Below, one piece after another: positions 1 to 64,000 of a stretch of DNA of 64,000 nt. The stretch lies in the IMG/VR virus record IMGVR_UViG_3300033074_001783, positions 1 to 64,000 of that record. One strand, written 5' to 3'. The notes beneath the pieces were generated by a model, which did no database searches, was not told the origin of the DNA, and was given only the letters and a program-made list of their open reading frames with translations. This DNA is from a virus (taxonomy: Duplodnaviria > Caudoviricetes). The translations under genes and the position numbers were made by a program. Within the stretch, counting starts at the first letter, position 1. Each line of letters opens with the position of its first letter.

Positions 1-22
1 GCAATTCCACCCTCTGCTACCA
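1..22 (+). tRNA. 3' end of a tRNA or tRNA-like RNA truncated by the window edge
   Basis: GCAATT-CCACC-CTCTGCT-A-CCA reads as T-loop, T-stem 3' strand, acceptor 3' strand, discriminator and CCA. Confidence 0.6.
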
Positions 23-113
23 AACAAAGTATGGCAGGTCGCGCCTGTCAGGCTGTCTTCTCCCGGCCGGGTTTCGGGCTCATTACCTGATGTGGAAGAC
101 AGCGACCAATTTC

Positions 114-185
114 GGGCATCTAGTTTAACTAAAACAACTAACCATCCAGTTAGGAGATCGGGGTAGAATCCTTGGGTGCCCACCA
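114..185 (+). ncRNA. Degenerate tRNA-like RNA (6-nt anticodon loop, atypical T-loop)
   Basis: Acceptor GGGCATC/GGTGCCC + ACCA; D stem GTTT/AAAC; stem CTAAC/GTTAG with loop CATCCA; T arm CGGGG-TAGAAT-CCTTG. Confidence 0.6.
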
Positions 186-236
186 AATATGCCTTGTCGG
201 TACGAATGAGCAGATTTTTTTAGAAAGCACACTAAC

Positions 237-416
237 ATGAACATCGTAGCGCAAACAATTTTTGAGTATTTCAAAGAGCAAGACCCAACCGCTCCTGACC
301 ACAAGATCTACAACATGATGTTCCAGTTGGACACGAAGATTTGGCAGCAAAAAGGAGAGTCACTCACTGGAACCAAATGGCAAAAGACAGAAGAAGGCTT
401 CAAACCAGTGGAATGA
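237..416 (+). CDS. Hypothetical protein, 59 aa (MNIVAQTIFEYF...), below the ORF-track cutoff
   Basis: Open ATG..TGA frame filling the gap between two tRNA-like RNAs. Confidence 0.6.
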   Translation: MNIVAQTIFEYFKEQDPTAPDHKIYNMMFQLDTKIWQQKGESLTGTKWQKTEEGFKPVE

Positions 417-427
417 GCAGATTCTTG

Positions 428-529
428 GGGGACTTGGTGTATAGAACGAGAGCACACGCGTTGTAAATCCTCTTGACATATTGACGAGAGGTTGGCGCAA
501 GGAGGCCAGTGCGAATCTGGGAGTCTCCT
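428..529 (+). ncRNA. tRNA-like RNA with elongated anticodon arm
   Basis: Acceptor GGGGACT/AGTCTCC; D stem GTGT/GCAC; T arm CCAG-TGCGAAT-CTGG; anticodon arm replaced by GCGTTG/TGGCGC plus inner hairpin CCTCTTG/CGAGAGG. Confidence 0.65.
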
Positions 530-531
530 CT

Positions 532-855
532 ATGACAGACAACTACAACGGTTTTAAAGTTGGCGACATCATAACAACACATCATCCGGGTTATCACCAA
601 ATAACCGAACTGGCTGAGTACCAAGGCTACATGATTGGTGGCATCAACCAAACAACATACTATTTGGCCAAGTACAAAATGGTACTTGACAGCAAAGGGA
701 ATCCTTTGACTCGTCGTAAGGCAGAGCAACAGTGCAACATTAACTGTTGCCGATATGCTGTTGACTCTATTAAAGACGAGATTGTTGAGATTGAAAAGAA
801 GCGTGACAAACTGTTGAAGTTCATGGAGAAAATTCAACAAACAGAGAACTCGTAG
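532..855 (+). CDS. Hypothetical protein
   Basis: ORF; ATG 532 follows the tRNA-like RNA; the stop TAG lies inside the next tRNA-like RNA. Confidence 0.7.
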   Translation: MTDNYNGFKVGDIITTHHPGYHQITELAEYQGYMIGGINQTTYYLAKYKMVLDSKGNPLTRRKAEQQCNINCCRYAVDSIKDEIVEIEKKRDKLLKFMEKIQQTENS

Positions 856-933
856 CTCAACCAGCAGAGCTAGTGGGCAAGACCGCCAGATACGGAACCC
901 CACTCGTTGTTGGTGCAAATCCAACCAAGTTCA
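846..933 (+). ncRNA. tRNA-like RNA with expanded anticodon loop
   Basis: Acceptor GAACTCG/CAAGTTC; TA-GCTC..GAGC D arm; AGTGGG/CCCACT stem with a 21-nt loop; T arm GTTGG-TGCAAAT-CCAAC. Confidence 0.7.
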
Positions 934-935
934 CC

Positions 936-1111
936 GGGAGCCTTTCAAGCCACTCTTGGCAGAGAAAGTAAGATGTGAAACAGAACTAGGTGCCTGCCAG
1001 CATCAAAAGCACACACGGGTTAAACCGTGTAGTCCGCAAGTTGTTTAAGCGGCTTCTCTTCGGAGAATGTGGTGTAAGAAACGTAACGTCTTATGGTTTG
1101 CATTGGCTCCC
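936..1111 (+). ncRNA. Unidentified multi-stem structured RNA (~176 nt)
   Basis: Closing stems GGGAGCC/GGCTCCC and CAAGCCA/TGGTTTG; internal TGGCAG/CTGCCA, ACACGG/CCGTGT, CCGC/GCGG and a C-UUCG-G tetraloop hairpin. Confidence 0.6.
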
Positions 1112-1136
1112 TCTTAATCCGCAGATTCCAAAGATT

Positions 1137-1197
1137 GATTCAACCAGAGAATGTATGAGACGAAACAACGTGAATCTAAAGATTCTCTGGTTGAATC
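1137..1197. repeat. Perfect 16-bp inverted repeat
   Basis: GATTCAACCAGAGAAT ... ATTCTCTGGTTGAATC with a 29-nt spacer. Confidence 0.85.
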
Positions 1198-1198
1198 T

Positions 1199-1227
1199 TT
1201 CAAACTCAAGTCTGAGTGTGTTAGATT
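1199..1227 (+). promoter_or_regulatory. Early sigma70-like promoter, leaderless mRNA
   Basis: TTCAAA-N17-TAGATT-N6-ATG(1234). Confidence 0.7.
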
Positions 1228-1233
1228 GAGTTC

Positions 1234-1443
1234 ATGACAACCGCCCGATACTTCCAGATGAACGACGAGTACGAGATTGTTCAAGTGCCAAAGAAGCAAT
1301 TTGAGAACCCTAAACCCTCGTGGCCCAACAACACGATGGTTGTGACGAAAACGGCAGATGGAATGATTGACATCAAATTGGACATGGCAAACGTGACGCC
1401 TCTTGATATCAAAGAAGCAATTGCATATGCAATTGCTGATTGA
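1234..1443 (+). CDS. Hypothetical protein
   Basis: ORF starting at the predicted +1 of the promoter. Confidence 0.7.
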   Translation: MTTARYFQMNDEYEIVQVPKKQFENPKPSWPNNTMVVTKTADGMIDIKLDMANVTPLDIKEAIAYAIAD

Positions 1444-1448
1444 TAGTT

Positions 1449-1521
1449 GGCTCAGTACCCCAACGGCAGAGGGGCTCGCCTCAGAAGCGATTCAGTGAGA
1501 GTTCAAGTCTCTCTTGAGCCA
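1449..1521 (+). tRNA. tRNA-Leu(CAG), short variable loop
   Basis: Cloverleaf GGCTCAG/TTGAGCC; loop CT-CAG-AA; T arm GAGAG-TTCAAGT-CTCTC. Confidence 0.85.
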
Positions 1522-1632
1522 CAACATAACCCCGTATTTTGGATGAGAATAAAATCATCACACCAAACAAAATACGAATTACTTGTCAATGGAAGTGAGA
1601 CCAGTGAGTAACCATTCTCACAATCTTCCAAC

Positions 1633-1706
1633 GGTGCTGTAGTCCAACGGCAGGAGACAATGGTCTAAGAAGCCATCCAGTGTGGGTTCAAATCCCACCA
1701 GCACCA
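1633..1706 (+). tRNA. tRNA-Leu(AAG), short variable loop
   Basis: Cloverleaf GGTGCTG/CAGCACC; ATGGT-CT-AAG-AA-GCCAT. Confidence 0.85.
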
Positions 1707-1708
1707 CT

Positions 1709-1981
1709 ATGATGTCACTATCAGAGCTTTGGGACAATTACGTTGGAGAAAACGCTACCACGATCAAAGAGTGGAAATTCCTTGAGTGTAAAACCCCAAA
1801 ACAGCAATCAAAAACTGGTAGGACACTCCTTTGGGTCTCACCAAAAGAGCCCAATATTCAATACAGATTTTTAAACACAACACGATTCAATGTAAAACTA
1901 AGGAAATTCCCTAAAAACAAGAATCGTGTTAACTTTTGTCAAGATCAACACGGAATAATCAGACACATTTGGATTGGGTGA
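1709..1981 (+). CDS. Hypothetical protein
   Basis: ORF; ATG directly after the tRNA. Confidence 0.6.
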   Translation: MMSLSELWDNYVGENATTIKEWKFLECKTPKQQSKTGRTLLWVSPKEPNIQYRFLNTTRFNVKLRKFPKNKNRVNFCQDQHGIIRHIWIG

Positions 1982-1984
1982 AAA

Positions 1985-2245
1985 ATGGCAAGAATCATCG
2001 GTGAAACAGAAGTGAAACCATTCACTACCATTATCCGTTGCGCTCAAGTGAGTGGCCCTTACAACGGAATAAAAGGTTGCTTTTCCCAGATTGAAATTGG
2101 ACTGGAGGATATCAAAGCCTCTCAAGATTATGAGGGAGATTGGTCCTTCTCAACAGTTTGTCCAAACTGTTACACAACTCTGTACATTTACTGGCAACTA
2201 CCACCGGGAATTATTGATTTGCTTAAAAACAATAAATCCAAATAA
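1985..2245 (+). CDS. Small Zn-ribbon protein
   Basis: MARII.. start, Cys pair and CPNC; resembles the ORFs at 2877, 5421 and 8797. Confidence 0.65.
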   Translation: MARIIGETEVKPFTTIIRCAQVSGPYNGIKGCFSQIEIGLEDIKASQDYEGDWSFSTVCPNCYTTLYIYWQLPPGIIDLLKNNKSK

Positions 2246-2287
2246 AATAGACGTATTGTGTTTGGGTTGGCGGAGTAGCTATCCGCT

Positions 2288-2332
2288 CTGAATTGCTAGG
2301 CGGTTTTTATGAGGAGCCGCCTAGCAATTCAG
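2288..2332. repeat. Perfect 16-bp inverted repeat (hairpin) upstream of tRNA-Gln
   Basis: CTGAATTGCTAGGCGG / CCGCCTAGCAATTCAG. Confidence 0.85.
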
Positions 2333-2343
2333 GCAAAGAATAT

Positions 2344-2418
2344 ACGGGAATAGCTCAATGGCAGAGCACCATCTTCTGAAGTTGGCCGTTGTAGGTTCAA
2401 GTCCTACTTCCCGTACCA
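2344..2418 (+). tRNA. tRNA-Gln(CTG)
   Basis: ACGGGAA/TTCCCGT acceptor, loop TT-CTG-AA, encoded CCA. Confidence 0.85.
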
Positions 2419-2419
2419 C

Positions 2420-2698
2420 ATGTCATACGAAATCACTTTTCCTACCATTGGTTCTTTTGCTGTAGCCACATCCAATACAGACAATGAAAGAGCGGCATTA
2501 AAACGAGCGTTCTTGAACGCTATGTTGATGAACAACTTTGTTGAAAATCCATCAGAAGAAGACCCTTGGACCGTTGTAAACGAAGAAACCAAAAATTGTT
2601 GGACAATCACAAATGTTTCACAAATTGGTGATATTCTAACACAACTAAAAAATTCAGTTAGAACCGTCTTCACTTTAACTCCAAAAGGAACACCATGA
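2420..2698 (+). CDS. Hypothetical protein
   Basis: ORF in a tightly coupled gene run. Confidence 0.65.
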   Translation: MSYEITFPTIGSFAVATSNTDNERAALKRAFLNAMLMNNFVENPSEEDPWTVVNEETKNCWTITNVSQIGDILTQLKNSVRTVFTLTPKGTP

Positions 2699-2880
2699 AA
2701 AAACTAATTGTCACAGCAGTTTTCGCAATTCTCGCCTCGTGCAAAACACCCTCGTACCCATCAACAGATTCTTCAGTTTCGGATATTGTCGTGGTTGATG
2801 AACCCGTTCTTGAACGGGATGCGGGTTGTCAAACTCTAGATTCTGCTGTGGTTCATGTGGAGCGGGAGTGTGCGCGATGA
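2695..2880 (+). CDS. Small lipoprotein
   Basis: MKK + hydrophobic stretch + LASC lipobox. Confidence 0.65.
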   Translation: MKKLIVTAVFAILASCKTPSYPSTDSSVSDIVVVDEPVLERDAGCQTLDSAVVHVERECAR

Positions 2881-3125
2881 AAATCATTGAGCAAGGTGGT
2901 TGGGCAAACCCTTGGTTCCAAGAATGTCGTTGCTCACAAAAAGGTTGCGGCGCAACTCTGTTGGTTGAAGAAAAAGATCTAAAACCATGTGGATACAAGG
3001 GCACCTCGGCGCCATTCGGCAAGTTCACATGCCCCGTTTGTGGACACGAAACAACAGTTTCAGATCTGCCACCACGTCTTGTTCAAGCTCTAGACAAAAA
3101 ACGTATCTCCGACTACTACGATTGA
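2877..3125 (+). CDS. Small Zn-ribbon protein
   Basis: MKIIEQG.., CSQKGC and CPVC; ATGA overlap with the upstream gene. Confidence 0.7.
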   Translation: MKIIEQGGWANPWFQECRCSQKGCGATLLVEEKDLKPCGYKGTSAPFGKFTCPVCGHETTVSDLPPRLVQALDKKRISDYYD

Positions 3126-3163
3126 ATCTTCCAAAACACCTCTCGTTCTACTACAATCATCAC

Positions 3164-3724
3164 ATGCGTAGAAAAAAAACATGGGCCATTTACGGTGGAT
3201 CATTCAATCCTCCTCATTTCGGGCATCTGTTCGTAATTGAATACCTGTTGAACATGGAAGGCATTGATGGCGTTCTTATTATCCCGACCTACAAACACCC
3301 AGATGGGAAAAATCTTGTGGATTTCAACACGCGTGTTGAAATGCTGCAAGACATGATTAGTGAAAAAGAACAAGTTTTTGTTTCAAGAGTAGAAGAAGAG
3401 TTGGGAGGAGTTTCTTATTCTATTCGTACCGTACAACACCTTGTCAGCGAATACAAAGACTTGAATTTCAGGTTTATTGTCGGTTCGGATTGTGTCATGA
3501 ACAAACAAACATGGGGTGAGGATTGGGACAAAATCAACGCAATTGCACCAATGTTTGTTATCGGCAGAGCAGGCTGCGAAGTGGATGGTGTACCGACCAT
3601 CATGCCAAACATTTCCAGCACAAAAGTGAGAGCTCTAATCAAAGAGCTTGATCTGCAAGAAGCCGCTAAACTTCTTCCAAAGATCGTTCTTGACAACATC
3701 ATTGAAAAAGGTTTGTACTGTTGA
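3164..3724 (+). CDS. nadD: Nicotinate-nucleotide adenylyltransferase
   Basis: GGSFNPPHFGH (HxGH), FIVGSD and ISST motifs; leaderless promoter TTCCAA-N17-TACAAT-N6-ATG. Confidence 0.9.
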   Translation: MRRKKTWAIYGGSFNPPHFGHLFVIEYLLNMEGIDGVLIIPTYKHPDGKNLVDFNTRVEMLQDMISEKEQVFVSRVEEELGGVSYSIRTVQHLVSEYKDLNFRFIVGSDCVMNKQTWGEDWDKINAIAPMFVIGRAGCEVDGVPTIMPNISSTKVRALIKELDLQEAAKLLPKIVLDNIIEKGLYC

Positions 3725-3731
3725 TTTTTTT

Positions 3732-3806
3732 GCCGCTGTACGCCGCCTGCCTTCTAAGCAGGAGAAAGCTAATGGACACATGTAGGTTCAACCCCTATCA
3801 GCGGTG
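3732..3806 (+). tRNA. D-armless tRNA-Arg(TCT)-like RNA with long variable region
   Basis: GCCGCTG/CAGCGGT acceptor; CCTGC-CT-TCT-AA-GCAGG; T arm GTAGG-TTCAACC-CCTAT; only 7 nt between acceptor and anticodon stems. Confidence 0.7.
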
Positions 3807-3814
3807 CTAAACTT

Positions 3815-4282
3815 ATGAACATCCCCGGAATGACGTATTTTTCCAACAATCAACTAAACAACTTGGCTCGCAAAATGAAGGAATCAGATTTGTATCAAGA
3901 AAGAAATACAATGAAAAATTTTGATCTTGATATAGCCAACGCACTAGAAGATGGCAAACGACTTGCGGCAGAGAAAAAAGCAGAAGAACTAAAAAAGCTT
4001 GCTGCTCAAAAACAAGAAATTCTCAAAGTTCAACAAGAGCTTGAATTTCTGGTGTCAAATGCCATTAAAAAAATTCCTGAAGAAGTTGCCAAAGGTGCCA
4101 CTTATGTTGTTGTGGATTATTACCGCGATGAACCAACTCCTTTGGATGAAATCAAAATGAAAATCAAAGCAGATCATTTTGTTGCCATGTTTAAAAATAG
4201 CCAAATAGCAACTGCAAAAGTTGTATCAGATCATCACGGCAAACATTTTGCTTTGCACCTACACTTTCCATCACAGGCATAA
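3815..4282 (+). CDS. Hypothetical coiled-coil protein
   Basis: ORF. Confidence 0.65.
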   Translation: MNIPGMTYFSNNQLNNLARKMKESDLYQERNTMKNFDLDIANALEDGKRLAAEKKAEELKKLAAQKQEILKVQQELEFLVSNAIKKIPEEVAKGATYVVVDYYRDEPTPLDEIKMKIKADHFVAMFKNSQIATAKVVSDHHGKHFALHLHFPSQA

Positions 4283-4283
4283 A

Positions 4284-4670
4284 ATGACGCCAGAACAAAT
4301 CAAATCGTTTGTGTATAACGAAGTAAAAAGAGGGCTTTCAAACAAAACCGTCAAAGAGGCAGAAGAGAAAGCCCAAAAAGAAAAACTTCAACGAATGAAA
4401 GTTGAGAACGCAATAAGTGTTGCGGAAACAGAACTGAAAAAAATTCTTGGAACAATTTCCAAACTCGTTGAAGAAACAGATGAAGACACAATCAAAGTGT
4501 TTGATTGGTCAGACACTTCAACCAAAGAAGGTCTTATGTTGGGAACCGTTGTTGGAAGTCACATCAAGCATCTTGTAGAAAGTGCTGGTTTTGTGGCAAT
4601 TCAAGAAGGCCACATTTCCAAAGAGGATAAAATGACATTGCCAATTTCAGTTTATATGGTGTTCAGATGA
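4284..4670 (+). CDS. Hypothetical coiled-coil protein
   Basis: ORF; ATG just after the upstream stop. Confidence 0.65.
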   Translation: MTPEQIKSFVYNEVKRGLSNKTVKEAEEKAQKEKLQRMKVENAISVAETELKKILGTISKLVEETDEDTIKVFDWSDTSTKEGLMLGTVVGSHIKHLVESAGFVAIQEGHISKEDKMTLPISVYMVFR

Positions 4671-5044
4671 ACGACAATAGCTGTTTGAGTAATTTTTATG
4701 TGAATATCACGGCCAGCGGCAAAGAAAGTCTTGCTAACTGCCTGCGACTTTTCTTGGACGACAAAGATACAGTTTCCGACTATGCGATAACAAGCAAAGG
4801 TTTTGAGTTGCACAAGTGGTCTGATCACAACGGTAAAACAATCCCTCTACCATACAAAATGGGTTATCAACCAGTTTTGGAACTGGCTGATGACAAACGA
4901 GAATCCGTCAAAATTTGACGGGCCACGTCCAGACATAGATGGGAGCACCTCTTCACAAGGTGTTTTCAACATCAAAAAACCTAACGATGTTTGGGCCGGA
5001 ATACTGTTCACAATCAAACCTGTATGGGGTTGCACCACAAATGA
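4667..5044 (+). pseudogene. Probable frameshifted hypothetical gene
   Basis: Protein-like sequence moves from frame 4667 (..LPYKMGYQ) to frame 4803 (FWNWL..PDIDGS..FTIKPVW) near 4870. Confidence 0.45.
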
Positions 5045-5382
5045 AAAACGCAAAATCTTGGAACAAGTACGTGATCAGGAAAGATGGAACAGACCTCTAC
5101 TGCGACGGCAATACCAACCCAAGGTATGTTGGGTTTGGTCCACTGGAGAAAGCGAGACTGTTTACACGACTCAACTATGCACGAACATACGTGACAAGAA
5201 TGAGGGTAAACTACCGTCGTCAAACTGAGAAAAGCAACAGATTTAATCCATTCACCGGCAACATGTATGAGATAGACCCAACCTCTGATCAATCCTATGT
5301 TTTCCCTCTTGAGGGTTGTTCCATTGTAGAGGTGGTGCTTGTTGCTGTAGATGAGGTTGTCCATCCCCTAACCAAACCTTAA
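5041..5382 (+). CDS. Hypothetical protein
   Basis: ORF from ATG 5041. Confidence 0.6.
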   Translation: MKNAKSWNKYVIRKDGTDLYCDGNTNPRYVGFGPLEKARLFTRLNYARTYVTRMRVNYRRQTEKSNRFNPFTGNMYEIDPTSDQSYVFPLEGCSIVEVVLVAVDEVVHPLTKP

Positions 5383-5420
5383 TACTTCAAACCGTCAGAA
5401 GGGTGTGCTAAGTTAGGTTC

Positions 5421-5612
5421 ATGACGAAGGTAATCGGGCAGGACGAAAAAATTGGACGCAAAGTTTCGTGTCAGGGTTGTGGAGCCCGCATCCTCTACTA
5501 CAAAAACGATGTACACTCCCAAACTTACTCAAGTTGGGGTGAAACAGAGGTTTGTTACGACATCAAATGTCCAAATTGTAATAAAACCGTTGAAGTTAAA
5601 GCTTGGTATTGA
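5421..5612 (+). CDS. Small Zn-ribbon protein
   Basis: CQGC and CPNC; leaderless promoter TTCAAA-N17-TAAGTT-N6-ATG. Confidence 0.75.
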   Translation: MTKVIGQDEKIGRKVSCQGCGARILYYKNDVHSQTYSSWGETEVCYDIKCPNCNKTVEVKAWY

Positions 5613-5631
5613 AGCGACCTTTGGTCGCAAT

Positions 5632-5714
5632 GGCTCTCTGGCGTAATGGCAGCCGCGCTAGACTCAAAATCTGGTCCCCGAAAGGGGGTGTGGGTTCAAT
5701 TCCCACGGGAGCCA
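5632..5714 (+). tRNA. tRNA-Leu(CAA), long variable arm
   Basis: GGCTCTC/GGGAGCC; CTAGA-CT-CAA-AA-TCTGG; variable arm CCCC-GAAA-GGGG. Confidence 0.92.
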
Positions 5715-5716
5715 CT

Positions 5717-5862
5717 GGATCTAGTCTGAATAGGGCACCTGAAAGCACTAAGTCTTTTCTTGGAGGAAAGCAAAGCTGGCATAAATGCCTAAAGGTATGC
5801 TGGAAAGCAAACGGGCAGACGAACATAATGTTTTGATCAGAACGTGCCCAAATGACAGGTCC
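5717..5862 (+). ncRNA. Unidentified structured RNA between two tRNA-Leu genes
   Basis: Nested stems GGATCT/AGGTCC, GTC/GAC, GGGCAC/GTGCCC; internal hairpin CTGGCATA/TATGCTGG. Confidence 0.5.
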
Positions 5863-5953
5863 ATTTCTTTCAAGGAAATAAACCCTTGAAACACGCCTAG
5901 CGGTGAACGACAGCTAGGGCCTGCGTCTCTTGGGGTTTACAAGAGACATCTAT

Positions 5954-6037
5954 GGCAGCGTGGTGGAAAGGCAGACACAGGGCACTCAAAATGCCCCGTC
6001 GCAAGACATGAGGGTTCAAGTCCCTCCGCTGCTACCA
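5954..6037 (+). tRNA. tRNA-Leu(CAA), second divergent copy
   Basis: GGCAGCG/CGCTGCT; GGGCA-CT-CAA-AA-TGCCC; encoded CCA. Confidence 0.92.
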
Positions 6038-6110
6038 TGACCGATGAAATACTGATTGCAATTTGGATTTCTTTGGTGGTATTATTTTTCACAATTGGAG
6101 TTGTGTCCAC

Positions 6111-6326
6111 ATGTTCATAACGGTTAAAGATCTAAAAAAGAAACTCGGTTCCGTAGATCCAGATGCAATCGTTGTTTTGCAAGGGTGTGACCATGACTTC
6201 ACGCCAATTGTATCCGCCCGCACACAAACTGGCTGGTTGCAAAGTGGCAAACGCAAAATAGACGAAGACATTGGTGAAAATCCTCAAAATGGTTCTGTCC
6301 TCGTCAATTTGTTTGTGGTAGATTGA
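6111..6326 (+). CDS. Hypothetical protein
   Basis: ORF with GGAG upstream; starts ITVKDLKKKL..DPDAIV. Confidence 0.6.
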   Translation: MFITVKDLKKKLGSVDPDAIVVLQGCDHDFTPIVSARTQTGWLQSGKRKIDEDIGENPQNGSVLVNLFVVD

Positions 6327-6330
6327 AACC

Positions 6331-6570
6331 ATGAACCGGCTAAAACAAATCCTTGCTTTGGTGATCGGCAAACACTCTTCTACTGGTCAAACTTCTGGTT
6401 CCACTGGTTCGTTAATCAATGGAACCGAAGAAGTAAACCAATCAACTGTTCAAGAGTTGACCACTTATCTACAAGAACAGTTTCCAAACCTTGAAGTGTC
6501 TTTGCATTCTTTGGATGCAAAAGATGACAAATGGGGCTCCATCTTCTACAACTGGCAAATACGCCAATAA
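6331..6570 (+). CDS. Hypothetical protein
   Basis: ORF. Confidence 0.55.
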   Translation: MNRLKQILALVIGKHSSTGQTSGSTGSLINGTEEVNQSTVQELTTYLQEQFPNLEVSLHSLDAKDDKWGSIFYNWQIRQ

Positions 6571-6613
6571 TCAATTAGTTCAAAACCAACCTTCTATTCT
6601 GTAGAGTAGGAAC

Positions 6614-7630
6614 ATGGCAACAATTACCCGTGGAAACATCCCGGCAGAAGTCATCTACATCTGCCGAAAAGAGCAGAAAACCATTTTTACTTGGGAAGGC
6701 GATACCAACTCAAGCGAAGCTGTCAAAAGCCGAACGGTTATCCCTGCTTATATTTCTGACGCCGCAAACAAAAAGACCATTGAAACAGGTGAACGGTGGG
6801 CAAGCCATCGTTTCATGACAAACAGTGATGTGCCAAAGTACACTTATCCAAACACTCCAGTTGTTTCGGTTGAAGTGGTCAGCATTGAGAAACGAACTGA
6901 AGGTGGTCGTGCCTACAAGTGCATTGTCACTTTGGAAGATGGAAAACAATTTTGGGTTGATCTACGAGAAGATGTGCTCCTTGAGACAATGGTTTCTTCA
7001 GGTGTTTCAAAGGGCGGATTTCTTGTTGGCCAATTTGTTTGGGCAAGGGTTGGCTCTGACATGAAGCTTGTTCGTGTTGGCTCAGAGCTACACGCACGGA
7101 TGGCCGAATCAACAACACTTGGGAAAAAGCCAAAGATTTCTGACTACGAAATTGGTGGAGTTTACAAGACCAAAACAGGCCAAGAGTGGATCTACTGTGG
7201 AAAAGTGAACACGGTTGAAGCAACGGACACAACAGATCCTCGTTGCTACTACCTTGGCGGTAGCTATTCGTTTAGCTGTCTCCTCAAGAGGCTCAATGGA
7301 GCAAATCTGTGGTTCAAAAAGTCAGACAGCAGAAACGTGTTCCAAAACACGATTTCCCATTACCAAAACAACATTCACGCGTTTGTGTTTGCTGACAAAA
7401 AAGCTGTTGTTGAAAAGTCAGAACAACTTACTCTACCGGATAATTTCTTGAACGCAATTCGTCACGCGGCAACAGTACAAGCGAATGCATATGAGAAAAA
7501 CGAAAGATACAAGTTTTCTCTCACCGTCTGCTATGCCGCCTTGGCAAACATGGTTTCTGTTGATCAAGTAGAACCAGTTGAAACTCACCCAATTTACAAA
7601 AGCTTGTTTGAAAGGTTTTATTTCCGATGA
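6614..7630 (+). CDS. Hypothetical phage protein
   Basis: 338-aa ORF; leaderless promoter TTCAAA-N17-TAGAGT-N6-ATG. Confidence 0.8.
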   Translation: MATITRGNIPAEVIYICRKEQKTIFTWEGDTNSSEAVKSRTVIPAYISDAANKKTIETGERWASHRFMTNSDVPKYTYPNTPVVSVEVVSIEKRTEGGRAYKCIVTLEDGKQFWVDLREDVLLETMVSSGVSKGGFLVGQFVWARVGSDMKLVRVGSELHARMAESTTLGKKPKISDYEIGGVYKTKTGQEWIYCGKVNTVEATDTTDPRCYYLGGSYSFSCLLKRLNGANLWFKKSDSRNVFQNTISHYQNNIHAFVFADKKAVVEKSEQLTLPDNFLNAIRHAATVQANAYEKNERYKFSLTVCYAALANMVSVDQVEPVETHPIYKSLFERFYFR

Positions 7631-7923
7631 GATCTACACTTGAAATTCAACCAGAGAAAACTTATCGTTTACATAACCAAGTATGCCAAAATCCAAAATG
7701 TCTTAAACCAATGGATACCTTGCCAAAAACAAACGCAGGCAGAAAATACTGCTCTCTTGCTTGTTCAAGGGCAGTCTTCAAAACCAACGGACATACCCGT
7801 GTTGTACTGAACACACAGAAGAAGGAAGCAAACGCACGAGCAGCAGAATCAGCAGTTTCGTGGTTTGCCAAGTTCAGCGCAGAAACCCATGCCAACCAAA
7901 TGAAGAAAGTACAGATTCCATGA
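7627..7923 (+). CDS. Hypothetical Zn-finger protein
   Basis: CQNPKC ... YCSLAC motif. Confidence 0.6.
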   Translation: MRSTLEIQPEKTYRLHNQVCQNPKCLKPMDTLPKTNAGRKYCSLACSRAVFKTNGHTRVVLNTQKKEANARAAESAVSWFAKFSAETHANQMKKVQIP

Positions 7924-8381
7924 CAACCGATGCTAAAAGGGCTACAGATTGGCTAAAACGAGCAATTCGTTTTGATGACAGATTGTCTGGCTCGGACAAC
8001 ATCAACGATCACGAACACCTGATTGCCAAACTGCTTGATGGTACTTGGGATGAGACTCCCATCATCCCGCCAAACACAGGTTTGATTGATCGGATAAAGA
8101 TTCTTGCAACAGAAGTTGGTGACGGACCTTGCACAAATGTTTATGTCATTCCGCGAGTGTCCAATGTTGGATTTTTCGCCTTTGCTGATAGAGAATGTGA
8201 TAATCCTGAGATTCGTACCATTATGTCATCTAGAGGTGGTTCTGAGCAAAGCGCTTTGGAAAATCTTGAAACCGCGCTCAGAAAATACCATCAAGACATA
8301 ATCAACGATACGGAAAACAAACTACGCGACGCCAAGTGGCTAAAACTAGAAATTCAACACAAAAAGAACCTTCTGAAATAG
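7920..8381 (+). CDS. Hypothetical protein
   Basis: ORF with ATGA overlap. Confidence 0.65.
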   Translation: MTTDAKRATDWLKRAIRFDDRLSGSDNINDHEHLIAKLLDGTWDETPIIPPNTGLIDRIKILATEVGDGPCTNVYVIPRVSNVGFFAFADRECDNPEIRTIMSSRGGSEQSALENLETALRKYHQDIINDTENKLRDAKWLKLEIQHKKNLLK

Positions 8382-8440
8382 TTTCAAAATCTGTGTCGGG
8401 CGTGGTAAAGTAGATCATCGCTTCTGACGACACAGAAGAC

Positions 8441-8513
8441 AGGCCCGCGCACGGGTTGTGCTACTTCGCCTTATAAGCGGAGAAAAAGAGTTCAAATCTC
8501 TTCGGGCCTACCA
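8441..8513 (+). tRNA. tRNA-Ile(TAT) with atypical D arm
   Basis: AGGCCCG/CGGGCCT; CTTCGC-CT-TAT-AA-GCGGAG; AAGAG-TTCAAAT-CTCTT; ACCA. Confidence 0.75.
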
Positions 8514-8522
8514 AGAAACGCC

Positions 8523-8804
8523 ATGAAAAACTTTAGTCTAAAAAATGCATTCATCAACGGAATTGGCTCCGTTCTGGCAATTCCAGTCCTTCTCACAATC
8601 ACAGCGGTAGACAAACTTAAAGTCAAAAATTACGCAGAACTTGTTCTGGTGTCTGCCGGTACTGGAGCTCTTGTGGTCGGCGTTCCAATCGGAATGGCTC
8701 TTGTGTTTGGACCTTGGGCTGCTGTTTCTTACATTGCTGGTGTTGTGTGCATCTGTATGGTTTCTGGCATTCTTCAAGAACTTAGTAAGGTCAAAAATGG
8801 CTAG
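8523..8804 (+). CDS. Membrane protein
   Basis: About three hydrophobic segments. Confidence 0.65.
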   Translation: MKNFSLKNAFINGIGSVLAIPVLLTITAVDKLKVKNYAELVLVSAGTGALVVGVPIGMALVFGPWAAVSYIAGVVCICMVSGILQELSKVKNG

Positions 8805-9000
8805 AATTATCAGCAACGGTCCCATTGGCGCTTGGCAAGAAGTGTGTAAAGGTTGCCACTACAAAGTGGAGTTTTCTCCAGCCGACATACACGAAGGCAG
8901 AGACGAAGACGACTGGACTCGTTACAAGTATGTTATCTGCCCACAGTGTCACAAAACGATTGACGTGCTAAAGCGTGAACGAGAGTGCGACGACTACTGA
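8797..9000 (+). CDS. Small Zn-ribbon protein
   Basis: MARIISNG.., CKGC and CPQC. Confidence 0.7.
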   Translation: MARIISNGPIGAWQEVCKGCHYKVEFSPADIHEGRDEDDWTRYKYVICPQCHKTIDVLKRERECDDY

Positions 9001-9015
9001 ATCAAAGGAAACGCC

Positions 9016-9198
9016 ATGACACCTGAACAAATCGTTGAATTTCTCCAAAACCGCAACCATCCCCAACATTTTGAAGCCGTTGACAAAGCTTGGAGAGCAG
9101 ATGCAAAACTGGCTCAAATGCTTGTTTCTATGGCTGCTCTGGTTTCAGACACGTTTCTGATGCAAATGAAATCAAGGATTAAACTGTACATCCCATGA
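9016..9198 (+). CDS. Hypothetical protein
   Basis: ORF with AAGGA upstream. Confidence 0.55.
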   Translation: MTPEQIVEFLQNRNHPQHFEAVDKAWRADAKLAQMLVSMAALVSDTFLMQMKSRIKLYIP

Positions 9199-9647
9199 AA
9201 CTACCTTTCCCAATCACAGAATTCCACAAGTCTGCTTCCATCATCTGTTTTGACCCAAGTAAAGGTCTTATCCTTGGTGTCTCTCGTAAAGATGATCACA
9301 CGGATTTCACCCTTCCGGGTGGTAAATGCGATGAAAATGAGACGTTTAAAGAGACGGCTCTCAGAGAACTGCGTGAGGAAACGGGATACATTGCTTACCC
9401 AGATTGGGTTTATGAACAGTTTTCTGATTTCCATGTAAATCATCGCAAACCCGGCATTGGCTATTTTTGCGTGGTGTTTTATGTGCTTGCACGAGACATA
9501 AACAGAGCCTTTCTTCCAGAAGTGGTCGGCGGACTTGTGAAATGGTGTACGCCAGAAGAACTCTTGGCAACCAAGAGTTTTCCTGATTTTACCCGCAAAG
9601 CGTTTATGGCAGCGGGGTTGGTCCAAGAATCAACAACAAACCTTTAA
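9195..9647 (+). CDS. NUDIX hydrolase
   Basis: Nudix box GGKCDENETFKETALRELREETG. Confidence 0.9.
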   Translation: MKLPFPITEFHKSASIICFDPSKGLILGVSRKDDHTDFTLPGGKCDENETFKETALRELREETGYIAYPDWVYEQFSDFHVNHRKPGIGYFCVVFYVLARDINRAFLPEVVGGLVKWCTPEELLATKSFPDFTRKAFMAAGLVQESTTNL

Positions 9648-9693
9648 CAACCAATTCTTTCAAATTCATATCCAAGTGTGATAGAACAGATCT

Positions 9694-10386
9694 ATGAAAT
9701 CCCTCCGATTCAATCGCAATCCACTTGTAGTTACAGGCCGCATTGACCAACCTTCACAGGAGCTTGTGAAAAACACTCTTGGGCTTTTCAACGCCTCTCC
9801 TGAAGATACTGTGAAATACGGAGGTGACCTGACTCGGGCCGCTCTTGGTGCTGTGAAACTACACAACGACAGGAAGTATGTTGTGGTTGACACGAAGATC
9901 CACATGCTCATTCCCGGTATGTCTCCTGCAATTCCGGGTTGGCACACAGATGGCGTGCCTCGTGGCCCAAAACGAGACAGCATTCATCACGGAAACCCGG
10001 ATCTGTTCGCTCAAGAATGGGACAGTATTCGTCCTCATCGTTATCACCTGCTTGTTACAGGAGTTGGTTGCCTCACCGAATTTCTTGCCAATCCGAATTG
10101 GGAAATGATGGTGGATGAGGAACAGGATTCTCAGATTTACAACAGGATGAGCAAGCAGGTTAACCAAGAAATTGAGTGCGGTTATGCCAAGAAGCTTTCT
10201 GTTGAAAGCTGCGCTGTCACAGAGTTTGATTGGTGGGATATCCATCGTGGCATTCAGGCAACGACAAAAGAGTGGCGTTTCCTCATGCGAGTGATGGAGT
10301 CAGACTTTGCTCCGCCTGAGCGTGATCTACGAAACGTCATTCGTACTCAACAGCAAGTTTATGCTCCAACAGACTTTGGTTGGTGA
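9694..10386 (+). CDS. Putative 2OG-Fe(II) oxygenase-fold protein
   Basis: PGWHTDG (HxD), distal H (DIHRG) and R; leaderless promoter. Confidence 0.6.
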   Translation: MKSLRFNRNPLVVTGRIDQPSQELVKNTLGLFNASPEDTVKYGGDLTRAALGAVKLHNDRKYVVVDTKIHMLIPGMSPAIPGWHTDGVPRGPKRDSIHHGNPDLFAQEWDSIRPHRYHLLVTGVGCLTEFLANPNWEMMVDEEQDSQIYNRMSKQVNQEIECGYAKKLSVESCAVTEFDWWDIHRGIQATTKEWRFLMRVMESDFAPPERDLRNVIRTQQQVYAPTDFGW

Positions 10387-10578
10387 AGGATGGCTTCAAC
10401 TTACAAAGAAGATACTGCAAATTGTCTTATTAAAGCTGCTTGTGGTTATGGTATGACCAAAGAAAATCTCTTGGAGATCTTTGGTAAACTTACAGACAGC
10501 GAAATTGACGAACTGTTGTATCTCTGTTACAGATGTGCCGAGAAATCTGGTTTTGATACCCTTTACGGATGAACTACC

Positions 10579-10956
10579 ATGAAAAAAACATTTCTTGTAC
10601 CAAGTCTCACAGAAAAAGAAAAAACCATTTTGCTGATTCGGCAAGCTGTGCTTTTTGCCAAAATGTATTTGCCAAAAATCAAACGGAAACCAGAGAATTT
10701 CGTCTCTTACTCTGGCACAACCATTGAAGAGTACGAGATTCTGTTTGACAGATTGGAAAATTGTGTCTGTTCTATGCTAGAAACAGATGACAATGATCTT
10801 ACGACAGCGCAAGTAGTGGCAGTTTTGCTTAACATTGGTCTTGGGAAACCTTTGTACACTTGTCTTGCTTGGTATGGCCAACACGGTGCAACGTACGCGA
10901 AGGTGGCAAACAAAATTGCCGAAGCTGTGAAGACGGAAGAGAAAATTGGCATTTAA
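10579..10956 (+). CDS. Hypothetical protein
   Basis: ORF. Confidence 0.6.
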   Translation: MKKTFLVPSLTEKEKTILLIRQAVLFAKMYLPKIKRKPENFVSYSGTTIEEYEILFDRLENCVCSMLETDDNDLTTAQVVAVLLNIGLGKPLYTCLAWYGQHGATYAKVANKIAEAVKTEEKIGI

Positions 10957-10974
10957 GAAAGAGGCGTGTTTCAA

Positions 10975-11829
10975 ATGAGAAACGACATGCGACATGTGCT
11001 CATTGACCGACCCAGACACAAAAGTTGGGAGAATGGACACGAGCGCAACAAATACAAATCAAATGATGAAGAGGCTCCCAACAAAGAAACCATTCGGCCC
11101 AAAGGGCGCGGAGTTGATCGTAAAGACCTGTCTGACAACCTCGCTCCTTTGTTTCGGTTTTTGAAAAGCAACGTTGGAAGACCTTGGAACAAGGTGTATT
11201 CAGAGATTTGTGAAAACATCTCTCTTGATTCCACGCTGCAACGACACATTCTTGTGCATGTCAAACATGCGGTTCATCAAGATGTTGAAATGGGGGAAGA
11301 CGGACTTCCGTATTCTGTTGTCAAATATTACTACAACGATAACCGGCCACTGATGAGCAGAGGTCATTGGGACAGTTTTTACGTGAATCCCAACACGGGC
11401 ATTCTTTGTGTTTGTCCAAGACAAAAGAAAGAAACAAAGAAAAGCCAAGTGACGCTTATCACATTACCTGACAACAAACTGATTCAATATCGTCTGGTCA
11501 CCAAGAGTAAGTGGTCTGACAAAACTCGCAGTTTTGTACGAGTCACAAGTTGGTGGGGAATTGAGTTGGCAAAGAGACCCGAACCAACAAAACACACGAT
11601 TTACACAAGAGAATGGGATTGTGTCAAGGGTTGTCTGGTCGTCACAAAGACAGAAGAGAAGTTCTATGAAGACGGCAGAGACGTACTGTTTGACAAAGAG
11701 CTCAGAAACCTGTCGGAACAAGAATCGTTCACCTACTACAACAACTACAGGCTTTACGCAATCAGGATGTGGCAACTGAGTTCCAAAGAGCTCAAAACAA
11801 TCAGGAGAACGATTGGTGAGGTCGTCTGA
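10975..11829 (+). CDS. Hypothetical basic protein
   Basis: Long ORF with GAGG upstream. Confidence 0.75.
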   Translation: MRNDMRHVLIDRPRHKSWENGHERNKYKSNDEEAPNKETIRPKGRGVDRKDLSDNLAPLFRFLKSNVGRPWNKVYSEICENISLDSTLQRHILVHVKHAVHQDVEMGEDGLPYSVVKYYYNDNRPLMSRGHWDSFYVNPNTGILCVCPRQKKETKKSQVTLITLPDNKLIQYRLVTKSKWSDKTRSFVRVTSWWGIELAKRPEPTKHTIYTREWDCVKGCLVVTKTEEKFYEDGRDVLFDKELRNLSEQESFTYYNNYRLYAIRMWQLSSKELKTIRRTIGEVV

Positions 11830-12064
11830 ACTGAAAGTTGGCGAAGCCTATAAAGTACATCACAAAACCAACTGTTTCATGGTTAGAGCAGAAATACCAA
11901 AAGAAAACGTAACAAGCAAATTTCAAATATATTTGTCAGAAAACTCAACTTTCTTAGTTGTTCAAGAGTTTGAAAACGGTAACCTTCTTAAAGTGCTGAT
12001 GCAAGATGGAATCAGGTGGTTCTATCGTAGTTCAACTGCCGCTTTGAATTTTTTACCTGCCTAA
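11813..12064 (+). CDS. Hypothetical protein
   Basis: ORF. Confidence 0.55.
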   Translation: MVRSSELKVGEAYKVHHKTNCFMVRAEIPKENVTSKFQIYLSENSTFLVVQEFENGNLLKVLMQDGIRWFYRSSTAALNFLPA

Positions 12065-12067
12065 CCT

Positions 12068-12096
12068 TTCACAATTCCAATTCTGACTGCTACTAT
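12068..12096 (+). promoter_or_regulatory. Early promoter giving a leaderless mRNA that starts at ATG 12103
   Basis: TTCACA-N17-TACTAT-N6-ATG, same geometry as at least 7 other promoters in the window. Confidence 0.75.
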
Positions 12097-12102
12097 AGTC
12101 AC

Positions 12103-13113
12103 ATGGACAACATCATCAATCACGAAATGTAGGGCTTAGTTGACAATGGCTGCGAAGACACAGAGTGCAAACTCTACGTGATCACGCACCAAGATCTAAC
12201 TCTCCAGTACGCCATTCCTCAAACAATGCACGCTGCTCTTGAGTTTGGGATTGCATTCCCAGACGAGTATCAAAAGTGGCATTCGCGTTCCAATTCCATT
12301 ATCACACTTGCAACAAAAAACGAAAGAGCTCTTTGGGAGTTTTCAAGACTCCTTGAGAAAAAAGGACTTAAATATGTTCCTTTTTACGAACCTGATGTTG
12401 GAATGGCTCTTACAGCTTTAGCCATTGTTCCAAATCCAATGGTGAAAAGAGTTTGTATGGGCATTCCTCTGTGTGGGAAATACGTCAATCCTTTGGCTCA
12501 AGAGAGACTTGAAAAAACTTGGGATTTGGTGGAAAAGATGCAAACCTGTTATCAAACCAAAGGTATCAACATGCTTGAGCATGGTTTGATGGTGAAAGAC
12601 AGATTGTTTGATCTTCTTGAAACCATGAGAGATCCTTCAAGATCTTACAGGTATCAATGGCGTTTGCCAAGTTGGTTTCTTGAACACAGCGCCAAAATAT
12701 CTAAAGATATTTGCAGTGACTTTACTTTGGCGAAGTACACAACCATGCACGATTGTGGCAAACCAAAAGTGAGAATTGAGAGAGAAGACGGCAAAGCGTC
12801 TTACCCCAACCACGCTGAAGCTAGCTACGAAGAGTGGCTGTCTATCTCGGATGACGCAGAGATTGCAGAGCTCATTCGTAGAGACATGCAGATTCACTTG
12901 CTCAAATCAGAAGAAATTCCTGAGTTCTGTCGCAACAAGAAAACTGCTCTTTCTTTGTTGATTTCTGGATTGGCCGAGATCCATGCAAATGAGCAACTTT
13001 TTGGAGGGTTTAATTCCGATGGATTCAAAATCAAATGGAAACAGATTGATAAAAAAGGAAAAGGAATTTGTCAATTTCTGTTTGGTTGGGTCAAAGTGAC
13101 CAGTGGAACCTAA
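12103..13113 (+). CDS. Peptidyl-tRNA hydrolase 2 (Pth2)-like domain fused to an HD phosphohydrolase; in-frame TAG at codon 10 (12130-12132)
   Basis: Pth2-like KLYVITHQDL..QTMHAALEF..FYEPD..LTALA; HD motifs EHG..MHDCGKP..NHA; the frame from ATG 12103 is continuous apart from one TAG. Confidence 0.8.
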
Positions 13114-13127
13114 CCAATAGGAGAGAA
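13102..13127 (+). repeat. 26-bp exact dispersed repeat, copy 1
   Basis: AGTGGAACCTAACCAATAGGAGAGAA, also at 38396-38421(-) and 51988-52013(-). Confidence 0.9.
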
Positions 13128-13130
13128 GAA

Positions 13131-14207
13131 ATGGTATCAAAACTGCTTACTAGAAATGGTTTTAGAGATGCGTGCCTGAAGAGAGATGGGTACAAATGCG
13201 TGAATTGTGGGGCACCAGCGACCTACGATAAAAATGGGGAGGTTGACAACCTTGACATTCATCACATCATAGAAAGAAGGTTGTTTACAGCGAAAGCAGA
13301 GTTTGGAGGCTATTTCGTTGACAACGGCGCCTGCGTTTGCGAGCCATGTCACATACTTGCAGAACAAACACTCTTGTCTTGCGATGCTCTCAGAGAGAAA
13401 TGTGGAATCAAAACCATTGTTCTTCCGTTGCATCTGTACCATGACCAAGAGTATGACAAATGGGGCAATCCTGTTCTCCCAAACGGAACTAGATTGAAGG
13501 GAGACCTGTTTTATGATCTCTCTGTTCAAAAGGTTCTTGAACCTGTTCTCCATCTGTTTTCTGAGAAGGTCAAATATCCCAGAACTCCTCATCTTCCTTG
13601 GAGTCCGGGTGTTGGCAAAGATGACAGGGTGCTTGATTCCACAGATTGCTTCGTTGGAAAAGAAATTGTCATCACAGAGAAGATGGATGGAGAGTGTACA
13701 ACCATCGGAAGAACTTATTCTCATGCAAGATCTGTAGAGAGTGGATCTCATCCATCAAGAGATTGGATCAAAGCTTTGCAAGGTCGCATTGGTTACGACA
13801 TTCCAGAAGGTTGGAGACTTTGTGGAGAGAACTTGTTTGCCAAACATTCTCTTGGATATAACAACCTCAAAGACTTCTTTCTTCTCTTTTCCATTTGGAA
13901 CGAGAACAACATTTGTTTGAGTTGGGATGAAACAGTTGAATGGGCTTCTCTATTGAATCTGCACATTGTCCCAACGATATACAGAGGAGTCTGGGACGAA
14001 AAGAATACAAGGAATCTGAAGATTGATTCTAACGTGCAAGAAGGTTACGTTGTGCGGCTGGCTGATTCATTCAGCTACGGTGACTTCAGAAAGAGTGTAG
14101 CGAAGTGGGTGAGACCTTCCCATGTGACGACACACGGCGGTTGGATGAGATCTGAACTTATACCAAACAAGCTGATAGTTACCCAAGATGTTGAAAGAAA
14201 TAATTGA
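13131..14207 (+). CDS. HNH nuclease domain fused to an ATP-dependent RNA ligase (Rnl2-type)
   Basis: N-term RDGYKCVNCG..HHI..NG..CEPCH; ligase motifs KYPRTPHL, TEKMDG, GENL, EGYVVR, AKWVR. Confidence 0.85.
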   Translation: MVSKLLTRNGFRDACLKRDGYKCVNCGAPATYDKNGEVDNLDIHHIIERRLFTAKAEFGGYFVDNGACVCEPCHILAEQTLLSCDALREKCGIKTIVLPLHLYHDQEYDKWGNPVLPNGTRLKGDLFYDLSVQKVLEPVLHLFSEKVKYPRTPHLPWSPGVGKDDRVLDSTDCFVGKEIVITEKMDGECTTIGRTYSHARSVESGSHPSRDWIKALQGRIGYDIPEGWRLCGENLFAKHSLGYNNLKDFFLLFSIWNENNICLSWDETVEWASLLNLHIVPTIYRGVWDEKNTRNLKIDSNVQEGYVVRLADSFSYGDFRKSVAKWVRPSHVTTHGGWMRSELIPNKLIVTQDVERNN

Positions 14208-14621
14208 TGAAGTTGTTGAAGTGCTACAAAAAGTAAAACAAACGCATTTCACAAAATTGGACGACAAGGCACGAGCGTGGGCTAAATTGCTTTTTTGAGG
14301 AACTTATCAAGGGAAGAAGTAGCGGATAGAACTGGTGTTCCTGTTGATTATGTCAAAGAATTGTTTCAAGAGTTTTCAGAAGAAGTGCGCGCTTCTACTC
14401 CTGTTGGTGAACGACAAGAGAAAGTAAAAGAAATGTACAAGCAAGGTTTTCAACCAAAACGTCTGTCGGCAATTTTTCGTATACCGTTGCACATCATTGA
14501 TCAATGGGTTGGACGAGGTGTGGAACTCGTGCGTGGAAAGAACGATTTTGAACGAGATGTTGGGGGTGAAAAACTTCCATCTTTCAAAGATATCTTTAAT
14601 TCAAGACACAACAAACCATGA
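14188..14621 (+). CDS. HTH-like protein split by a -1 frameshift at CTT-TTT-TGA (~14295)
   Basis: ORF 14188-14298 has a late-promoter motif 6 nt upstream and continues in the -1 frame (LSREEVADRTGVP..). Confidence 0.5.
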
Positions 14622-14768
14622 TGCCACTTATAAAAACAACCAACATTCTGGCCATTGGTGGTTGCGACGCTTACGTGCTAACAAAAGTTTCTTTTTAACG
14701 AATCAGAGAACACTATCACGGTTTCCATCAATCAAGATCCAATCTCAGATGATGGCTCTGTTAATCTA

Positions 14769-14981
14769 ATGGGTTGGATCAGAGCCAGCTACGAAACATC
14801 AAGTCCACCAGATCCGAGCATTCACATCAAACAGATGGCTCAGTATGACACCCTCTTGTATTACTACGAGTTAGAAAAACCAGTTTTGATTGAATGCGAA
14901 TTTGGTGCTTGTGATCATGAAAGTAGGGATCAAAGTATGATTTTAGAGATCAAATACAAGGCAAAGAAGCTTCACTGCTGA
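14769..14981 (+). CDS. Hypothetical protein
   Basis: ORF. Confidence 0.5.
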   Translation: MGWIRASYETSSPPDPSIHIKQMAQYDTLLYYYELEKPVLIECEFGACDHESRDQSMILEIKYKAKKLHC

Positions 14982-15020
14982 ATCTTTCAAAACCTTCCTG
15001 CTGTGTGGTAGGATCGGTTT

Positions 15021-15338
15021 ATGCGCACCCCACAAGACGTGTTTTGCAACCGCTATCACAAGCACAGCAGCGACACTGGATTTCTCATCGGCGGCATGTA
15101 CGACGAAGATCTCACCTCTGTGATCGCTTCTCTACACGATGACAGGCATTGGGACAACAACGGTAAGTCCGTTGAGAACGACTTCTTGTGCGACGATGAT
15201 GGAGTTCACGTTCGCGGAGAGTTTCCTGTCTACATCCGTCAAGAAGTAATGATCGGAGATTACCAGTTTTTTCAGTTCTACGTCTCAGATCGCGATGGCT
15301 ATTGGTGGACAGAAGCCAAGAATGTGAGGATTGCATGA
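15021..15338 (+). CDS. Hypothetical protein
   Basis: ORF; leaderless promoter TTCAAA-N17-TAGGAT-N6-ATG. Confidence 0.7.
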   Translation: MRTPQDVFCNRYHKHSSDTGFLIGGMYDEDLTSVIASLHDDRHWDNNGKSVENDFLCDDDGVHVRGEFPVYIRQEVMIGDYQFFQFYVSDRDGYWWTEAKNVRIA

Positions 15339-15955
15339 CCACGGAAAACAAAGAAACGTTCATGGCAAGGCTTAGGCCGATGCTTGCTCCAAGCGAGCTT
15401 CGTAAAATTGAACTTGCCTACATCCTAACCAAAGACGGACACAGGAGCCAGACAAGAAAACAGTTGGGACTTGATGGTCAACCAATCAGGTATTTTGAAC
15501 ATCCAAGGCGCGTCGCAATTGTTGTCATGGATGAGTGCAAAATCTACTCCCCAAGCTTCATCATCACTGCGCTTGGACATGATCTTCTTGAAGACAGTGA
15601 AATGACGCCAGAACTTCTTGAGGATTGTTTTGGCGCGGAAGTGACGAAGTGGATCAAGTCTCTGTCCAAAGTGCCAAAAGAAGGTTACTACGAACGACTG
15701 AAGGCATATGGCTCTTGGCAAGCAATGTTTATCAAACTTTGCGACAGACTGGATAACCTTCGTGACATGGAAGGTTGCGACGATGGTTTCAAACGCAAGC
15801 AGTGCCTTGAAACCATGCAATCCATCTACCCGCTTGCCGGAGAACTTCTGGTTAAATGCCCAGACAAGGATGTTCAGCGGACAGCGGAAGCTTTGGCTGT
15901 AAAGATTAGAATTAGGGTTGAAGAAATCTTTCAAAGCTTGTCAGCGGGATCATAA
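15335..15955 (+). CDS. RelA/SpoT-type HD hydrolase (small alarmone hydrolase, Mesh1-like)
   Basis: H..QTRK, YFEHP, GHDLLED, IKLCDRLDNL. Confidence 0.85.
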   Translation: MTTENKETFMARLRPMLAPSELRKIELAYILTKDGHRSQTRKQLGLDGQPIRYFEHPRRVAIVVMDECKIYSPSFIITALGHDLLEDSEMTPELLEDCFGAEVTKWIKSLSKVPKEGYYERLKAYGSWQAMFIKLCDRLDNLRDMEGCDDGFKRKQCLETMQSIYPLAGELLVKCPDKDVQRTAEALAVKIRIRVEEIFQSLSAGS

Positions 15956-15967
15956 AATAGAACCATC

Positions 15968-16357
15968 ATGCACATGCGTTATAAACCTTGGTATTTGCTG
16001 ATGTTGTCCTACTACTCAAGGGCAAATCAACACCTTCTTGAAAACGCCAAGCATGTTGCGTGCTACCGATGTAAACGTCTTGTGTCTCTTGAAGAGGTTG
16101 TGTATGGAACAGAAGACACAGGACCAAAAGGATTCTTTAATGGGGCAAAAACAGGAATCCACAAAACCTGTGGATTTGATACTTTGTTGCCATCGGAAGT
16201 GTTTTACAAACGTCTTCCTTTGAAAAACCAAGATTTCTTGGTTTCAATGCACAATCTCTTCTTCCAAGAAGAGAAAAAGTTTTCTTTTGGGCGAATGATC
16301 GCTCCGATGTATCCTCACAATCCTTACCGTAAAACTCTGATTCACCCGGTTCCATAG
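15968..16357 (+). CDS. Hypothetical protein; its TAG stop lies inside the suppressor tRNA
   Basis: ORF with CYRC and HKTC. Confidence 0.6.
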   Translation: MHMRYKPWYLLMLSYYSRANQHLLENAKHVACYRCKRLVSLEEVVYGTEDTGPKGFFNGAKTGIHKTCGFDTLLPSEVFYKRLPLKNQDFLVSMHNLFFQEEKKFSFGRMIAPMYPHNPYRKTLIHPVP

Positions 16358-16423
16358 CTCAGTGGCTAGAGCGCTGGATTCTAAACCCAAGGGTCGCGGG
16401 TTCAAATCCCGCTGGAACCGCCA
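16348..16423 (+). tRNA. Amber suppressor tRNA (anticodon CTA)
   Basis: Exact 76-nt cloverleaf: GGTTCCA/TGGAACC, GCTC/GAGC, loop TT-CTA-AA (anticodon 16381-16383), GCGGG-TTCAAAT-CCCGC, GCCA; anticodon stem has two mismatches. Confidence 0.85.
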
Positions 16424-16425
16424 TT

Positions 16426-16722
16426 ATGACCAACAATGAAGAACTTACAAAAGTAAAAATAAAACTGTATTTTGCAAGAGGAATGACGATTAGCACAATT
16501 GCCAATCGTTTAAATAGACCGCGCTCCTATGTTGTGAATGTTTTGGGCATCACTTCTATAAGCAACAGGGCAGGTTTTGCTTTTTCTGATATACCCGCAA
16601 GCGACAAACCAAACAAAGCGAATGAACTGTGTGAACTTGGATATACCAGAAGTGAAACTGCACGTATGTTAGGAGTAACGGACAATGTAGTTTCAAAATG
16701 GATAACGGACAAAAGATTCTAA
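16426..16722 (+). CDS. Tandem HTH DNA-binding protein
   Basis: Two HTH signatures: GMTISTIANRLNRPRSYV and GYTRSETARMLGVTDNVVSKW. Confidence 0.75.
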   Translation: MTNNEELTKVKIKLYFARGMTISTIANRLNRPRSYVVNVLGITSISNRAGFAFSDIPASDKPNKANELCELGYTRSETARMLGVTDNVVSKWITDKRF

Positions 16723-16879
16723 TCGCTGTTTCTGTTGTTTTAATGTTTTTGGGTGCTTTTCTTTTCAAGAAAGACATTGACAAAACCCTTGATGGACAAA
16801 GCAAAAAACTGCCAATTACAGGCCCTTGCCTGTACGCTTTTGGTTTTGCTTTATTTGTCACCGTAACACTAAGGTAAAA

Positions 16880-17584
16880 ATGAAAATAAAGTTATATTGG
16901 GATATGGACGGTGTATTGGCAGATTGGGATGAAAGGTGTCACTATTACTTGGGGAATAACCCAGAATTTTTGCGTCTTGACGCCAAAGAGTGTTTGGCCA
17001 TTGACGAACTCTTGGAGCATCACGAGCAAGACAAAAAACTGTTTGACGGAATGCCTTGGATTGGTCTTGTAGACCGACTAGAATATCCAATGCATCTTTG
17101 TGATTTTATGGACACTTATTGTGCTCCATCAAAATACAATCTTGCCTATAGAGAAGCAAGGCAACGCTTCAGATCTTTCAAAGAAGCATGTTTGCCTCAT
17201 TATTTCTTCAAAGAACTGAGACCTTATGAAGATGCAATTGAGCTTCTTTCGTTCGGTCAAACGATTGACCCTGTTCCGACAATTCTAACTGCTCCAATGG
17301 GCAAAGATGCGAACGACCTTGAACTGAGATGCAGACAGCAAAAGTTTCAATGGATGTCTCATCATTTCGCAGATCAGTTTGCATTCAACTTCATTTGCAC
17401 AGAAGACAAAAACGCTTATGCCTTCAAAGAAGAAGGTGTAGTAAAAGTGTTAATTGATGACAGGTTCAAGAACCTGAAACACTGGATGAACGACGGCGGC
17501 ATTCCTGTTCTACACAAAGAAACTTCTGCCACCAAAGATCAACTATACGAGATTTACCTCAAGTACAAGGATAACGTCAGATGA
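16880..17584 (+). CDS. HAD-family 5'(3')-deoxyribonucleotidase-like protein
   Basis: DMDGVLAD, ILTAP, LIDD. Confidence 0.8.
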   Translation: MKIKLYWDMDGVLADWDERCHYYLGNNPEFLRLDAKECLAIDELLEHHEQDKKLFDGMPWIGLVDRLEYPMHLCDFMDTYCAPSKYNLAYREARQRFRSFKEACLPHYFFKELRPYEDAIELLSFGQTIDPVPTILTAPMGKDANDLELRCRQQKFQWMSHHFADQFAFNFICTEDKNAYAFKEEGVVKVLIDDRFKNLKHWMNDGGIPVLHKETSATKDQLYEIYLKYKDNVR

Positions 17585-17787
17585 GATACAATAACAAACT
17601 TTCAAAATTTTTGCTTTCTGCCACTTTGTTTCTTTGGAATGCATTTTTTTATTTCGCACCAATGTTTTGCTTTGCAATGTGTGTATACGCAACCAGACAA
17701 AACAACTGGTTTGCTTTGGTGGCTTGGTTAATCATTATGATTCATATGACAGACAACTGGATGAAACGTTGGGGGCAAGACACATGA
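17581..17787 (+). CDS. Small membrane protein
   Basis: Two hydrophobic segments. Confidence 0.55.
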   Translation: MRYNNKLSKFLLSATLFLWNAFFYFAPMFCFAMCVYATRQNNWFALVAWLIIMIHMTDNWMKRWGQDT

Positions 17788-18524
17788 GACGTATATTTGT
17801 TGACGTTGACACTCAAAATGATTTTTGTTCTGAAGACGGATCTTTGAGTGTCCCTATGGACCCAATGGTTTTAACCAGAATCAAAAAACTCGTTGGTTAT
17901 GCGGTTGAGGAGAGAACCCTTATTTTTGGTTCTGTTGACACCCACACGTACGACGCTTGGGAGTTCAACACAAACACCAACAAAGGACCAAATGGCGAAA
18001 ATCCAAGGTTTCCTCCACACTGCGAGAAGGGTACTTGGGGTTGGCTGAAAATAGCCGACACTCTTCCGCCAAAGTCTGTGTTTGTGCCAAATGTAGAAGT
18101 TAAACTTAATGACTACTACCGTTTTGACATGCAGGCGGTTTACTTTGAAAAAGAAGTTTATTCCATGTTTGCCAACCCAAATGCTTATGGAGTATTGGAA
18201 ATGTTGGTAGCGGCACCCTATCGTTTTGACACAGGCAGGACAGAACAGATTGAATTCATAGTTTTTGGTGTTGCAACAGATTACTGTGTTAAAGCTTGCG
18301 CCCTTGAACTGGTTGATTGGTGCAAATCACTCGTTTCATCCACAGCTTGTTCAGGTGCCACTGTAAAAGTGGTGTCAGATGCTATCGCGGGCGTGAAGAA
18401 GGAAACCACGGAACAGGCTTTGCAAGAGATGGAAGTAGCCGGTGTGAAGTTTATCAAAGCCTCAGAATTTATTGGTCCTGACATCAAGCCCAGACGTAAA
18501 TCTTCCACTCTCATCTCTCTGTAA
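17784..18524 (+). CDS. pncA: Nicotinamidase (isochorismatase family)
   Basis: VDTQNDF, DTH, FPPHC, GVATDYCV. Confidence 0.88.
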   Translation: MRRIFVDVDTQNDFCSEDGSLSVPMDPMVLTRIKKLVGYAVEERTLIFGSVDTHTYDAWEFNTNTNKGPNGENPRFPPHCEKGTWGWLKIADTLPPKSVFVPNVEVKLNDYYRFDMQAVYFEKEVYSMFANPNAYGVLEMLVAAPYRFDTGRTEQIEFIVFGVATDYCVKACALELVDWCKSLVSSTACSGATVKVVSDAIAGVKKETTEQALQEMEVAGVKFIKASEFIGPDIKPRRKSSTLISL

Positions 18525-18556
18525 TGTATAACCGAATGACAAGGAGTCACAAACAA

Positions 18557-18967
18557 ATGACAAACACAATTACAAACACAGTCCCAAACACCAAATTCCT
18601 CTATCTTCAAGACCCAAAGAACTCGGGCCGGGTAATTACCGTTGCCCGACACGTTGCACCCACTTCGCGAGTTGTTTCATTTGCGTTCGCGATCTGCCAA
18701 CCATCATGCGACAGCACTGGTATGCCTATTCGTATGGGTGACAGGTTCACGAAGAAGCTTGGACGCGAGATTTCCGAGGGTCGTCTTGCAAACCTACTTT
18801 TTGCAAACCATGCAGGAAACTTTGCTGGCACTGCCAAGCTTGATACGGACCGGCCAATCCGAGCCATCCTGAATGTTCTTGCAAGAGATCCAAGAGTGAT
18901 TGTTAGCCGGTGCGCTCAAGCCGCGCTTGATGCCCATATCGGAGACGACGCCACGACAGCAGCCTGA
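18557..18967 (+). CDS. Hypothetical phage protein
   Basis: ORF with AAGGAG RBS. Confidence 0.7.
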   Translation: MTNTITNTVPNTKFLYLQDPKNSGRVITVARHVAPTSRVVSFAFAICQPSCDSTGMPIRMGDRFTKKLGREISEGRLANLLFANHAGNFAGTAKLDTDRPIRAILNVLARDPRVIVSRCAQAALDAHIGDDATTAA

Positions 18968-18979
18968 CCAATCTGAAAT

Positions 18980-19055
18980 TGGCGTAAATATATCACGGGA
19001 TATGGTGTTGGGCAATCCAACATTTGTCAAGGTTCAAATCCTTGTACGCCAACCA
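18980..19055 (+). ncRNA. tRNA-like RNA with non-canonical D and anticodon arms
   Basis: TGGCGTA/TACGCCA + ACCA; T arm CAAGG-TTCAAAT-CCTTG; ATATC-ACGG-GATAT; TGTTGG-GCAAT-CCAACA (no U33). Confidence 0.7.
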
Positions 19056-19307
19056 AGCTATTTAGTTGGTAATGTCAACAACCAACTACACAATCATTCG
19101 TAAATTAGCTGGTAAAATAACTGGCATTTACAAATTCCAATCTTTAGCGTATGCTCTATTGGCTTTGGGTGGTGTACTCAAAGACATAAAGGGACTGGCT
19201 GATGAAGTAAAGATCTTTGGTCCTTACTTGTTCATCACCCTGAAAAAAATCAAAACAAACCTTGAGCAATCAGGATTTGTTTGGGTTGAAAAAGGATATT
19301 CATTAAA

Positions 19308-19628
19308 ATGAAAAAGAAATATAGATCCACAGAAACAATAGAAGAAGTTTTCAAAGAACGTGTTGAAGCAATATTTGGAATAATTGAGAATTACACAGAA
19401 AACCAAACAAACAACACGTTATCGTTTGATATCAACACAACAAACAAACACACTGATGTTTCGTTTGAAGAACTGGCGAAATTGTCTGATCTTATTGGAA
19501 CACGAAAAATCAATCTCAATGCCGAATATCAAGCGTCTAGCGGTTGTGAAACTTGTGGATATGGTGCGAAAAATCTGCAACCTGTAACTTGTTCACAAGT
19601 AAATTTTCATGAGGCTGTTTCCAAATGA
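19308..19628 (+). CDS. Hypothetical protein
   Basis: ORF with GCETCGYG motif. Confidence 0.65.
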   Translation: MKKKYRSTETIEEVFKERVEAIFGIIENYTENQTNNTLSFDINTTNKHTDVSFEELAKLSDLIGTRKINLNAEYQASSGCETCGYGAKNLQPVTCSQVNFHEAVSK

Positions 19629-20065
19629 GTCCTTTAACAGCCTATGTTTTGGCGTTAATGATGCACCTTGCACCTCACCGTGAACCAAAGACATTACAGC
19701 CTGTAGCAGAAGCAATTGCGTCGGTGTCTCAAGTTGCCAATGATCAAAAAGGTGTATGCTCTGTACACCCAACCGTTTCATTGGTAACAGTTGCGTTTTA
19801 TGAAACGAGTTTCAACAACAACAAAAACACAATACCATTTGGTTTATCTTGTTGTGTCAAACAATGCAACACATTGACGCATTGGGCTAGCGTTGCCAAC
19901 AATATTCTCAACAAAGGAACCAGAAGATGTGGTTACCATTTTGAGAAAATTTTTGGTCACTATCATTCTGGCACTTGTGCCGCTGATCCTTACACTGTTA
20001 ATCAAACAGAAACAGTTATGGACCTGCAAAGATTTCATGGAAGATCCATACAAAATAACGGATGA
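19625..20065 (+). CDS. Possible lytic transglycosylase-like exported protein
   Basis: N-terminal hydrophobic leader; VAFYETSF (catalytic E-T/S) and YHSG resemble SLT motifs. Confidence 0.4.
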   Translation: MSPLTAYVLALMMHLAPHREPKTLQPVAEAIASVSQVANDQKGVCSVHPTVSLVTVAFYETSFNNNKNTIPFGLSCCVKQCNTLTHWASVANNILNKGTRRCGYHFEKIFGHYHSGTCAADPYTVNQTETVMDLQRFHGRSIQNNG

Positions 20066-20363
20066 AGCTGTAAAGCTTTATCTTAAAATAATGTTTGAGG
20101 AAGAAACTACTCAAAACATTATTGTAAAATTCAATAGTCACCTTGATGCAAAGTACACGGCGGAAATTTGCACCAATAGCCATCTTGACAATAAACCATC
20201 TGTTGTTGGAGCGGTGGGGTTTGGCACAACCCCAGAAGAAGCACTGTTGTGTCTGCGAGAGATTTTGCGATTTCAACTAGAAGCCAAAATCAAAGAAATG
20301 CAATTCATGCTTGACCAGTGCGAAGATCTTTTCCCTCTCACAGCAAAAAAAGAGTTAACATGA
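20037..20363 (+). CDS. Hypothetical protein (HicB-like GxTPEEA motif)
   Basis: GFGTTPEEALLCL. Confidence 0.5.
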   Translation: MEDPYKITDEAVKLYLKIMFEEETTQNIIVKFNSHLDAKYTAEICTNSHLDNKPSVVGAVGFGTTPEEALLCLREILRFQLEAKIKEMQFMLDQCEDLFPLTAKKELT

Positions 20364-20644
20364 AAAGCCAAGAACAATATAGATCAATGGTAAAAACTGG
20401 AAATTCATCATTGGTGGATGCCACATAGTCATTTGGAGCCCAACAGGCATAAAATTCTAACAAATCATTCAGAAGTTACCGGCAGAGATTGGAACACCCT
20501 TGAAATAGGTCAGTGGAAGAAAACAAACGACGGAATGGTTTGTCCCGGTCATGTTAGAGGTTGGATACTTAAAAACCATCCCGAATTGTGTTAGGGTAGG
20601 ATCATTAAACGTATGATTCACATCAATCGGAGTAACACACAATC

Positions 20645-20884
20645 ATGATTCCATTTTTTCTTGCGCATTGGGTTGCGTTCGCAATTGCCTCTTTCATCAC
20701 AAGCGTTCTGTCTGTGATTAGTTTCTTTGGTGTTTTTGGTGCAGTTAGTGCTGATTCTCCAAAAACTTTCTTTGGTTCCATTGGTGGCTGGCTTTTCTTC
20801 GCACTTGTTAGTTCGCTGCTTGGACTGTTTGCGTGCGTTGGTTTGTTTGTTGATGTTTTGAACTTTGTAACAAGGATGCAATGA
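20645..20884 (+). CDS. Membrane protein
   Basis: Two long hydrophobic segments. Confidence 0.6.
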   Translation: MIPFFLAHWVAFAIASFITSVLSVISFFGVFGAVSADSPKTFFGSIGGWLFFALVSSLLGLFACVGLFVDVLNFVTRMQ

Positions 20885-20990
20885 GAAACATTTTAATGAT
20901 TCTTGCGTTTGTTGTAGCTGGTGTTTCTGGATATGTGTTTCATTCAGAACAACCAAACACAACTACAATTTCTCAAAGGGAGCATTTCAA

Positions 20991-21455
20991 ATGAGTTATT
21001 ATCATTCAGACAGAGATGACATCGTTTCAAAGTTGGTTACAATTGTCATAGTCCTGCTGATCGTTCTGGGGCTTGGTGCAATCGGTATGTGTGTGAAATG
21101 CGCAGATACCGCGTCTGAACCAGTTAAACAAGCTGCACAAATTGTGGAGCGAACAATAAACGCAGACAACGTGATTTACAACTACGAGTGGTTCCACCAG
21201 CAATACCAAAATGCCCAAAACTATCAACGGCAAATTGATCAGAAAGAACAGCGCGTAACAGAAATGCAACGTTCCCTTCCGCAAGATCGTACTCAGTGGA
21301 CCAGAGAAGATCGGGCGGAACTGTTTCAGCTTCAAACAGAACTCAGTGGTCTCAGGGCCATGCGTTCAACTGTGGTCTCAGATTACAACGCCCATGCAAG
21401 CATGGCAAATCGCAGCATTTTCCTCGGCGGCTCTCTTCCACCTTCACTACAATAG
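20991..21455 (+). CDS. Membrane-anchored coiled-coil protein
   Basis: N-terminal TM followed by a Q/E-rich coiled coil. Confidence 0.75.
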   Translation: MSYYHSDRDDIVSKLVTIVIVLLIVLGLGAIGMCVKCADTASEPVKQAAQIVERTINADNVIYNYEWFHQQYQNAQNYQRQIDQKEQRVTEMQRSLPQDRTQWTREDRAELFQLQTELSGLRAMRSTVVSDYNAHASMANRSIFLGGSLPPSLQ

Positions 21456-21494
21456 TTCCAAACCCCATTTCAAAACAGGTACAATAACATCATC

Positions 21495-22091
21495 ATGAGA
21501 ACATCAATCTACATTTCTACCATTCTTGCCGGTGCTCTGTTTTTTGGAGCGTGCGAACCAGACGACACTCACCAACCAAATACAGGTGCTGCAACCGTTA
21601 CTGAAATGGAGCAAACAGAAGCGAACCAACAAAGACTTGTTCGCCAAGTTCCTCCTCCTCACCTTTCTGACTCACAAGAGAGAAGGAATCTTGTGCGCCG
21701 TCTTGAAGCGCTAAATGATCCCAACCGTCTTTCTTGGGTTTATCTTCTTGCTTCAACCGGACAGCCAATCTTCTACGGTCCTGTGCGTGGTAAAGTGAGT
21801 TCTCTCAATTCAATGCTGACAACACCAGATCAGGTGATTACAACCGATTGTCCCGGTTGTGGTGGGCAATACACCCGCACACAACAACACGTTGTAGCAA
21901 GTCCTGACTTTGATGGCTCTTACGGAGATAACCCCCAAGGTATTTTCTGGTTTGATCCAAGCGGCGGATATCATGAGTGGAATGGACTTTATGCTCTGAG
22001 CGACCAACCATTCCGTCTGTCACAACCTCCTATTCTCATTGCGAACGACAGTCCTATAACTCCAACGCCTAGCAATACGGCTGTACGATGA
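21495..22091 (+). CDS. Lipoprotein
   Basis: Signal peptide ending FFGAC. Confidence 0.75.
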   Translation: MRTSIYISTILAGALFFGACEPDDTHQPNTGAATVTEMEQTEANQQRLVRQVPPPHLSDSQERRNLVRRLEALNDPNRLSWVYLLASTGQPIFYGPVRGKVSSLNSMLTTPDQVITTDCPGCGGQYTRTQQHVVASPDFDGSYGDNPQGIFWFDPSGGYHEWNGLYALSDQPFRLSQPPILIANDSPITPTPSNTAVR

Positions 22092-22426
22092 AAACCGTTA
22101 TTGTTTTGATCGTGGCAATCTTCGTCTCTTTGGTCACGGGCGCTTCTTACAATGGCTGCGTGAATGCAAGCAACCGCGAAGGCGCTTACACAATCCGGGT
22201 TCAGGCAAAAGCACAACAATGGGCAAGTCAAAACTCTGTGTTTGCTGTAAACAACCTTTCAATTGTTTGTACTCCAAGAGATTTTGGAAATCGTTGGCCG
22301 AGTGATTACCATCGCTGTTCTGCAATAAGCAACATTCAGATTCCGGGTAGAGGAATTGTTCCGTTGCATCTACTTTGCAACATTCAGGGGTGTACAATCA
22401 ACCCCATTTCCAACCAAAACTACTGA
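22088..22426 (+). CDS. Exported Cys-containing protein
   Basis: Signal peptide MKTVIVLIVAIFVSL. Confidence 0.6.
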   Translation: MKTVIVLIVAIFVSLVTGASYNGCVNASNREGAYTIRVQAKAQQWASQNSVFAVNNLSIVCTPRDFGNRWPSDYHRCSAISNIQIPGRGIVPLHLLCNIQGCTINPISNQNY

Positions 22427-22428
22427 TC

Positions 22429-22977
22429 ATGGCAATTCGCACAAATAACGAACTTGAAGAAGCACTGTTTAAAAAACTGTATCAAAACTCTCTTGAAGTA
22501 GATCCCGACGCAGATCTAAAAACAAACATTAGAAACGTTTATGGTGATTTACCACAAAGCAAAATTGAAGAGTTGGTAAAACTGTGTGAGAAGGGTTGGA
22601 GTTCTCCTCCTCCAACACCCCAAGACAGTGATCTTCCTGAAATGTTAATCAATCCAACACATTTTAGACCAAGGGCACAAGTGGCAAACTATGATCTTAA
22701 TTTGAAAAGGCTTGCGGCAGAAGAACTAGCCAGACACAAGTTGCGTGAAGTTTCTACAAAAAAACCACTTGTAACTTCTTTGGTTCCCAAAAGATATGTT
22801 GCCAAGTCATCTGAAACGAACGTTCTGTTAGAAACTGATGATTTTCTTGAAGCGGTTGCCATTGCAGCCAAGTCTTACGACGAAACAAATCACAAGATTG
22901 CGGTAGCGGTCTTTGATCAAGAGACAAAAAGTAACATTGTTTCTTTCGCCTCCATAACAACAAGATCTCAGCAATAG
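22429..22977 (+). CDS. Hypothetical protein
   Basis: ORF from ATG 22429. Confidence 0.65.
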   Translation: MAIRTNNELEEALFKKLYQNSLEVDPDADLKTNIRNVYGDLPQSKIEELVKLCEKGWSSPPPTPQDSDLPEMLINPTHFRPRAQVANYDLNLKRLAAEELARHKLREVSTKKPLVTSLVPKRYVAKSSETNVLLETDDFLEAVAIAAKSYDETNHKIAVAVFDQETKSNIVSFASITTRSQQ

Positions 22978-23013
22978 TTTCACACTCTCTCTGTTGTGTA
23001 GCAGAGTAGATTC

Positions 23014-24219
23014 ATGCAACTCCAAGTACAAGAATATCTTCGCACTCACTCCCTCAAAGATCTTGAGCGTGAACATGGAATCTATGCTGGTTTTGGTCCA
23101 ACCAAAACTGGCTACAAATTCTCGCTCAACTACGATCAGATTGAATCCAAGGATTCAGATCCATTTACGCTTGAATGTCGCGGTTTGGTCCTTGCCCGCA
23201 AAGATGGAGCCCAAATCAACCCAGAAGAGCCACTTGGTGAGACCGTCGCTCTTGCTGTTCCAATGAAGCGTTTCTTCAACTACGGGCAGAAGCCTGCTGC
23301 TCAAATTGACTGGTCAACCGCCAAGGTCATGGAAAAACTTGATGGCACTTTGGGAATTCTGTATTTTGATGATTTCGCTGATGAGTGGTGTGTGGCAACT
23401 CGTGCAGCGCCCGAAGCTGATTATTGCATTGACGGTTTTGGTGACTACACCTTCCGTCGTCTGTTTGAGCAATGCCTGAACGAAACACTTCAGCTTGCCA
23501 GCACAATGTCGGATGCTGAGTGTTTTCAGCAGTTCACCAATGAACTTTGTACGGATTACACCTACTGTTTTGAAATCACAAGTCCAGTGAATCAAGTGGT
23601 AGTTCGTTATCAAGAAAACCGACTTACTCTTCTGGCAGTTGTTGATCGCACAACCACCAAAGAGGAGCGTTTGTTTAACGGTACACTGAATGGGGTTCCA
23701 ACCGTTGTATTTCACCCTCTTGGAACCCTTGATGACGTTCTGTCGTTTGTGGCAAGTCGTTCTGCTTGTGACTACGAGGGTGTTGTGGTTATTGACAGCA
23801 ACTTCAACCGTGTGAAGGTGAAGAATCCCGGTTATCTTGCTCTTGGAAACATCAAGAGTTCTGCGGTTGCATCTCCTCGTCGGCTTCTTGAACTTGTACT
23901 TTCTGGCAAAGATGACGATGCAATTGGCCTTGTCACTCCCTTGGTACAAGAAAAGCTTGTCTCAACAAAAAAAGGTTATGCTATCCTGTGCCGCTCTGTT
24001 GATGATTGGTATGCCAAAACCATGTCAACCATTCACGGAGACGATTCACGTAAGCAACTGGCCTTGGTTTGTCAGGCAGATAAAATCATGATTGGGCCTG
24101 TCATGGCAATGTATCAAGGTAAAGCATCTTCTTTCCAAGGATGGGTTCTCAACAATCGTCAACAAGATGGAAGTTGGGCGGATTCCTTTTTGGACAATTT
24201 GCTATCGTCCATTTCATGA
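23014..24219 (+). CDS. RNA ligase, T4 Rnl1-like
   Basis: ECRGL, RFFNY, EKLDG, FEITSP, EGVVV, RVKVK; leaderless promoter. Confidence 0.85.
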   Translation: MQLQVQEYLRTHSLKDLEREHGIYAGFGPTKTGYKFSLNYDQIESKDSDPFTLECRGLVLARKDGAQINPEEPLGETVALAVPMKRFFNYGQKPAAQIDWSTAKVMEKLDGTLGILYFDDFADEWCVATRAAPEADYCIDGFGDYTFRRLFEQCLNETLQLASTMSDAECFQQFTNELCTDYTYCFEITSPVNQVVVRYQENRLTLLAVVDRTTTKEERLFNGTLNGVPTVVFHPLGTLDDVLSFVASRSACDYEGVVVIDSNFNRVKVKNPGYLALGNIKSSAVASPRRLLELVLSGKDDDAIGLVTPLVQEKLVSTKKGYAILCRSVDDWYAKTMSTIHGDDSRKQLALVCQADKIMIGPVMAMYQGKASSFQGWVLNNRQQDGSWADSFLDNLLSSIS

Positions 24220-24226
24220 TAGGATC

Positions 24227-24601
24227 ATGAACAAAACTGAATACCAGCCCATTTTATATTACAAATTCTCAGAGCGTTTAGCAGTCGCAGCAGCGAACTA
24301 TTTCAATAAACTTGATTTGGTCCTTGGCACCAAAATCTACGAATTGGATAAACTTGTACTTAAAGCACCTCTTTGGTTCAGAAAGAATTTTGAAAAAAGC
24401 TCTTACAAAACCGATGGCATACCACTTGAAGTGTTGTTGAAATTTAAATCACGCAATGACTTGGTTAAGAAGCCAATGGAAAACCATATTACAAAACATT
24501 TGCTTGATGCAGATAAAAAAGAGTTTTCTGATATTAAACCGGGATCGTTTCTTGACAAACAAGAAATAACGATTACAGTATCAAAGAAAGTTCGGAACTA
24601 G
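24227..24601 (+). CDS. Hypothetical protein
   Basis: ORF from ATG 24227. Confidence 0.6.
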   Translation: MNKTEYQPILYYKFSERLAVAAANYFNKLDLVLGTKIYELDKLVLKAPLWFRKNFEKSSYKTDGIPLEVLLKFKSRNDLVKKPMENHITKHLLDADKKEFSDIKPGSFLDKQEITITVSKKVRN

Positions 24602-24628
24602 AAAAGAAACTGAAAGAACATAAAGAAT

Positions 24629-25081
24629 CTAAAGTTGAGTTTCGTCTTTTTGGTCTTGAGAGTTGACATCTTCTGATGGTTCGCCCGGTTCCTCTTGAGT
24701 GTCCATTTGCGGGTGCTCGTTCCCATACAAATTCTTGAAAAAAGCATCAATGGTTCTGTCGTAGAACCTTTTGGCTTTTCCTGCTTCTCTCTTGTTTCTA
24801 CTCATCGCAGTAATGAAAGCCCTGACTCCATACGTGTCGCCTGATTCGGTTGGGTCAAGTTCTTGATTCCAACTAAACAACGTCTTCAGTACGTTTACCT
24901 TTTGTTTTGGTTTTTGCTTGTTGCGAACTCCCTGCAAAGCAAGTTTGGCTTGTCGTTCAAGGTCTGCGTGTAGCTCGGGGTTGTTTCGCTCAAGATCATC
25001 TTTGAACGCTTTGGCCTGTTCTTCTTTTGAAGACTCAACGAGATAATCCTCAGATTCAAATAAAAGCTCAGAGATGTTCAT
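24629..25081 (-). CDS. Putative internal virion protein
   Basis: Late-promoter motif ATACTTA; leader MNISELLFE. Confidence 0.6.
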   Translation of the reverse strand: MNISELLFESEDYLVESSKEEQAKAFKDDLERNNPELHADLERQAKLALQGVRNKQKPKQKVNVLKTLFSWNQELDPTESGDTYGVRAFITAMSRNKREAGKAKRFYDRTIDAFFKNLYGNEHPQMDTQEEPGEPSEDVNSQDQKDETQL

Positions 25082-25123
25082 GAGGGTAAGTATGGTGGAT
25101 TCAGAAAGGAAGAATCTGCGGAT

Positions 25124-25882
25124 TCAAAGAGGAGGCAGTGGTTCGTTGGTCTGTGCTGAGTTTACCTGCTGAATACCAGCAAGCTGCATAGCAAGTCTGC
25201 TCGCTACTTTGTCAGGGTCGTTGGTTTGATCCAGTTTTGCTAAAATGTGTTCTTTTTTCCTCTTTATGAATTCTTGCATGTCTTCCTCATCAATACCCAT
25301 TGAACTTGCAATTTCATGAAAGATATGAATAAATTGATCAAGCATATGACCTTGAACTTGGTTGACATTTGCTTGAGCACCAAAGTCATCTTGACCCCAA
25401 AATTCTGCTTGATCGCGCTCTGAATCAAGTGCCATTTGTTGATCAATCTCGTCTCCGTGACCATCAATGCCACCAAAACCAGCTTCTTGTACTTGTTTGA
25501 CTTTTTTGGGTTTTGATTTTCCGCCAAGGTCTTTCACTTTGCTTCTGGCATCTTGACGAGATCTAAACCAACCTTGGTGGGTTTTTTCATCGTCATGAAC
25601 GTCATGCCCACCGAACTCTGATTTGGAGATGTTTTTACGTTGAGAAATTTCTTCAAGATCTTTGTTTGATGATTTGCCTTTTCCAAGGTCTTTCACTTTG
25701 GCTCTTGCATCTTCTCTGTTTTTAAACCATCCTACGGTTTCGCCTTTGTCATCTTTGACATCGTGCCCACCGTATTCTGACTTGGCCATGTTTTTACGCT
25801 GAGACGCTTCACCAAGTTCTTCTTTGATAAGAGATGAAAGCAGAGAACGGAATTCTTTGAGGGTAATTTTCTTTGTCGCCAT
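25124..25882 (-). CDS. Putative internal virion protein with an internal tandem duplication
   Basis: Leader KKITLKEFRSLL..LIKEE; two ~45-aa SQRKN..GGHDV..GWF..KVKDLG repeats. Confidence 0.7.
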   Translation of the reverse strand: MATKKITLKEFRSLLSSLIKEELGEASQRKNMAKSEYGGHDVKDDKGETVGWFKNREDARAKVKDLGKGKSSNKDLEEISQRKNISKSEFGGHDVHDDEKTHQGWFRSRQDARSKVKDLGGKSKPKKVKQVQEAGFGGIDGHGDEIDQQMALDSERDQAEFWGQDDFGAQANVNQVQGHMLDQFIHIFHEIASSMGIDEEDMQEFIKRKKEHILAKLDQTNDPDKVASRLAMQLAGIQQVNSAQTNEPLPPL

Positions 25883-25896
25883 GCCGATTAAATAGC

Positions 25897-26736
25897 TCAG
25901 AAATTCAGTTTGTCATGTTGGTTTTTGTGGCAGGACTCACACAACACAATGCCGGAGATATTGTTCTGGATGTGATATTCGGCAACAGCATCAGAGATTT
26001 TATCTTTTAACGCTATTAGCTCTTGATTGTCTTTTTCAAGAGATGTTGCCAAATTATCTGACCAACAAAATGCAGAGGCAATCTTTCTCAATATTTCAGA
26101 GAAAGTTTCTCCGTCGTGGTGTACCTCAAGACCCCTTGAATTGTCACATATGGAACATTTGAAATTTGCCATTAGCAACTTTGGATATTTCCAATCGTTG
26201 TAAAGCCTACGATTGGCATGGCAGAAATGATTCAACGGACTTATTCCTCCTTGCCATTGTGAATGCTGTTCTTTACGGAGAGTTGGGATGGTGCCATCCA
26301 TTCTGTTACGCTTCATTCTTTCACTTCTTGCCAAACATTCTTCTTGGTTGTTGTTGATTGTTTTGGATGCTTTTCTACCTGATTCAGCCACACGTTCATC
26401 TGTTTCTTTAGTTAAACCTTTGGACCAAGGAACATAGACCCCGTTGTTCCAGTTTTCTCTTCTGACGGCTTGGCTCTTGAGCAGCGCTTCTTGGTTGTGT
26501 CCCCAGTTGTTGTTAACACGAGAAGCATGACCTTGTTGATATTCACTAAAACCACGGGTTATATCAAGATATTTCACTGCTCCACCGCAGCCACATTTAC
26601 AGGTTGGCTCTATCCCAAAAAGAAAATGTGCAACATAAAAATCTTTAGAAGATTTTTGGTGGGTTTTTCTATAGTGGATAGAGGTTGATAGGAGGGAATC
26701 GTAACTTTTGTCACAGTCAGGGCATTTGATCTTCAT
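25897..26736 (-). CDS. HNH homing endonuclease with N-terminal Zn finger
   Basis: CPDC..H..H; CKCGCG; PWSKGLTKETDERV; CSIC..LEVHH..LCESCH. Confidence 0.8.
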   Translation of the reverse strand: MKIKCPDCDKSYDSLLSTSIHYRKTHQKSSKDFYVAHFLFGIEPTCKCGCGGAVKYLDITRGFSEYQQGHASRVNNNWGHNQEALLKSQAVRRENWNNGVYVPWSKGLTKETDERVAESGRKASKTINNNQEECLARSERMKRNRMDGTIPTLRKEQHSQWQGGISPLNHFCHANRRLYNDWKYPKLLMANFKCSICDNSRGLEVHHDGETFSEILRKIASAFCWSDNLATSLEKDNQELIALKDKISDAVAEYHIQNNISGIVLCESCHKNQHDKLNF

Positions 26737-26792
26737 GGAATGAAGAATAGACCTGTAGGCTGTGTTGTATAGACACTATGAGTTTTGACTGC

Positions 26793-27281
26793 TCAGTATT
26801 GTAAAACGGCGTTATCAAAGCGAATCGTAAGAGAGATTTCCACCAAGTCTGAACCTTCGTAGGTCACATCGTTGAAGTTTGCTTCTGTGATGAAAGCGCC
26901 TTTGATATCCCAAAGTTCAATAATGGTTCCAACTGGATCTGTCATTCTCAGTTGAATGTCTCTTTTGTAGAAATCGGCATAACCGGCTCTACCGGACACT
27001 GACTCATAGTGCAACCTGATCCATTCCATAACCTGTTGAGCGCCAGAAGGTGCAACGGGATCGTGCAATGTAACGGTCATTGTGCCGAATGTGGTTTTTC
27101 CTGCAACGTATCTTGTTGAGTTAATCCAGTTGATTGGCACTTCCTCGGTTGTGTAAGAAGGTCTTGAAGCTGTTTTAACCAAGAAGGCATCAAGACCTTC
27201 AATGGCAAGAAGGAATTGCCTTTTCGCCTTTGGTTGAAATTTGGCGGGGTTCATGTCCCCAACTGGTATTGCTCTTGCCAT
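26793..27281 (-). CDS. gp19: Tail tube protein, T4 gp19-like
   Basis: RYVAGK, WIRL, WDIKGAF, ISLTIRFD; downstream of the sheath genes. Confidence 0.88.
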   Translation of the reverse strand: MARAIPVGDMNPAKFQPKAKRQFLLAIEGLDAFLVKTASRPSYTTEEVPINWINSTRYVAGKTTFGTMTVTLHDPVAPSGAQQVMEWIRLHYESVSGRAGYADFYKRDIQLRMTDPVGTIIELWDIKGAFITEANFNDVTYEGSDLVEISLTIRFDNAVLQY

Positions 27282-27318
27282 AATGTTTATTCTCTCTTAA
27301 CTAGGTAGCAAGCCTGAA

Positions 27319-28026
27319 TCAACCCTGTCTTTTAATGGGCTGCGACAACCTGTCTCTTTGATAGTCATCTTGAATTTTGTCAATAGAGGTCCAGTTTGGA
27401 GCAAACCTAGCAACAGCTTGAACAGCAGCAGATGATATGGTTTTTTCATCGGCTGTGCCTTGTGGTGTCATTGGAACTCGCATTCCTGTTCTTCCCTGCT
27501 TACCGTTGGCGTCAGTGTAAAAAACATCAAAGCTCTGATCTATTCCCTCATTCAACAGTTTCTCCACAAGGATCTTGGCTGCATCGGTGATGGAGTCGTC
27601 ATTCTTGGAAGCCCATTCCACAAGAGGAGCGTGAACTTTCTCAAGATCTTCCTCTACAAGTGAGCTAACGGTCTTCACGGCTCTGAGAGCTTCAACGCTC
27701 TCTTGAAGGGCTGCTGGGCTATCAGTCTTCCCACCTTTACCAGAGAGTAGCGAGGCGTACGAAAGGACAAGCAACTCCCTCTCGTTAAGCTCCAGTTTAG
27801 CAGGGACTCCAACCTTGGTCCCTGTGCCATACCCAAGAGCTTCAGAAATCTGCTCTTTTGAAGGAACCAGTGCAGGAGCTCTGAGTTCTTCAAGTTTGTT
27901 TTTAACAATTTCGCGTACACGTTCATTGAGCTCACTGACAGTAATTTTCATTGTTTTCTTGCCAGCGGTGTTACGAGCAACGGATTCCTTCACCATTGTT
28001 CTCAGTTGATTTTTTGTGATCTTCAT
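27319..28026 (-). CDS. Putative internal virion protein
   Basis: Duplicated MKITxxQ/EL leader. Confidence 0.65.
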   Translation of the reverse strand: MKITKNQLRTMVKESVARNTAGKKTMKITVSELNERVREIVKNKLEELRAPALVPSKEQISEALGYGTGTKVGVPAKLELNERELLVLSYASLLSGKGGKTDSPAALQESVEALRAVKTVSSLVEEDLEKVHAPLVEWASKNDDSITDAAKILVEKLLNEGIDQSFDVFYTDANGKQGRTGMRVPMTPQGTADEKTISSAAVQAVARFAPNWTSIDKIQDDYQRDRLSQPIKRQG

Positions 28027-28042
28027 TTCCTATTCCTTATCC

Positions 28043-31033
28043 TTAGATAGCCCCAGCGTTTGTAAGTACAAAGTCAAGTGACATAAATTCAACAGATTTT
28101 ATTGGAGATATCCAAATTTCTCCTCTGATTGTGTTGTTTTCTATATCTGCCTGAGTTGTGAGACTGTCATCTATGACCACTCTGTAGTTTTCAATGCCGT
28201 TGAGTGTTTTGACGTTTTTCAACACAGGGTTTACAAGTTGTCTGAACTTCTCCAAAGTAGAATCTTTATTTGGTTCAAAAACAATCTTGTTTGACAGTTT
28301 TCTAATTTGTCTTCTGATGGAAATAAGAAGACGACGGACGTTGATCCTGTTAAAAGAAGACTGTCTAGCCAGAAGGGTCTTCTGTCCCCACACCGCGATA
28401 CCTTCGCCCGCAAAAGAAGCGATTGGGTTGATGTTGACCGAAGCCAGTGTGTCCATGTTCTGTCTTGACAAAGACACAGACAAACTGTCGGTTGTTCGCA
28501 AGGCGCCTCTAGTGAAGCCCGCAGGTGCAAAGTAAGGGTGACCAACAGAATCATTGATACCGAAAGCACCAAGAACCATTACGGAAGGTGGAACTTGTGT
28601 TACTGTTCCGTTGTAAGAATCTCTAATGTTTCCATCTGGGAAATATGTTGCAACGAAACTTGAATTCAAACCTCTGTTTCTGAAACTTGCCGCAGTGTTT
28701 TTCACGCTTGGCAACTGTGTGTCACTCGTGACAACTGCGTTGTTTATGTCTCTTACTTCAAGATCCATTATGTACAAAGCATCAAATCTATTTTCTGCTG
28801 TTCTGATCGCAAGATCTGTCAGTTGTGAATGCCTGATTCCCGGCATTGCAAGAAGCTGAATGTCTACCTCGGAAGTGTCCGACAATATTTCTAATGCTTT
28901 TGTGTATGCTTTTACAGAAGGTCCGTTTGTTTGACCTCTTGATGGATATGACATCTCTTCTGTGACAGAGGAGTTGTTCAATTCATTCGCGTTCTGGTTG
29001 AACGACAAAGTTCCATTAAATCCACCTTCAACAAAGAATGAAAACTTGGCGATCTGTCTGACGCTTGGGTCCAACAGGTCTGTTATGTTCAAACCTCTTG
29101 TAAGAGCAGAGGTGTCTCTTGTGATGTTTCCCGCTCTAACATAAGACCAGTTTTGCAACTGACCAACATCAGGCAAATCTGTTGTGGCATTGTATACCAC
29201 TTTAATTTTTTCAAGAGAGAAAGCGTTGTTGTTGAAACGATCTGCGTCAAGGATGCTGTTTTCTGCTGTATCCGCAACCCCTTCATTGTCACGCACGACC
29301 ATGTTTTGCCAGATTGTTTGGAAGTTGGGGTAATACTTCACAAAAGAAGCAAGACTTGTGTTTGGGCGTGTGCTTGCGTTTGTTTCCAAAGCACTGTTGA
29401 TTTGTTCAAACTGAACACCCCAATAAAGATTGCGATCTGTTGTTTGTGAAGCGCCCAATCCTTTGGCCAAGTTGAGTCTCATTGGCACAGGAGGTTGAAC
29501 CATTTTTCTCAATGGGTCTGAAACATCCAAATAGGCTGCGTCGGACATCGCCGCGAAGACAGCACTTCCAGAAGTAACAAGGTGCTGAGATCCTCTAAAT
29601 CCCATTGGCAACGCAGTTGGGTTTGTTTCACCGTTTTTAACGTTTTCAGACATCTCAACGCGAATATATTTTGAACGAACCGGATAATCACCATCTGTGA
29701 TTAACTTCTGGCGTTTCTCAGAGGCATCAAAATTGAAATACGTGTGAAGGTCTCCGATGACTTTCGCAATGTACCTTGGAGACTTTGGATCAAGGCTCAG
29801 GCCACGCCAAGGTTCAAGAATTGTTTTAGCGGAATCAACATCTCCAAACGAACGAACAATCAAATCAAAATACCCATACAAATATGTGTCAGTGTTTGAT
29901 GGAACAATGTTTTCTATTGAAATTTTTACCGGCTCACTGGCACCATCGCTTGTAAGCCACACTTTAAACAAGTTTTCCTTGGCCCCACCAAAATTTTGCG
30001 AGAATACCCAAGGAGAGCTTGCAGTCCTATAGCGGTCTTCAAAGTTTTCAAAGTTTGGAACTGTTGCAGAACCAACATTTCTATTCAAAGAACTTGTTGC
30101 AAGAAATGCAATGTTTTCATAACCGTTTGAGTGAACGGCACCAGAAAGGGCAGGAATATAACCAGAACCAGTAACCACGCCCACACTTGGATGAATATCA
30201 AACCAAGAGTAAAGCAAGTGGCCCGCCTCTTCCATTGAATAAGGGTCTGTGTTCAAAACATTTGGGAAATAGTTTGCAGATGAAATATCAAAAGAAGCTG
30301 TAACAACTCTTGGATATCTGGCCGTACCTTTGTGACCATTGAAAAGCAAAACAAACTCTTGCTTACCATTGGTTAGATCAACAGAACCAGAGTGGAATCC
30401 TTGCAAATATCCTGCTTCTGCGCCCTCTGTGTCAATCGCCCCAAGAACAGAACTGACATTTGTGGCAGAAAGAGCCGGGATTACGCCCGACGCAGCAAAC
30501 AAAACTCCTCTCAAAATGACAGGCGTAGCTCCAAGACCCGCATCTGTAAAATGAGAAGATGAAACACTTTGACTCATGCATGTAGCAAGCATGTATGTTC
30601 TGCCGGGAGATCCAAAACCACCAGCGGAACCAGACAGTGTTGCGTATGCGTTGTTACCAAGTGCACCAGACAAAGAAGCTTGTGGCTGTTGTGCGCCAAC
30701 TACAAAACCAGCGTTTGTTACTTTGCCAGCATTGTTGCCGCTTGTGGTTCTGGCTGTGGCATCGCCAACTCCCAAAACTCTAAGTTGAAGAAAAGATTTC
30801 TGCGTTGCCAACCACTCCTTAGCTGAAAGGGGACCAAATTTAGATCCATCTTGAGGAGGACCAAAAATAGTCATATAGTCTGGCATTGTTCCAACTGTGA
30901 TTGGAACGAATGCAGGACCTTTAAGTGTTGTTGAAATTACAGCAGCAGGAATACCAGTTGGCTCTGCTTGTGTAGGACCAGTTTCATCTATTTCGCGTGC
31001 TGTTATCCCCGCGCTATGGAATGTTTGAGACAT
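28043..31033 (-). CDS. gp18: Tail sheath protein (copy 2)
   Basis: N-term SAGITAREID..GPAFVP; C-term FAPAGFTRG, INPI, WGQKT, RINVRRLL. Confidence 0.9.
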   Translation of the reverse strand: MSQTFHSAGITAREIDETGPTQAEPTGIPAAVISTTLKGPAFVPITVGTMPDYMTIFGPPQDGSKFGPLSAKEWLATQKSFLQLRVLGVGDATARTTSGNNAGKVTNAGFVVGAQQPQASLSGALGNNAYATLSGSAGGFGSPGRTYMLATCMSQSVSSSHFTDAGLGATPVILRGVLFAASGVIPALSATNVSSVLGAIDTEGAEAGYLQGFHSGSVDLTNGKQEFVLLFNGHKGTARYPRVVTASFDISSANYFPNVLNTDPYSMEEAGHLLYSWFDIHPSVGVVTGSGYIPALSGAVHSNGYENIAFLATSSLNRNVGSATVPNFENFEDRYRTASSPWVFSQNFGGAKENLFKVWLTSDGASEPVKISIENIVPSNTDTYLYGYFDLIVRSFGDVDSAKTILEPWRGLSLDPKSPRYIAKVIGDLHTYFNFDASEKRQKLITDGDYPVRSKYIRVEMSENVKNGETNPTALPMGFRGSQHLVTSGSAVFAAMSDAAYLDVSDPLRKMVQPPVPMRLNLAKGLGASQTTDRNLYWGVQFEQINSALETNASTRPNTSLASFVKYYPNFQTIWQNMVVRDNEGVADTAENSILDADRFNNNAFSLEKIKVVYNATTDLPDVGQLQNWSYVRAGNITRDTSALTRGLNITDLLDPSVRQIAKFSFFVEGGFNGTLSFNQNANELNNSSVTEEMSYPSRGQTNGPSVKAYTKALEILSDTSEVDIQLLAMPGIRHSQLTDLAIRTAENRFDALYIMDLEVRDINNAVVTSDTQLPSVKNTAASFRNRGLNSSFVATYFPDGNIRDSYNGTVTQVPPSVMVLGAFGINDSVGHPYFAPAGFTRGALRTTDSLSVSLSRQNMDTLASVNINPIASFAGEGIAVWGQKTLLARQSSFNRINVRRLLISIRRQIRKLSNKIVFEPNKDSTLEKFRQLVNPVLKNVKTLNGIENYRVVIDDSLTTQADIENNTIRGEIWISPIKSVEFMSLDFVLTNAGAI

Positions 31034-31084
31034 CAATTGCTCCAGTTGCCTTATAGATAGTTAGCTGCTGGAGATTAAAAAGAC

Positions 31085-31116
31085 ATTGTTGAGACGGCTT
31101 TTGCCGTCTCAACAAT
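31085..31116 (-). terminator. Hairpin/terminator between the two sheath genes
   Basis: 14-bp perfect stem ATTGTTGAGACGGC/GCCGTCTCAACAAT followed by a T run on the - strand. Confidence 0.7.
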
Positions 31117-31126
31117 TTTGGCTGTT

Positions 31127-34100
31127 TCAGATGAAGGTAACGCCAGAGGGCGTCACAATGAAGTCAATGAAAATTCTTTCAATTGATCTAACCGGCACAA
31201 AGGAAATTCTGCCGTTCATTTTGTTGTTGTTGGCATCTACAGAAGAGTTGTTCGTGTCGTCGCAAATGATTTTAAATCTTTCAATTCCTTGTTTGACTTG
31301 AATCATTGACAAACCAGCCGCAGCGTTTGTTGTAAAACGATCATAAAGATCTGGTGTTATGTTGTCAAACTCCAATTTCATAGCGACTGAAACAACAATT
31401 CTTTTTACTTCCAACACCATGCGTTTAATGTTGATTGAGTTCAAAGCGCTTTTTGCCAATTTACCTGTTTTTTGAGAAGAAATGACATATCCTTCTCCGG
31501 GGAATTTGGTAATAGGATTTATCCTTGATTCGTACAACCTATCTCTTTCATCATTGTTGATACGAGTTTGTGTCATGCGAACAAAGTCAAGAGCAGCGCG
31601 GTTGAATCCAGCAGGAGCCCACCAAGGATAAGCCACTTTGTCGTTATAGGCCAAAGCACTCAACGCGCCAACAGAAGCAGGAACGGTTACTCGTCTACCA
31701 CCAGAAACATCATCCATGACGATGTTTGGGAAGTAAAATCCGCTTGCGTCTTTGTCAACCACGCGGTTATCAAAGCTTTCTGCGGTTTTTTCTACGTCTA
31801 TGAATCTACCAATTTCTGTATCAAAAATACGGATACTGTTGAAATCATAGTATGGAATATCGGTTACAGTCATCGCCAATTGATGTTCTGTTTGGATTTT
31901 GTCCAAAGCATAATCAACAACAAGAGGATCTCTTACACCCGGAATTGCAAAAATGTTTGCGTTGTTGATGTAAGGATCTGCCATGATGTTGCAAGCTACC
32001 CTATAAGACGACACGGCGTTGTTGTCTATCCCTATTCCGCCGTAGTTTACACCTGTGGTTGCGCCGGGAGAAGTGTAACTTGCGTGAGCACAACCGTATC
32101 CAGCAGAACTAGATTCAGTTGAAGTAGCACGGTCATTAAATCTTGCAGCAGACTTGTCAAATATGTTGTAACCATTCCATCCACCGAACAATGGCACAGT
32201 GAATTTCGCGTAGTCAGAAAAACGGTTAAAATTTGCCATCTGAGATGTGTTGGTGTAACCGCCGTAAGCCGCAAGAGAAGCAAGTGTTAATCTATCACCC
32301 CAAACACCATCTGTTATGGTGTAAGAAGAAGGATTTACAACTCCGTTACGAATATAAGCGGCTTCCTTCATGTGTTGTTCCGCTGAACCTGTGAGGTTCG
32401 CAAAACTTGTTGTTGACAGAGCCACTCTGGCCAACGTAAATTTGTTGTCGTTAAAACTGTCGGCAAAAGAGCCTGTTACCAACACATCCAATTTTTCTAT
32501 ACCGAGAAATTTTGTGTAGGCAGATACCAATGGGTTTGGTTCGTTTGCAACGTTTGGATTTCCGATGTTGGAAATCCTTTCGTACTTCACGCCCCAAAAC
32601 AGTCTTGAATCTACTATTTCTCCTGCGCCGGGATGTCCCGTAAACGAAGGTGATGTATTAACCTCTCCTCTTGTAACTTTGAAACGATAAGGCAGAGGAG
32701 GCACAATGGAACCTAATACCGCCTTGGCTCCTGTCAAAAATGATCCTGACACGCCGAGTCTAGCTGGTATTGCTGCAACGTTTGTGTCGGTCAAAGAGGT
32801 GTTCGTGTTCAACACGTTCACTCCTCTGTTTCCGAATGGAAGACAGGGTGCAGGTACTTGTTTTCTTTCAACCGCATCTGTCATTTCAATACGGATAAAC
32901 TTGGATTTATTTGGATACTTGCCTGTAGCAACAAGCCTGCGATCATCTTCGTTGTCCACATCAAAATTGTAGTAAACTTTTTTATCACCAATAATTTTAG
33001 CAATGTAATTGTCAGAATTTGGATCAATGGACAGGTTCGTAAACTGCTCAAGAACAATTGGGTCAAAATCCGTGTCGGAAAAATCTCTGACAATCAAAGA
33101 AAATGTTCCGTATTGGTTTTGTGGATCTGTGTTCAGTTTCAAAGAAGAAATACCAATTTTGTATTTTCCGTTTGCCGCTTCCCCATCATCTATCGCTTCT
33201 ACTCTAAAAAGATCATACTCCACTCCACCAAAGGGTTGAGAAATAAACATTGGTGTTTTTGGGGTAGTGAAACGTGTATCAAAACGACCATATGCATCTC
33301 TCATTGTGAGAGAACCAAGGCCGGAAGTGGCAGAAGTTAAACTTGTTCCAGACAAGATCAACACGGCATTCGCGTCTGGGATTGCACCTGACGCAACGGA
33401 GGCTATTTCGTTGTCAACCGCGAAATCAGCATAAAGCAAATGCTTTTCAACAGAAAAACGTTCTGGATCTGTGTTCAAAATTTTACCAACATAATCTGTG
33501 CTGTTGGGGTTCAGCGACGCGGTGTAGATCTTGACTCCAGCGAATCCATCTGTTGTGGCAAACGTGCTACCAGCCGAAGAAGACAAAACCAATTTGAATT
33601 TTCTGTAGGTTGCATTGGTTGATGTGTCGTCAATGGATGCACCATCGTCCACAAGCGGACCGAAAGTCTCGTTTGTGTCCAACACCATAAAGCGTGCATC
33701 TGATGTTGTAAACAAAACTGCTCTTACAAGGTTTGCAACACTGCCAGCCAATGAATAACTTGAGTTGTCGGTAAACATTGGATAGCAAAACGCTTCTGAT
33801 GCGCTAACAATGTGACGTGCTGCCAAAAACTGCACTGCGCCTGCGTGTCTGCCATCCGGCAAACCAACAACCGAACCAGTTACTTGCATACCAGCGTTGC
33901 GCACGGTGCCAGCAAGACGTGTTGTTTCCATGTGAGCGCTCGTGCGGTTGGCTCCTGCGCCAAGAACACGCAAAAATGTCACCGCACGGCCTCTGTCAAG
34001 AATTTGTTTGGCGGCGTAACCGACGGGATATTTTGGATCAAGATTTCCATTTGACTCAATGAAATCTTCTGTGGAACCAAATGTCATGGGAACAAATGCA

Positions 34101-34216
34101 CGACCTTTTTCTGAAGGTCCCACAAGTGCGTAAGGAATTCCTGTTGGCGTAACAACGCGACCTGAGAGATCTATCTCACGATCGTAGTACCCCGGTGATA
34201 TTGAATTTTGAGTCAT
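31127..34216 (-). CDS. gp18: Tail sheath protein (copy 1)
   Basis: SPGYYDREID..GRAFVP; WAPAGFNR, INPI, SQKT, INIKRM. Confidence 0.9.
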   Translation of the reverse strand: MTQNSISPGYYDREIDLSGRVVTPTGIPYALVGPSEKGRAFVPMTFGSTEDFIESNGNLDPKYPVGYAAKQILDRGRAVTFLRVLGAGANRTSAHMETTRLAGTVRNAGMQVTGSVVGLPDGRHAGAVQFLAARHIVSASEAFCYPMFTDNSSYSLAGSVANLVRAVLFTTSDARFMVLDTNETFGPLVDDGASIDDTSTNATYRKFKLVLSSSAGSTFATTDGFAGVKIYTASLNPNSTDYVGKILNTDPERFSVEKHLLYADFAVDNEIASVASGAIPDANAVLILSGTSLTSATSGLGSLTMRDAYGRFDTRFTTPKTPMFISQPFGGVEYDLFRVEAIDDGEAANGKYKIGISSLKLNTDPQNQYGTFSLIVRDFSDTDFDPIVLEQFTNLSIDPNSDNYIAKIIGDKKVYYNFDVDNEDDRRLVATGKYPNKSKFIRIEMTDAVERKQVPAPCLPFGNRGVNVLNTNTSLTDTNVAAIPARLGVSGSFLTGAKAVLGSIVPPLPYRFKVTRGEVNTSPSFTGHPGAGEIVDSRLFWGVKYERISNIGNPNVANEPNPLVSAYTKFLGIEKLDVLVTGSFADSFNDNKFTLARVALSTTSFANLTGSAEQHMKEAAYIRNGVVNPSSYTITDGVWGDRLTLASLAAYGGYTNTSQMANFNRFSDYAKFTVPLFGGWNGYNIFDKSAARFNDRATSTESSSAGYGCAHASYTSPGATTGVNYGGIGIDNNAVSSYRVACNIMADPYINNANIFAIPGVRDPLVVDYALDKIQTEHQLAMTVTDIPYYDFNSIRIFDTEIGRFIDVEKTAESFDNRVVDKDASGFYFPNIVMDDVSGGRRVTVPASVGALSALAYNDKVAYPWWAPAGFNRAALDFVRMTQTRINNDERDRLYESRINPITKFPGEGYVISSQKTGKLAKSALNSINIKRMVLEVKRIVVSVAMKLEFDNITPDLYDRFTTNAAAGLSMIQVKQGIERFKIICDDTNNSSVDANNNKMNGRISFVPVRSIERIFIDFIVTPSGVTFI

Positions 34217-34279
34217 CGTTTGCACCTCTTATTTTATCTGTCAGTAATAGTTAGCCGCTTCGCTTTGCGAATACCTTGG

Positions 34280-35467
34280 CTATCTTGATTTGTTTAATGA
34301 AAGCAAAAACGAATCAAGCGTTTCAATATCAGGAGCCGTATAAATTGTCTCCCCCTGCCTTCTTGGGGTGTTGATCAACTGAATATATTTAATTTGTTTT
34401 TCACCTGTGATTGGATCTGTTATTTCTTTTGCGATACTTCGTTCACTCAAACTGGTGGGTCGTTGTTTTGTTTCTTCGTCCGGTTGTATCTCTGTCAGAT
34501 CAAATGATTTTTTGGTTTTATTCAGTGATTTTTCATTTTGTACATCTGCTCCTTCAAAAACATCAAAAGATATTTGTGGCGCAGAAATATAACTTTTAAC
34601 TGCATGTGCTGTACCGGGAGCGTCTGTTGCAATAATGTAAGCTTTGACTTTTAAAGTAAAAGTGTAACGAACAATTCTTTTGTCTTCTGTATAGTCTTCT
34701 TCGTTACCATCGTTGTTGAAAGTTTCGTCAACATCTGCGATAAACCAATATCCTTTTTCAGTTGTAACAACAAATCCGCGCCTTTGTGGCAAAAAGTTGG
34801 CAAACATTGTTTCAATCATGTAGTTCATGTGACGACGATGCAAAGTCCAAAAAACTATTTCATAATTTGCCGTATAGTATTGTGGAGAAGGAATGGTGAT
34901 TATCTCAAAAATGTTGTTTGCTATGTCTGGTTGTAACAACATGCCTTGTCTTGCAGCCAAAGAAGGTAAATCATTTTCTCTCCTTGAGTTATCGCCATCG
35001 CTTGTGTTGACAAGAGAAAACTTGTTAAGAAAATTTTGATATTTTTTGTCTTTGGAATTCAAACGTCTCTTAACCACAATGTTGCCAGTCATTTGGTTAA
35101 TCCCTCTTCCAGTTATATCTTCGTCCGTTTGCTCTATGCCTGTTCTACGAATTGCAATTGCAGGAAGAACCAAAGCACCGTTTGTGTCTTTTATTGGTCT
35201 CAAACGTTTTACAGAGGCAAATCTTTCCCCTCCAGCAAATACAACAAATGGTTTGTTTAACTGTAGAAAACTCTGTTTGCCTTTTATTTCTCTGGGTGTG
35301 TAGCCGATTTCTTTTTCAAACAGATTAAACACAGCTTCGTCAACATCAGTCAGATCACAAGAAGGAACGTGGTAATCACTTACCAAGCCTTCTGTGTTGC
35401 CATATCCCGTTGGCATGTGGGATTGAGTTGAGGTTGGATCTTGTTGGATGGTTTGTCGTGTAGTCAC
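34280..35467 (-). CDS. Tail completion/terminator-like protein (T4 gp15-like)
   Basis: Position upstream of the sheaths; GERF, LPAIAIRR, RIVRYTFTLKVKAY. Confidence 0.6.
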   Translation of the reverse strand: MTTRQTIQQDPTSTQSHMPTGYGNTEGLVSDYHVPSCDLTDVDEAVFNLFEKEIGYTPREIKGKQSFLQLNKPFVVFAGGERFASVKRLRPIKDTNGALVLPAIAIRRTGIEQTDEDITGRGINQMTGNIVVKRRLNSKDKKYQNFLNKFSLVNTSDGDNSRRENDLPSLAARQGMLLQPDIANNIFEIITIPSPQYYTANYEIVFWTLHRRHMNYMIETMFANFLPQRRGFVVTTEKGYWFIADVDETFNNDGNEEDYTEDKRIVRYTFTLKVKAYIIATDAPGTAHAVKSYISAPQISFDVFEGADVQNEKSLNKTKKSFDLTEIQPDEETKQRPTSLSERSIAKEITDPITGEKQIKYIQLINTPRRQGETIYTAPDIETLDSFLLSLNKSR

Positions 35468-35476
35468 AACAAGTAA

Positions 35477-36265
35477 CTAGCCATTTACAAAATGGTCGTG
35501 GATCGCTTTCAACCAATCCGCAGATTGTGGATTTAGTTCAGCTTGAAGAAGATAACCAGATAGAACAGAAAGTAAAATACGAATTGCAGGATAAATGTTG
35601 GCAACCAAAACCATTTTATAAAACAAGCTTTCACACTTCGTTCGCGCGTTGTCCTTGTTGCCAAGATAATCTTGATCCCCAAGAAAAGTTTTGCTTGATT
35701 GGAATCCATGATCCCACAAAGTCTTGTAGATTGACAAAGAAACCACGTCAGTTGGAATCCATGAAACAGCTTTGTTGTTTACAGTTTTCAAAACAGAACA
35801 AGCTAAATTTATTGCATGTTCTAGTTGCACTGCTTTAAAATTGATTGCGATTGGTTTGAATAGTTCAAGTTTTTTATCTAGGTTTTGGGCGGCTCCAAGA
35901 GAAAAACTTGCAACAGTTGGAAACGTTAAAGACTCTTGCTGAAAAGCAACTGCTGTTTGTTTTCTGGCAAACTCTTGGTACTCGGTTAGAGCAGCTTTGG
36001 ACAAAGACACGAGATTGAAAGAGTCCAAATAGGATTGATCAAAAGATATTTTTTCTTTTGTTTTTGTTTCAACCGTTTGTTTTATTTCTTGAACCAACTC
36101 CAGTCTCACGCCAAGTCGGTCATAAAGATTGTTTACTTTGTTAGCAATCAATCTAGCATAGGTTGAAGATTGAAGTTCCGTGGGAGGTGCTTCCCCATAA
36201 TTCAAAACGCTGTAGATATCTTCTTGCAAAGTTTTGTGTACAAGTTTTTCAATGAGTTTTTGCAT
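35477..36265 (-). CDS. Putative virion protein
   Basis: Leader MQKLIEKLVHKTLQE. Confidence 0.6.
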   Translation of the reverse strand: MQKLIEKLVHKTLQEDIYSVLNYGEAPPTELQSSTYARLIANKVNNLYDRLGVRLELVQEIKQTVETKTKEKISFDQSYLDSFNLVSLSKAALTEYQEFARKQTAVAFQQESLTFPTVASFSLGAAQNLDKKLELFKPIAINFKAVQLEHAINLACSVLKTVNNKAVSWIPTDVVSLSIYKTLWDHGFQSSKTFLGDQDYLGNKDNARTKCESLFYKMVLVANIYPAIRILLSVLSGYLLQAELNPQSADWLKAIHDHFVNG

Positions 36266-36266
36266 T

Positions 36267-36980
36267 TCAGCCACCACCAAATTTTTCTGGATAAAATTGT
36301 TTGAGGACATTTAGCGTTGTCCCATGATCCAACAACACCACTCGTCCGTCTGCCGTTTTACCCCAATGTTTGATCACCATTACATCCAAAGGAGCAAAAC
36401 TTTCGTCTCCCGAATGAATGGCTTTCATGAATTCTTGAAACGCATTCCATTGTTGGAATTTTTTCATTTCTGCGAAGACTTGCTTAAACCTTTGACTCTT
36501 GGCGACCACCTGTTGAAAAGAAAGTTGATTCTGTACAGTTTCTATTACCACACTTTTCAAAACACCAAACATAAACCCAGAAACGTGTGCGAATTGGCTT
36601 TCATCTGTGAATTGACCAACCAACTCTTCTGTGATCCAAGAGCCATCTTCTGCTGTTTCAAATACTTTTGTTACCAAATTGGGATAAAGAGAAGCATGTT
36701 TTTGTTCTGTTTTGTTTTGTGCTATACCGGCCTGCAAATTATTCACTTTGGCCAGTTTCAAAACTTTGGTACTTGACAAAAGAAACACAACCCTTGAAGT
36801 TCCATCTTGTTCGTTTGAAATCATTTTAAGTGACTTCTTGGCATAGTCGTATTTCTCTTGTTGAGTTGGCAATGATTTAAAAATGTTCCATTGAAACGTT
36901 TCGGATCTTATCTTCTCTTTTAAAACTGATTGAAATTCTTCTTGGATAATGGTTTCAATCAAAAACTCAATCATTGACAT
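36267..36980 (-). CDS. Protein-kinase-like protein, probably virion-packaged
   Basis: GTSRVVF, KVLKLAK, QNKTE, D..HWG..VLLDHG; leader IEFLIETIIQEE; late promoter. Confidence 0.7.
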   Translation of the reverse strand: MSMIEFLIETIIQEEFQSVLKEKIRSETFQWNIFKSLPTQQEKYDYAKKSLKMISNEQDGTSRVVFLLSSTKVLKLAKVNNLQAGIAQNKTEQKHASLYPNLVTKVFETAEDGSWITEELVGQFTDESQFAHVSGFMFGVLKSVVIETVQNQLSFQQVVAKSQRFKQVFAEMKKFQQWNAFQEFMKAIHSGDESFAPLDVMVIKHWGKTADGRVVLLDHGTTLNVLKQFYPEKFGGG

Positions 36981-36997
36981 GTGGTTAAATAGTTCTT

Positions 36998-37675
36998 TCA
37001 GTCGTCGTAACTGAATCTATTGCCTTTACCAGATTCATCAGGTACAAAATGAACCGGCTTTTCTCCCAAGGCTGGTGAAGCCATATCATCTCCAAGCCGC
37101 TCTCTCATTTGCCTTACATCGCCAGTTGGCATGTGTTTGGAATTTTCTGGGAGTCCTCTTTGCTGTTCAAAGTCAATTTCAACACCCGTCTCTTTAGTGC
37201 CATCGTCTTTTGTTGGATTGTAAACTTTGGCTGGATCAAACTCTCCAACGCGGGCAAGTTTACCAATTAGTTTGTAAGCGCTTTCGTACTCCTCTAGCCC
37301 AAAAATATTGTTCATGTTCAAATAAGACACGACTTCAAACACCGCGTCCCCATAGGTAAAGTAATCTCCTTCATTCAGATTCAAACCTTTATCCAATAAA
37401 TCACGAGCTTGGACCAATATTTCTACTTTTGCAGTTGCCTCTCTTCCAAAAATGTTTTGTTTTGTTTCCCAATTTGGCTGTCCTGCCATAACGCTCAAAG
37501 CCACAGGGTTTTCAAACATTTTGTTAACAGCTTCGCCGTACACAGGATCAACCTTGGTGTGTTTGACAGAAATGGCATAATAAAAAATCCTTTGACCTAT
37601 CACGTCTTTTACCAACTCCTTCACCGTGTCGTTGATAAACTGTATTTCCTTTGTGCCTACGAATAATCTTCCCAT
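36998..37675 (-). CDS. Neck/head-closure protein (T4 gp14-like)
   Basis: IGQRIFYY, PVYGEA, EGDYFTYG; position in the head-tail joining region. Confidence 0.65.
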   Translation of the reverse strand: MGRLFVGTKEIQFINDTVKELVKDVIGQRIFYYAISVKHTKVDPVYGEAVNKMFENPVALSVMAGQPNWETKQNIFGREATAKVEILVQARDLLDKGLNLNEGDYFTYGDAVFEVVSYLNMNNIFGLEEYESAYKLIGKLARVGEFDPAKVYNPTKDDGTKETGVEIDFEQQRGLPENSKHMPTGDVRQMRERLGDDMASPALGEKPVHFVPDESGKGNRFSYDD

Positions 37676-38382
37676 TACAACACCTGTAGGATGGCTTGTG
37701 TCATAGTTTCAACATTTCCATCATTTATTTCATTAGAGGCGCACCATATTACTCTTCTTAGTTTAATTGTCCCAACTGAGATGATCTCTTTCTCTGATTC
37801 AGCGTAGTGCCTTAGTTCTGGTATTTCAGCAATGCCAGCAGGATTCAAAATGAATTTACCTTGGTTGTCTCCTGTTGCAGCAACAAGTAGACAGGCAAAT
37901 TTGCCTTGGTCTACATCCAAAAAACCGCCAGAGTTAAGTGCTTTGGCAAGGTTGACAAGCTTTTCTTTGTCTCCCCACAAAGTCCAAGAGGCATGGGGTC
38001 TTCCTTTGGGGGTAAAAGTGCCAGATTGGGATTGTTCTACATGTTCAAGCGAGAACATACTTTGTCCAGTTATTGTTGACATAACATTTTCATCAACACC
38101 AAACAAAAATCTATACGCGTAAGCATTTGGTGATTTTAAGATGTCTTGGTATTCCCCGCGATTAGCCAAAGCAGCCAAGGATGGGGCATTCATGCCCAAA
38201 GCATCCATATCCCCTATGTGATGTTGTTTTACAACATTGTAAAGGTTTTTTTCAGGTGCGGTATCAACTTCTGGTTTCTTTGGATCTGGTTTTCCTCTTT
38301 CTTGACCAAACAGCACTTGCCCATATGGTCCTTCTTGAAGAACCCCCATAACCATGTTTTCAATCAGTAAATTCAACTTCAT
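37675..38382 (-). CDS. Putative ADP-ribosyltransferase (R-S-E clade), probably virion-packaged
   Basis: AYRFL ... ASWT ... SEKEI; leader MKLNLLIENMVMGVLQE. Confidence 0.55.
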   Translation of the reverse strand: MKLNLLIENMVMGVLQEGPYGQVLFGQERGKPDPKKPEVDTAPEKNLYNVVKQHHIGDMDALGMNAPSLAALANRGEYQDILKSPNAYAYRFLFGVDENVMSTITGQSMFSLEHVEQSQSGTFTPKGRPHASWTLWGDKEKLVNLAKALNSGGFLDVDQGKFACLLVAATGDNQGKFILNPAGIAEIPELRHYAESEKEIISVGTIKLRRVIWCASNEINDGNVETMTQAILQVL

Positions 38383-38395
38383 TTCAAGTCTTTTC

Positions 38396-38421
38396 TTCTC
38401 TCCTATTGGTTAGGTTCCACT
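38396..38421 (-). repeat. 26-bp exact dispersed repeat, copy 2
   Basis: Reverse complement of 13102-13127. Confidence 0.9.
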
Positions 38422-38431
38422 GACACTCATG

Positions 38432-39322
38432 TCAGTTGTGATCAAGCATTTTGGTCCAACCTTTATATGACCATCTTTGACCTTCAATAACTTGCTGCAA
38501 CTTCCAAGCATCCAAGGCTTGTTCTTCTGAAAATGCTCTCAGGTTGTAAATATTGCGATACAATATACCTGCGGGAGATAACAGGTTCGCTTTTAAAAAC
38601 ATCTTTGATTTTGAAGTTGTTTTGCCGGTGTAATCCAACACTTGTTGGACGCTTGGAATTCTGGCTTCCAGTTTTCGTCTGCGAGTTGTTGCGGTTTTAC
38701 GGTGTGCCAATGGATCAGTACCACCAGTGAGCGTCTGTTTGATTTTTGCTCGCTCTTCTTCGGACATGGAAGCCCAACGACGTTTCCTACATTCTGACAT
38801 TGCCTGTTGGTGTTCTGGTGTTGCCCAAAGAGCCAGGAATTTTTCGCTGGCACGTTTTCGTGCCTCTTCTGTGCCTTGGGCGTCTTTTTGTGCCATAGAA
38901 CGTTTGTTTTTTTGAATTGGATCTGCCCAACTATCTTTGGCAGCTTTGGAACATTTTTGTTGGGTTTCTTCTGGTGTTGAAGAACGATAACCTTCTCTGC
39001 TGATAGCTTCTTTGCGCAAGTTATAACACCGCTGTTGGTTGTCATAATGTTGATCCAAGTAAAGCTGTTCTCGTGCCAAACGTTCTTCTTTGGTTCCTTC
39101 TGTAACTTCCAATATCTCAAACACAAACGCATCTGTTCCACATTTGTTGAAATCATTCAACAAGAAACGATTGCTGTGTTTGTTCATTTCCAATGATTTT
39201 GAATGTTGTTTCCAGCGAGTTTTAAATTCTTTGCAAGATCCAACGTAAATCCTGCCGTTGGTTGTATTGGTGAGTTTGTAGACGCCTGATTTGAGAGAGC
39301 TTCCATCGTAATTGAATTGCAT
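38432..39322 (-). CDS. GIY-YIG homing endonuclease
   Basis: SGVYKLTN..IYVGS, RWKQH, REQLYLD, YNL. Confidence 0.88.
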   Translation of the reverse strand: MQFNYDGSSLKSGVYKLTNTTNGRIYVGSCKEFKTRWKQHSKSLEMNKHSNRFLLNDFNKCGTDAFVFEILEVTEGTKEERLAREQLYLDQHYDNQQRCYNLRKEAISREGYRSSTPEETQQKCSKAAKDSWADPIQKNKRSMAQKDAQGTEEARKRASEKFLALWATPEHQQAMSECRKRRWASMSEEERAKIKQTLTGGTDPLAHRKTATTRRRKLEARIPSVQQVLDYTGKTTSKSKMFLKANLLSPAGILYRNIYNLRAFSEEQALDAWKLQQVIEGQRWSYKGWTKMLDHN

Positions 39323-39356
39323 GAAAAGAAGTATGTTATGAGAGGGGACGTTTGTC

Positions 39357-40628
39357 TTATCGCATTGATATGGCAATTTGAGGTGGCATTGGCACGTACG
39401 AAAGTTGCTTTACCATCTGTTCCGCTCGGCTGGCTTCTTGTTCTGCAAGTTTGTCATAAGTCAAACTTTCAAGTTTTTCTTTCAAACCTGTCATTAGTTT
39501 TTCTTTGTCTTCACGGGCTTGGCTTACGAGATCATCTCCGTTTAGTTGTATTTCTTTATCGCCAGCAGGAATACCTTTGAATTTACCTCTGATGTTGCCG
39601 AGTAATTCTTTGGATAGAGCCAAGGTATATTGCGCAATCCAATTCCTTGCCCAAGGATTTAATGATTTATAGTCAAGTGTTCCAAATGGTATGTTGGCAG
39701 GATTGGAAGCTCCATAAATTGAATCATCTGTAAAAGAAGATCCATGACCAGAAGCGGAACCCATTGTTCCACTTGCAACAAGAGTGTCTGCTAAAGATGG
39801 CAGAGCTTGTTGTTTGTAACCAACTCTTATCCAAAGTTTATCATTTACTCCTGAAATAATACTTGTTGGAATCGGAAAAACCCGAATGTTTCTACCTGAA
39901 ATTTTGTAGCTGTAATGAGACCTTCTAACTTTTTGGCTCATTTTCAGTTCGCCACCCCTTAAAATGTCTTCAAACACTGGCAACACCTGCAAATGAACCC
40001 CTGCGCCCGCCGCAGCAGAAGCACCCAAACCAACCAATTCTGAGTTTTGCATACCGGCCGTTACCTTACCAGAGAACAGGTAGTTGATGGGTGCAATCTG
40101 AAATACTTCGTAAATTTGCAGTTTCCCTTTTGAGCCCAAGGGTTGTAGATCATACAAAGCGTTACCGCTTCCATCTTTAAGGTCTGTGTAAAGGTTGTAA
40201 TCTTGTTGACCTTGCACCAAGGAAATAGAACCAGAATATGAGTCTTGCACCCCACCAAGACCAATGAATCCAGCATATGCTTCACTCATTCTGTCAAGGA
40301 ATTCAAGATTTTGACGAACGTACATGTTCGTCAAGTTCATGTTGGACGGGTTTAGAGGATTGGTAGTATCAATTGAACCAGTAGTAATTCCAAGCAAAGA
40401 AGCAAGATTGGATTTGGCTTGATATTCAATGATCTGCCCTTGAAACTCTCTTGTAGATGATTCAAAAAAGTTCCAGATGATCTTCTTGGTCAGTTCTACT
40501 CCAAGGATATCTTCTCCCAAAGAACGAAGAACGAATGTAACCATTCTGTCGGCATCAAACTGGAAGATTGGGTCACTGTCCCAAAAACCCCAAGATGTAG
40601 GTCTCAGCGTTTCATTAAAATTTGCCAT
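39357..40628 (-). CDS. Neck protein (T4 gp13-like)
   Basis: Start MANFN after CTAGTTA; LG..ILGVEL; WIAQYTLALSKELLGNIRGKF; LNGDDL. Confidence 0.75.
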   Translation of the reverse strand: MANFNETLRPTSWGFWDSDPIFQFDADRMVTFVLRSLGEDILGVELTKKIIWNFFESSTREFQGQIIEYQAKSNLASLLGITTGSIDTTNPLNPSNMNLTNMYVRQNLEFLDRMSEAYAGFIGLGGVQDSYSGSISLVQGQQDYNLYTDLKDGSGNALYDLQPLGSKGKLQIYEVFQIAPINYLFSGKVTAGMQNSELVGLGASAAAGAGVHLQVLPVFEDILRGGELKMSQKVRRSHYSYKISGRNIRVFPIPTSIISGVNDKLWIRVGYKQQALPSLADTLVASGTMGSASGHGSSFTDDSIYGASNPANIPFGTLDYKSLNPWARNWIAQYTLALSKELLGNIRGKFKGIPAGDKEIQLNGDDLVSQAREDKEKLMTGLKEKLESLTYDKLAEQEASRAEQMVKQLSYVPMPPQIAISMR

Positions 40629-40746
40629 GTCCGTAACTAGACCTCTGGCAGATAACCTTACGACACGTAGGAGAATGTGCAGATTGTTGAATTGTTTGAG
40701 AAGAAGAGATTGATTAAGAACTGCGCAAATGAATCTGAAGATTCTC

Positions 40747-41478
40747 TCAGAAAGAGCATAAATCCAACACTTTAACATCCACCCAACAGGTTTCTGGATG
40801 ATCAGCCGTGTCAACCTTGATGATGTCGTTTGGTTGAGAAGGATCAAGCACAACTTGAAACCTGTCACAAAGCACACCGACAACTCCTCCTGTTTGTTCA
40901 ATGAACGGCTCACCCTTGACAAACACAGGACGATACTGCCTTGTGTGTTCAAGAATTGTTCTTGTGTCATAGTTCACAGTGATCCTGTTTTCACTGAATC
41001 TCATGGTCCGTTTGTGAATGAGGTTACCCGCGTTGAAGATAACTTCCACCAACGTTTCATACCAATCTTGAACAGTTCCTTCAAATGAAAGTCCTGTTTT
41101 CTCAAAACCAGTTTCTACGTCAACAAACTTGCCGGGTGCTCTTGACCAGAAACGTGTGCCAAGGAAACCTTCGGGCTCTTGAACAGGAGTTGCTTCATCG
41201 GAGTAATCAAACCCTTTGATCTCACATGACTGCCAAGGTATGTTTTTGTATTCTTCATATCTAGCTTGTAGTTCTTTGTCCAAACGAATATCATCTTTGT
41301 TGTTGTTTGGTACATCAGGGCACGATTGCAAAGGTTGTTCTTTGCACTCAACTCGTTTGAAGTTCTCGTCATACGCAAACAGTCGGTCAGGTTCTTTGCT
41401 CCAAACTGGCGTTGGATAGAAACTGATGGTTTCGGATTTTCGCCAAGGCCCTTCAATTATTGTCATGCCACACAGCAT
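40747..41478 (-). CDS. Truncated major-capsid-protein paralog
   Basis: FWSRAPG, WYETL, IHKRT, TILEHT and G.L..R..V..DP align with the C-terminal half of the MCP at 43070-45013. Confidence 0.8.
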   Translation of the reverse strand: MLCGMTIIEGPWRKSETISFYPTPVWSKEPDRLFAYDENFKRVECKEQPLQSCPDVPNNNKDDIRLDKELQARYEEYKNIPWQSCEIKGFDYSDEATPVQEPEGFLGTRFWSRAPGKFVDVETGFEKTGLSFEGTVQDWYETLVEVIFNAGNLIHKRTMRFSENRITVNYDTRTILEHTRQYRPVFVKGEPFIEQTGGVVGVLCDRFQVVLDPSQPNDIIKVDTADHPETCWVDVKVLDLCSF

Positions 41479-41484
41479 AGTACA

Positions 41485-42285
41485 TCACCCGTTGTATTGA
41501 CTGACATATTTTGGTGGCACTTTCCCATAAATGATGACCGTGTTCGGATCTATACCCTCTTCAACATCAAAGTGCATGTCTTCTATTCCAAGAGTGTGAG
41601 CCAAAGACATTTTCATGTCATATTCCACAACATCTGGTTCTTGACTGACCCTTGGCATGTAACCATCTGTTTTCATGGCATTGGTATCAATCACAACAAT
41701 TCCGCCACTTCCACCATAGTTGTAGCTTTGAGCCACACTTTCTTCTGTTGTTGCAAACACTGCTGCACCAACACCTGTATTTGTCATGCCTCTTGTGTCA
41801 TTTTTCGGAAGAATTCCGACAGACAATACGCCTTGTAGGTCATTTGTTCCGTGTAACAAATTCACAGGTCTTTCCCAAAACTCTTTATTAAATTGCTCGT
41901 CTGGATCACTCAAAGTATATTCAGACTCATGTCCATACGAAATAACTTTGTCCAACCATTTAGCCGCTCCAATTCGTTCATAACCATCTTCACCTGATGG
42001 AACATAAAGGAAATGATTGATTTTTCTATAGTCATCTCCTTCCCAACTGGAGTAGATTGTCTCCTCTGGAAAATCAATTCTTTTGAAGTGAATATTTGGA
42101 TTTTTTGAATGTTCTAGTTGGCTTAGTTTTACAAGAGCTTCATAGGATGGTATTTCATCATAGTTGGCTACAAACCAATCATTCATGATGCCTTTGTAGG
42201 CTTGTTCCATTGGAATAACCATCACATCTTCTGGCAACTCAACGGCTTCAAACAGAAGATTTGTCAATAACGAACGTTTGGTCAT
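41485..42285 (-). CDS. Putative ADP-ribosyltransferase-fold protein (HGT..Y; Tpt1/PARP-like), probably virion-packaged
   Basis: LLHGT, GILP, VFATT, AQSY, VVID, VPPKYV; leader LLTNLLFE. Confidence 0.55.
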   Translation of the reverse strand: MTKRSLLTNLLFEAVELPEDVMVIPMEQAYKGIMNDWFVANYDEIPSYEALVKLSQLEHSKNPNIHFKRIDFPEETIYSSWEGDDYRKINHFLYVPSGEDGYERIGAAKWLDKVISYGHESEYTLSDPDEQFNKEFWERPVNLLHGTNDLQGVLSVGILPKNDTRGMTNTGVGAAVFATTEESVAQSYNYGGSGGIVVIDTNAMKTDGYMPRVSQEPDVVEYDMKMSLAHTLGIEDMHFDVEEGIDPNTVIIYGKVPPKYVSQYNG

Positions 42286-42293
42286 GATGAATG

Positions 42294-42956
42294 TTAACTA
42301 GCAAGTTTCCACCCACCACAAGATGTTTTGGTTTTGCCAGATACCATGAGGTGCATTGCTTTATAGTTGAATCCTCTCTCCATGCACCATTTACGAAGAC
42401 TGGATGACAGGACAACCTTTTCACCTGTTAAGTTGTTAATGAGGTTATAGGTGGGAAACTTTGTGTTGTTCCACCGTTTGTTGGCGTCTTCTGCTGCTTG
42501 TTCGCGGAGAGCAGGATCTTGCCACGCTTGTTTGTTTGCTTGACCAATTGCTGCTTTGTGTTGCTCGTCATGTGGTTGGCAGCGTTTGTCGGTGAGAGGA
42601 TTGCAAGGTTCATTTTGTTTCTTGCCTTTACGTGTATCGCAAACGTCTGGTCGTAAATTGTAACAGCGTGTTTGTTTATCGTACCAAAGGTTCAGATAAA
42701 ACTGTTCTCGTAAGAGTCTCTGTTTTGAATCTTGCACAACCTCAAGAATTTCAATGATGAAATCTTCCGGTTTACATTTATTGAAATCGTTTTGCAGAAA
42801 TGTGTTTGCATGTCGTTGTTTCAACAGCGAATCAAGATGTTGAGGAAATCGTTTCTTAAAACGGTAGGTTGAACCAATGTAAAACCTACCGTTGGTTGTG
42901 TTGGTAAGTTTGTAGACGCCACCCTCGTTGCCAAACGAAGCATAAATGAATTTCAT
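42294..42956 (-). CDS. GIY-YIG homing endonuclease
   Basis: GGVYKLTN..FYIGS, REQFYL; own leaderless promoter TTCACA-N17-TAAGAT-N6-ATG. Confidence 0.88.
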   Translation of the reverse strand: MKFIYASFGNEGGVYKLTNTTNGRFYIGSTYRFKKRFPQHLDSLLKQRHANTFLQNDFNKCKPEDFIIEILEVVQDSKQRLLREQFYLNLWYDKQTRCYNLRPDVCDTRKGKKQNEPCNPLTDKRCQPHDEQHKAAIGQANKQAWQDPALREQAAEDANKRWNNTKFPTYNLINNLTGEKVVLSSSLRKWCMERGFNYKAMHLMVSGKTKTSCGGWKLAS

Positions 42957-43004
42957 GTCTTCATCTTACAGCGCCAAGACCCCAATGTGAAGACCGAATG
43001 AGGC

Positions 43005-43048
43005 AGAAAATGAAGAAGGGAGAGGACTTTCGTCTCTCTCCCTTCTTT
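43005..43048 (-). terminator. Rho-independent terminator after the major capsid gene
   Basis: AAGAAGGGAGAGAGAC-GAAA-GTCCTCTCCCTTCTT followed by CATTTTCT. Confidence 0.75.
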
Positions 43049-43069
43049 TACTGACCTATGTCAAAGGCC

Positions 43070-45013
43070 CTATATGATGCCCATGTCAAGGATGGTGATT
43101 GTTGCGTAGAAGTCCGCACGAACCATCTTCTTGCCGTAGCGAGTCATCACACCCTTGCGAGGTGTAAAGTCCTCTTGGGCATAGATGACAGGGGTGAGGA
43201 TCAGAGGCACGTAAGGTGCGTAGATGTAACCTGTCTCAAGGAAGGTGTTACCCTTCAAACCGATGAGGATTTTGTTGGTTGGGAAGTAAGGATCCTTGTA
43301 AACCACATAGCGGTTGTTAAGAGTTCCTGTTGCTTCTGCACCGACTGTCATTCCTTCTTTTGTCTGACCATCAGCGTCAATCTTGTAATTGGCTCTGTAG
43401 GCTGTTGTGTGTTCAAGAATTGTACACACGTCAGGAGATGTGATCAGGAAGTTACCTGCTCCGCGCAATGTCTTCTTGTGGATGACGTTTGCAGCGTCGC
43501 TGATGGTCTCCAAAAGTGTCTGATACCACTGTTGAATGTCACCTGTGAATGCAGGGCCGGGTGAGAGTGTTCCCTGACGAGTTCCCTCTGTACCTGTCCA
43601 CTTGTTCACGAAACGACCGGGAGCTCTTGACCAGAAGTAGTTCGCAGCAGCCGCTTGGGTAAGCAAGTCGCTAAGAATCTCGCGGTCAATGTCCAAAGTA
43701 ACCATTTCGCTAAGGATGTTTGTCAGTTCTGCCTCAATGTCAATTGAGTAGAAGGCTGTCAAATCCTGTGCCATTTCAGGCGACCAGCGTGCTCTCAACT
43801 TGCGTGAAGTTGCTGTTACGGCCACTGATTCAATCTTGATGTCCACTTCAGGAATCTTGGGACTTGAGTCCAAAGCGAAGTCAGTTTCAAATGAAGGAAT
43901 CATCAGTGTGCTTCCGTCGTTGTTGACTGACAACGCATCTGAAATCACAGTTGAAGCTGTGAGAGCATGAGTTGTCGCATCACCAAGTGTAGGAGCGTTT
44001 CCTGTGTTGCTCAAGGCAACCAAGAACTGAACGTGTGATCCACCAAGAGCATCGGGTGTAAACAAACCTGTGATTGGGTTAAACGAACCACGCTTTGTCT
44101 TGGTACGGAGGTTCATCACCCCTGTGCCACCTTGATAGTTTGTACCCCAAGTTGTTGCACCACCGGGAGTTCCACCAAGACCAGTAATGGCGATTGCGTG
44201 GAGTGTCTCAAGGTCTGCACCAGCGATTTTGCTTGTGAGCTCTGAAGCTGACATGTGCACGAAGCAGAAGTCCAACACGTTGTTCGCAAGATCGTTTTCA
44301 ATTTGTGAATCAAAATCAGCGAAGCGTGCGTTATAGCCAACGAAATCTGCTGTGCTTTGCACTGTGGCGGTTGTTCCGGTTGTCCACACTGAACCTGATG
44401 ACCAGAAACCAACTGAGTCGGTTGGGGCAATCAAGTTAAGGGCTTGCTTGTGTACCTTTGTGAAGGTTGAACCACCAAGACCGTAGTGCCCACCTGTTGC
44501 CAATGAGCTTGAACGAATGTTCGCGCCTGTTGGAAGGTTGTACACTGACTGGCCACGAGTATATGTCTCATTGGCAGAACTTGTTGAAAGTGAAAGACCA
44601 GCGTCTCCACCAACGTTTGAACCATAAGTGTAGTCCAGATAGAAGAGCAGACCCGCAGGCAAGCTCATAGGCTGTACTGAAACCACTTCGTTCGCAATAA
44701 GGCCCGCGAAGACCTTACGCACGATTGGGAATGCGACGTTTGTGAAACCGGCAATTTGACCAGAAGAAGCCAGACCGGCTCCACCTGTTGAAATGCCGTT
44801 TGCCTCTTGAAGAACTTCACGAGCGCTTGGCCCGCGAAGAAGTTCTACCGCTTGGTTTTCAAGCAGTTTTGCCATCTTGTCTCGGTTGATTCCTGAAAGT
44901 CCTTGCAAAAGACCTGTTTCGGCCCACTTAGCCGTCATGCGGGCTGTGTCATGACCGAGCCCGCGTCGGCTCACGCCTTCCGCAAGTTGGTTTAGTGTGA
45001 ATTGTCTCGCCAT
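43070..45013 (-). CDS. gp23: Major capsid protein, T4 gp23-like
   Basis: LLENQ, VSVQPMSLPAGLLFYLD, RKLRARWSPEMAQDL, IDREIL, GYIYAPYVP, MTRYG. Confidence 0.95.
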   Translation of the reverse strand: MARQFTLNQLAEGVSRRGLGHDTARMTAKWAETGLLQGLSGINRDKMAKLLENQAVELLRGPSAREVLQEANGISTGGAGLASSGQIAGFTNVAFPIVRKVFAGLIANEVVSVQPMSLPAGLLFYLDYTYGSNVGGDAGLSLSTSSANETYTRGQSVYNLPTGANIRSSSLATGGHYGLGGSTFTKVHKQALNLIAPTDSVGFWSSGSVWTTGTTATVQSTADFVGYNARFADFDSQIENDLANNVLDFCFVHMSASELTSKIAGADLETLHAIAITGLGGTPGGATTWGTNYQGGTGVMNLRTKTKRGSFNPITGLFTPDALGGSHVQFLVALSNTGNAPTLGDATTHALTASTVISDALSVNNDGSTLMIPSFETDFALDSSPKIPEVDIKIESVAVTATSRKLRARWSPEMAQDLTAFYSIDIEAELTNILSEMVTLDIDREILSDLLTQAAAANYFWSRAPGRFVNKWTGTEGTRQGTLSPGPAFTGDIQQWYQTLLETISDAANVIHKKTLRGAGNFLITSPDVCTILEHTTAYRANYKIDADGQTKEGMTVGAEATGTLNNRYVVYKDPYFPTNKILIGLKGNTFLETGYIYAPYVPLILTPVIYAQEDFTPRKGVMTRYGKKMVRADFYATITILDMGII

Positions 45014-45049
45014 TTTAGTTGTGCTCCCTATATTTCTTCTTGTTTCTAA

Positions 45050-47134
45050 CTAGACTTTGCTAGCGCTAATTCCTGCCAAACGCATCCAACGTTCTCTTGT
45101 TGGAGCGTATTCTTTATTTTCTGTTACGTTTGTGCTCTCATTCAAAGGAGCGCTTCCTGATTTCACTGTTGTAGAAGATGAACCAGAGGTTGTGACCTTC
45201 TTTGGTGAACGGTGCTCGTCAAGAACTTTCTTTACACGAGAATAAACTTCTTTCGCTTCCGCGAATGTTGAAGCCTCATCCATGTAACCAGTGATTTTCT
45301 TTTTCTGGTTTACAGACAAAGACTCAAGAGCAAGTAGTTTGTTCAAGTACAATGACTTGGCTGCAAGCAGTTTCATCTCTTGCAATTCTCTTTTTGTGTT
45401 GCGAAGTTGAACAGATTCCTTCACAACTGGTTTGCGTGATTCTGCAACAGGAGGTGAAATCTCTTCTTCCTCTTCATCATCGGCCAAAGGAGAACCATCG
45501 TCGTTGGTGATTTCATATTCCTCGTCACCATCTGGTTCACTGTGAGCTCCACCAAAATCATCGCCCTCTTCGTCAGAAGGTAAAGATGAAGCCATCGCGG
45601 GTTCAACAGGGTTGCTAACGCTTACGCCGCCGTTGCTGTCAACCTTGATGGTAACAGTAACACCACCATCACTACCTGCACCAAGCTCTTCTGCTTGCAT
45701 ACCGCACTCTTTGAGAGCTTTTGCGGCTTCTTTCAATGCCTTCAGTTTTGCAGCAAACTTTTTCTTTGCTTCCATTACAGCAACCGCGTTGGTGTTTACG
45801 GGTTTGCCGGGTGTCACTTTGTCCATGCCATCTGTCACTTTGTCGCCAAGGATTTCAGCGGCTTCGCCCATTGCTGGCTCTGACTCTTCGCTGTCCCCAA
45901 ACATTTCGCGAAGTTCTGCTTCAAGTTGCATGGCTTCTATGTCTTCTTCAAGATACCCAGAAGCGCCACCAACTTTAAGTGAATCTTCTTTGCCGGGATC
46001 TTTAATGTTTGATTCAGATGCTTTCATCGCGTGTTTGCCAGCGGCATTCTCGGTGTCAAGCTCTGCATCACCTTTTGGTTTCTCGGTACTATCACCGAAA
46101 CCAGCGCTACCTTTTGTTGGAGGTGCATTTTCAAAAAGACCTCTTGCAAATTTTCTCAAGTTTTCGCTACTCATTTTGTTCGTGTCCTTGTTCTTCGGAT
46201 ACGGATAACTATTGGTGTTTTCCGTAGATTCCTGAAGTTGTCTGTATAAACCTTCAAGACGATTTTCTTGAAGGCGTCCAAGTCGTTGAGGCACAAGTTT
46301 ATTTTCAACAAGTTTTTCCAATTTCCCCAACAAACCAAAGAGGTGTTGTTCCATTGCAAATTTTTGCATTTTTGTTGGTTTGGAGTTCAACAAAATATGA
46401 CTCTGTGTTCGTTTGACGGATTCCTTGAAATCTTCGTATGTAATTGCCTCTGTTTGTGTGTCTTCTTCCCCAAAAGGAGGCATGGAAGCATCTGTGTCTT
46501 CCCCTGTGGCCACAACGGGTGCAGGGGTTTCAGATGGGAATCCTCCAATTGGAGTTGTTGGTTCAGTTGGTTCTCCAACCCCCACGCCACCCGTCAAGAC
46601 AGGTTCTTGCCCTGTTGCACTCATTTGTGTCCAAAGGTCATCAAGAGAAACTACAATTTGTCCCGAAGCGTCTGGCAATGGAACGCTGCCAAGGCTTGCT
46701 GATGGAACACTGATTGGAGCTCCGGGGCCTTCAATGGAGGGGGCGCCAATGTTGGCAGGCATACCAGCCTCGGGCGCAACTGGACCGGGAGCAGGAGGCA
46801 CCGCTGGTGGTGGAGCGGGAGGCATTGCTTCTGGTGTGGGCACCGCGGAAGGGGTAGGAGCAGGCGCAGGAGGAGGAACAGCGGGTGGAGAACCCGGAGG
46901 TGCAGCAGCAGGAGGAGGAGCCGAGGCATCTCCTGTCACGTCCGCAAAAGGATCTTCTTCCTCCTGCAAATCATTCATCCCTTCTGTGAGATTGCTAAGG
47001 CTTTGGTTCAATTCTTTTTCAATCAAAGGTGTTATGGCTTCAATGATTGCATTTTTCGCTTGATGAAACGCTGCTTCCTTGTAGCGACCAACTTCTACAA
47101 GTGCTTCATCGTAAAGAGGACTGGAGTTATTCAT
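45050..47134 (-). CDS. Prohead core/scaffold protein (gp22-like) with a Pro/Ala-rich insertion
   Basis: Immediately upstream of MCP; acidic coiled coil; AKSLYLNKL; C-term RWMRLAGI. Confidence 0.75.
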   Translation of the reverse strand: MNNSSPLYDEALVEVGRYKEAAFHQAKNAIIEAITPLIEKELNQSLSNLTEGMNDLQEEEDPFADVTGDASAPPPAAAPPGSPPAVPPPAPAPTPSAVPTPEAMPPAPPPAVPPAPGPVAPEAGMPANIGAPSIEGPGAPISVPSASLGSVPLPDASGQIVVSLDDLWTQMSATGQEPVLTGGVGVGEPTEPTTPIGGFPSETPAPVVATGEDTDASMPPFGEEDTQTEAITYEDFKESVKRTQSHILLNSKPTKMQKFAMEQHLFGLLGKLEKLVENKLVPQRLGRLQENRLEGLYRQLQESTENTNSYPYPKNKDTNKMSSENLRKFARGLFENAPPTKGSAGFGDSTEKPKGDAELDTENAAGKHAMKASESNIKDPGKEDSLKVGGASGYLEEDIEAMQLEAELREMFGDSEESEPAMGEAAEILGDKVTDGMDKVTPGKPVNTNAVAVMEAKKKFAAKLKALKEAAKALKECGMQAEELGAGSDGGVTVTIKVDSNGGVSVSNPVEPAMASSLPSDEEGDDFGGAHSEPDGDEEYEITNDDGSPLADDEEEEEISPPVAESRKPVVKESVQLRNTKRELQEMKLLAAKSLYLNKLLALESLSVNQKKKITGYMDEASTFAEAKEVYSRVKKVLDEHRSPKKVTTSGSSSTTVKSGSAPLNESTNVTENKEYAPTRERWMRLAGISASKV

Positions 47135-47146
47135 TTGTTACTTCCT

Positions 47147-47641
47147 TTAGATACGTGTCGCGCGACCCAATGTCAGAGAATCCCCAATCCTGCGAGGAAA
47201 TAATTGGCGAGCGGTTGTGTTGGGAGACGTGAGACCATTTCCGGCCCACGCGCCACCGGCACCTCGGTTTGCTTCAGTTGCAGCAACACCTGTTGCCGGA
47301 ATAGCGGAGGCGTCATCTCCGTGACCTTCTCCCGGTGAAACGATGTTTGGAGCATATGGTGAACCGGGAAGTCCACCTCCTCCCAATTCTACCGTTGAAA
47401 GGTCTGGGGCATCTTGGTAATAGCGGTTTACGCTGTTAAACGCATACCCGCCGTCATACAAAACACCATCTCTCAATTCCTCGGGAGCTTCAAAGGCGTG
47501 TCTCACCTGTTCGTCTGTTGAATAAGAGCCATCATAAACGGGAGAACTTGCGAAACTTGTTCTCAGAGACGCGCTGTCAGATCTGCCGTTTTCAAATGTT
47601 GTTGCTGGTACAGCAACGGTTAGTTGTCTGGTGGTTGGCAT
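47147..47641 (-). CDS. Putative virion structural protein
   Basis: Gly/Pro-rich; late-promoter motif upstream. Confidence 0.6.
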   Translation of the reverse strand: MPTTRQLTVAVPATTFENGRSDSASLRTSFASSPVYDGSYSTDEQVRHAFEAPEELRDGVLYDGGYAFNSVNRYYQDAPDLSTVELGGGGLPGSPYAPNIVSPGEGHGDDASAIPATGVAATEANRGAGGAWAGNGLTSPNTTARQLFPRRIGDSLTLGRATRI

Positions 47642-47672
47642 GTATTCTTACTTTCAAGAAGTAAGTATGCCT

Positions 47673-48008
47673 TCAACCGGGAAACACGGGCATGACACGA
47701 GGTTGAGTGTTGAAAGCCAAGGCTGCCCAACGATTGCCAATGGCGGGCTTCATTTGCTGTTGTTGAATGGGCATTTGCATTTGCTGCATCATGGACATTT
47801 GTGGGTCTGGTTCAGAATTCATCAACGTTTCTGCCAGAACGTTTTCCATCAGTTGATTGCCACCAGCCAACGATTGAATCCTATTTTGTGCCATAGGATT
47901 TATCATCATTTGTTGCTGTGGCATTTGTGAGTTTAAAGCACCTTCAGTGATTAACTCTTTCAAACATTCTTTAATGACACTTTTCAATTCAGAGCGAGTG
48001 ATTTTCAT
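47673..48008 (-). CDS. Putative head protein
   Basis: Leader MKITRSELKSVIKECLKELITE; Q/M-rich. Confidence 0.65.
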   Translation of the reverse strand: MKITRSELKSVIKECLKELITEGALNSQMPQQQMMINPMAQNRIQSLAGGNQLMENVLAETLMNSEPDPQMSMMQQMQMPIQQQQMKPAIGNRWAALAFNTQPRVMPVFPG

Positions 48009-48625
48009 TTTAGTTTTGCACCACTTCCAAGTATTTCATTCAAAACACGATCTACTCTATCTGATTTTTTGAAGATTTGTTTCAAAATTGTTGGATCAAT
48101 TTGTTTTGCTTCTGACAAGCGCATGAATGCTCCGTGTGTTGAAGGTTCAGATACAAAATCCCAACAAATTATCTGCAAGTCATCTTGGACAACATCTGTT
48201 CCATTTTTCTTTTGGACAGAACCAAGAGCTCTTGATGAAATACCCGGAACACCACCTGTTTTCAAAATAGTTTGGATGATGCCACCCGATGTTGGAGCAG
48301 GCATCACCAACACTTTTCCATAAATGTCTGCCCCCTTGGCCCAAATGTCCAAAATACGGTGAGAAGCATTTTTTACGTTAACAATTGGAGTATCGCTGTG
48401 GTCAACCTCTCCAAAAGCTCTGTTTTCTCTGATGAGTTTTTTGTAGTTTTCTATTTCACGCATCAAAATTTCATAAGGATACACACGACCATTTTGGTTT
48501 TCTGCATCTGCTCTCTGAAGAATGCCTTTCACAATCATTGCACCATCTTCACGAGTTTCCATCGTGTCATGGTCATATTCAAATGCCCTGTACTCTTTCA
48601 ACAGATATACTGGTTTTTCGTTCAT
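48005..48625 (-). CDS. gp21: Prohead protease, T4 gp21-like
   Basis: NQNGRVY, GEVDH, ASH, GISSRALGS, WDFVSEPSTHGA. Confidence 0.92.
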   Translation of the reverse strand: MNEKPVYLLKEYRAFEYDHDTMETREDGAMIVKGILQRADAENQNGRVYPYEILMREIENYKKLIRENRAFGEVDHSDTPIVNVKNASHRILDIWAKGADIYGKVLVMPAPTSGGIIQTILKTGGVPGISSRALGSVQKKNGTDVVQDDLQIICWDFVSEPSTHGAFMRLSEAKQIDPTILKQIFKKSDRVDRVLNEILGSGAKLK

Positions 48626-49435
48626 TCAACTATCCCTCAATTCTTTCTCAAGTTTATCAAGAGATAAATAGAAATTCACATTCTCTGTTGTTGGCTCAGT
48701 TTTCTTTTCAAGCAACACTTTGACGTTTTTAAGTTTCTCTTTGACCGATTGATCAAACTCATCATCCTGCAATGCCGACTCTATTAAAGGAAGAATTCTT
48801 TTTCTTTCGTTCTGCAACTTTAAAGAAAGTGCTTCACTGTTTCCGTTTAATTTAATGATTTCTTTTTGATTCTCTGTAAGAGAAGAACCAAATTTGTTGT
48901 TTATTTTTTCGGCCAACACTTTCAGCAACAACGAGTTGACACCGGGAGTTTTCAAGTCCGATAGGTTTGGTGTCACAGGAGTTTTGTGGTTTGCCATGTG
49001 TTCTATGATTTTTGCTTCACAAAGCAAAGTGCTCTTTTTGAGAGTTCTGTTTTTTCTCCATTCAAAGAACAGCGTTTGTATTGCAACCACAACATCGTCT
49101 TTGGCTTCTACTGTAAAACTATCCTTGAATGATTTTCTCATTTCATCACAAAAATCATTTTTCTCTTTTACTAGGATTTTGTCATCTAGTTGACAAATCT
49201 CTGTTTTTACTCTTTCAAGTATCGGCAAAGGTGTTGAGGTGTTTGTTTTGTGCAGAATGTTAAAACACTGTAGCTCTTTACCCAACTGTGTTTGTGGGTT
49301 GAAATACTTCAATGCAATATTTTTAGTTTTTTTGTAATCGTTTTTTCTGCCATTAACGATATGCGAAGCCATTAACTTGGTAACAGCTTCGTAAATTAAA
49401 CCAACATTTTGCATGTTTTTGTGTTTGTAACTCAT
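48626..49435 (-). CDS. Head morphogenesis protein of unknown function
   Basis: Between portal and protease; late promoter CTATTTA. Confidence 0.65.
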   Translation of the reverse strand: MSYKHKNMQNVGLIYEAVTKLMASHIVNGRKNDYKKTKNIALKYFNPQTQLGKELQCFNILHKTNTSTPLPILERVKTEICQLDDKILVKEKNDFCDEMRKSFKDSFTVEAKDDVVVAIQTLFFEWRKNRTLKKSTLLCEAKIIEHMANHKTPVTPNLSDLKTPGVNSLLLKVLAEKINNKFGSSLTENQKEIIKLNGNSEALSLKLQNERKRILPLIESALQDDEFDQSVKEKLKNVKVLLEKKTEPTTENVNFYLSLDKLEKELRDS

Positions 49436-49440
49436 GACTG

Positions 49441-51417
49441 TTAAATAGTGCCTTGGTGCATTGCATCTTTCAACAAGTCCAAAAGCACCAACTCATCATC
49501 TGGTTCTTCATTTTCATGTAAGATTTCAATGTCCAACATCATTTTGTTGTTCTTTTGTGATTTTTCAAATCTCTGCAACTTTGAAATTAAATTACGACCA
49601 AGACTCTCTGGTATTCCAGACTTCTTAACTCTGCCATCGCGATAAGATTCACGCTTCAAAAATCCATCTTCTTCCAAGTTCATATCCAACATTTTTCTAA
49701 AATCAACGAGGTTGAATGTTGAACCATCACGTTTTTTATTTGTGTTTCGTGAAGGAGACATGTTGGGATTGATTGGAACCTTGGAACCAATTGATGAATT
49801 TGCAGATTTAATCTGTTCTGATTCCTCAGAAGGCAAAGGAGACGGCCTTGGAGCAATCTGCGGATTGTTTGTGGCGGGTGGCTGTTGATTGCTGCTGCTG
49901 TTTGGTGTTTTGTTTTTTGTGTTTGGTATTTGATAATTGGACGCATCAAACACGTCCACCAAAGAACTGGACGTATCTTCTCCATTTTCATTCTTTGGGG
50001 GCTCCAATGCCTCAAGTGTTTTCTTTCTTAAAGCATCTTTCTCGCGACCAAGACGTATCTTGTTGATTGTGTCCATTCTGAATCCAAGAATTTCTTTTTG
50101 AATCCACTCTTCATCAACCAACTCAGAATCTTTGGCTTTGGAAGCGTTTTCAAAACGAAGCGTCCAGATGTTAAGCTTTTGTTGCAACGCAATGGTGCTT
50201 GGATTGGAAAGCTTCAATTCAAAATCTTGAAGATCTTCTCCATCAAAGCCTTTTGCATACAAATGCAAAACTGCAAGTTGATTTAACTCTGCAATGATGA
50301 TCTTCTGAAGGTTAGTGATGGTTCTTGAAAAACGAATATCTTCTTGAGATAAAGTTGCTTTGGAAGACAAACCATCTTCATAACCAAGATACGCTCTCGG
50401 AACTTTTAGTGCCGCCGTGAGTTTCTTTTGAATATATTCAACATCTTCTATCGCACTTACGTGTTGACCACCAGCAAGCGAATCAATTTTGGTCGCGCTG
50501 TTTGGTCTTGTTGGAAGGAAGTAATCCTCAAGAACATCAATTGGGTTGTGTCTTTCATCGGATCTTCCTGTTAAACGATCTATTGAAGTGTTTGTTCTAA
50601 TCGCTTGCTTGGCCTGTTCCATGTAGTTTGGAACATCGTTTGGGTGAATACCAGAAACGTCAATATAAAAAACCCTTCTTTCAGGAGATCTTACAAGGCG
50701 ATAAACCAACATGGCGTCTTCCAACATGACCAGTTGACGCCAGATTTTCCTTGACGATTCAAGAAAAGATGTACCATACGGAATGAAAATGTCGTTGCTT
50801 ACGACTCTGAAATGCAGCACTTGCCAATTTTCAAGATATTTGCCCGCACCACCTGTTGTGAGTTTGAACCTGACAGCATAAGGATCTTCTGGATCATATC
50901 CCTCTTGTCTTTCAATGTCGGTTATCTTGATCGTCTCAACAAGTGAAACGCCCACATCGGGCATTACCTCTACGTGCAAAAACGTGTCTCCATACTTAAC
51001 CAAGTTACGAATCCATCTCCGCAACTCAAAGTCAACATTGCAAACATCATAAAACAACTCTTCAAGAGCACGTTGAATGTCTGTGTTGTCTGAAAACACA
51101 TGAAAACAACGACCGTTTTCATCTCCCGAACATGATTCATCTGCAAACAGATCTAGGGCAGTTGATATTGCCCCTTCATATTCCATCTCTGCGTATTCTC
51201 TGTATCTTACTTCTCGGTCAATTGCAGCATATGCACCAAGCATATTGAAAGGCGTGCCACCCTTACCTCCATAAAAACTTTGACCTGTTTGATGAATGCT
51301 TTGAGCATTCGTTAACTCTTGATTCAGGTTTTGGTTTTTAATTTTTCTTCTTAAAGCAGGACCAGAACGAAAAATTCTGTTTAATCGCTGATAAAAATTC
51401 TCATTTGCTGTGTTCAT
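49441..51417 (-). CDS. gp20: Portal protein, T4 gp20-like
   Basis: LEDAMLVYRLVRSPERRVFYIDV, EDYFLP, ALKVP, EDIRF. Confidence 0.95.
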   Translation of the reverse strand: MNTANENFYQRLNRIFRSGPALRRKIKNQNLNQELTNAQSIHQTGQSFYGGKGGTPFNMLGAYAAIDREVRYREYAEMEYEGAISTALDLFADESCSGDENGRCFHVFSDNTDIQRALEELFYDVCNVDFELRRWIRNLVKYGDTFLHVEVMPDVGVSLVETIKITDIERQEGYDPEDPYAVRFKLTTGGAGKYLENWQVLHFRVVSNDIFIPYGTSFLESSRKIWRQLVMLEDAMLVYRLVRSPERRVFYIDVSGIHPNDVPNYMEQAKQAIRTNTSIDRLTGRSDERHNPIDVLEDYFLPTRPNSATKIDSLAGGQHVSAIEDVEYIQKKLTAALKVPRAYLGYEDGLSSKATLSQEDIRFSRTITNLQKIIIAELNQLAVLHLYAKGFDGEDLQDFELKLSNPSTIALQQKLNIWTLRFENASKAKDSELVDEEWIQKEILGFRMDTINKIRLGREKDALRKKTLEALEPPKNENGEDTSSSLVDVFDASNYQIPNTKNKTPNSSSNQQPPATNNPQIAPRPSPLPSEESEQIKSANSSIGSKVPINPNMSPSRNTNKKRDGSTFNLVDFRKMLDMNLEEDGFLKRESYRDGRVKKSGIPESLGRNLISKLQRFEKSQKNNKMMLDIEILHENEEPDDELVLLDLLKDAMHQGTI

Positions 51418-51443
51418 GCGGGTTTAACTAGCCCGCATGGGTT

Positions 51444-51980
51444 TTAGTTTTTGAGAAGGAGCTCCCAAATTTCTTTACCACAATGACGGACTTTAACAGG
51501 CAAGCCTGCAACAAAATCATCAAATAGTCCAGATGCAAGAAAAAATCTCATTTTTGTTCCTGATAAAAATTCAGAAGTAATTCTTGGAACAATATGCACC
51601 TGCACCAAACCTTTGCTAACCAGATTCGGTGCAAACAAAGCTATTTTAGAACAGGTGTATCTGTTGGCATCTATTTCATCTGTGAAAATGAAATGTGCGT
51701 TGTTTTTATCATCTTCTTCTTTCAAAGCAAGATAAATGTCCTTAACAGGGCTCGTTGTGGAAAACTGCAAAACAACCGATGGTGGCAGTGTGGGAATAAG
51801 ATATTTTTCCCACACTTGTTTCATTTTCTTGCCAGAAACAAAAAATTCTCCGGGTCTTTGACGATCTTGATCTGAAACAAACAATTTGGTGATTTCACAA
51901 ACGGAAGCGGAGCTCTCTATTAAACTCCAGTGACCTAAATGCACAGGTTTGAAAGCACCGCCTACGTAGCCAATAATCAT
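51444..51980 (-). CDS. Cytidylyltransferase-family nucleotidyltransferase
   Basis: GGAFKPVHLGH; SGTKMR. Confidence 0.8.
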   Translation of the reverse strand: MIIGYVGGAFKPVHLGHWSLIESSASVCEITKLFVSDQDRQRPGEFFVSGKKMKQVWEKYLIPTLPPSVVLQFSTTSPVKDIYLALKEEDDKNNAHFIFTDEIDANRYTCSKIALFAPNLVSKGLVQVHIVPRITSEFLSGTKMRFFLASGLFDDFVAGLPVKVRHCGKEIWELLLKN

Positions 51981-51987
51981 TCTTCTT

Positions 51988-52013
51988 TTCTCTCCTATTG
52001 GTTAGGTTCCACT
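51988..52013 (-). repeat. 26-bp exact dispersed repeat, copy 3
   Basis: Reverse complement of 13102-13127. Confidence 0.9.
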
Positions 52014-52032
52014 AACCATATTTACTTCTACC

Positions 52033-52359
52033 ATGCTGTCAGAAAATTTGAAACAAAAGATCGTAGAAGTCGCCCGATACATCGGTAGCGACTGCACAGA
52101 TTGGGTTCAAATAAAAAACCAGATTTTGCACTGTATTGAAAACGAAGAAAGAGATTTGTTTTCAAGAAGACACCCAAGAACAAAAAAACACTTTGTTAAC
52201 GATCATGACCAAGCAGTGATTGAATTCTGGGAGAAAGTCACGGGAGTGCGTCCATTCATTCAAGATGGACGTTCTCATGACTCCAATTGGGTCTACAAAC
52301 CAAAAGGTTGGGCATTGTTTGAATACAACAGAAAGAGATCCAAAAATGAAAAAACTTGA
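52033..52359 (+). CDS. Hypothetical protein
   Basis: ORF after an ATATTTA late-type motif. Confidence 0.65.
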   Translation: MLSENLKQKIVEVARYIGSDCTDWVQIKNQILHCIENEERDLFSRRHPRTKKHFVNDHDQAVIEFWEKVTGVRPFIQDGRSHDSNWVYKPKGWALFEYNRKRSKNEKT

Positions 52360-53344
52360 ACGACTCATTGAATCAATGGTTCAAGAGTCTTTGCTGTTAG
52401 AAGATGATGACGGAGGAGATGACAGTGGGGCATACCCGTCTGGGATTTATAACGACTATTACGATTCTATGGGTTACGGTGGAGGTGGCAGTGGGCATGG
52501 TTATGGTAATGCTTTGTACCAAACTTTTGTTCAACCCTTGACGGACATTTACCATACTGCAATGTATGGCTTGAAAATGTTGTCTGCATCGGCGCAACAG
52601 ATAGTTCGGCAAGTTTTGGTCAACGTACCAAAACTCTTGGTTCCATTTTACAACACAGAGGACTATCAATCTCTCTTGAGAAGAAGAAACGCCAAACTAC
52701 AAGCAATTGAGAACAAATACACGGAAGTTCTCAAACGAAACATAGAATATCTGCACGACCACGATTTGCAAGGTATGGCTTTTTTGTTGGACCCTTCTTT
52801 GTTTCTTGGAGCAAAACTCGTGCAGCAAACGCCTGCGGTAGCTCAAGGGTTGTTGGAACTTGTCGGGCTTGGAACAAATTTGTACACCAGTAAAGAAATG
52901 AACAGTTTATTCGGACCAAAACTATATCAACACGAGTCACTCATCCGAGAAGGGAATGAGCAGATTCTACAAATGGCATCCAACCCACAAGTGGCAAAGA
53001 AACTTTTGGAGTTGCCTGAAGTGAAAAGCGTGCAAAACGAAATACTAGGTTCTATCGTTGAACAGGTAAAAGAGTTTTTGGCAATTCCAACTTTTGAGGA
53101 ACTGTTGAAGCACACCAAAGGATCTTTGTCGCCTGTACAACAACAACTAAACGCTTCTTATCGTTCCAAACAAATAACACCAAATGATGTTCCAAACACC
53201 AAACAAGCACTTTTGGTAAAAATAAAAACAGATTATCAAAAACACTATATTGAGATGTTAAAAAAACTTAAAACTATGGCCCCCGGTGCTGCGACGGCAA
53301 TAACCAAAGCAATCTCTCAGATTTCTTCTCTCAAAATTGCGTAA
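52346..53344 (+). CDS. Putative internal virion protein
   Basis: Leader MKKLERLIESMVQESLLLE. Confidence 0.65.
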   Translation: MKKLERLIESMVQESLLLEDDDGGDDSGAYPSGIYNDYYDSMGYGGGGSGHGYGNALYQTFVQPLTDIYHTAMYGLKMLSASAQQIVRQVLVNVPKLLVPFYNTEDYQSLLRRRNAKLQAIENKYTEVLKRNIEYLHDHDLQGMAFLLDPSLFLGAKLVQQTPAVAQGLLELVGLGTNLYTSKEMNSLFGPKLYQHESLIREGNEQILQMASNPQVAKKLLELPEVKSVQNEILGSIVEQVKEFLAIPTFEELLKHTKGSLSPVQQQLNASYRSKQITPNDVPNTKQALLVKIKTDYQKHYIEMLKKLKTMAPGAATAITKAISQISSLKIA

Positions 53345-53401
53345 TCTATTTTCTTCGTTTATACACCGCGTCTCAAAACTGCCTTAATATCCCACAAGAA
53401 C

Positions 53402-53683
53402 ATGGGACGCCCAAAGAAAAACAAAGAAGAAGTTGCCAACGCGCAACCAATGTCAATCACAGAACTCCAGCCGATCGTTGAAGAGTTTATCAAAAGATAT
53501 CAATCGTTGAAAAACGAACAAGAACTTCTCAAAGAAGATGAGAAAGCGCTTGTTACAGAGTTTTCAGAAAAACTTGATACCAAAACATTGCAGTTGGCAA
53601 TGAAAACAATTGCGCTCAAAGCAAAGGTACAACACAAAGAAACTTACGATCTGTTGGTTGAGATCCTTGAAAGGACTGTTTGA
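53402..53683 (+). CDS. GapR/T4 DsbA-like dsDNA-binding protein
   Basis: Short coiled coil FIKRYQSLKNEQELLKED..LDTKTLQLAMK. Confidence 0.55.
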   Translation: MGRPKKNKEEVANAQPMSITELQPIVEEFIKRYQSLKNEQELLKEDEKALVTEFSEKLDTKTLQLAMKTIALKAKVQHKETYDLLVEILERTV

Positions 53684-53698
53684 AACAGGTTGTTTAAC

Positions 53699-54202
53699 AT
53701 GACACTTACACCAACTCCAATCCCACCACAATATAAATGGGATACAATTCCAGAAATTCTTTACGAGGAACCGAGCGTAGGCGGGAAAGGAAATCCTATC
53801 CCTTATATTGATGTTCCAAAAACAAAAGAAATGCCTCCTGTTTTGTTTGTGTTTGAATACAAACGAACGGGAGAATATGAGCCAGACAGCAAAGGAAAAC
53901 CAGCAGAAATTGTGGATCAAATTCCTCACCGATATGCTGATCTTGAATATTTGTTTCTTCGTCTTGATCCTTCTTTGCACGACATTGTAAGATGTTCATT
54001 GGGGATGAAACCAAAGAACCAAGCAGAGCAAGATGGTGCGGCAGTGATGGAAAGAGTTCTTGGAAAAGAGCAAGAACTACGCACCGCGGCCGAGGTTTCT
54101 CAACAAGAACGCATTGGCAAAATGCAAGAAGCGTATGAAGCTGTTAAATCTGCTTCAGAGAAACGTAAAACAAAAAAAGACAAAAGAAAGGCTCGCAAAT
54201 GA
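53699..54202 (+). CDS. Hypothetical protein
   Basis: ORF. Confidence 0.65.
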   Translation: MTLTPTPIPPQYKWDTIPEILYEEPSVGGKGNPIPYIDVPKTKEMPPVLFVFEYKRTGEYEPDSKGKPAEIVDQIPHRYADLEYLFLRLDPSLHDIVRCSLGMKPKNQAEQDGAAVMERVLGKEQELRTAAEVSQQERIGKMQEAYEAVKSASEKRKTKKDKRKARK

Positions 54203-54597
54203 GACTTCACCCAAACGTTATTGTTAAACTGTTGACCATTTGTCACAATCAAGGTGGTTACACAGAAGAAACACGACTGATTAAATCGTTTTCTGATGTG
54301 AGATTGTCTGTTTATGCAAGACAAGAGTCCGCACCAGTGCTGGTAGAAACAGAACTGTTTCTGTTGGAAAGAACACAACGAGGGAAACCAGTAGATGACA
54401 TTGTTCCCATGAAACTCAACAATGGTGCAGTAAAAAAACTGCTGGAATTATACAGATCATACAGTGGGCATACGCATGAATCCAAGTTGAAGAATGCATT
54501 CTTCAATCTTGATTTTACTCCATACACCACAAGCACCGGAGAATCCATTCTGATTCTAACAGAGGAGTACATGAAAGCACTCCAGAATACACAGTGA
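54199..54597 (+). CDS. Hypothetical protein
   Basis: ORF with ATGA overlap. Confidence 0.6.
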   Translation: MRLHPNVIVKLLTICHNQGGYTEETRLIKSFSDVRLSVYARQESAPVLVETELFLLERTQRGKPVDDIVPMKLNNGAVKKLLELYRSYSGHTHESKLKNAFFNLDFTPYTTSTGESILILTEEYMKALQNTQ

Positions 54598-54601
54598 AAC
54601 C

Positions 54602-55033
54602 ATGAAAATAGGACAAGTTGTATATATTATTTCCAAAAAGAATCAAACGATTGTTCCTGCGATAATTCATGAAGAGAATGTTTGCAAACGAATTGACGGT
54701 GAACAAATCACATACAAAGTTTTGATTGGTGAACCAAATAAAGCAAAACTAATTGATTTGTCAAAAATAGACACAGACGTTTTCAGCAGTGTGGATGAGG
54801 TTAGAGATCATCTTTTGACCAATTTCACAAAGATTTTGGATGAGGCTTGCAGTAACGCGACAACAATGTCACAAAAATGGTATGGACATTTGTTGGGTCA
54901 GAATCAAACCCAACAATCTAATGGTTCACCGGGAGAAGAGTTGTTTGATGAAATTGCATCTCAAATGTCACCCAACAACAGCAACGAAGTAATGGTTCAA
55001 TTGCCCGACGGCAGAATGGTTCCAGCGGTATAA
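54602..55033 (+). CDS. Hypothetical protein
   Basis: ORF directly upstream of groEL. Confidence 0.65.
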   Translation: MKIGQVVYIISKKNQTIVPAIIHEENVCKRIDGEQITYKVLIGEPNKAKLIDLSKIDTDVFSSVDEVRDHLLTNFTKILDEACSNATTMSQKWYGHLLGQNQTQQSNGSPGEELFDEIASQMSPNNSNEVMVQLPDGRMVPAV

Positions 55034-55035
55034 AC

Positions 55036-56760
55036 ATGACTAAATTATCTTCCATTGTCGCCAGTGCAAAATCAAATAAAGATGTGGTTTTTGGTTCTGA
55101 GGCTCATGACGCCATGTTGAGGGGTGCAACCACATTGGCTTTGGCTGTTAAATCAACAATGGGACCTTCTGGTCACAATGTTATTATTGACAGAGAAATG
55201 AGTGGTCCTCTTATCACCAAAGATGGTGTTACGGTGGCCAAATCAATCAACCTTAAAGAAAAACTTCCTTCTATTGGGGCAGAACTTCTCAAAGAAGTTG
55301 CCGCAAAAACCAACGAACAAGCAGGAGATGGGACAACAACGGCAACCGTTTTGGCACACGCCATTTTTCAAGAAGGCGTGAAAATGATTGCTTCCGGCAG
55401 AAGTTCCATTGGTTTGAAACGAGGAATTGATTTTGGGGCAGCGAACATTATTGAGCATTTAAAAAAGAACGCGATTCAAATCAGAAACGACAATGATATT
55501 GTAAGTGTTGGCACTATTTCAGCAAATGGCGACCGTCAAATTGGAGAGTTGCTTTCCTCGGCCATCTCAAAAGTAAGCCAAGATGGCATCATCACAATTG
55601 AAGCCGCAAAAAGCTTTGCTACAACACTGGAGGTGGTTGAAGGAATGCAGTTTGATTCAGGGTACGTTTCTCCTTATTTTATCACCAATCAAGAAAAAAA
55701 TACTTTTGAAGCAACAGATCCATTTATTCTCATAACAAATAGAAAAATCTCTGCACTTCAAGAAATTGTTGGTTTACTGGAACAGGTTGCCAATTCAGGA
55801 AAATCTTTGTTGATCATTGGAGACGAGATTGAAGCAGAAGCCTTGCACACTTTAATTGTCAACAAAATGAGAGGTATTTTGAACGCCTGCGCGGTACGAG
55901 CTCCTTCGTATGGCGATAACCGACAAGACATTTTACAAGACATCGCATTGGTCACAGGTGGTCAGGTGTTTGATGCTTCAAATCCTCAAGCATTAAAAAA
56001 CGCAGATCTTTCTCAGCTTGGAACTTGTAAACGAGTGATCATCACCAGAAACGCAACCACCATTGTTGGCAATTCAAGTGAGACCATTAAAAAATCTGTT
56101 GATGAAAGAATTTCACAACTACGCTCTGCGTTAGCAACAGATTTCACAATGGACGATTTGAGACGACACAACTACAAACGCCGTCTTGCGAAATTGGCAG
56201 GAGGCGTCGCTGTTGTAAGGGTTGGTGGCTCTACCGAAACGGAAATTCTTGAAAAGAAAGATCGTGTGGAAGATGCGCTGAACGCAACCATTGCCGCTGT
56301 GCAAGAAGGAATAATCCCCGGTGGTGGAACTGCTTTGTTTTACGCGGCCACAGATCTTGCAGCCGATGCCAAAAAGATAGCTCCAGCTTCATTTGGAGAT
56401 GATGAATTTGCTGGCATACAGGTCGTTGTCAATGCTTGCAAAGCGCCTCTTGCAACAATCGTTGAAAACACTGGTAAAAATTTCGGTGTTGTAATGCACG
56501 AGTTGGTAGATCCAAGAAACATGATCTGTACCCACTCCCAAGGATTCGGTGACACAACACCGGATAAGTTTGAGAGAAACTACAATTTTGGGTACGATGC
56601 AAGCAAGCATCGTTATGGGGATCTTGTTGAGTGGGGAATTATTGACCCTGTGAAAGTTCCTAGATTTGCCCTTGAACACGCAGCAAGTGTTGTTGGATTG
56701 ATGTTAACATGCAATGCTGTTGTGTTGAACGAAGACAAGGAAGAAGTTCATGGCGAATAA
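55036..56760 (+). CDS. groEL: Chaperonin GroEL
   Basis: [45 protein letters not shown]. Confidence 0.97.
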
Positions 56761-56989
56761 AGTTGTAAGAATGACGCCCGAGGCGGCAGAAGACTTGTTT
56801 GCTTATTTCAAACTTACGCCCGAATCATTCGCTGCCAAATTGTCTGAATTGTGTGGCGAACAAGTAACACCGCGAATGATGACTTGGACCGGAGAATGCC
56901 GGTTATATGAAGGAGAAGAGGAAGTGGATTATTTAATAGATCACCTCGGAAACATTACTTTAAAGGAGAAAAACAATGGCGCAAGGTGA
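56750..56989 (+). CDS. Hypothetical protein
   Basis: ORF. Confidence 0.6.
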   Translation: MANKVVRMTPEAAEDLFAYFKLTPESFAAKLSELCGEQVTPRMMTWTGECRLYEGEEEVDYLIDHLGNITLKEKNNGAR

Positions 56990-57332
56990 TAGAGTCAGAG
57001 CTCAGTTGGGCAGATTGTTTCATGGAGAATCACCCATTCCAATTTACAACGTTGCGGTTGATTCCCAAAATCGTTACGTGGTTGACAACTCGGGTTGTGT
57101 TAATCCGCAGTTTTGTGGAGGTGTCAAACCGGGTAGTTGTGGCATTATTGATGGACATCCCTGCAAAACCCCCAAGAGCAGCCTTAAAGGGTATGAGAAG
57201 ACACACGCAATGGGAGCAGATTATGTAAATCTGTATCCAGTCTATTGGGAAAACTACAGACAAATTGCTTGGATATCTTCAGATCACTTTGAAGTAATAG
57301 GCAGCAATCCAGATCTTGATCGGCAAGGCTAA
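56976..57332 (+). CDS. Hypothetical protein
   Basis: ORF with AAGGAG RBS. Confidence 0.65.
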   Translation: MAQGDRVRAQLGRLFHGESPIPIYNVAVDSQNRYVVDNSGCVNPQFCGGVKPGSCGIIDGHPCKTPKSSLKGYEKTHAMGADYVNLYPVYWENYRQIAWISSDHFEVIGSNPDLDRQG

Positions 57333-57342
57333 TTAAAACATC

Positions 57343-57804
57343 ATGACTACACAGTGGCCAGAGCCAGGACCCAATCTTGTTGGGGAATATCAAATATCAG
57401 GTTTGCCTTATGCGACTTCTTCTGTTGTAACTTCAACAACAGTTCCGTTGCAAATAGCATTTCCTTTTGTTACAAGGTTTTTAACAGTTACCAACACTGG
57501 AACAAACTATCTCGGTGTAGGCTGGACTGCAAATGGTATAAAAGGTGGAGACAGATTTACTTTAGCGCCAAGCGGTTCTTACACAGGAGATTGGCGCGTT
57601 AAAGATTTGTATCTGTTGGGAATTGGCGGAAGTTGCAATTTTCAAGTGCAAGCGGGACTCACAATGGTGAGGAGAAAAATGTTCCCCACTTTAACAGGTT
57701 CCGCTGCGGCAGGAGTTTTGTCGGCCAGTGCCAACTCCAGTGATTTTGGATATGGTAGCCCCAATCCTTTGACCGGACTGCCATCTGTTTGTGGTTTGGG
57801 TTGA
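57343..57804 (+). CDS. Putative virion structural protein
   Basis: VGEYQISGLP, FPFVTR; beta-rich; CTAATTA late motif. Confidence 0.6.
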   Translation: MTTQWPEPGPNLVGEYQISGLPYATSSVVTSTTVPLQIAFPFVTRFLTVTNTGTNYLGVGWTANGIKGGDRFTLAPSGSYTGDWRVKDLYLLGIGGSCNFQVQAGLTMVRRKMFPTLTGSAAAGVLSASANSSDFGYGSPNPLTGLPSVCGLG

Positions 57805-58248
57805 TTACCTGTTGTAAGTGTTGGCAATTGCGCCAACGATCTCTTGCACGCGTCCGCGTGTGACAAGTCCCATGCCAAGATTTTTGCAATGCTCTTTCAC
57901 GGCTTTGCTGTGAAACTGTCCAATGTTTGCATGAATGATTGCAGAAATGCTTTCTGCAAGAGAAATCACCATGTCAAGATATTCATCAAGACTTGCCCTT
58001 GGATTGTTCGTCATTTCCTCAAGCCCGTTGAAAGCTCTTGGAATCATGGGGTTGATGTGCATGACATTTTCTCCAACTGTCGGCTCTGTTGGTGATTTCA
58101 GTTCTCTGGCAAGTGTCTCTGTCGCCTCTTTGAGAATTGGGTGTAGAATTGCCACCTTTCTGGCAAGTGGTTCCACTTCTTGTTTTGACATTTTGGCAAG
58201 TTGAAAAGTGATAGCGGCAAATGTAGGAGGCAGATTCTCGGCGCCCAT
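57805..58248 (-). CDS. Hypothetical protein
   Basis: ORF. Confidence 0.6.
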   Translation of the reverse strand: MGAENLPPTFAAITFQLAKMSKQEVEPLARKVAILHPILKEATETLARELKSPTEPTVGENVMHINPMIPRAFNGLEEMTNNPRASLDEYLDMVISLAESISAIIHANIGQFHSKAVKEHCKNLGMGLVTRGRVQEIVGAIANTYNR

Positions 58249-58300
58249 GTGATTCTCTTTCTTATCAGAAGTTTGAAACAAGCAAAGCTATTCTAACTGA

Positions 58301-59146
58301 TCAAGAGACTGGTTTGAAGTGTTTGCCCCAAGTCTCGTGTTTCATGTTTGAATATAGCACATTTGGATCACAATCAGACAATCCTGACATTTGACCATCA
58401 TTCAGTTCAACCACGTACCAAACTCCATTTTGTGCAAGGGCAACATCTACAACCACAAAATTAACGTTTTCTTTAATCCGTTCCAAAGTCTTTTCAACCA
58501 GTTGGGTAGCTTCTGTTGGAATGGAAACTGGTAATTTACCTTTCAATTCTTCTGTCCAAGCGGCCCAATAGTAACCAGAGGCCATGATTTTACCGTACAA
58601 ACAAAAAAACCTGTATTCCAATGTGATTGGTTGTTCGTTGAAACTTGTTGCAAATTGAACAAGAGGCACATACTTTCTTGCATAAAGAGTTTGCTCTTCA
58701 CCAATCCAAGTATCCAACAAACGATTTGACACTTGGATTGCCTCTTGTTTGTTGTTCGCAAACATGTGTGTATTCCATCTGTCTTTTTTGCTGTTTGTAG
58801 CCCCTTTTACCACAACTGGTCCACAGTTGTCTGGCAGATACGGAATATTAAACCAAGTTGGAAATGTTAAGTCTTCAATGTCTGCGTACCAATTTTGCAG
58901 GTCAGCCACATATTGATGTTGTCTGTAGGAGTTGACAAGAGTTCCGCCAACATGTTTGATATCTGCTTCAAGTTGTCGGTACATCGGAAGAACAGAATAT
59001 CTTCCGATCACCAAATCGCCTCCTGTTATTTTCATACGAGAATTAACAATTACGAAATGTTGACCACAGATCTTTTCTTCCGCTGCGTATTCGCCAGAAG
59101 GGTCAGACGGTGAAACAAATAAAACGACAGGTTGTTTTTGATTCAT
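58301..59146 (-). CDS. ATP-grasp protein (R2K-like clade)
   Basis: EYRFFC, FVVVDVA, VVELNDGQMSG. Confidence 0.75.
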   Translation of the reverse strand: MNQKQPVVLFVSPSDPSGEYAAEEKICGQHFVIVNSRMKITGGDLVIGRYSVLPMYRQLEADIKHVGGTLVNSYRQHQYVADLQNWYADIEDLTFPTWFNIPYLPDNCGPVVVKGATNSKKDRWNTHMFANNKQEAIQVSNRLLDTWIGEEQTLYARKYVPLVQFATSFNEQPITLEYRFFCLYGKIMASGYYWAAWTEELKGKLPVSIPTEATQLVEKTLERIKENVNFVVVDVALAQNGVWYVVELNDGQMSGLSDCDPNVLYSNMKHETWGKHFKPVS

Positions 59147-59182
59147 AGAACGATATTACCACGCGGCAATATCATGTTATCA

Positions 59183-62155
59183 TTATTGGTACATCCAAGC
59201 AAAAGAATTGCGCAGGTATTGATCCGCAGCCACTTGGTCGCGTCTTACACCCGGTTTTAATTTAACTCCGTTGTAAGATTCTGTTCTTGGCGCCATAAAT
59301 TGATTGGAAACAGTTGGTTGAGGTGTAAATGGATCAGGCGTTGTTTGAGGCTCTTGACCAAATCCAGCCAAAGAGGTGTTGATAGATCTCTTGGAAGTTG
59401 AGAAAGAAGCCAAAAAAGCCTTGTGCCAGTCGCTTATTGTTCCCTCTGTTGCAACGCTGCTTTGGAAAGAACCTTGCGGTGGAGCAACGTAACAACCGAT
59501 TGCGAGAGCCATGATTAGATCGTCCGATCTGCCCTTGGCAGCCTGTCCTCGTTTTCCTGTCCAGTTAAAACTGCTCATTTGTTCTGCGAATCTTGCGGAG
59601 TAGATTTTCAGTTTTTTATTTCGCAATATCTCTTCTAAGTTGGAAAGAATCTGTTCTCTGCTTCCGGGTTGTGTTCCGGGTTTTGTTGTAAACCCCGGAA
59701 GTTTTTCTGCCAACTCTTCTGGAGTTAACAGCATCATTTCTTCTGGTGTGAGATCTGGCCAATACAAATTTGGATATTTTAGATCTCTTAATTTGATCGC
59801 AGTCGCGAGGCCGATGCTGTTTTTCTCTTGAACAATCAAAGCTGTGTTGTGTCTGTAGCCCAATTCCACAAGGTACTCGCCATATCTATCGGGCGGTATT
59901 TTGCCAAGATACTCTGATGTTTGCTCCCAAGTGTTCATGTCAATGATCTCGGCGCCGCTGAAGTCTTCTGCGTCCCCTCTTGCAATGTCGGCACAAATGA
60001 TATACTTGTGATCTGGTACTGGAACCTTCCATATGTGCAAATCTGTCAGGGCTTTCTGATGAGGACCACCATACATGACGGGAGGTTGTGTGCCTTGAGA
60101 TACAGCGTCTATTGTTGTTTGATTGAAAAAAGTATTTCCAGAGGCTTCAAACGAGCAGTTGTGAACAATCAATCCTTGGACAACATAACTGTGGTCTTCT
60201 TCCACTTCAATGTTATAAACCACGCCATTCACAACACTGTGCGCAACTTGCTTGGTTTGAAACATGCCGACAACATAGTCATCAAAATTTCTTGTACGAC
60301 TGGTTGGTTTCTCAAGAACTTCCTTGCCAACACGCATTACTTCTTGGATGGTTTTGGTCTGTAATGATTCTAAACCATCCAATTCAATATACGAGTTGCC
60401 AGATGGATGATACCATACTCTTGGATAAAGACCGTACATGCCAAGCAAAATTCTAACCTGTTGCAGCAGTTTAGAAGAGGCACTAACCAATTTTAGTTTG
60501 TTGCCTTGGTTGTTGTGTTTAACGGCAGTTGGGTGATCGCCATCTCCGTCATAATGGCCAATAAGATAGCCGCGTACAAACTCTTCTGAACATGCAAGTA
60601 CATGATTTAAACGTAAACGTTTTTCATGTGCTTTGCCATCTGTTACGAAATGTCTGTAACATGCTATGATGAATTTATTGCACGTACTCAACGTAAAACA
60701 TTCCGAGTGTTGACGGATGTGTCTGGTATAAGTAACCCCCAATTCATCCAAATAATATTCAACAAACTTACCCAAAGTGTCAAGTTCGTTTACGTGAAAA
60801 GCTAGTTGCAACGTTTCTGTCACAGCACCTTTTGGAGAAGTGTTTTTGATGATACACCCTTCAGCTACAGCTAACCCGATAAATCTACCAAGATTTTCAT
60901 CAATTTTAACAAATCTCGGAATGGCTGGTGTGCGCTGTCGCCAATAGCTAACTTTTTCTGGACCTATTGTTGCACATGCCACCGGAAGAGACGCCAAGTC
61001 AAGTGTGTGTTGTATGTTGCCAATAAGTTGTTTGTTGTTAATTGGATGTAAACATCCATAAACACGATTATTTGCATTTTTATCAAATGGGATTAACTCA
61101 TCCAATGTGTTCCAACTTGGTTGGACACATTGGATTTTAATTTGATCCCATGCGTTGCCGCCTGTTGACCTGACATTTGTTTTGATAGACAAAACTGGGT
61201 GGTTACCAGTGATGTAAAATATGTCCTGTCTGTTGCAAGGTGTGGAAACTTGATACAGGTTTTCTCTTTGTTCCAAGTGCCTTGCTTGCGTTTGTTTGAC
61301 TCGTTTGAATGTGCCGGTGTGGGTTAAAACCTCGTCGCCAACACAAATGTCTTTGGCATAAGAGTAACCGTGTGGTGTGAGTATTTTGGTATCACCTCCA
61401 ACACAATTAAGTTCCTGCGCCATTTGTCTGTCATCCATGTTTTTTGACTCGGCATCAAACCACGCTTGATCGTGGAATGGATGAACGTGCCAAGGAAGCT
61501 TCATGGTGACGAAGTTGTTTCTTTTTGCCTCCGCATCAATCCACAGTTTGTAGAATTGACCCGTCTTACCTCTTGGGGTGGAGAAAACAACAATGGACCC
61601 ACCTTCTGTGGTGGTAGAAAGAATAGATTTCCAACCCTCCTCCAGTTTGGCATTGATTGCAGCTTCGTCAACAACCACGAAGGATGCTGCTTGACCACGG
61701 GCCGTGTCTTCTGTGGTGGGAAAAGCTTCTATTTTAGAACCGTTGGTTAGCTCAAGAACAGTGGCACTCTCACTTTTTGGAGCCGTGAGTTCAAGAACTT
61801 CTAACATCCAAGCTGGCAAGCCTCTCCAAGCTACTTTTATTTTTGCCAACATGTTTTTGCTACCTCTGAAGTTGTCAGCGATGAGCAAAATGTTTTTATC
61901 TTTGTGAAACAACGCTAACCACAGGCAATAGGCGGACGTAACAGTTGTCAACCCCAACTGTCTGCTTTTTAGAATGATGTTATATCTGTTTGTCAAGAAG
62001 TTGTTGATAACATCTTCTTGGAATGGGTATAGTTCAAACTGAATTCTACCTTTGGTTGGGTGTTGGATTTCAAGGTAGGTTCTGATGAAATACAATGGGT
62101 CTTGGCCACATTTTAATATCTCATCTATCTGAGCGGATCTTTTCTTCTGAGACAT
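59183..62155 (-). CDS. gp17: Terminase large subunit (T4 gp17-like) containing an intein
   Basis: LYPFQ, KSRQLGLT, VVDEAA, STPRG, ADIARG, DDLIMA. Confidence 0.95.
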   Translation of the reverse strand: MSQKKRSAQIDEILKCGQDPLYFIRTYLEIQHPTKGRIQFELYPFQEDVINNFLTNRYNIILKSRQLGLTTVTSAYCLWLALFHKDKNILLIADNFRGSKNMLAKIKVAWRGLPAWMLEVLELTAPKSESATVLELTNGSKIEAFPTTEDTARGQAASFVVVDEAAINAKLEEGWKSILSTTTEGGSIVVFSTPRGKTGQFYKLWIDAEAKRNNFVTMKLPWHVHPFHDQAWFDAESKNMDDRQMAQELNCVGGDTKILTPHGYSYAKDICVGDEVLTHTGTFKRVKQTQARHLEQRENLYQVSTPCNRQDIFYITGNHPVLSIKTNVRSTGGNAWDQIKIQCVQPSWNTLDELIPFDKNANNRVYGCLHPINNKQLIGNIQHTLDLASLPVACATIGPEKVSYWRQRTPAIPRFVKIDENLGRFIGLAVAEGCIIKNTSPKGAVTETLQLAFHVNELDTLGKFVEYYLDELGVTYTRHIRQHSECFTLSTCNKFIIACYRHFVTDGKAHEKRLRLNHVLACSEEFVRGYLIGHYDGDGDHPTAVKHNNQGNKLKLVSASSKLLQQVRILLGMYGLYPRVWYHPSGNSYIELDGLESLQTKTIQEVMRVGKEVLEKPTSRTRNFDDYVVGMFQTKQVAHSVVNGVVYNIEVEEDHSYVVQGLIVHNCSFEASGNTFFNQTTIDAVSQGTQPPVMYGGPHQKALTDLHIWKVPVPDHKYIICADIARGDAEDFSGAEIIDMNTWEQTSEYLGKIPPDRYGEYLVELGYRHNTALIVQEKNSIGLATAIKLRDLKYPNLYWPDLTPEEMMLLTPEELAEKLPGFTTKPGTQPGSREQILSNLEEILRNKKLKIYSARFAEQMSSFNWTGKRGQAAKGRSDDLIMALAIGCYVAPPQGSFQSSVATEGTISDWHKAFLASFSTSKRSINTSLAGFGQEPQTTPDPFTPQPTVSNQFMAPRTESYNGVKLKPGVRRDQVAADQYLRNSFAWMYQ
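60158..61405 (-). mobile_element. Intein (416 aa) with LAGLIDADG homing endonuclease
   Basis: ELN|CVGGDT..., TGNHPV, FIGLAVAEG, LIGHYDGDG, VYNIEV..IVHN|CSF. Confidence 0.92.
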
Positions 62156-62156
62156 A

Positions 62157-62618
62157 CTAATCAATTTCCAATCTTAAATTGAGTTTATAGTATGCCTTTT
62201 TTATATGAGCATGAATCGTTGTTTGGGTATATTCCAACTCTTCATGAATTGATTCATTGTTAACGGATAACGAAACGGTCTTTTTGGACTCCTCGTTAAC
62301 ACGTTTTGCACGTTCCGCTTTGTACTCTTCTGAGATTTTTTTGATTTCGTCTTTTATGAAACCCAGAGCTTCTTCTCTGTGAGATTTCATCAGAGGATGC
62401 ATGGGATGTTTTTGATTCACCGTGCAAATTGTTACAAATGTGGCGGAAACATGTTTGTCATCCAAGAGCTTAAAACTCAAATAATGATGACGAGCCAAAC
62501 TTGATTGTTTGCCGAATGTGCGCTGAATTACAGTCGCAAGCAAATCAAATGTAGCTTTATCTGCAACTGGTTTTTGTGGAATGTGTATTTCTGGCACGGA
62601 ATTTACCTTCGTGCTCAT
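62157..62618 (-). CDS. Hypothetical protein
   Basis: ORF directly upstream of terminase. Confidence 0.65.
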   Translation of the reverse strand: MSTKVNSVPEIHIPQKPVADKATFDLLATVIQRTFGKQSSLARHHYLSFKLLDDKHVSATFVTICTVNQKHPMHPLMKSHREEALGFIKDEIKKISEEYKAERAKRVNEESKKTVSLSVNNESIHEELEYTQTTIHAHIKKAYYKLNLRLEID

Positions 62619-62627
62619 AAATAGCAA

Positions 62628-62960
62628 TCAAACAAGTGAAATGTTTGTTTTGTACTGTTTCTCTCTAGAGGCAATATACTCGTTCCATTTGTCGGCCATG
62701 TCAGTCTTTGGGTTTAAAGTACCATTTCTTATTCTGGCCCCATGTGGCTTGATCCAGAAAAGATCACAAAGATAGCAGACATGCTCTTGACGATACGACA
62801 AAGCATCGTCGGCGGTTCTTAGTGGCAGTTCACAAAATGGACAGAACAGAGGAACAATTACGTCGCTGTCAACAGGTTTTACAACGACCAAGTTTTCTTC
62901 AAATTTGGCAACCCTTTGTTTGTCAAGAGGCAACCATTCGTCAGAATGTTGTGTCTGCAT
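62628..62960 (-). CDS. Hypothetical Zn-finger protein
   Basis: CPFC ... CYLC. Confidence 0.65.
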   Translation of the reverse strand: MQTQHSDEWLPLDKQRVAKFEENLVVVKPVDSDVIVPLFCPFCELPLRTADDALSYRQEHVCYLCDLFWIKPHGARIRNGTLNPKTDMADKWNEYIASREKQYKTNISLV

Positions 62961-63237
62961 GTGCTCTTTGTGCCAAGGAATCAAACGTTGATTCAAGATG
63001 ATCCAACAGTTGATCATTTGTCGGATCAAGATTAGCCGCGCTCCACGCCTCCATGAGTTGTGAATACTCGTTAGGGAAAAGTTTATTAGATATCGTCTGA
63101 AACGAAAGACCTGCTTTCGTTTGGTTTTCGTGCGTTGGATCTTGAACGGCAGCGAAGATGTTATCCGCCATTTTGTAAATCCTGCTGTAAAGGTCGTAGT
63201 CGGCGGGAATGATTTTTGTTGTCATTTGGTTGTGCAT
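62941..63237 (-). CDS. Hypothetical protein
   Basis: ORF. Confidence 0.55.
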   Translation of the reverse strand: MHNQMTTKIIPADYDLYSRIYKMADNIFAAVQDPTHENQTKAGLSFQTISNKLFPNEYSQLMEAWSAANLDPTNDQLLDHLESTFDSLAQRAHADTTF

Positions 63238-63245
63238 TTTTTTCC

Positions 63246-64000
63246 TTATACTTCTACTTTTGATTCTAGCCCTGTGTTGATTACTTCTATCATTTTATCT
63301 GCCACTTCTTTAACTTGCGGAATGTGTGAAATAACCAATATCAACTTAAAATGGTTTTTCAACATGACAAGCAATTGTAAACATTTTTGAATGCTGTCTT
63401 CGTCCAAGGCTCCAAAGCCTTCATCTACTATTAACATATCTGGTCTTGGAAGTGAAGACAAATTGTTGAGCGCTACTCTTAGAGCCAAAGAAGCGATCAT
63501 TTTTTCCATTCCAGAACCAAGTTCAATAATTCTTTTTGAGTGGCCATCCTCTATGTAAACGTCCAAAGTGTTGGAGGAAACTTCAGTTTCTAACACGAGT
63601 TTGAAGTCTACCACATTGTTCAGGATGTTTGAAAGTTCATTGTTTAACATCGGCAACTGTGTTTTCAAAACCATTGCAGGAATGCCATTTTTACTAAACG
63701 CCTCTTGCACGCTTCCAAGAATGGTTAATTTTGACAACACCTCTTGGTATTCTTTTCGTTCTGTAGTTAGCTGAGTTATTTTTGCACCAAGTTGACCTAT
63801 CTCCATTAACAAATCATTTTTACTTGATTCTGCCACTGCAAGCAATTTTTTGGCTTGCGCAAGCTCACGGTTTTTGGCGACCAACTCAGAAGTGTCAGGA
63901 GCATTCGCAACGGCAATGGCCAGTTCATCTCTAGCAGAGGTTTTTGTTGCAATCTTTTCTTTTGTTGCAGAAATTTCAGACAAACCCAATTTTATTTGTG
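63246..64000 (-). CDS. gp46: SbcC/Rad50/gp46 recombination ATPase, C-terminal part (truncated by the window)
   Basis: Coiled coil, signature GSGME, Walker B IVDEGFGALD, ISH. Confidence 0.9.
   Translation of the reverse strand, partial: QIKLGLSEISATKEKIATKTSARDELAIAVANAPDTSELVAKNRELAQAKKLLAVAESSKNDLLMEIGQLGAKITQLTTERKEYQEVLSKLTILGSVQEAFSKNGIPAMVLKTQLPMLNNELSNILNNVVDFKLVLETEVSSNTLDVYIEDGHSKRIIELGSGMEKMIASLALRVALNNLSSLPRPDMLIVDEGFGALDEDSIQKCLQLLVMLKNHFKLILVISHIPQVKEVADKMIEVINTGLESKVEV

Follow-up and report, generated by a model that had tools for sequence, protein, structure and literature searches.

Organization of the tRNA-type gene cluster

The DNA analyzed here (the window) corresponds to the first 64 kb of a 118,963-bp IMG/VR contig, whose completeness is estimated by CheckV at ~32%, and its start is base 1 of that contig. 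T4-type capsid, portal, sheath and terminase genes are encoded in the window along with an Rnl1-type RNA ligase (23014-24219), and the source is a large uncultured T4-like phage. Its nearest cultured relatives, Flavobacterium phage immuto and Microcystis phage Mel-JY01, are distant (34-43% capsid identity), and many uncultured relatives are present in IMG/VR at 50-72% capsid identity. Comparison with GenBank phages at the DNA level returned pieces of tRNA only, and searches of IMG/VR by means of ORF 532-855 or ORF 2987-3724 retrieved no close relative. When ORF 532-855 was compared with a set of 5.8 billion proteins, the matches were the protein itself and one 1455-bp Logan contig, the encoded protein of which has at least 90% identity to it.

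The tRNA-type genes of the window are all encoded on the + strand within 1-19.1 kb, where they alternate with small ORFs without a Pfam match. Turnover of this cluster is fast, as the tRNA set is wholly different even in G003, a relative with 68% capsid identity in which the tRNA region is syntenic. A separate observation in G003 concerns an orphan T arm followed by an acceptor 3' strand (GGTGG-TTCAAAT-CCACC-CTGGCGG-A), located ~15 nt after a tRNA-Ile(UAU) in locus L199, 8728-8844 (G003:C1:44727-44843), with no 5' half evident nearby; this piece may be a split, nested or truncated tRNA. Two further features of the window were recorded on the - strand. The ORF of the terminase large subunit (59183-62164, 993 aa) has terminase matches at both ends, and the families matched by its middle part (about 470-680) bear ribonucleotide reductase or helicase annotations, suggestive of an intein or other insert. 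Two tail-sheath paralogs of ~1000 aa each are adjacent to each other at 28043-31036 and 31127-34225.

Detection of tRNA-derived elements

The window was searched with R3, a covariance model built from 59 canonical tRNAs of unrelated IMG/VR phages, from which the sequences of the window were left out. On both strands of the 64 kb, R3 produced 13 matches, none of them on the - strand or outside 1-19.1 kb. They corresponded to seven tRNAs called by ARAGORN, a D-armless gene at 3732, three elements named here A (114-185), B (428-529) and C (846-933), an additional cloverleaf at 18980-19055 and a truncated element at 1-22. The highest score among the unusual elements was that of C (47.1 bits, E 1.8e-12), followed by A (27.7 bits with filters off), 18980-19055 (22.5 bits) and B (21.8 bits, E 1.9e-4), and the best match in a control search of the remaining 44 kb (both strands, filters off) reached 14.1 bits. 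The scores of all four elements are well above this control maximum, which identifies A, B and C as real tRNA derivatives, and 18980-19055 is tRNA-derived as well. The alignment of A, B and C to R3 extends over their full length. Four or five of the 13 tRNA-type genes in the cluster are non-decoding, each rebuilt in a different way. Moreover, the stem pairing of A, B, C and 18980-19055 is as good as that of the decoding tRNAs of the window, several of which carry mismatches.

An Infernal/Rfam search had been proposed as a check by an earlier reading of this DNA made from the letters alone (the sequence-only reading). In this search no Rfam family matched A, B or C, either at the gathering threshold (29 bits for RF00005) or at E<=10; RF00005 thus stayed silent on the three elements even at the permissive cutoff, and it was the independent R3 model that found them. 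The cloverleaf at 18980-19055 also escaped RF00005, and default ARAGORN left A, B, C and 18980-19055 uncalled. When relaxed and with introns allowed, the same program did call A, B and C, yet among 214-493 calls over the contig, so that these calls are uninformative. A stem-counting scanner gave ~26 chance matches per strand at loose settings, and R3 was used instead.

Some of the other tRNA-type genes in the cluster are also unusual. The gene at 3732-3806 is of the tRNA-Arg(UCU) type and has no D arm (Rfam 35.5 bits with the D arm skipped, R3 15.3 bits), with a 19-nt variable region. The genes at 1449-1522 (CAG) and 1633-1707 (AAG) carry leucine anticodons but, at 74-75 nt, a short variable region.

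Architecture of the elements

Element C (846-933, + strand; MFE z -2.26) is an 88-nt tRNA body. Its acceptor forms 6 of 7 pairs and is followed by a discriminator A, and both its D arm GCTC-AACCAGCA-GAGC (4/4) and its T arm GTTGG-TGCAAAT-CCAAC (5/5) are fully paired. The anticodon position is occupied by a 33-nt arm, in which a 5/3-nt internal loop separates a 6-bp stem from a 3-bp hairpin whose loop has 7 nt. Element B (428-529, + strand) is a 102-nt body in which the acceptor GGGGACT/AGTCTCC pairs at all seven positions and the discriminator is U. Its D stem is complete (4/4) and closed by the 11-nt D-loop ATAGAACGAGA, and its T stem has 4 of 5 pairs and the loop TGCGAAT. The arm at the anticodon position of B is 41 nt long. 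Its base stem of 5 bp leads through a 6/2-nt internal loop into an inner helix of 7 bp capped by a 9-nt tip, with a direct repeat TTGAC...TTGAC at the tip of the arm. The sequence-only reading had described at both places good acceptor, D and T arms with a long insert containing an inner hairpin, and sequence, folds and R3 all agree with this description. The insert sequences did not belong to any repeat family of the window, and promoter and terminator counts were at the level of shuffled sequence.

Element A (114-185, + strand; MFE z -2.07) is a 72-nt cloverleaf with a fully paired acceptor (7/7), an encoded ACCA end and a mini D arm, GTTT-AACTA-AAAC, of 4 bp and a 5-nt loop. Its 5-bp anticodon stem carries the 6-nt loop CATCCA, and its 5-bp T stem carries the 6-nt loop TAGAAT. 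The 6-nt loop and the CCA attributed to A by the earlier reading are therefore present, but the description of the T arm as intact is not quite accurate for A, as the T loop has 6 nt. A is the only element with a recognisable relative, a tRNA-Glu(CUC)-like gene found in the related contig G011 (34573-34641, - strand) and in locus L042. The mini D arm, the variable region and the ACCA end are common to A and this gene, in which the loops have 7 nt. A swap of the 19:56 tertiary pair between A and the G011 relative was considered and dropped, since a family of n=3 is too small for evidence.

The cloverleaf at 18980-19055 (+ strand; MFE cloverleaf z -3.25), located outside the range covered by the sequence-only reading, is also non-decoding. 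Its acceptor has 7 bp, and its D stem has 6 bp and a loop of 4 nt; the T arm (TTCAAAT) is canonical, the end is ACCA, and the 7-bp anticodon stem is closed by the 5-nt loop GCAAT. At the opposite end of the cluster, positions 1-22 (+ strand) hold the 3' portion of a tRNA gene, or of a tRNA-like one, that is interrupted by the end of the contig. Its R3 match (13.6 bits over model positions 54-75) is flagged as truncated on the 5' side and is at noise level when taken alone. This fragment includes the last 6 nt of the T-loop, GCAATT (presumably TGCAATT), the 3' strands of the T stem and the acceptor, and ACCA. A possible T-armless tRNA-like fold at 52-108 (+ strand) is weak, as its 8.6 bits with R3 are at noise level; it is closed by a 7-bp stem and contains a small D-like hairpin and a second hairpin, the 7-nt loop of which is CTCATTA, followed by an ACCA end. 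The MFE structure of 30-113 is Y-shaped and contains this fold (z -2.09). Directly 3' of C, the ~300 nt at 934-1232 have no convincing ORF and no Rfam match; a near-perfect 16-bp inverted repeat (1137-1197) closes this stretch, and the fold of 1081-1230 has a z of -2.94.

The elements cannot decode as encoded

None of the elements A, B, C and 18980-19055 has a 7-nt loop with U33 (and purine 37) on a 5-bp anticodon stem. Single excisions were evaluated in B and C on their observed base stems, in eight registers each, and none of them gave Y32-U33-NNN-R37; in the case of C, U33 was gained in none of its registers. The elements are thus unable to decode as encoded, and the prediction of the sequence-only reading that they should not decode holds for the encoded form. 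Since no single excision restores a normal anticodon loop, the presence of a simple intron is unlikely.

These results bear directly on the reading that B and C are precursors of decoding tRNAs, from which an odd intron would be cut by a nuclease before resealing by one of the RNA ligases of the phage. Such a scheme could call on the Rnl1-type ligase gene at 23014-24219, on the "enigmatic" introns reported in Lak megaphage tRNA genes (PMC6784885) and on the frequency with which tRNA bodies with inserts are found in IMG/VR. However, we regard it as very unlikely, given that 0 of 8 excision registers restore Y32, U33 and R37 in either B or C, and that no bulge-helix-bulge is recognized by inspection, as the internal loops (6/2 and 5/3) lie at a single level and do not form two 3-nt bulges 4 bp apart. 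Moreover, the inserts in B (24 nt) and C (16 nt) are far below the size of self-splicing introns, and the anticodon loops of A and 18980-19055 are too short rather than too long.

B and C belong to a widespread type of tRNA elbow

The 17-nt T arm of C was found in more than 115 IMG/VR contigs, mostly within canonical tRNAs (Met, Ile, Cys, Gln, His and others). Elbow positions were counted over 1104 distinct phage tRNAs from loci L002-L116 and L206-L360 (alignment A3). When the T-loop has U54-G55-C56, the D-loop contains AG (A18-G19) and no GG in 66 of 76 tRNAs; when the T-loop has UUC, it contains GG (753 of 769 tRNAs). This rule constitutes a clean tertiary-pair covariation over hundreds of phage tRNAs, with A18:G55 taking the place of the universal G18:U55 contact in a large class of them. 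No description of the A18:G55 covariation was found in the literature searched. The tRNAs with a UGCRAAU T-loop and a GG-less D-loop appear as ordinary decoding phage tRNAs and cover nearly all isotypes, and in loci L009 and L082 nearly the whole tRNA set is of the A18:G55 type.

Two side observations concern the distribution of this elbow. Locus L082 holds an A18:G55-type counterpart of the AAG tRNA of the window (1633-1707). In locus L242 (4617-4711, - strand), a duplicate of the 5' half of a tRNA-Thr gene is located in front of that gene, and the D-loops of the two copies read AATGGCA and AATAGCA, so that both elbow types occur next to each other.

B and C obey the elbow rule, as both combine a UGC T-loop with AG, not GG, in the D-loop. 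The decoding tRNAs of the window are of the GG/UUC type, and A, with its T loop TAGAAT and D loop AACTA, falls outside the A18:G55 class. The conservation of the A18:G55 covariation in B and C implies that their elbow is coherent and not randomly mutated. In any case, the variant T-loop does not serve as a mark of mimicry: being a widespread elbow type common in ordinary decoding phage tRNAs, UGCRAAU gives no sign of mimicry in B and C.

Placement of B and C between ORFs

The elements fit exactly between ORFs, with no spare DNA. B is separated by 11 nt from the stop of the preceding ORF (237-416) and by 2 nt from the ATG of the following one (532-855), and a GGGAG within the 3' strand of its acceptor is located 8 nt upstream of this ATG. 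C shares its first 10 nt with the end of ORF 532-855, and the TAG that terminates this ORF corresponds to tRNA positions 8-10. As B and C abut or overlap ORFs, their folding or their excision must affect the neighbouring messages.

This arrangement could be explained if the elements acted in cis as punctuation or regulation, the tRNA shape being a cleavage signal for RNase P/RNase Z or a mask over the start of the next ORF, and the released RNA having no role. Punctuation by tRNAs is known in mitochondria, and the tRNA-cluster transcript of phage T4 is processed by RNase P, so there is precedent for it; the end of B 2 nt before the ATG of ORF 532-855, its GGGAG 8 nt upstream and the overlap of C with the stop of the same ORF are what such a function would predict. 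We nevertheless consider a purely cis-acting function improbable. An ordinary tRNA would serve equally well, leaving the rebuilt anticodon arms unexplained, and 18980-19055 and A are less tightly set against ORF boundaries. In addition, the argument from GGGAG presumes that the host uses Shine-Dalgarno sequences.

B carries an alanine-type acceptor

The first acceptor pairs of B are G1-C72, G2-C71, G3:U70 and G4-C69. Among the sampled phage tRNAs, 30 of 38 tRNA-Ala carry G3:U70, compared with 16 of the 1043 tRNAs of other types. Alanyl-tRNA synthetase (AlaRS) reads G3:U70 and not the anticodon, and it charges even acceptor minihelices that carry this pair. As AlaRS ignores the anticodon and B has G3:U70, charging of B with alanine is possible, and judging by its acceptor pairs B is a plausible AlaRS substrate, its discriminator being U versus the A73 of tRNA-Ala.

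Similar objects in other phages

Models built from the single sequences of B and C were used to search 36 related contigs (major capsid protein 50-72% identical), in which only canonical-length tRNAs of G011 and one chance-level match were detected. The same models found nothing comparable in ~0.8 Mb of other phage tRNA regions, and two metagenome scans produced no match for C and one chance match for B, inside a coding region.

IMG/VR was also searched with a gapped pattern restricted to one D-stem type, in which the D stem GCTC/GAGC and the T arm are separated by 36-62 nt. With a UGC T-loop, this pattern detected 37 loci, 15 of them with a 6-7 bp acceptor and a long hairpin replacing the anticodon arm. 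With a UUC T-loop, at least 106 well-formed bodies were counted among the matches listed, some of which are long-variable-arm tRNAs or intron-bearing tRNAs of giant viruses. According to these patterns, which place tRNA bodies of this kind in more than 100 other phage contigs, rebuilt anticodon arms are common in phage tRNA-type genes, independently of the UGC elbow.

A link between rebuilt arms and the UGC T-loop was considered as a candidate and rejected, because the UUC control pattern yields even more inserted bodies. As a separate observation on the 15 long-armed elements of the UGC type (L207-L242), a self-complementary 6-nt word is present in 13 of the 15 inserts, compared with 7.5 +/- 2.1 in shuffles, and these words may act as kissing loops in dimers. 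In 93 inserted bodies of the UUC type the equivalent count was 41 vs 44, without enrichment, and self-complementary hexamers are absent from the loops of B and C.

Processed tRNA-shaped RNAs or recently inactivated tRNA genes

The tRNA ancestry of the elements, their intact body and their inability to decode are established by the data above. Two readings of these facts compete, namely that the elements work as mimics or that they are recently disabled tRNA genes. We favor, tentatively, the first of them as the best reading, according to which A, B, C and 18980-19055 would be processed, non-decoding, tRNA-shaped RNAs; we infer their expression, processing, charging and decoy role. Recent inactivation is its main rival, and we regard it as somewhat doubtful. 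In that case, each gene would have been disabled by a change in its anticodon loop (insertion, duplication or deletion), and the remains would not yet have decayed or been deleted.

The two readings share part of the evidence. A single insertion or duplication in a loop disables a tRNA and spares its other arms, so intact stems would also be expected of a young pseudogene. The absence of homologs of B and C from the 36 relatives and from the metagenome scans is in line with inactivation, as is the fast turnover of the cluster, in which the tRNA content of G003 is wholly different at 68% capsid identity. The direct repeat TTGAC in the tip of B fits a slippage duplication of a UUGACRA (Val-type) loop. 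In the case of A, the T and anticodon loops are each one base shorter than those of the G011 relative and the T-loop motif has been lost, and A was counted as the lowest R3 scorer, the figures given being 27.7 bits with filters off for A and 21.8 bits for B. However, inactivation would require that four or five independent events were retained in one compact cluster without spare DNA. It would also have to accommodate that no stem is broken, the new inner helices (B, 7 bp; C, 3 bp; 18980-19055, 7 bp) included, that the elbow covariation is kept in B and C, and that many unrelated phages have elements of this kind.

If the elements are indeed processed RNAs, a pathway can be proposed for them. 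They keep the acceptor stem, the T arm and the D/T-loop elbow, which would provide the L shape and a maturation substrate, and they have lost a readable anticodon. The elements would be transcribed together with the flanking small ORFs and tRNAs. RNase P recognises the stack of the acceptor and T arm and the elbow, not the anticodon arm. This enzyme would cut the 5' end, after which the 3' end would be trimmed and, in elements that do not encode it, CCA added. Once excised, B and C would leave the messages of the flanking ORFs separated, with a leader of 2-3 nt on ORF 532-855, and stable tRNA-shaped RNAs that the ribosome cannot use would accumulate. Their likely job would be to occupy tRNA-binding proteins, such as the tRNA-directed defence nucleases of the host, modification enzymes or synthetases. 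The sequence-only reading had suggested that they may be decoys for nucleases, sensors or synthetases, scaffolds cut out by RNase P, or split tRNAs that the ligases of the phage would join.

A bolder version of this proposal is that the phage deliberately makes at least four anticodon-less, tRNA-shaped RNAs that are matured by the host and excluded from decoding, at least one of which (B) is charged by AlaRS, and that these serve as decoys or sponges against tRNA-directed defences or as a non-ribosomal amino-acid carrier, thus representing a broad and undescribed class of phage mimics. We consider this whole set of claims unlikely to hold together. Phage tRNA genes are usually read as helpers of codon usage or as replacements for tRNAs cut by defence systems. 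Were the proposal true, the tRNA fold would have a second use in infection, for example binding or distracting tRNA-directed enzymes, and an entire class of phage RNA genes would be escaping standard tRNA finders. Should the elements turn out to be no more than young pseudogenes, the observation would be an ordinary one that mainly illustrates the speed at which tRNA clusters turn over.

Comparison with known systems

We compared the elements with other tRNAs and tRNA-like RNAs. Their likeness to canonical phage tRNAs (RF00005) includes the 7-bp acceptor, U8, the D arm, the 5-bp T stem with G53-C61 and a T-loop with U54...A58, whereas the 5-bp stem with a 7-nt anticodon loop and U33 is missing from them. 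B and C have in common with the A18:G55 class of decoding phage tRNAs the UGCRAAU T-loop and a D-loop with AG and no GG. The stable RNAs C and D of phage T4 (species 1 and 2) are small non-tRNA RNAs of the T4 tRNA cluster that are processed from the same transcripts, and their function is unknown. They resemble the present elements in being small non-tRNA RNAs among phage tRNA genes, but differ from them in that the elements are full cloverleaf bodies.

Lak megaphage tRNA genes with "enigmatic" introns (Devoto et al. 2019, PMC6784885) have extra sequence in the anticodon region of a conserved tRNA body, as B and C do. In Lak, the anticodon and the tRNA type can be assigned after removal of the predicted intron, and intron-free alleles exist (PMC6784885). 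In contrast, no excision in B or C restores a canonical loop, and no insert-free allele was found for them. The tRNA-like domain of tmRNA is comparable with B only, as both have an alanine-type acceptor with G3:U70 and no anticodon; B differs from it by its full D arm and by having neither pseudoknots nor a tag reading frame. ARAGORN detected no tmRNA in the window, and there was no Rfam tmRNA match.

Non-decoding mimics of the tRNA elbow are also known among the YrlA-type bacterial Y RNAs, which work with Ro60/Rsr (RF02553; Chen et al. 2014, PMC4201824). The ends of YrlA RNAs lie in the Ro-binding stem, not in an acceptor stem as in the elements. RF02553 gave no match at E<=10 in positions 1-9000, and no TROVE/Ro60 gene (PF05731) was found in the 118,963-bp contig, which covers ~32% of the genome. 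Finally, the non-proteinogenic tRNA-Gly of Staphylococcus has an elbow without G18, G19, U55 and C56 and is charged and kept from the ribosome (PMC4574755). This tRNA keeps a normal anticodon arm, and its elbow is U18/U19 or C18/U19, unlike A18:G55. The A18:G55 elbow of phages further differs from it by occurring in whole sets of apparently decoding tRNAs.

What the first reader, a model, noticed from the sequence alone, without database searches (positions are those of the whole stretch)
12068..16423. Amber-gated translation-rescue module: in-frame UAG in a Pth2-HD gene plus a phage-encoded CUA suppressor tRNA
Seen: a promoter with the phage's standard leaderless geometry (TTCACA-N17-TACTAT-N6-ATG) starts at ATG 12103. 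The frame reads MDNIINHEM-TAG(12130)-GLVDNGCEDTECKLYVITHQDL... and continues unbroken to 13113. The track's GTG start (12178) has no RBS and cuts into the first Pth2 strand (KLYVI). About 4 kb downstream is a 76-nt tRNA with anticodon CUA. TAG is still an ordinary stop here (capsid, scaffold and many others) and the structural genes have no internal TAGs, so this is not whole-genome code-15 recoding. Established: Pth2 releases peptides from peptidyl-tRNA, and prfB is autoregulated by an internal stop. Inference: the UAG is a switch, so Pth2-HD is made only when the suppressor is present or RF1 termination is failing, which is when peptidyl-tRNA piles up. The downstream HNH-RNA ligase and (p)ppGpp hydrolase fit a translation-rescue operon.
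Basis: partly seen in the sequence, partly recalled or inferred. Interest (0 to 1): 0.92.

Follow-up and report, generated by a model that had tools for sequence, protein, structure and literature searches.

The report
Amber-stop-gated phage tRNA-enzyme gene with suppressor
This 119-kb phage uses the normal genetic code, yet codon 10 of a gene for a two-part tRNA-end enzyme is a UAG stop and the phage carries its own UAG-reading tRNA nearby; dozens of distant phages, some lab-grown, share this layout, so the enzyme is probably made only when that tRNA overrides the stop.

Summary
ATG 12103 lies behind a promoter geometry the phage reuses: 6 copies in the window against 0.03 expected. Codon 10 is TAG (12130) and the frame then runs open to 13113. 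A cloverleaf tRNA with anticodon CUA lies at 16348-16423.

- 86 of 113 distinct Pth2-like or HD gene starts from related phage loci show ATG, 1-14 further codons, an in-frame TAG (never TAA or TGA), then 0-12 codons before the conserved domain.
- Only 35 of 1204 control ORFs in the same loci show this pattern (p about 3e-81).
- One of the 86 has a canonical start codon between the TAG and the domain.
- The base after the TAG is A or G in 77 of 86 and never T.
- A CUA tRNA or tRNA-like element lies on the same strand in 66 of 87 loci, often within 100 bp.

The genome is not code 15. TAG ends 14 of 140 genes, and I found no other gated gene.

The protein model is a Pth2 fold joined to an HD domain closest to that of a class II tRNA A-adding enzyme.

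Suppressor-dependent translation is therefore well supported. Its purpose (feedback, timer or rescue) is inferred.

I found no published description. The same scan has noted this module in at least nine other genomes.

The parts
12068..12096 (+). Promoter-like site: -35 TTCACA (12068-12073), 17-nt spacer with TG before the -10, -10 TACTAT (12091-12096). It lies 6 nt before ATG 12103, the leaderless geometry.
   Evidence: The exact geometry TTCAMA-N17-TANNNT-N6-ATG occurs 6 times in the window against 0.03 expected.
12103..12129 (+). Nine-codon leader (M D N I I N H E M) of the Pth2-HD ORF.
   Evidence: Residues 1-17 of the model have pLDDT below 50. Relatives have ATG-started leaders of 2-15 codons, mostly 2-4.
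12130..12132 (+). In-frame UAG, codon 10: the gate. The next base is G.
   Evidence: An equivalent TAG is present in the closest homologues L001, L002 and L004 and in 86 of 113 distinct family gene starts.
12133..13113 (+). Remainder of the ORF: Pth2-like domain (residues about 17-124, nt about 12151-12474) and HD domain (residues about 131-327, nt about 12493-13083), ending at TAA 13111-13113.
   Evidence: Pfam PTH2 at residues 22-112, 20.8 bits. phrog_14850 3e-58. AlphaFold2 model with pLDDT 90.3. Pth2 fold Z 14.3 and A-adding-enzyme HD region Z 14.5. Invariant H160, H216-D217, H237, D261, H265.
13131..14207 (+). HNH + RNA ligase gene with its own GGAG ribosome-binding site. A neighbour, not itself gated.
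   Evidence: Pfam RNA_ligase 5e-30 and HNH weak. Sequence.
14986..15023 (+). Second promoter of the same leaderless type (TTCAAA-N17-TAGGAT-N6-ATG 15021). It heads the small ORF 15021-15338.
15335..15955 (+). HD_4 (RelA/SpoT-type hydrolase-like) gene. It is ATGA-coupled to the preceding ORF, has a GAGG ribosome-binding site and has no TAG gate.
   Evidence: Pfam HD_4 36.1 bits, cutoff 27.2. Sequence.
16348..16423 (+). tRNA with anticodon CUA (amber suppressor), encoded G73 and CCA end, and a weak anticodon stem (27:43 and 31:39 unpaired).
   Evidence: ARAGORN. Sequence. 55 identical positions with the CUA tRNA that lies 9 bp after the homologous gene in L004.

Best explanation
The gene at 12103-13113 is one ORF for a two-domain enzyme that probably works on tRNA 3' ends. 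The N-terminal domain has the Pth2 fold. The C-terminal HD domain is closest to the HD region of a class II tRNA A-adding enzyme. Translation starts at the 5'-terminal AUG of a leaderless mRNA and meets UAG at codon 10. With release factor alone, only a 9-residue peptide is made. The full protein is made only when the phage's own tRNA(CUA) at 16348-16423 inserts an amino acid at that UAG. Enzyme output therefore follows the amount of intact, charged suppressor tRNA. This lock (early UAG) and key (CUA tRNA on the same strand) is a conserved module of many large standard-code phages, and each Pth2-like or HD gene carries its own UAG whether the two are fused or separate. Shown here: the sequence features, their conservation, the lack of any alternative start codon, the suppression-friendly base after the UAG, and the tRNA linkage. 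Inferred: that suppression happens in vivo, which amino acid is inserted, and why. My preferred purpose (about 0.35 on its own) rests on the idea that these enzymes act on tRNA ends. Gating them through a dedicated sentinel tRNA would give a self-limiting loop, formally like prfB autoregulation: if tRNAs are over-processed or uncharged, synthesis of the enzyme stops. The confidence given is for suppressor-dependent translation, not for the purpose.
For: 1. ATG 12103 is a real start by the phage's own convention: the promoter-ATG geometry occurs 6 times in the window against 0.03 expected.
2. GTG 12178 has no Shine-Dalgarno, and gene callers disagree on the start (311 aa from GTG 12178; 295 aa in the protein collection).
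3. K23-L24-Y25, upstream of the GTG, are conserved in homologues with synonymous codon differences (AAA/AAG, CTC/CTA, TAC/TAT). They lie in the first strand of a confident model and inside the Pfam PTH2 match.
4. The three closest homologues with DNA (54-57% identity) all have ATG, 9-13 codons, an in-frame TAG and then the KLY strand. In L004 the first canonical start after the TAG is 25 codons downstream, about 20 codons inside the conserved domain.
5. Across related loci, 86 of 113 distinct Pth2-like or HD gene starts are TAG-gated against 35 of 1204 control ORFs (Fisher p 2.7e-81). The stop is always TAG, and 1 of 86 has ATG/GTG/TTG between the TAG and the domain.
6. The base after the gate TAG is A 62, G 15, C 9, T 0. 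After natural TAG stops in the same loci it is T 56, A 51, G 46, C 44 (p 2e-13). From established knowledge, a purine after UAG favours suppression and U favours termination.
7. ARAGORN finds CUA tRNAs in 50 of 87 loci, all 57 on the gene's strand. Adding tRNA-like CUA elements gives 66 of 87, with 58 within 3 kb. Some lie 9-55 bp after the gene or 85-300 bp before it.
8. The window's tRNA resembles the one beside the homologous gene in L004.
9. Cultured phages show the same gate: GAP32 and Arash; XacN1, RsoM2USA and pT24.
10. The genome is otherwise standard code.
Against: There is no expression, ribosome-profiling or peptide evidence. Suppression, charging of this tRNA and the inserted amino acid are unknown. 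The window's tRNA has a weak anticodon stem with only three pairs, so it may suppress poorly. It lies 3.2 kb downstream behind another promoter, not adjacent as in many relatives. About a quarter of family members have ordinary starts, and some of these still sit beside a CUA tRNA (L036, L050, L060), so the gate is not obligatory. Roughly a quarter of loci show no CUA element within the DNA held; many are fragments. The feedback purpose rests only on fold-level guesses about activity. The Pth2-like domain scores below Pfam's threshold and its catalytic residues were not verified.
Confidence: 0.75

Rival explanations
1. Timer or feed-forward gate. The UAG simply delays or conditions synthesis of the enzyme until the phage tRNA set, reported by the suppressor, has accumulated. 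The enzyme does not act back on the suppressor. This would be a one-gene version of the code-switch timing proposed for recoded phages.
For: Same structural evidence as the best explanation. The gene sits in the early, tRNA-rich, leaderless-promoter region. The delay idea is published for recoded phages (bioRxiv 10.1101/2021.08.26.457843).
Against: A generic timer does not explain why only these two enzyme families carry the gate, in the window's genome and among long ORFs of related loci (2.9% background). It also does not explain why the tRNA stays beside HD genes that have lost the gate.
Confidence: 0.25
2. The UAG senses failing RF1 termination or peptidyl-tRNA build-up, so a peptidyl-tRNA hydrolase is induced exactly when rescue is needed.
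For: Pth2 fold. From established knowledge, short leaders ending in a stop resemble minigenes that provoke peptidyl-tRNA drop-off, and prfB sets a precedent for a stop-codon sensor.
Against: A dedicated suppressor tRNA linked on the same strand in most loci makes the tRNA, not RF1 shortage, the obvious input. The stand-alone HD genes carry the same gate although they are not peptidyl-tRNA hydrolases. Peptidyl-tRNA hydrolase activity is itself unverified (Pfam below cutoff).
Confidence: 0.1
3. The protein starts downstream, at GTG 12178 or ATG 12226. ATG 12103...TAG is then a separate mini-ORF (a regulatory upstream ORF or chance), possibly with reinitiation at a non-canonical codon just after the stop; ATT follows the TAG in many relatives.
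For: Gene callers chose these starts. Many Pth2-type relatives have ATT directly after the TAG.
Against: There is no Shine-Dalgarno before GTG 12178. The conserved residues and first strand lie upstream of it. 85 of 86 gated relatives have no ATG/GTG/TTG between the TAG and the domain. The codon after the TAG is often AAC, AAT, GTT, GGC or CTx, which cannot start translation. In this window it is GGC. An upstream ORF would have no reason to be in frame every time, nor to end only in TAG.
Confidence: 0.07
4. Genome-wide TAG reassignment (code 15), or a sequencing error or pseudogene.
For: A CUA tRNA is present.
Against: Code-11 ORFs cover 93% of the genome and TAG ends 14 genes, mostly followed by T. 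No other gene is interrupted. The one suspicious in-frame pair (36310-35477 and 35467-34280) is two separate genes, because homologues of the second are stand-alone proteins of about 400 aa. The TAG is conserved in homologues at 35-57% identity, which excludes an error or decay.
Confidence: 0.02

Closest known systems
Stop-codon-recoded phages with phage-encoded suppressor tRNAs (TAG read as Gln, 'code 15'; Lak, crAss-like and others; bioRxiv 10.1101/2021.08.26.457843)
   Same: A phage infecting a standard-code host carries a CUA tRNA and has in-frame TAG in its own coding sequence. Translation of those genes is proposed to depend on the tRNA.
   Different: Recoded phages have TAG scattered through many, mostly late, structural and lysis genes and show low code-11 coding density. 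Here one early gene has a single TAG at a fixed place, just after the start. TAG remains a normal stop for 14 genes, and the client genes are physically linked to the tRNA.
prfB (RF2) autoregulation by an early in-frame stop codon (established knowledge)
   Same: An early in-frame stop in the mRNA of a translation-related factor makes synthesis depend on how that stop is decoded.
   Different: prfB uses a +1 frameshift at UGA, senses RF2 itself, and needs no dedicated tRNA. Here the frame is unchanged and the input is a separate suppressor tRNA. Whether the enzyme feeds back on suppression is unknown.
Orphan CUA suppressor tRNAs reported in cultured jumbo phages (XacN1, PMC5852040; RsoM2USA, PMC8504454; GAP32 record annotation)
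   Same: Same class of tRNA in standard-code phages. The XacN1 authors state they could not identify target genes.
   Different: Those reports looked for extensions after annotated amber stops. The target proposed here is an N-terminal UAG upstream of the annotated start, and it is present in XacN1 ORF364, in two RsoM2USA genes, and in pT24, GAP32 and Arash.
Archaeal/eukaryotic Pth2, and the HD domain of class II CCA/A-adding enzymes (PDB 1wn2, 3erj, 3wfo)
   Same: Fold matches. Pth2: Z 14.3, rmsd 2.2 A over 106 residues. A. aeolicus A-adding enzyme: Z 14.5, rmsd 4.0 A over 167 residues, with HDCGKP aligned to HDIGKP.
   Different: The sequence is very divergent (Pfam PTH2 below cutoff). There is no nucleotidyltransferase head domain. 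The fusion or adjacency of these two domains is a phage-specific arrangement (phrog_14850).
Lambda bar minigenes and peptidyl-tRNA hydrolase (established knowledge)
   Same: Very short ORFs ending in a stop are linked functionally to peptidyl-tRNA hydrolase.
   Different: bar minigenes are stand-alone and toxic when host Pth is limiting. Here the mini-leader is in frame with, and continuous with, the enzyme ORF, and is paired with a suppressor tRNA.

Membership tests
Peptidyl-tRNA hydrolase PTH2 (PF01981) | Sequence match above Pfam's gathering score | tested here: not met
   20.8 bits against a cutoff of 23, residues 22-112. A profile of the family against PDB sequences gives 2zv3 at E 0.0013.
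Peptidyl-tRNA hydrolase PTH2 (PF01981) | Pth2 alpha/beta fold | tested here: met
   Foldseek 3erj_A TM 0.76 by target. VIA 1wn2_A Z 14.3, rmsd 2.2 A, 106 aligned, model residues 17-124.
Peptidyl-tRNA hydrolase PTH2 (PF01981) | Catalytic residues (Lys and Asp of archaeal Pth2, recalled from memory) and hydrolase activity | tested here: inconclusive
   The invariant E96-P97-D98-x-G100 aligns near the D-A-G motif of 2zv3. The Gly/Lys-rich loop of canonical Pth2 was not identified. Activity cannot be tested here.
HD-domain metal-dependent phosphohydrolases | H...HD...H...D metal-binding motif and the helical HD fold | tested here: met
   Invariant H160, H216-D217, H237, D261, H265 in 16 homologues. 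Many HD-domain structures match at Z 7-14.5.
Class II tRNA CCA/A-adding enzymes | Nucleotidyltransferase head domain plus neck/body and, in some, an HD region | tested here: not met
   Only the region matching chain residues 225-448 of 3wfo is present (Z 14.5). No polymerase head domain was found in Pfam or the model. It resembles the tRNA-handling HD part but is not a CCA-adding enzyme.
Amber suppressor tRNA | Cloverleaf tRNA with anticodon CUA | tested here: met
   ARAGORN, 16348-16423, anticodon at position 34. Canonical D and T arms and an encoded CCA end; the anticodon stem has only three pairs.
Amber suppressor tRNA | Expressed, aminoacylated, and able to decode UAG on the ribosome | not testable with these tools
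No biochemical data are available.
Code-15 (TAG-recoded) phages | Many genes with internal TAG, poor coding density under code 11, and TAG rarely used as a stop | tested here: not met
   93% coverage by code-11 genes; TAG ends 14 of 140 genes; only one gene has an internal TAG.
   Window. Family: 86 of 113 against 35 of 1204 controls.
   Window: 3.2 kb downstream, + strand. Family: 66 of 87 loci, 58 within 3 kb; all 57 ARAGORN CUA tRNAs are on the gene's strand.

The most novel reading that the evidence does not exclude
The CUA tRNA is a dedicated 'sentinel' whose only client in this genome is the enzyme gene. The Pth2-like/HD enzyme strips or repairs tRNA 3' ends, for example reversing blocks that host defence toxins place on tRNA. 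Its own synthesis requires a charged, intact sentinel tRNA, which gives a self-limiting safety loop or interlock. This would be a natural tRNA-operated translational switch and would explain the orphan suppressor tRNAs of standard-code jumbo phages.
Probability: 0.3. Interest if true: 0.9.

Novelty: new variant of a known kind. Interest (0 to 1): 0.8.

Why it matters
Suppressor tRNAs have been reported in cultured standard-code jumbo phages with no known target; the XacN1 paper says so explicitly (PMC5852040). This module supplies a specific, conserved target, so the question becomes testable in lab phages of Salmonella, Cronobacter, Xanthomonas, Ralstonia and Tenacibaculum. It would be a natural single-gene amber-suppression switch, a design otherwise known from synthetic biology. 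It could also be an evolutionary stepping stone toward whole-genome TAG recoding. In practice, these genes are mis-annotated in public records as truncated or fragmented ORFs, and in phage Arash the CUA tRNA is labelled tRNA-Phe. Annotation pipelines should look for the pattern.

Tried and rejected
- Megablast of 11000-17000 against phage records found no match.
- The search for related loci with the single protein found nothing. The alignment-based scan worked.
Conservation of the TAG in homologues takes the place of read confirmation.
- I looked for a readthrough-stimulating RNA structure after the TAG. The fold of 12103-12222 has z = -0.01, so none is indicated.
- I looked for other suppressor clients in this genome. 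Three TAG-ended genes are in frame with the next gene: 20991-21455, 36310-35477 and 47134-45050. This is about the one-third expected by chance, and all three TAGs are followed by T. For the pair at 35477, tblastn against phages found nothing. Homologues of the downstream gene are stand-alone proteins of about 400 aa, some carrying PF16724. This lead is rejected.
- I looked for backup stops after TAG-ended genes. The distance to the next in-frame stop does not differ from other genes (p 0.59).
- ARAGORN at default settings missed CUA tRNA-like elements in low-GC relatives. They were found by pattern and by relaxed settings, so their status as tRNAs is less certain.
- The window's CUA tRNA is not an obvious derivative of the phage's own tRNA-Gln(CUG). 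The inserted amino acid remains open.
- Six literature searches and four papers read gave no description of this module.

Full report
**What is in the sequence**

The window is the first 64 kb of a single 118,963-bp phage contig with 41% G+C.

- The frame stays open for another 326 codons to TAA 13111-13113.
- ARAGORN reports seven tRNAs in the genome, all in the window. One is a 76-nt tRNA with anticodon CUA at 16348-16423 on the same strand.

**Is ATG 12103 a real start?**

- The exact geometry TTCAMA-N17-TANNNT-N6-ATG occurs six times in the window against 0.03 expected from shuffles. Five of the six head predicted genes or ORFs, and the sixth is 12068-12105. The phage therefore reuses a promoter that places the transcription start at or next to the ATG, giving leaderless mRNA.
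- GTG 12178, the only canonical start between the TAG and the conserved domain, has no Shine-Dalgarno.
- Gene callers disagree on the start: 311 aa from GTG 12178, and 295 aa in the public protein collection.
- A start at GTG 12178 would remove K23-L24-Y25. These residues are part of the first beta strand (24-29) of a confident AlphaFold2 model (mean pLDDT 90.3). They also lie inside the Pfam PTH2 match, whose first model position aligns to residue 22.
- Residues 1-17, including the UAG position, are predicted disordered. Any inserted amino acid should therefore be tolerated.

**The comparative test**

The closest homologues, at 54-57% identity, had ragged N-termini in the database. Their DNA explains why.

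- L001: ATG, 11 codons, TAG, 7 codons, then the annotated GTG.
- L002: ATG, 12 codons, TAG.
- L004: ATG, 8 codons, TAG. The first canonical start is 25 codons later, about 20 codons inside the conserved domain.

An alignment-seeded scan of viral contigs returned 80 more loci. These carry Pth2-HD fusions, HD-then-Pth2 pairs, separated genes, or HD alone.

- After removing duplicates, 86 of 113 Pth2-like or HD gene starts have an ATG, 1-14 further codons (mostly 1-3), an in-frame TAG, and 0-12 codons before the conserved domain.
- The stop is TAG in every such case.
- Where the two domains are separate genes, each has its own TAG.
- In 1204 other long ORFs of the same loci the pattern occurs 35 times (2.9%; Fisher p 2.7e-81).
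- Only 1 of 86 has ATG, GTG or TTG between the TAG and the domain. Codons just after the TAG show synonymous variation under conserved residues. That segment is therefore translated in this frame without a start of its own.
- The base after the gate TAG is A in 62, G in 15, C in 9 and T in none. Natural TAG stops in the same loci show T 56, A 51, G 46, C 44 (p 2e-13). From established knowledge of context effects, a purine after UAG favours suppression and U favours termination.
- In this window the gate TAG is followed by G, and 7 of the 14 natural TAG stops are followed by T.

**Linkage to the tRNA**

- ARAGORN finds a CUA tRNA in 50 of 87 loci examined. All 57 such tRNAs are on the strand of the gene.
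- Several lie 9-55 bp after the gene (L004, L019, L023, L064, L066) or directly before it (L006, L073).
- Low-GC relatives with no ARAGORN call carry a tRNA-like element with a CUA loop, T arm and acceptor strand 85-300 bp upstream of the gated gene. These were found by pattern and by relaxed ARAGORN settings.
- Counting these, 66 of 87 loci have a same-strand CUA element, 58 of them within 3 kb. The opposite-strand pattern count (25 against 86) gives the background.
- The window's tRNA shares 55 positions with the one next to the homologous gene in L004, including the acceptor stem and T arm. Gene and tRNA therefore appear to travel together.
- Some relatives with an ungated HD gene still keep the tRNA next to it: L036, L050 and L060.

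**Not a recoded genome**

- A simple gene model covers 93% of the genome under code 11. TAG ends 14 of 140 genes, including the major head protein gene.
- No other gene combines a promoter-ATG with an early TAG.
- One in-frame pair looked suspicious: 36310-35477, TAG, three codons, then GTG 35467. It is two genes, because homologues of the second are stand-alone proteins of about 400 aa.
- ORF coverage of the related 20-kb loci gains no more from reading TAG as sense than from reading TGA as sense.

**What the protein is**

- Residues about 17-124 adopt the Pth2 fold (1wn2 Z 14.3, rmsd 2.2 A, 106 aligned; 3erj TM 0.76). The sequence score is below Pfam's threshold.
- Residues about 131-327 are an HD domain with invariant H160, H216-D217, H237, D261 and H265.
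- The best structural match for the HD domain is the Aquifex A-adding enzyme, a class II tRNA nucleotidyltransferase (3wfo Z 14.5, 167 aligned). It stands above generic HD hydrolases at Z 10.7 or below, and one of those is the tRNA-binding HD domain of bacterial GlyRS. HDCGKP aligns to the enzyme's HDIGKP.
- Both halves therefore resemble proteins that handle the tRNA 3' end. This is a fold-level inference, not a demonstrated activity.
- Neighbours: an HNH-RNA ligase at 13131-14207 with its own GGAG site; a second leaderless promoter at 14986; and a RelA/SpoT-type HD_4 gene at 15335-15955, ATGA-coupled to a small ORF.

**Mechanism**

The supported part is that full-length protein requires decoding of UAG at codon 10, and the phage's CUA tRNA is the evident decoder. 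Placing the stop right after the start means a failed attempt costs only a few residues and leaves no truncated domain.

The purpose is inferred.

- Only these two tRNA-end enzyme families carry the gate, each with its own UAG, and the tRNA remains beside ungated copies. I therefore favour a specific coupling between the enzymes and the state of this tRNA, a sentinel or feedback loop formally like prfB, over a generic timer.
- I could not obtain reads or RNA data. No stimulatory RNA structure follows the TAG.

**Known or new?**

- Phage suppressor tRNAs and TAG recoding are known, but as a genome-scale property of mostly late genes. I found no paper describing an N-terminal UAG in Pth2/HD genes linked to the tRNA.
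- The XacN1 paper reports two CUA tRNAs and states that no target genes could be identified. XacN1 ORF364 in fact begins ATG-AAG-TAG upstream of its annotated start.
- RsoM2USA, pT24, GAP32 and Arash carry the gate too. In GAP32 the HD gene has its TAG at codon 47.
- Earlier notes of this same scan describe the module in at least nine other genomes with the same reading. I reached the result independently before reading them, and they are not independent evidence.

**Verdict**

This is a further, somewhat atypical member of an apparently unpublished module: the leader is longer, the promoter is leaderless, the tRNA lies 3.2 kb away, and the genome is 119 kb rather than jumbo-sized.

Noticed in passing
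window 16348-16423; L007, L009, L013, L079: The window's CUA tRNA has unpaired 27:43 and 31:39 positions (anticodon arm GGA-TTCTAAA-CCC). The same 31:39 mismatch, or an effective 9-nt loop, recurs in CUA elements of several relatives, so it may be a conserved trait rather than decay.
   Followed up: partly
L007, L009, L010, L013, L020, L030, L038 (about 85-1070 bp upstream of the gated gene): Low-GC relatives carry short, odd tRNA-like elements with a CUA loop, a normal T arm and an acceptor strand. ARAGORN misses them at default settings and calls two of them as 67-71 nt tRNAs at relaxed settings.
   Followed up: partly
window 15968-16357 and 16348-16423: The ORF 15968-16357 ends at a TAG that lies inside the 5' part of the CUA tRNA gene. 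The next ORF starts at ATG 16426, three bases after the tRNA's CCA.
   Followed up: no
window 13102-13127, and upstream of the minus-strand genes ending at 38382 and 51980: Near-identical AATAGGAGAGAAGAA-type ribosome-binding elements precede three unrelated genes, although many neighbouring genes are leaderless.
   Followed up: partly
window, many + strand early genes (e.g. 1234, 6331, 6614, 15021): The -10 box is often TAGnnT placed 6 nt before the ATG. This puts an in-frame TAG four codons upstream of many starts, which is a source of false 'TAG-bounded ORF' signals.
   Followed up: yes
L085 (Cronobacter phage GAP32) 4309-4848: The HD gene has a good ribosome-binding site and a normal ATG, but an in-frame TAG at codon 47 followed by G. 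The record annotates the region as four small fragments.
   Followed up: partly
L086 (Salmonella phage Arash) 5298-5372 and 4160-4312: The CUA tRNA is annotated as tRNA-Phe, and the gated Pth2-like gene (ATG-CTG-TAG...) is annotated only as a 50-aa 'peptidyl-tRNA hydrolase' fragment.
   Followed up: partly
window 47134-45050 and 45013-43070 (minus strand): A 694-aa gene ends in TAG (followed by T) and is in frame with the major head protein gene 12 codons downstream, which has its own AGGGAG site and ATG. This is probably coincidence, but a low level of readthrough fusion cannot be excluded while a suppressor is present.
   Followed up: partly
L003/L004, L001: Relatives place NUDIX, NAPRTase, EF-Ts-like and RNase T-like genes around the module, so it sits in a translation and nucleotide-metabolism neighbourhood.
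   Followed up: no

What the first reader, a model, noticed from the sequence alone, without database searches (positions are those of the whole stretch)
16348..16423. Amber suppressor tRNA with a weakened anticodon stem
Seen: canonical arm lengths put CTA at positions 34-36. The anticodon stem CTGGA/CCCAA has mismatches at 27:43 and 31:39 while the other stems are perfect; G73, no A20. Inference: a low-efficiency suppressor would allow selective readthrough without ruining normal UAG stops. Readthrough of the capsid stop would add only about three residues before a TGA. G73 with U35 suggests charging by GlnRS or LysRS.
Basis: partly seen in the sequence, partly recalled or inferred. Interest (0 to 1): 0.75.

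Follow-up and report, generated by a model that had tools for sequence, protein, structure and literature searches.

The report
Phage amber tRNA unlocking one gene
A T4-like phage that otherwise uses the normal genetic code carries a tRNA that reads the stop codon UAG. Its only evident target is a UAG placed near the start of a tRNA-end-processing enzyme gene, a lock-and-key pairing kept in many large phages, some lab-grown, for which I found no published description.

Summary
Positions 16348-16423 (+) encode a canonical tRNA: the best Rfam tRNA score in the window, anticodon CUA, G73 and an encoded CCA. The anticodon stem has only three Watson-Crick pairs, flanked by C27.A43 and A31.C39.

The genome (118,963 bp) uses the standard code: 95% coding, and 17 ordinary TAG stops that include the capsid gene.

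The evident target is the Pth2-HD gene 3.2 kb upstream (12103-13113). A leaderless-type promoter places its start at ATG 12103, and TAG is codon 10. No ATG, GTG or TTG lies between the TAG and the first strand of the fold.

In relatives, 85 of 102 non-redundant Pth2 or HD gene starts have ATG, then TAG at codon 2-11. The rate is 2.3% in control ORFs. T never follows the TAG. tRNA(CUA) is the commonest tRNA nearby. A second contig set repeated this. Six cultured phages have both parts, including XacN1, whose authors could not find a target.

Weak anticodon stems are a class trait of these suppressors, so they are not evidence of decay or of low efficiency.

Expression, charging, the inserted residue and the purpose of the gate are untested.

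This scan has already found this module on other DNA. I found no paper describing it.

The parts
16348..16423 (+). tRNA gene with anticodon CUA (amber suppressor), G73, encoded CCA
   Evidence: ARAGORN; Rfam RF00005 66.4 bits, E 3e-12
16381..16383 (+). Anticodon CTA at tRNA positions 34-36, in the loop TTCTAAA
16374..16390 (+). Anticodon arm: stem 16374-16378 / 16386-16390 with C27.A43 and A31.C39 mismatches, so three Watson-Crick pairs
   Evidence: arm energy -1.0 kcal/mol
12103..13113 (+). Pth2-like + HD phosphohydrolase fusion gene, read through the TAG (336 codons)
   Evidence: Homologs and alignments. AlphaFold2 model pLDDT 93 with a Pth2 fold and a C-terminal domain like the body of class II CCA-adding enzymes. 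The first strand is residues 24-29, so the only canonical start after the TAG (GTG 12178, residue 26) would cut it.
12130..12132 (+). In-frame TAG (codon 10 from ATG 12103; codon 2 from ATG 12127), followed by G
12068..12096 (+). Promoter-like site TTCACA-17-TACTAT with TG before the second hexamer. It ends 6 nt before ATG 12103, which implies a leaderless mRNA.
   Evidence: The same spacing (TAnnnT ending 6 nt before the start codon) occurs at 12 other genes, against 1-5 at neighbouring offsets. This is a consensus match only.

Best explanation
The tRNA is a working amber suppressor whose evident job is to decode one deliberately placed UAG, codon 10 of the phage's Pth2-HD gene. Transcription from a leaderless-type promoter starts at AUG 12103. 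The ribosome makes MDNIINHEM and then meets UAG-G. Host RF1 ends translation there and releases a nine-residue peptide, or the phage tRNA(CUA) inserts an amino acid into a disordered leader and the full two-domain enzyme is made. The enzyme joins a peptidyl-tRNA-hydrolase-like domain to an HD phosphohydrolase that resembles the tRNA-binding body of CCA-adding enzymes. Its output should therefore depend on the level of charged phage suppressor relative to RF1. Shown here: the tRNA gene and its anticodon; the in-frame TAG with no usable start after it; conservation of this gate on both Pth2 and HD genes across many phages; a context after the TAG that never has T; co-occurrence with tRNA(CUA); and standard code elsewhere in this genome. 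Inferred: that the tRNA is expressed, charged and decodes this codon. The purpose of the gate is unknown. My preferred guess is that it ties production of a tRNA-3'-end enzyme to the state of the tRNA pool, either as feedback on the suppressor or to match the enzyme to the side effects of suppression. The weak anticodon stem is a shared trait of this class of suppressor and probably tunes decoding.
For: tRNA. Standard code: 152 genes, 95% coding, stops TGA 91, TAA 44, TAG 17. About 50 proteins are shared with relative G003, with no in-frame stop in any alignment either way. Capsid genes of three relatives have no internal stops. Gate in the window. Gate in relatives: HD 46/55 and Pth2 39/47 non-redundant starts have ATG then TAG with no start between TAG and the domain, except one of the 46 HD starts, against 26/1118 control ORFs. 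It was never TAA or TGA among those. TAG sits mostly at codon 3-5. The base after TAG is A 57, G 18, C 9, T 0, and many of the ATGs have a GGAG 6-9 nt upstream. Replication on new metagenome contigs: Pth2 32/34 and HD 26/36 gated; A 45, G 11, T 1, C 1. tRNA link: CUA is the commonest tRNA in the 79 loci (58 copies; the next two, Met and Thr-UGU, 32 each). Median distance to the gated gene is about 1 kb. In G003 the CUA tRNA sits 55 nt from Pth2-HD, while the other 16 tRNAs lie over 24 kb away on the other strand. Six cultured phages have both gate and tRNA(CUA): GAP32, pT24, ME3, Arash, XacN1 and RsoM2USA. Stem trait.
Against: Nothing here is experimental: transcription, processing, charging and decoding are all inferred. 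TAG ends 17 ordinary genes, including the major capsid gene, so an efficient suppressor should carry a cost. I found no sign that TAG stops are backed up by nearby second stops. 24 of 57 gated loci have no CUA tRNA within 10 kb. One 190-kb contig (68% complete) has two gated genes and no tRNA at all. In the window the tRNA is 3.2 kb from the gene. Three homologs in the protein database were called with a start at the position of GTG 12178, so a shortened protein from that start is not excluded. The promoter evidence is a consensus match, no more frequent than in shuffled sequence. The tRNA statistics treat related sequences as independent.
Confidence: 0.7

Rival explanations
1. General low-level suppressor. 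Its purpose would be to make C-terminally extended versions of proteins whose genes end in TAG. The in-frame TAG in Pth2-HD would be incidental.
For: 17 genes end in TAG. Three would gain long extensions, including 45050-47134, which is in frame with the capsid gene.
Against: Extension lengths after TAG (median 11 codons, 3/17 of 30 or more) match those after TGA (10; 26/91) and TAA (11.5; 10/44). The merged frames are separate genes by homology. The XacN1 authors found no homology beyond its 18 TAG stops. This reading does not explain a gate conserved at 83-84% of Pth2 and HD starts.
Confidence: 0.08
2. Evolutionary intermediate on the way to TAG recoding. On this view a standard-code phage acquired a suppressor and in-frame TAGs are only starting to accumulate, with no special role for the one in Pth2-HD.
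For: The model was proposed for gut phages (10.1101/2021.08.26.457843). TAG is the rarest stop here (11%) and in G003 (5.5%).
Against: Random accumulation would not place TAG at codon 2-11 of the same two gene families in over a hundred diverged lineages, with T almost never following it (0 of 84; 1 of 58 in the second set). G000 and G003 show no other in-frame TAG supported by homology.
Confidence: 0.08
3. The main role is against the host or its defences, with Pth2-HD made in proportion to limit collateral damage. For example the tRNA could corrupt host proteins that end in UAG, or act with the neighbouring RNA-repair genes.
For: The neighbourhood holds an RNA ligase-like gene (13131-14207, named so only in an earlier scan note; my own scan matched just its N-terminal 11-75 weakly to IscB), an Rnl1-like ligase (23014-24219), a SpoT/RelA-like HD hydrolase (15335-15955) and six other tRNAs. 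A paper title and abstract I saw report that amber suppression harms Salmonella (PMC11848022; not read further).
Against: A CUA anticodon reads no sense codon, so the tRNA cannot replace a host tRNA cut by a defence nuclease. No direct evidence bears on host effects. This reading is compatible with the gate rather than a replacement for it.
Confidence: 0.1
4. Decayed or non-functional tRNA gene: the two stem mismatches mark a pseudogene.
For: Only three Watson-Crick pairs remain in the anticodon stem. The predicted optimum fold is not the cloverleaf.
Against: It has the best tRNA score in the window, perfect other stems, the conserved core positions and an encoded CCA. The same kind of mismatch is enriched across 48 independent CUA tRNAs. 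The gene it would serve is intact and has a confident fold.
Confidence: 0.04

Closest known systems
Phage-encoded suppressor tRNAs of stop-codon-recoded phages (TAG read as Gln, 'code 15'; crAss-like and Lak phages; bioRxiv 10.1101/2021.08.26.457843; PMC9523058)
   Same: A phage tRNA(CUA) overrides UAG in phage genes inside a host that uses the standard code. Recoding is proposed to control when genes are translated.
   Different: There, many (mostly late) genes carry in-frame TAGs and coding density rises under code 15. Here the genome uses the standard code, TAG ends 17 genes, and the only in-frame TAG supported by homology sits in the leader of one early-region enzyme gene. That preprint mentions neither a hydrolase nor N-terminal TAGs.
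Suppressor tRNAs of cultured jumbo phages with no known target (Xanthomonas phage XacN1, PMC5852040)
   Same: A standard-code phage with tRNA(CUA) genes. XacN1 carries the same HD-Pth2 gene.
   Different: The authors read through the 18 TAG stops and found nothing. Its ORF364 in fact begins ATG AAG TAG behind an AGGA, and was annotated from an internal ATG.
prfB (RF2) autoregulation through an early in-frame UGA (from my own knowledge: Craigen and Caskey 1986)
   Same: An early in-frame stop in a translation-related gene makes output depend on competition at that stop codon.
   Different: prfB escapes by a +1 frameshift and senses its own product. Here escape is by a dedicated cognate tRNA, and whether the product feeds back on it is unknown.
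Synthetic amber-codon plus suppressor-tRNA expression gates in E. coli (PMC7969014; PMC13276491)
   Same: The same design: an amber codon in the ORF, with the tRNA as a second required input.
   Different: Those are engineered. This one is natural and conserved. I saw only their titles and abstracts.
tRNAs with a 4-bp anticodon stem that read stop codons (Blastocrithidia-type tRNA-Trp; PMC13092985)
   Same: An unpaired 27:43 is associated with stop-codon decoding. That paper cites a tRNA-Thr with a G27-A43 mismatch and a CUA anticodon that read UAG better than its 5-bp variant.
   Different: Those tRNAs keep a near-cognate CCA anticodon. This one is cognate (CUA) and also has a 31:39 mismatch, which leaves 3 pairs.
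Lambda bar minigenes and peptidyl-tRNA hydrolase (from my own knowledge)
   Same: Very short ORFs ending in a stop, functionally tied to Pth through peptidyl-tRNA drop-off.
   Different: Here the short ORF is always in frame with, and continuous with, the hydrolase gene. The stop is always TAG and a matching tRNA is encoded.

Membership tests
tRNA (Rfam RF00005) | Cloverleaf with conserved core, scoring above the family's gathering score | tested here: met
   66.4 bits against a cut-off of 29, E 3e-12, full-length match. ARAGORN agrees.
Amber suppressor tRNA | Anticodon CUA at positions 34-36 in a 7-nt loop with U33 and a purine at 37 | tested here: met
   Loop TTCTAAA, placed the same way by two programs.
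Amber suppressor tRNA | Is aminoacylated and inserts an amino acid at UAG | not testable with these tools
   Needs tRNA-seq, acid-gel charging assays and a reporter with mass spectrometry.
Genome-wide TAG recoding (code 15) | Many conserved genes carry in-frame TAG, and coding density rises when TAG is read as sense | tested here: not met
   Density is 0.94 under table 11 and 0.95 with TAG as sense, no better than the TGA or TAA controls. No in-frame stop appears in about 50 conserved proteins. 17 genes end in TAG.
Amber-gated Pth2/HD gene with tRNA(CUA) (seen repeatedly in this scan; no paper found) | Pth2-like and/or HD gene with ATG, then in-frame TAG within about 10 codons, and no usable start after it | tested here: met
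   ATG 12103, TAG 12130. The first ATG, GTG or TTG after it is GTG 12178, inside strand 1.
Amber-gated Pth2/HD gene with tRNA(CUA) (seen repeatedly in this scan; no paper found) | tRNA(CUA) encoded in the same genome, usually nearby | tested here: met
   It lies 3.2 kb downstream on the same strand and is the only CUA tRNA in 118,963 bp.
Amber-gated Pth2/HD gene with tRNA(CUA) (seen repeatedly in this scan; no paper found) | A purine follows the TAG | tested here: met
   TAG-G in the window. In the class the counts are A 57, G 18, C 9, T 0.
tRNA-Pyl (ARAGORN's default label for CUA) | Small D loop, 3-nt variable loop, 6-bp anticodon stem | tested here: not met
   8-nt D loop, 5-nt variable loop, and a 5-position anticodon stem with 3 pairs. 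I did not search for pyl genes.
Pth2 (PF01981) peptidyl-tRNA hydrolase | Pth2 fold, and a match above the Pfam cut-off | tested here: inconclusive
   The fold matches archaeal Pth2 (3erj, TM 0.74 normalised to the target). The Pfam score is 20.6 bits against a cut-off of 23. I call it Pth2-like; activity is untested.
HD-domain phosphohydrolase | Conserved H...HD...H...D metal ligands | tested here: met
   H160, H216-D217, H237, D261 and H265 are invariant in 60 sequences. No Pfam HD family matched. There are weak but concordant links to class II CCA-adding enzymes.

The most novel reading that the evidence does not exclude
The tRNA and the gated enzyme form a closed control loop. Pth2-HD would act on the 3' end of the suppressor itself, or on acylated tRNAs in general, so its own synthesis through the UAG would report on tRNA status. 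That would be a natural tRNA-based homeostat comparable to RF2 autoregulation. The flexible anticodon arm, shared across the class, would be part of how the sensor is tuned.
Probability: 0.2. Interest if true: 0.85.

Novelty: new variant of a known kind. Interest (0 to 1): 0.72.

Why it matters
Suppressor tRNAs in standard-code phages have been an acknowledged puzzle. The XacN1 authors state that they could not find a target. This locus, with more than a hundred related ones, gives a concrete and testable target: one or two tRNA-end-processing enzymes locked by an early UAG.

If this is right, nature already uses the 'amber codon plus suppressor tRNA' switch that synthetic biologists build. 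Gene callers also routinely truncate or split these genes. The module occurs in phages grown on Salmonella, Cronobacter, Acinetobacter, Xanthomonas and Ralstonia, so it can be tested directly.

The finding that these suppressors share weak 31:39 and 27:43 pairs bears on how anticodon-arm flexibility affects stop-codon decoding.

Tried and rejected
- **Genome-wide TAG recoding.** Rejected: coding density and conserved proteins show the standard code.
- **Fusions created by reading through TAG** (20991-22091, 22375-24219, 34241-36310, 43061-47134). These are separate genes by homology, and same-frame neighbours are no commoner than after TGA or TAA.
- **Other amber-gated genes in G000 or G003.** The ATG-then-TAG-then-ORF pattern is no commoner than with TGA or TAA. 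Only Pth2-HD lacks a usable start after the stop.
- **TCT (Arg) anticodon register.** It gives no pairing and no program supports it.
- **Close relatives carrying an orthologous tRNA.**
  - There was no megablast match in the phage collection.
  - An exact tRNA pattern and a neighbouring protein found nothing in IMG/VR.
  - A single-protein metagenome scan found nothing.
  - The best homologs are 47-58% identical, so conservation of the two mismatches in true orthologs could not be tested.
- **Amino-acid identity from similarity.** Inconclusive.
- **Literature.** Six searches and seven papers read in part gave no description of the gate. Subscription journals were not covered.

Full report
**1. 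The observation**

ARAGORN finds seven tRNA genes in the window, one of them at 16348-16423 (+) with anticodon CTA at position 34. Rfam's tRNA model gives it 66.4 bits (E 3e-12). That is the highest of six tRNA matches in the window, and the alignment flags 27:43 and 31:39 as non-standard pairs.

The drawing shows perfect acceptor, D and T stems, G73 and an encoded CCA. The anticodon stem CTGGA/CCCAA has C.A at the top, A.C at the bottom and three Watson-Crick pairs between.

On its own the canonical anticodon arm is worth only -1.0 kcal/mol. For the unmodified transcript the predicted optimum keeps the other three stems but forms a helix 30-35/43-48. That fold is 3 kcal/mol better than the cloverleaf and buries C34 and U35. 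So the stem really is weak. Whether the alternative helix ever forms in a cell is unknown.

**2. The genome uses the standard code**

- The window is the first 64 kb of a single 118,963-bp contig with 41% G+C.
- It has a T4-type capsid gene at 43070-45013 (-). The nearest capsid proteins belong to Microcystis and Flavobacterium phages and uncultured huge phages.
- My ORF-based gene map has 152 genes covering 95% of the genome under table 11. Stops are TGA 91, TAA 44 and TAG 17.
- Reading TAG as sense improves coding density no more than reading TGA or TAA as sense.
- The frames that merge when TAG is read through are neighbouring genes. The RNA ligase and capsid homology start at the downstream ATGs.
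- Extensions beyond TAG stops look like those beyond TGA and TAA. Medians are 11, 10 and 11.5 codons, and extensions of 30 codons or more occur in 3/17, 26/91 and 10/44 genes.

**3. The target**

The frame reads MDNIINHEM-TAG-GLVDNGCEDTECKLYVITHQDL and stays open to 13113.

The first ATG, GTG or TTG after the TAG is GTG 12178. An AlphaFold2 model built on 60 homologs has mean pLDDT 93. It places the first strand at residues 24-29, so that start (residue 26) would cut the strand. Residues 1-20 are disordered.

A promoter-like site, TTCACA-17-TACTAT with an upstream TG, ends 6 nt before ATG 12103. TAnnnT ending exactly 6 nt before the start codon recurs at 12 other genes, against 1-5 at neighbouring offsets. 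A leaderless mRNA starting at AUG 12103 therefore fits, which makes TAG codon 10.

A caveat: three database homologs were called with starts at the position of our GTG.

**4. Conservation of the gate**

A profile scan of IMG/VR returned 79 loci, mostly from phages of 100-570 kb. I walked upstream in frame from each homology start. Nearly every Pth2 gene and every stand-alone HD gene shows ATG, one to nine codons, then TAG, with no start codon before the conserved domain.

| Measure | Result |
|---|---|
| HD starts gated (non-redundant) | 46/55 |
| Pth2 starts gated (non-redundant) | 39/47 |
| Control ORFs of 150+ codons in the same loci | 26/1118 (2.3%) |
| Commonest TAG positions | codons 3, 4 and 5 |
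| Base after TAG in 84 unique gates | A 57, G 18, C 9, T 0 (T is 28% of the DNA) |

Many of the ATGs have a GGAG 6-9 nt upstream, so they look like real starts. From my own knowledge of the classical E. coli context studies, a purine after UAG favours suppression and U favours termination.

The two domains occur fused in either order, or as neighbouring genes each with its own gate. Such variable fusion argues that the two domains work together.

A second set of metagenome contigs, with previously seen sequences removed, gave Pth2 32/34 and HD 26/36 gated. The following base was A 45, G 11, T 1, C 1.

**5. The link between tRNA and gate**

- tRNA(CUA) is the commonest tRNA in the 79 loci, with 58 copies against 32 each for the next two, Met and Thr(UGU).
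- It is again the commonest new tRNA in the second set, 18 of 95.
- Of 57 non-redundant gated loci, 33 have a CUA tRNA within 10 kb, at a median distance of about 1 kb.
- In relative G003 (203,914 bp, fetched whole) the CUA tRNA lies 55 nt from Pth2-HD. The other 16 tRNAs sit over 24 kb away on the other strand.
- G003 also uses the standard code. It is 93% coding, with stops TAA 175, TGA 84 and TAG 15. About 50 proteins are shared with this phage, with no in-frame stop in either direction.
- The capsid genes of three relatives have no internal stops.

Counter-evidence: 24 gated loci have no CUA tRNA in the window. One 190-kb contig (68% complete) has two gates and no tRNA by ARAGORN or Rfam.

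**6. Cultured phages**

The gene occurs in 34 records of the phage collection. I inspected six.

| Phage | Gate | tRNA(CUA) |
|---|---|---|
| Cronobacter GAP32 | MAQ-TAG | annotated Sup-tRNA nearby |
| Tenacibaculum pT24 | MK-TAG | annotated tRNA-Sup |
| Acinetobacter ME3 | MT-TAG | annotated, anticodon CTA |
| Salmonella Arash | ML-TAG | annotated 'tRNA-Phe', but ARAGORN reads the anticodon as CTA |
| Ralstonia RsoM2USA | two gates | about 12 kb away |
| Xanthomonas XacN1 | ORF364, ATG AAG TAG | two per terminal repeat |

The XacN1 paper reports two CUA tRNAs per terminal repeat. It states that reading through all 18 TAG stops revealed no target (PMC5852040). ORF364 begins ATG AAG TAG behind an AGGA and was annotated from an internal ATG.

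**7. The enzyme**

The N-terminal domain superposes on archaeal Pth2 structures (3erj, TM 0.74 normalised to the target). The C-terminal domain aligns over more than 210 columns with class II CCA-adding enzyme structures 3wfo-3wfs. The same entries are the only sequence-profile hits in the PDB (E 0.0025). A CCA-enzyme NCBIfam model gives a faint hit.

The HD metal ligands H160, H216-D217, H237, D261 and H265 are invariant in 60 sequences. The Pfam PTH2 score is just under its cut-off. I therefore call this a Pth2-like plus HD enzyme that probably acts on tRNA 3' ends. Its activity is untested.

**8. The weak stem is a class trait**

| Measure | tRNA(CUA), n=48 | Other tRNAs, same loci, n=414 | A36 tRNAs, n=96 |
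|---|---|---|---|
| 31:39 not Watson-Crick or G.U | 52% (25/48) | 13% | 13/96 (odds ratio 6.9, p 2e-6) |
| 27:43 mismatched | 29% (14/48) | 10% | 9/96 (odds ratio 4.0, p 0.0035) |
| Median anticodon-arm energy | -1.8 kcal/mol | -3.3 kcal/mol (p 7e-6) | -3.3 kcal/mol (p 1.5e-4) |

- Seven of the 48 have both mismatches, as here.
- G-C or C-G at 31:39 occurs in only 2 of 48.
- The A36 controls read other codons that begin with U, so the weak stem does not come merely from reading U-first codons.
- The second set points the same way, with 5/18 against 8/77 at 31:39 and 7/18 against 11/77 at 27:43.
- These tests treat sequences as independent, which they are not entirely.

Two papers bear on the meaning. 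PMC13092985 cites a tRNA-Thr with a natural G27-A43 mismatch and a CUA anticodon that read UAG better than its 5-bp variant. PMC11231383 describes 31:39 and 32:38 as setting anticodon-arm flexibility and decoding efficiency.

The mismatches are therefore not evidence of decay, and they do not show low efficiency. The real efficiency is unknown.

**9. What remains open**

- **Identity of the inserted residue.** The nearest tRNAs are other CUA tRNAs, then Arg, Val, Asn and Met. Because the TAG lies in a disordered, unconserved leader, the residue may not matter.
- **Purpose of the gate.** The candidates are a delay until phage tRNAs mature, a readout of suppressor against RF1, feedback on the suppressor, or production of Pth2-HD in proportion to the side effects of suppression. 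Nothing here separates them.
- **Cost to ordinary TAG stops.** The expected cost to the 17 ordinary TAG stops is not explained.

**10. Novelty**

Phage suppressor tRNAs are known. A single-gene amber gate with a dedicated tRNA in standard-code phages did not appear in six full-text searches, nor in the recoding preprint. Subscription journals were not covered.

This scan has found the same module on other DNA many times. Those notes are AI leads and not independent evidence. This report adds four things:
- the fused Pth2-HD case with a leaderless start;
- separate gating of stand-alone HD genes;
- the context rule for the base after the TAG;
- the class-wide weak anticodon stem.

Noticed in passing
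window 1449-1522 and 1633-1707: Two tRNAs with leucine anticodons (CAG, AAG) are only 74-75 nt long and have a short variable arm. Bacterial tRNA-Leu normally has a long one. The two CAA tRNAs at 5632 and 5954 do have the long arm. Their identity is doubtful.
   Followed up: no
window 3732-3806: Rfam reports a tRNA match (35.5 bits) that ARAGORN does not call.
   Followed up: no
window 16348-16420: For the unmodified transcript the predicted optimum replaces the anticodon arm with a helix 30-35/43-48 (three G.U pairs). It is 3 kcal/mol better than the cloverleaf and buries C34 and U35.
   Followed up: partly
window 16355-16357: The TAG stop of the upstream ORF 15974-16357 lies inside the tRNA gene (tRNA positions 8-10). 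The next ORF starts at 16426, three bases after the CCA.
   Followed up: no
window 1234, 3164, 6614, 15021 and others: TAnnnT ends exactly 6 nt before the start codon at 12 genes, often with a shared GAATCTTTCAAA-like upstream box. This suggests a class of leaderless early promoters.
   Followed up: partly
window 43070-47134 (-): The 694-codon gene 45050-47134 ends in TAG and is in frame with the capsid gene 12 codons later, so readthrough would give a 1357-residue fusion. Such same-frame neighbours are no commoner than after TGA or TAA.
   Followed up: partly
window 13131-14207, 15335-15955, 23014-24219: The tRNA and the gated gene sit among RNA-repair and stress genes: an RNA ligase-like gene (per an earlier scan note; its N-terminal 11-75 weakly matched IscB in my own scan), a SpoT/RelA-like HD hydrolase and an Rnl1-like RNA ligase.
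   Followed up: no
L101-L110 (IMG/VR UViG_3300032220_001761, 190,674 bp): This contig has gated Pth2 and HD genes but no tRNA gene by ARAGORN or Rfam. It is rated 68% complete.
   Followed up: yes
L098 4298-4372 (Salmonella phage Arash, OQ632216.1 49176-49247): The feature annotated tRNA-Phe has anticodon CTA according to ARAGORN and lies about 1 kb from the gated Pth2 gene.
   Followed up: partly
loci L016, L017, L020, L023, L037, L076, L077, L079: Loci with two separately gated genes often carry two different tRNA(CUA) genes. That holds for 8 of 17 such loci with any CUA tRNA, against 2 of 16 single-gate loci (window included). It may be a lineage effect.
   Followed up: no
L123-L195: A few HD or Pth2 starts have ATG followed by TAA or TGA in place of TAG (2 TAA and 2 TGA cases). 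They may be gates for other suppressors, or chance.
   Followed up: no

Follow-up and report, generated by a model that had tools for sequence, protein, structure and literature searches.

The window, i.e., the whole stretch of DNA that was analyzed, was taken from an IMG/VR virus record of 118,963 bp and covers its first 64 kb. The completeness of this record has been estimated at 32% by CheckV, which indicates that the source phage is very large. No DNA match to the window was found among GenBank phages with megablast, and the closest major capsid proteins (MCPs) of GenBank phages, which are 34-46% identical to the MCP encoded here, belong to Microcystis phage Mel-JY01, Flavobacterium 'immuto' phages and uncultured huge phages. 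A T4-type morphogenesis block is present on the minus strand at about 25 to 52 kb of the window. The first part of this block contains the genes for the portal (PF07230), the prohead protease (PF03420), a 694-aa protein, the MCP, a homing endonuclease (HE1), ORF266 and ORF243, and is followed by a gp13-like neck gene, a second homing endonuclease (HE2), several small genes and two sheath-like genes. ORF243 is encoded directly 3' of the MCP gene, save for the insertion of HE1 and ORF266, and gp13 is the next gene. ORF243 and its relatives are referred to here as mini-MCPs. The features of the locus are as follows:

38432..39376, minus strand: HE2, second GIY-YIG homing endonuclease, after gp13 (Pfam, PHROGs)
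39357..40628, minus strand: gp13-like neck/head-completion gene, 423 aa, which bounds the variable slot (PF26809 on orthologues)
40634-40640, minus strand: CTAGTTA of the gp13-like gene (motif scan)
40747..41478, minus strand: ORF243 (mini-MCP), 243 aa, ATG start, stop codon included (ORF call)
40750..41181, minus strand: ORF243 codons 100-243, predicted stand-alone HK97-fold A domain with the MCP-type C-terminal strand VKVLDL (AF2, superposition, hhalign, dN/dS)
41182..41478, minus strand: ORF243 codons 1-99, lineage-specific N-terminal extension, predicted to be mostly disordered (AF2)
41466, minus strand: second ATG of ORF243, which would start the product MTIIE...
41334..43010, minus strand: tract 99.8% identical to contig L003, covering HE1, ORF266 and the first 48 codons of ORF243 (blastn)
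41485..42285, minus strand: ORF266, upstream member of a two-gene unit, without family match
42295..42301, minus strand: CTAGTTA, late-promoter-like motif 9 nt before ORF266 (motif count)
42294..42956, minus strand: HE1, GIY-YIG homing endonuclease inserted between MCP and ORF266 (PF01541, 35 bits; phrog_314)
43070..45013, minus strand: MCP, T4 gp23 family, 647 aa, parent fold (PF07068, 257 bits; phrog_138)
43262..43636, minus strand: MCP codons 460-584, paralogous to ORF243 residues 110-222 (BLASTP)

The motif CTA[AGT][TC]TA is found in 19 copies on the minus strand versus 4 on the plus strand of the whole record, and it is placed 5-45 nt upstream of the portal, MCP, gp13, ORF266 and other structural genes. 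Because of this strand bias and position, it is treated as a late-promoter-like element of the phage. The first-pass annotation saw no late-type motif directly upstream of ORF243, and indeed none is present there; the motif lies before ORF266 instead. The -10-like TATGCT box that it also described does exist and overlaps the first ATG of ORF243, but a sigma-70 scan does not call it. No sigma-70 promoter or terminator next to ORF243 was found above the shuffled expectation. ORF243 starts 6 nt past the TGA of ORF266, an SD-like GGGTGA overlaps this stop codon 7 nt before the ATG, and gp13 has its own late-type motif 118 nt downstream. Since ORF243 has no motif of its own and follows ORF266 so closely, and since gp13 has a motif to itself, ORF266 and ORF243 look like a two-gene late unit. 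Judging from these signals, ORF243 is probably carried with ORF266 on a late transcript from CTAGTTA, at the time when the MCP is made.

No matches to ORF266 were found in Pfam, PHROGs or PDB sequences. Among ~170 loci, it is restricted to the window and the Logan contig L003 and lies within the 99.8% tract that includes HE1, which points to ORF266 having been inserted recently between the MCP gene and a mini-MCP gene that was there before it. A read-through fusion of ORF266 and ORF243, which are in frame across one TGA, was considered but is not supported: no opal-suppressor tRNA was found, the long N terminus of the family member P0085 is unrelated to ORF266, and ORF266 is missing at all other loci.

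Relationship of ORF243 to the major capsid protein

A search of the whole record resulted in just two places, the MCP and ORF243. Residues 110-222 of ORF243 align with residues 460-584 of its own MCP with 41% identity and 56% positives (BLASTP, 125 residues, E 4e-23), a degree of similarity that must be regarded as far above chance. This pairwise alignment confirms the earlier proposal that the C-terminal part of ORF243 matches the MCP. The motifs on which that proposal was based (FWSRAPG, WYETL/WYQTL, IHKRTMR/IHKKTLR and TILEHT) are all located within the aligned region, and the motifs that had been described as missing (QPM, RKL..W..E and YAPY) are found in the MCP and lack a counterpart in ORF243. 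In a multiple alignment, the segment that is kept runs from a (Y/F)WSRAPGKFV strand through a WYETLVE helix, a TILEH helix and a G.L.NRF.V hairpin straight into the last strand of the MCP, V.VLD.... ORF243 is without the ~45 MCP residues of the P-domain hairpin (YAPYVPL...TPRKGVMTRYGKKMV) and without any part of the MCP N-terminal of the A domain, and thus retains ~140 of ~640 MCP residues. That the A domain is homologous to the MCP is also supported by hhalign, with a probability of 99.6-100%. With PF07068, ORF243 scores 18.4 bits (E 0.0015), which is below the gathering threshold of 24.4 and covers residues 133-222 only, and no PHROGs match was found for ORF243.

An AlphaFold2 model of ORF243 was built from a 63-sequence alignment. 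Residues 100-243 are predicted with pLDDT >90, residues 1-57 are predicted to be disordered, and a single helix is predicted at residues 60-78. The ordered part can be superposed on residues 313-521 of T4 gp23 with an rmsd of 2.3 A for 114 residues and Z 11.8, on T4 gp24 (PDB 1yue; Z 9.3) and on residues 233-383 of HK97 gp5 (Z 7.7), and the top Foldseek matches are all HK97-fold capsids or encapsulins. The first-pass annotation had assigned the region roughly to the A domain, an assignment that is correct and that the superposition of residues 100-243 on gp23 313-521 makes sharper. According to the model, the ordered part (~100-243) consists of the A domain joined to the last beta-strand of the MCP, cut at domain boundaries. 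ORF243 has lost the N-arm, E-loop, insertion domain, spine helix and P-domain hairpin and therefore cannot serve as a shell subunit; from the complete HK97 fold (N-arm, E-loop, P domain and A domain), it has the A domain and the last strand only. The ordered part of ORF243 is almost certainly a stand-alone A domain of the T4-type HK97-fold MCP of this phage.

In T4, the MCP paralogue gp24, which is the closest known counterpart of ORF243, is encoded right after gene 23, and capsid-gene duplicates are known to become vertex proteins, as in the case of gp24. ORF243 is like gp24 in being derived from the MCP, in being encoded right after the MCP gene and in having the same A-domain fold. The position directly downstream of the MCP gene is found in the window and on contigs L004, L009, L011, L013 and L015. 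However, gp24 has the complete HK97 fold and forms the pentons of the shell, whereas ORF243 has 243 aa and no shell-linking elements. Also unlike gp24, ORF243 is accessory and fast-evolving and is not a core gene, as a mini-MCP occurs in 2 of ~50 related head modules. With a gp24-like origin and position, but without a full HK97 fold and core status, ORF243 is a paralogue of the MCP of which a single domain is left. Although homologous to the gp23 family, it is structurally not a capsid protein.

The mini-MCP family and its evolution

Mini-MCPs were defined as proteins of under 300 aa with their own start, the motif WxRxPG...WYET, no P-domain hairpin and a C-terminal V.VLD strand. ORF243 has all of these characteristics and reaches 170 bits against the A-domain HMM of the family. 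Starting from five short homologues, a word-indexed search led to 18 clusters without the hairpin, and HMMER over 1.84 billion protein representatives gave 608 matches at E <= 1e-3. The best 150 of these 608 are mostly 125-260 aa long, start within a few residues of WSRxPG and end with the V.VLD strand. Based on motif rules, 97 of 262 collected proteins are classed as mini-MCPs, with a median length of 173 aa; the lead before the domain is <=30 residues in 70 of these 97 and >60 residues in 22. In total, ~100 sequence clusters of mini-MCPs (125-295 aa) are present in metagenomes, with the minimal members P0159, P0142 and P0204 on contigs of ~1 kb. Among further members, P0085 has 287 aa ahead of the domain, the N-terminal part of P0191 is rich in Cys, and Tat-like signal peptides are found in two distant members. 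The sequence 'PEIDI' near the C terminus of some mini-MCPs was considered as a relocated E-loop strand of the MCP, but hhalign gives no second hit.

No mini-MCP, and hence no cultured carrier, was found among GenBank phages with megablast and tblastn. In a prokaryote genome collection, eight MAG matches were obtained, all of which are full-length or truncated MCPs, and the ESM Atlas gave no usable match. PHROGs assigns phrog_138 'major head protein' to 5 of 21 members and no other family, which makes it uninformative as to whether the mini-MCPs originated from gp24 rather than gp23, an origin that was considered and not retained. No description of a stand-alone A-domain protein or a capsid-derived decoy was found in the literature. 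The mini-MCPs thus form a large family without a name, whose members are stand-alone A-domain proteins encoded by uncultured T4-like phages. Pfam and PHROGs overlook or mislabel this family, and in public databases most of its members are unnamed.

Mini-MCP genes have been observed in two genomic settings. In the head-module setting, the gene is located directly after the MCP gene and before gp13 (the window, L003, L004, L009/L010, L011, L013 and L015), and L015 has two tandem copies. The distribution in relatives, which the first-pass annotation had put forward as a check, shows that the gene is accessory: among ~50 related MCP-seeded IMG/VR head modules with enough downstream DNA, it is present in two, L013 and L015. 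The interval between MCP and gp13 varies from 96 bp to >7 kb across relatives and holds genes for homing endonucleases, for VWA-domain proteins and for small proteins whose leaders resemble head-targeting ones, besides genes of no assigned kind.

In the sugar-island setting, which is found on five contigs (the P0004 contig, L006, L007, L094 and L111), the mini-MCP gene is always located between a weakly CgeB-like glycosyltransferase gene and a UDP-glucose/GDP-mannose dehydrogenase gene, with DegT, NadM-NUDIX and NAMPT genes nearby. Most sugar-island members are of Type B, which has a conserved N domain of ~100 aa with a confidently predicted fold (helix 8-37, strands, helix 56-72); the member on L094 is a bare A domain of 143 aa. 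The A-domain model of a Type B mini-MCP also resembles the stand-alone protein PF0899 of Pyrococcus furiosus (PDB 2pk8), as 85 of its 94 residues superpose with Z 8.0. Unlike the mini-MCPs, PF0899 is an archaeal, cellular protein; it is likened by fold only and is not among the top matches of the ORF243 model.

The sugar-island setting raises the possibility that a mini-MCP recruits or regulates an MCP-modifying enzyme, or is its acceptor, so that a glycosyltransferase, acetyltransferase or ADP-ribosyltransferase-like neighbour would be shown an MCP-like surface. The placement between the same two enzyme genes in five independent contigs holds across ~40% identity and also for the 143-aa minimal form, the next gene downstream of the mini-MCP in L004 and L015 encodes a GNAT-domain protein, and the mini-MCP of the window appears to be translationally coupled to ORF266. 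Such a role as adaptor or pseudo-substrate is nevertheless unlikely. The neighbours come from enzyme classes that are not related to one another, ORF266 was inserted recently and is confined to the window and L003, and no sugar genes were found among the 10 largest ORFs tested from the MCP-to-gp13 slot of relatives. In addition, the synteny of the sugar island could reflect vertical inheritance in one phage lineage, and substrate-mimic adaptors of this type are without known precedent.

The N-terminal part of ORF243 is lineage-specific. The first-pass annotation called it unrelated to the MCP, and this description stands: residues 1-105 match only the copy on L003, residues 52-105 weakly match P0085, and in hhalign comparisons with other mini-MCPs only the A domain (residues 100-240) aligns. 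A kinship with the Type B N domain or the MCP, suggested by eye from MTIIE versus MTIVE/MTVVE and versus QLAEG of the MCP, was not confirmed. No match of the Type B N-domain HMM to this genome was found at E <= 10, and neither the MCP nor the N terminus of ORF243 was detectably related to the Type B N domain. The IIE at residues 7-9 of ORF243 fits the L/I-x-E pattern of prohead-protease sites; the leader would be very short, and the probability of a chance match is estimated at ~0.1. Similar h-h-E sequences occur at the N termini of Type B mini-MCPs, and many mini-MCPs have none.

These observations bear on a role as a capsid-bound accessory protein comparable to T4 Hoc, which combines a constant capsid-binding module with variable domains. 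The A domain would dock on the capsid or prohead, inside or outside, and the variable N-terminal part would be displayed or delivered and might be glycosylated in some versions. A constant C-terminal and a variable N-terminal module (P0085, P0191 and Type B), a possible prohead-protease site and a late position between MCP and gp13, where neighbouring genes encode head-targeting-like leaders, are all consistent with this role, and the sugar-island context could mean that some members are glycoproteins. Like Hoc and Soc, the mini-MCPs are late, non-essential, patchy and fast-evolving, as is typical of non-essential decoration proteins. Unlike for Hoc and Soc, capsid binding is putative, and searches of PHROGs, Pfam and folds revealed no resemblance to Hoc, Soc or any other decoration protein. 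Moreover, there is no known route for an isolated A domain onto a closed HK97 lattice without displacing a subunit, ~70 of the 97 mini-MCPs have almost no N-terminal module to display, and the protease site may be a chance match. A capsid-bound accessory role seems doubtful.

Additional information comes from the contig L003, which carries the same HE1-ORF266-mini-gp13-HE2 order. Its copy of ORF243 is 84% identical, and the frame is intact in both copies. Outside the 99.8% tract, the remainder of the common region (38432-41278) is 92% identical, and a 22-codon indel and a substitution are located at the junction of the two tracts. The 99.8% tract is best read as a recent recombination or homing tract that ends within the N-terminal extension of ORF243. 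For the A-domain part (131 codons), dN/dS between the window and L003 is 0.145 with dS 0.36 (Nei-Gojobori); in the same 92% tract, the values for gp13 and HE2 are 0.038 and 0.216, respectively. These values indicate that ORF243 is intact and selectively maintained.

A reading of ORF243 as a functionless relic in decay, left behind when the MCP gene was duplicated in tandem or when homing endonucleases drove recombination, is hardly credible. Two GIY-YIG endonucleases do flank the region, the recombination tract ends inside ORF243 at an indel, and the Pfam score is below threshold. However, the ORF is intact, its domain-precise boundaries recur in ~100 clusters, its fold is confidently predicted, and its placement is conserved in distant phages. 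The first-pass annotation had named a dN/dS near 1 as the mark of a duplication relic; the value obtained is far from it, and the large family of which the gene is a member is conserved.

In pairs of phages with MCPs that are 91-93% identical (dN 0.06-0.08), the mini-MCPs are 40-60% identical (dN 0.33-0.63); the family thus evolves several times faster than the capsid protein. A maximum-likelihood tree built from A domains groups the MCPs in a compact, short-branched clade and places the mini-MCPs, with their long branches, outside this clade. Only P0085 departs from the pattern: it nests next to the MCP of the window and may be a younger derivation or a result of gene conversion. The tree is based on a quick search with SH-aLRT support only, and its deep order is unsafe given the long branches.

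Despite this divergence, several positions are invariant in MCPs and mini-MCPs alike, namely WSRxPG.FV.K.TG and GP.F.G.V..WYET..E..D as well as D171, I175, L176, G201, R206 and D239. In its fuller form, the motif retained in every mini-MCP is WSRxPGxFVxKxTG...GPxFxGxVxxWYETxxE, which corresponds to a strand-loop-helix. Positions that are invariant only in the MCPs form two clusters, one in the second half of the long helix and the next strand, and one in DPYFP.NK.L.G.KGG, which runs into the P-domain hairpin. The alignments thus indicate that the constraints of shell building have been lost in the mini-MCPs and that one strand-loop-helix surface has been kept.

Rate and distribution also bear on a role in capsid assembly, in which the mini-MCP would bind the capsomer-forming face of free MCP and delay or steer its polymerization (preventing polyheads, or setting size or vertices) or shield this face. 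The retained A-domain motif, the predicted co-expression with the MCP from late-type motifs and the location where T4 has gp24 would all fit. However, the gene is missing from ~96% of related head modules of near-identical architecture, partners of a 91-93% conserved MCP should not diverge to 40-60% identity, and ORF243 has no shell-linking elements. Given the patchy distribution and the several-fold rate excess over a near-invariant MCP, a chaperone or vertex role fits poorly, and a role as assembly modulator is quite unlikely. For the same reasons (2 of ~50 head modules and the lack of every shell-linking element), the stoichiometric vertex protein that the earlier annotation had also envisaged, or an essential assembly role, is unlikely.

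Alternatively, the mini-MCP could be a weapon against co-infecting relatives, comparable to Fv1: as a dominant-negative A domain, it would enter the capsomers of a competitor and poison its shell. The gene is accessory, diversifying and sometimes duplicated, and truncated capsid proteins are classic dominant negatives, such as retroviral Gag-derived factors. Nevertheless, the interface motif is invariant across the MCPs of the clade, including that of the phage itself, so that self and rival would be hard to tell apart. Furthermore, foreign MCPs are not more similar to ORF243 than the MCP of the same phage is. Such a function is very unlikely.

Possible function as an A-domain mimic

The A domain of HK97-fold capsid proteins carries the capsomer-forming face. 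It has been reported that the Avs7, Avs8 and Avs10 sensors bind this face of the A domain. Among the capsid-sensing defences (Avs7/8/10, CapRel and Lit), the reported target of Avs7/8/10 is therefore a surface that the mini-MCPs carry. As the strand-loop-helix is kept in every mini-MCP while the rest diverges, ORF243 is read here as an A-domain mimic, and we infer that it acts through the surface that it has in common with the MCP. In the proposed mechanism, ORF243 would be a soluble mimic that occupies sites meant for the A domain of the MCP. Its most likely partner would be a host factor that reads the conserved capsomer-forming face of free MCP, e.g., an Avs-type sensor, and the mini-MCP would be a decoy or competitor for that factor. 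The variable N-terminal extension would add a lineage-specific function.

The evolutionary rate, patchiness, tandem copies, accessory slot and retained invariant face together place a decoy or competitor first among the readings. The mini-MCPs resemble phage decoys and sponges in their accessory-gene evolutionary behaviour, although no decoy derived from a capsid protein was found in the literature. A decoy for capsid-sensing immunity had been among the roles that the first-pass annotation inferred, and the evolutionary pattern fits it; the second location of the family, in sugar-biosynthesis islands, was not foreseen there. That ORF243 acts as a soluble A-domain mimic and decoy for capsid-sensing host factors is put forward tentatively, as a possibility that falls short of being probable. 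Several observations stand against it. A mimic that binds a sensor might trigger an Avs-type sensor rather than block it, and the decoy does not explain the sugar-island setting in five contigs. The Tat-like signal peptides of two distant members do not fit a cytoplasmic decoy, and the conserved motif may be just a folding need. The late head-module position and the possible L/I-x-E site fit a virion-associated protein equally well.

The mini-MCPs represent a new outcome of MCP duplication, in which a domain-precise A domain, predicted to fold autonomously, is under selection and present in ~100 clusters. It is more speculative, and rather doubtful, that they are a widespread class of counter-defence proteins that soak up or jam Avs7/8/10-type sensors or shield the MCP during assembly; if true, they would be the first family of anti-defence decoys from a structural protein. 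As a natural, soluble and fast-diversifying copy of the capsomer-forming face, the mini-MCPs offer a probe of capsid sensing and evasion, capsomer assembly or capsid modification.

ORF266 and the tract shared with a related contig

The gene directly upstream of the mini-MCP gene ORF243, which encodes a stand-alone A domain of the major capsid protein (MCP), is ORF266.

41485-42285, minus strand: ORF266

No sequence match to ORF266 was found in Pfam, PHROG or PDB. Its N-terminal leader ends in LFE, and an H...Y...E-like arrangement (HGT, AQSY, QEPD) can be seen by eye. The GIY-YIG homing endonuclease gene HE1, ORF266 and the first 48 codons of ORF243 lie in a tract (window 41334-43010) that is 99.8% identical to positions 1-1677 of the metagenome contig L003, while the 2.85 kb flanking it is 92% identical between the two. 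The tract ends inside ORF243 at a 22-codon indel plus a substitution, and it has the look of a stretch in which the GIY-YIG endonuclease cassette recently homed or drove co-conversion.

Only one TGA and two codons lie between ORF266 and ORF243 (window 41479-41487, minus strand), which share a reading frame, and L003 has the same in-frame arrangement across the TGA. The window has no opal-suppressor tRNA, so read-through of this codon is without support, although a 513-aa fusion product of the two genes may conceivably be made.

Promoter-like motif, sheath-like genes and the slot after the MCP gene

The motif CTA[AGT][TC]TA is strongly strand-biased in the whole record (19 vs 4). It precedes many structural genes at a distance of 5-45 nt and may be the late promoter used by this lineage of phages.

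51425-51431, 45047-45053, 42295-42301 and 40634-40640, minus strand: examples of the motif

A tail-sheath C-terminal domain is encoded by each of two neighbouring genes, both about 1000 aa long, and the same pair is present in the head-module locus L009/L010.

28043-31036, minus strand: first sheath-like gene
31127-34225, minus strand: second sheath-like gene

Among the loci L012-L091, the interval between the MCP gene and the neck gene gp13 is a hypervariable slot, 96 bp long at its shortest and over 7 kb at its longest. Genes in it encode homing endonucleases (in some cases with a fused Mom-like domain), VWA-domain proteins, and numerous small proteins whose amphipathic leaders end in L/I-x-E.

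Stand-alone A domains in other settings

In L015 the MCP gene is immediately followed by a tandem pair of diverged mini-MCP genes, and next comes a gene for a GNAT-domain protein.

L015:10024-10824 and L015:10857-11510: tandem mini-MCP genes

Two distant A-domain-only proteins, P0204 and P0185 (L164:419-1159), begin with Tat-like (twin-arginine) signal peptides, suggesting export, on contigs too short for a phage or cellular call. The A-domain part of the model of P0007, a mini-MCP with a folded N domain of about 100 aa (Type B), can be overlaid on PF0899 (PDB 2pk8), an uncharacterised protein of Pyrococcus furiosus, across 85 of its 94 residues (Z 8.0). PF0899 may be a cellular protein that consists of an A-domain-like fold standing alone.

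Other mini-MCPs occupy a fixed slot in phage nucleotide-sugar islands, between genes for a CgeB-like glycosyltransferase and a UDP-sugar dehydrogenase, and are adjoined by NAD-salvage genes.

L006:10001-10705, L007:10001-10726, L094:8001-8432 and L111:7713-8411: sugar-island mini-MCPs

From this placement, capsid-like proteins may have some connection with a phage-made glycan.
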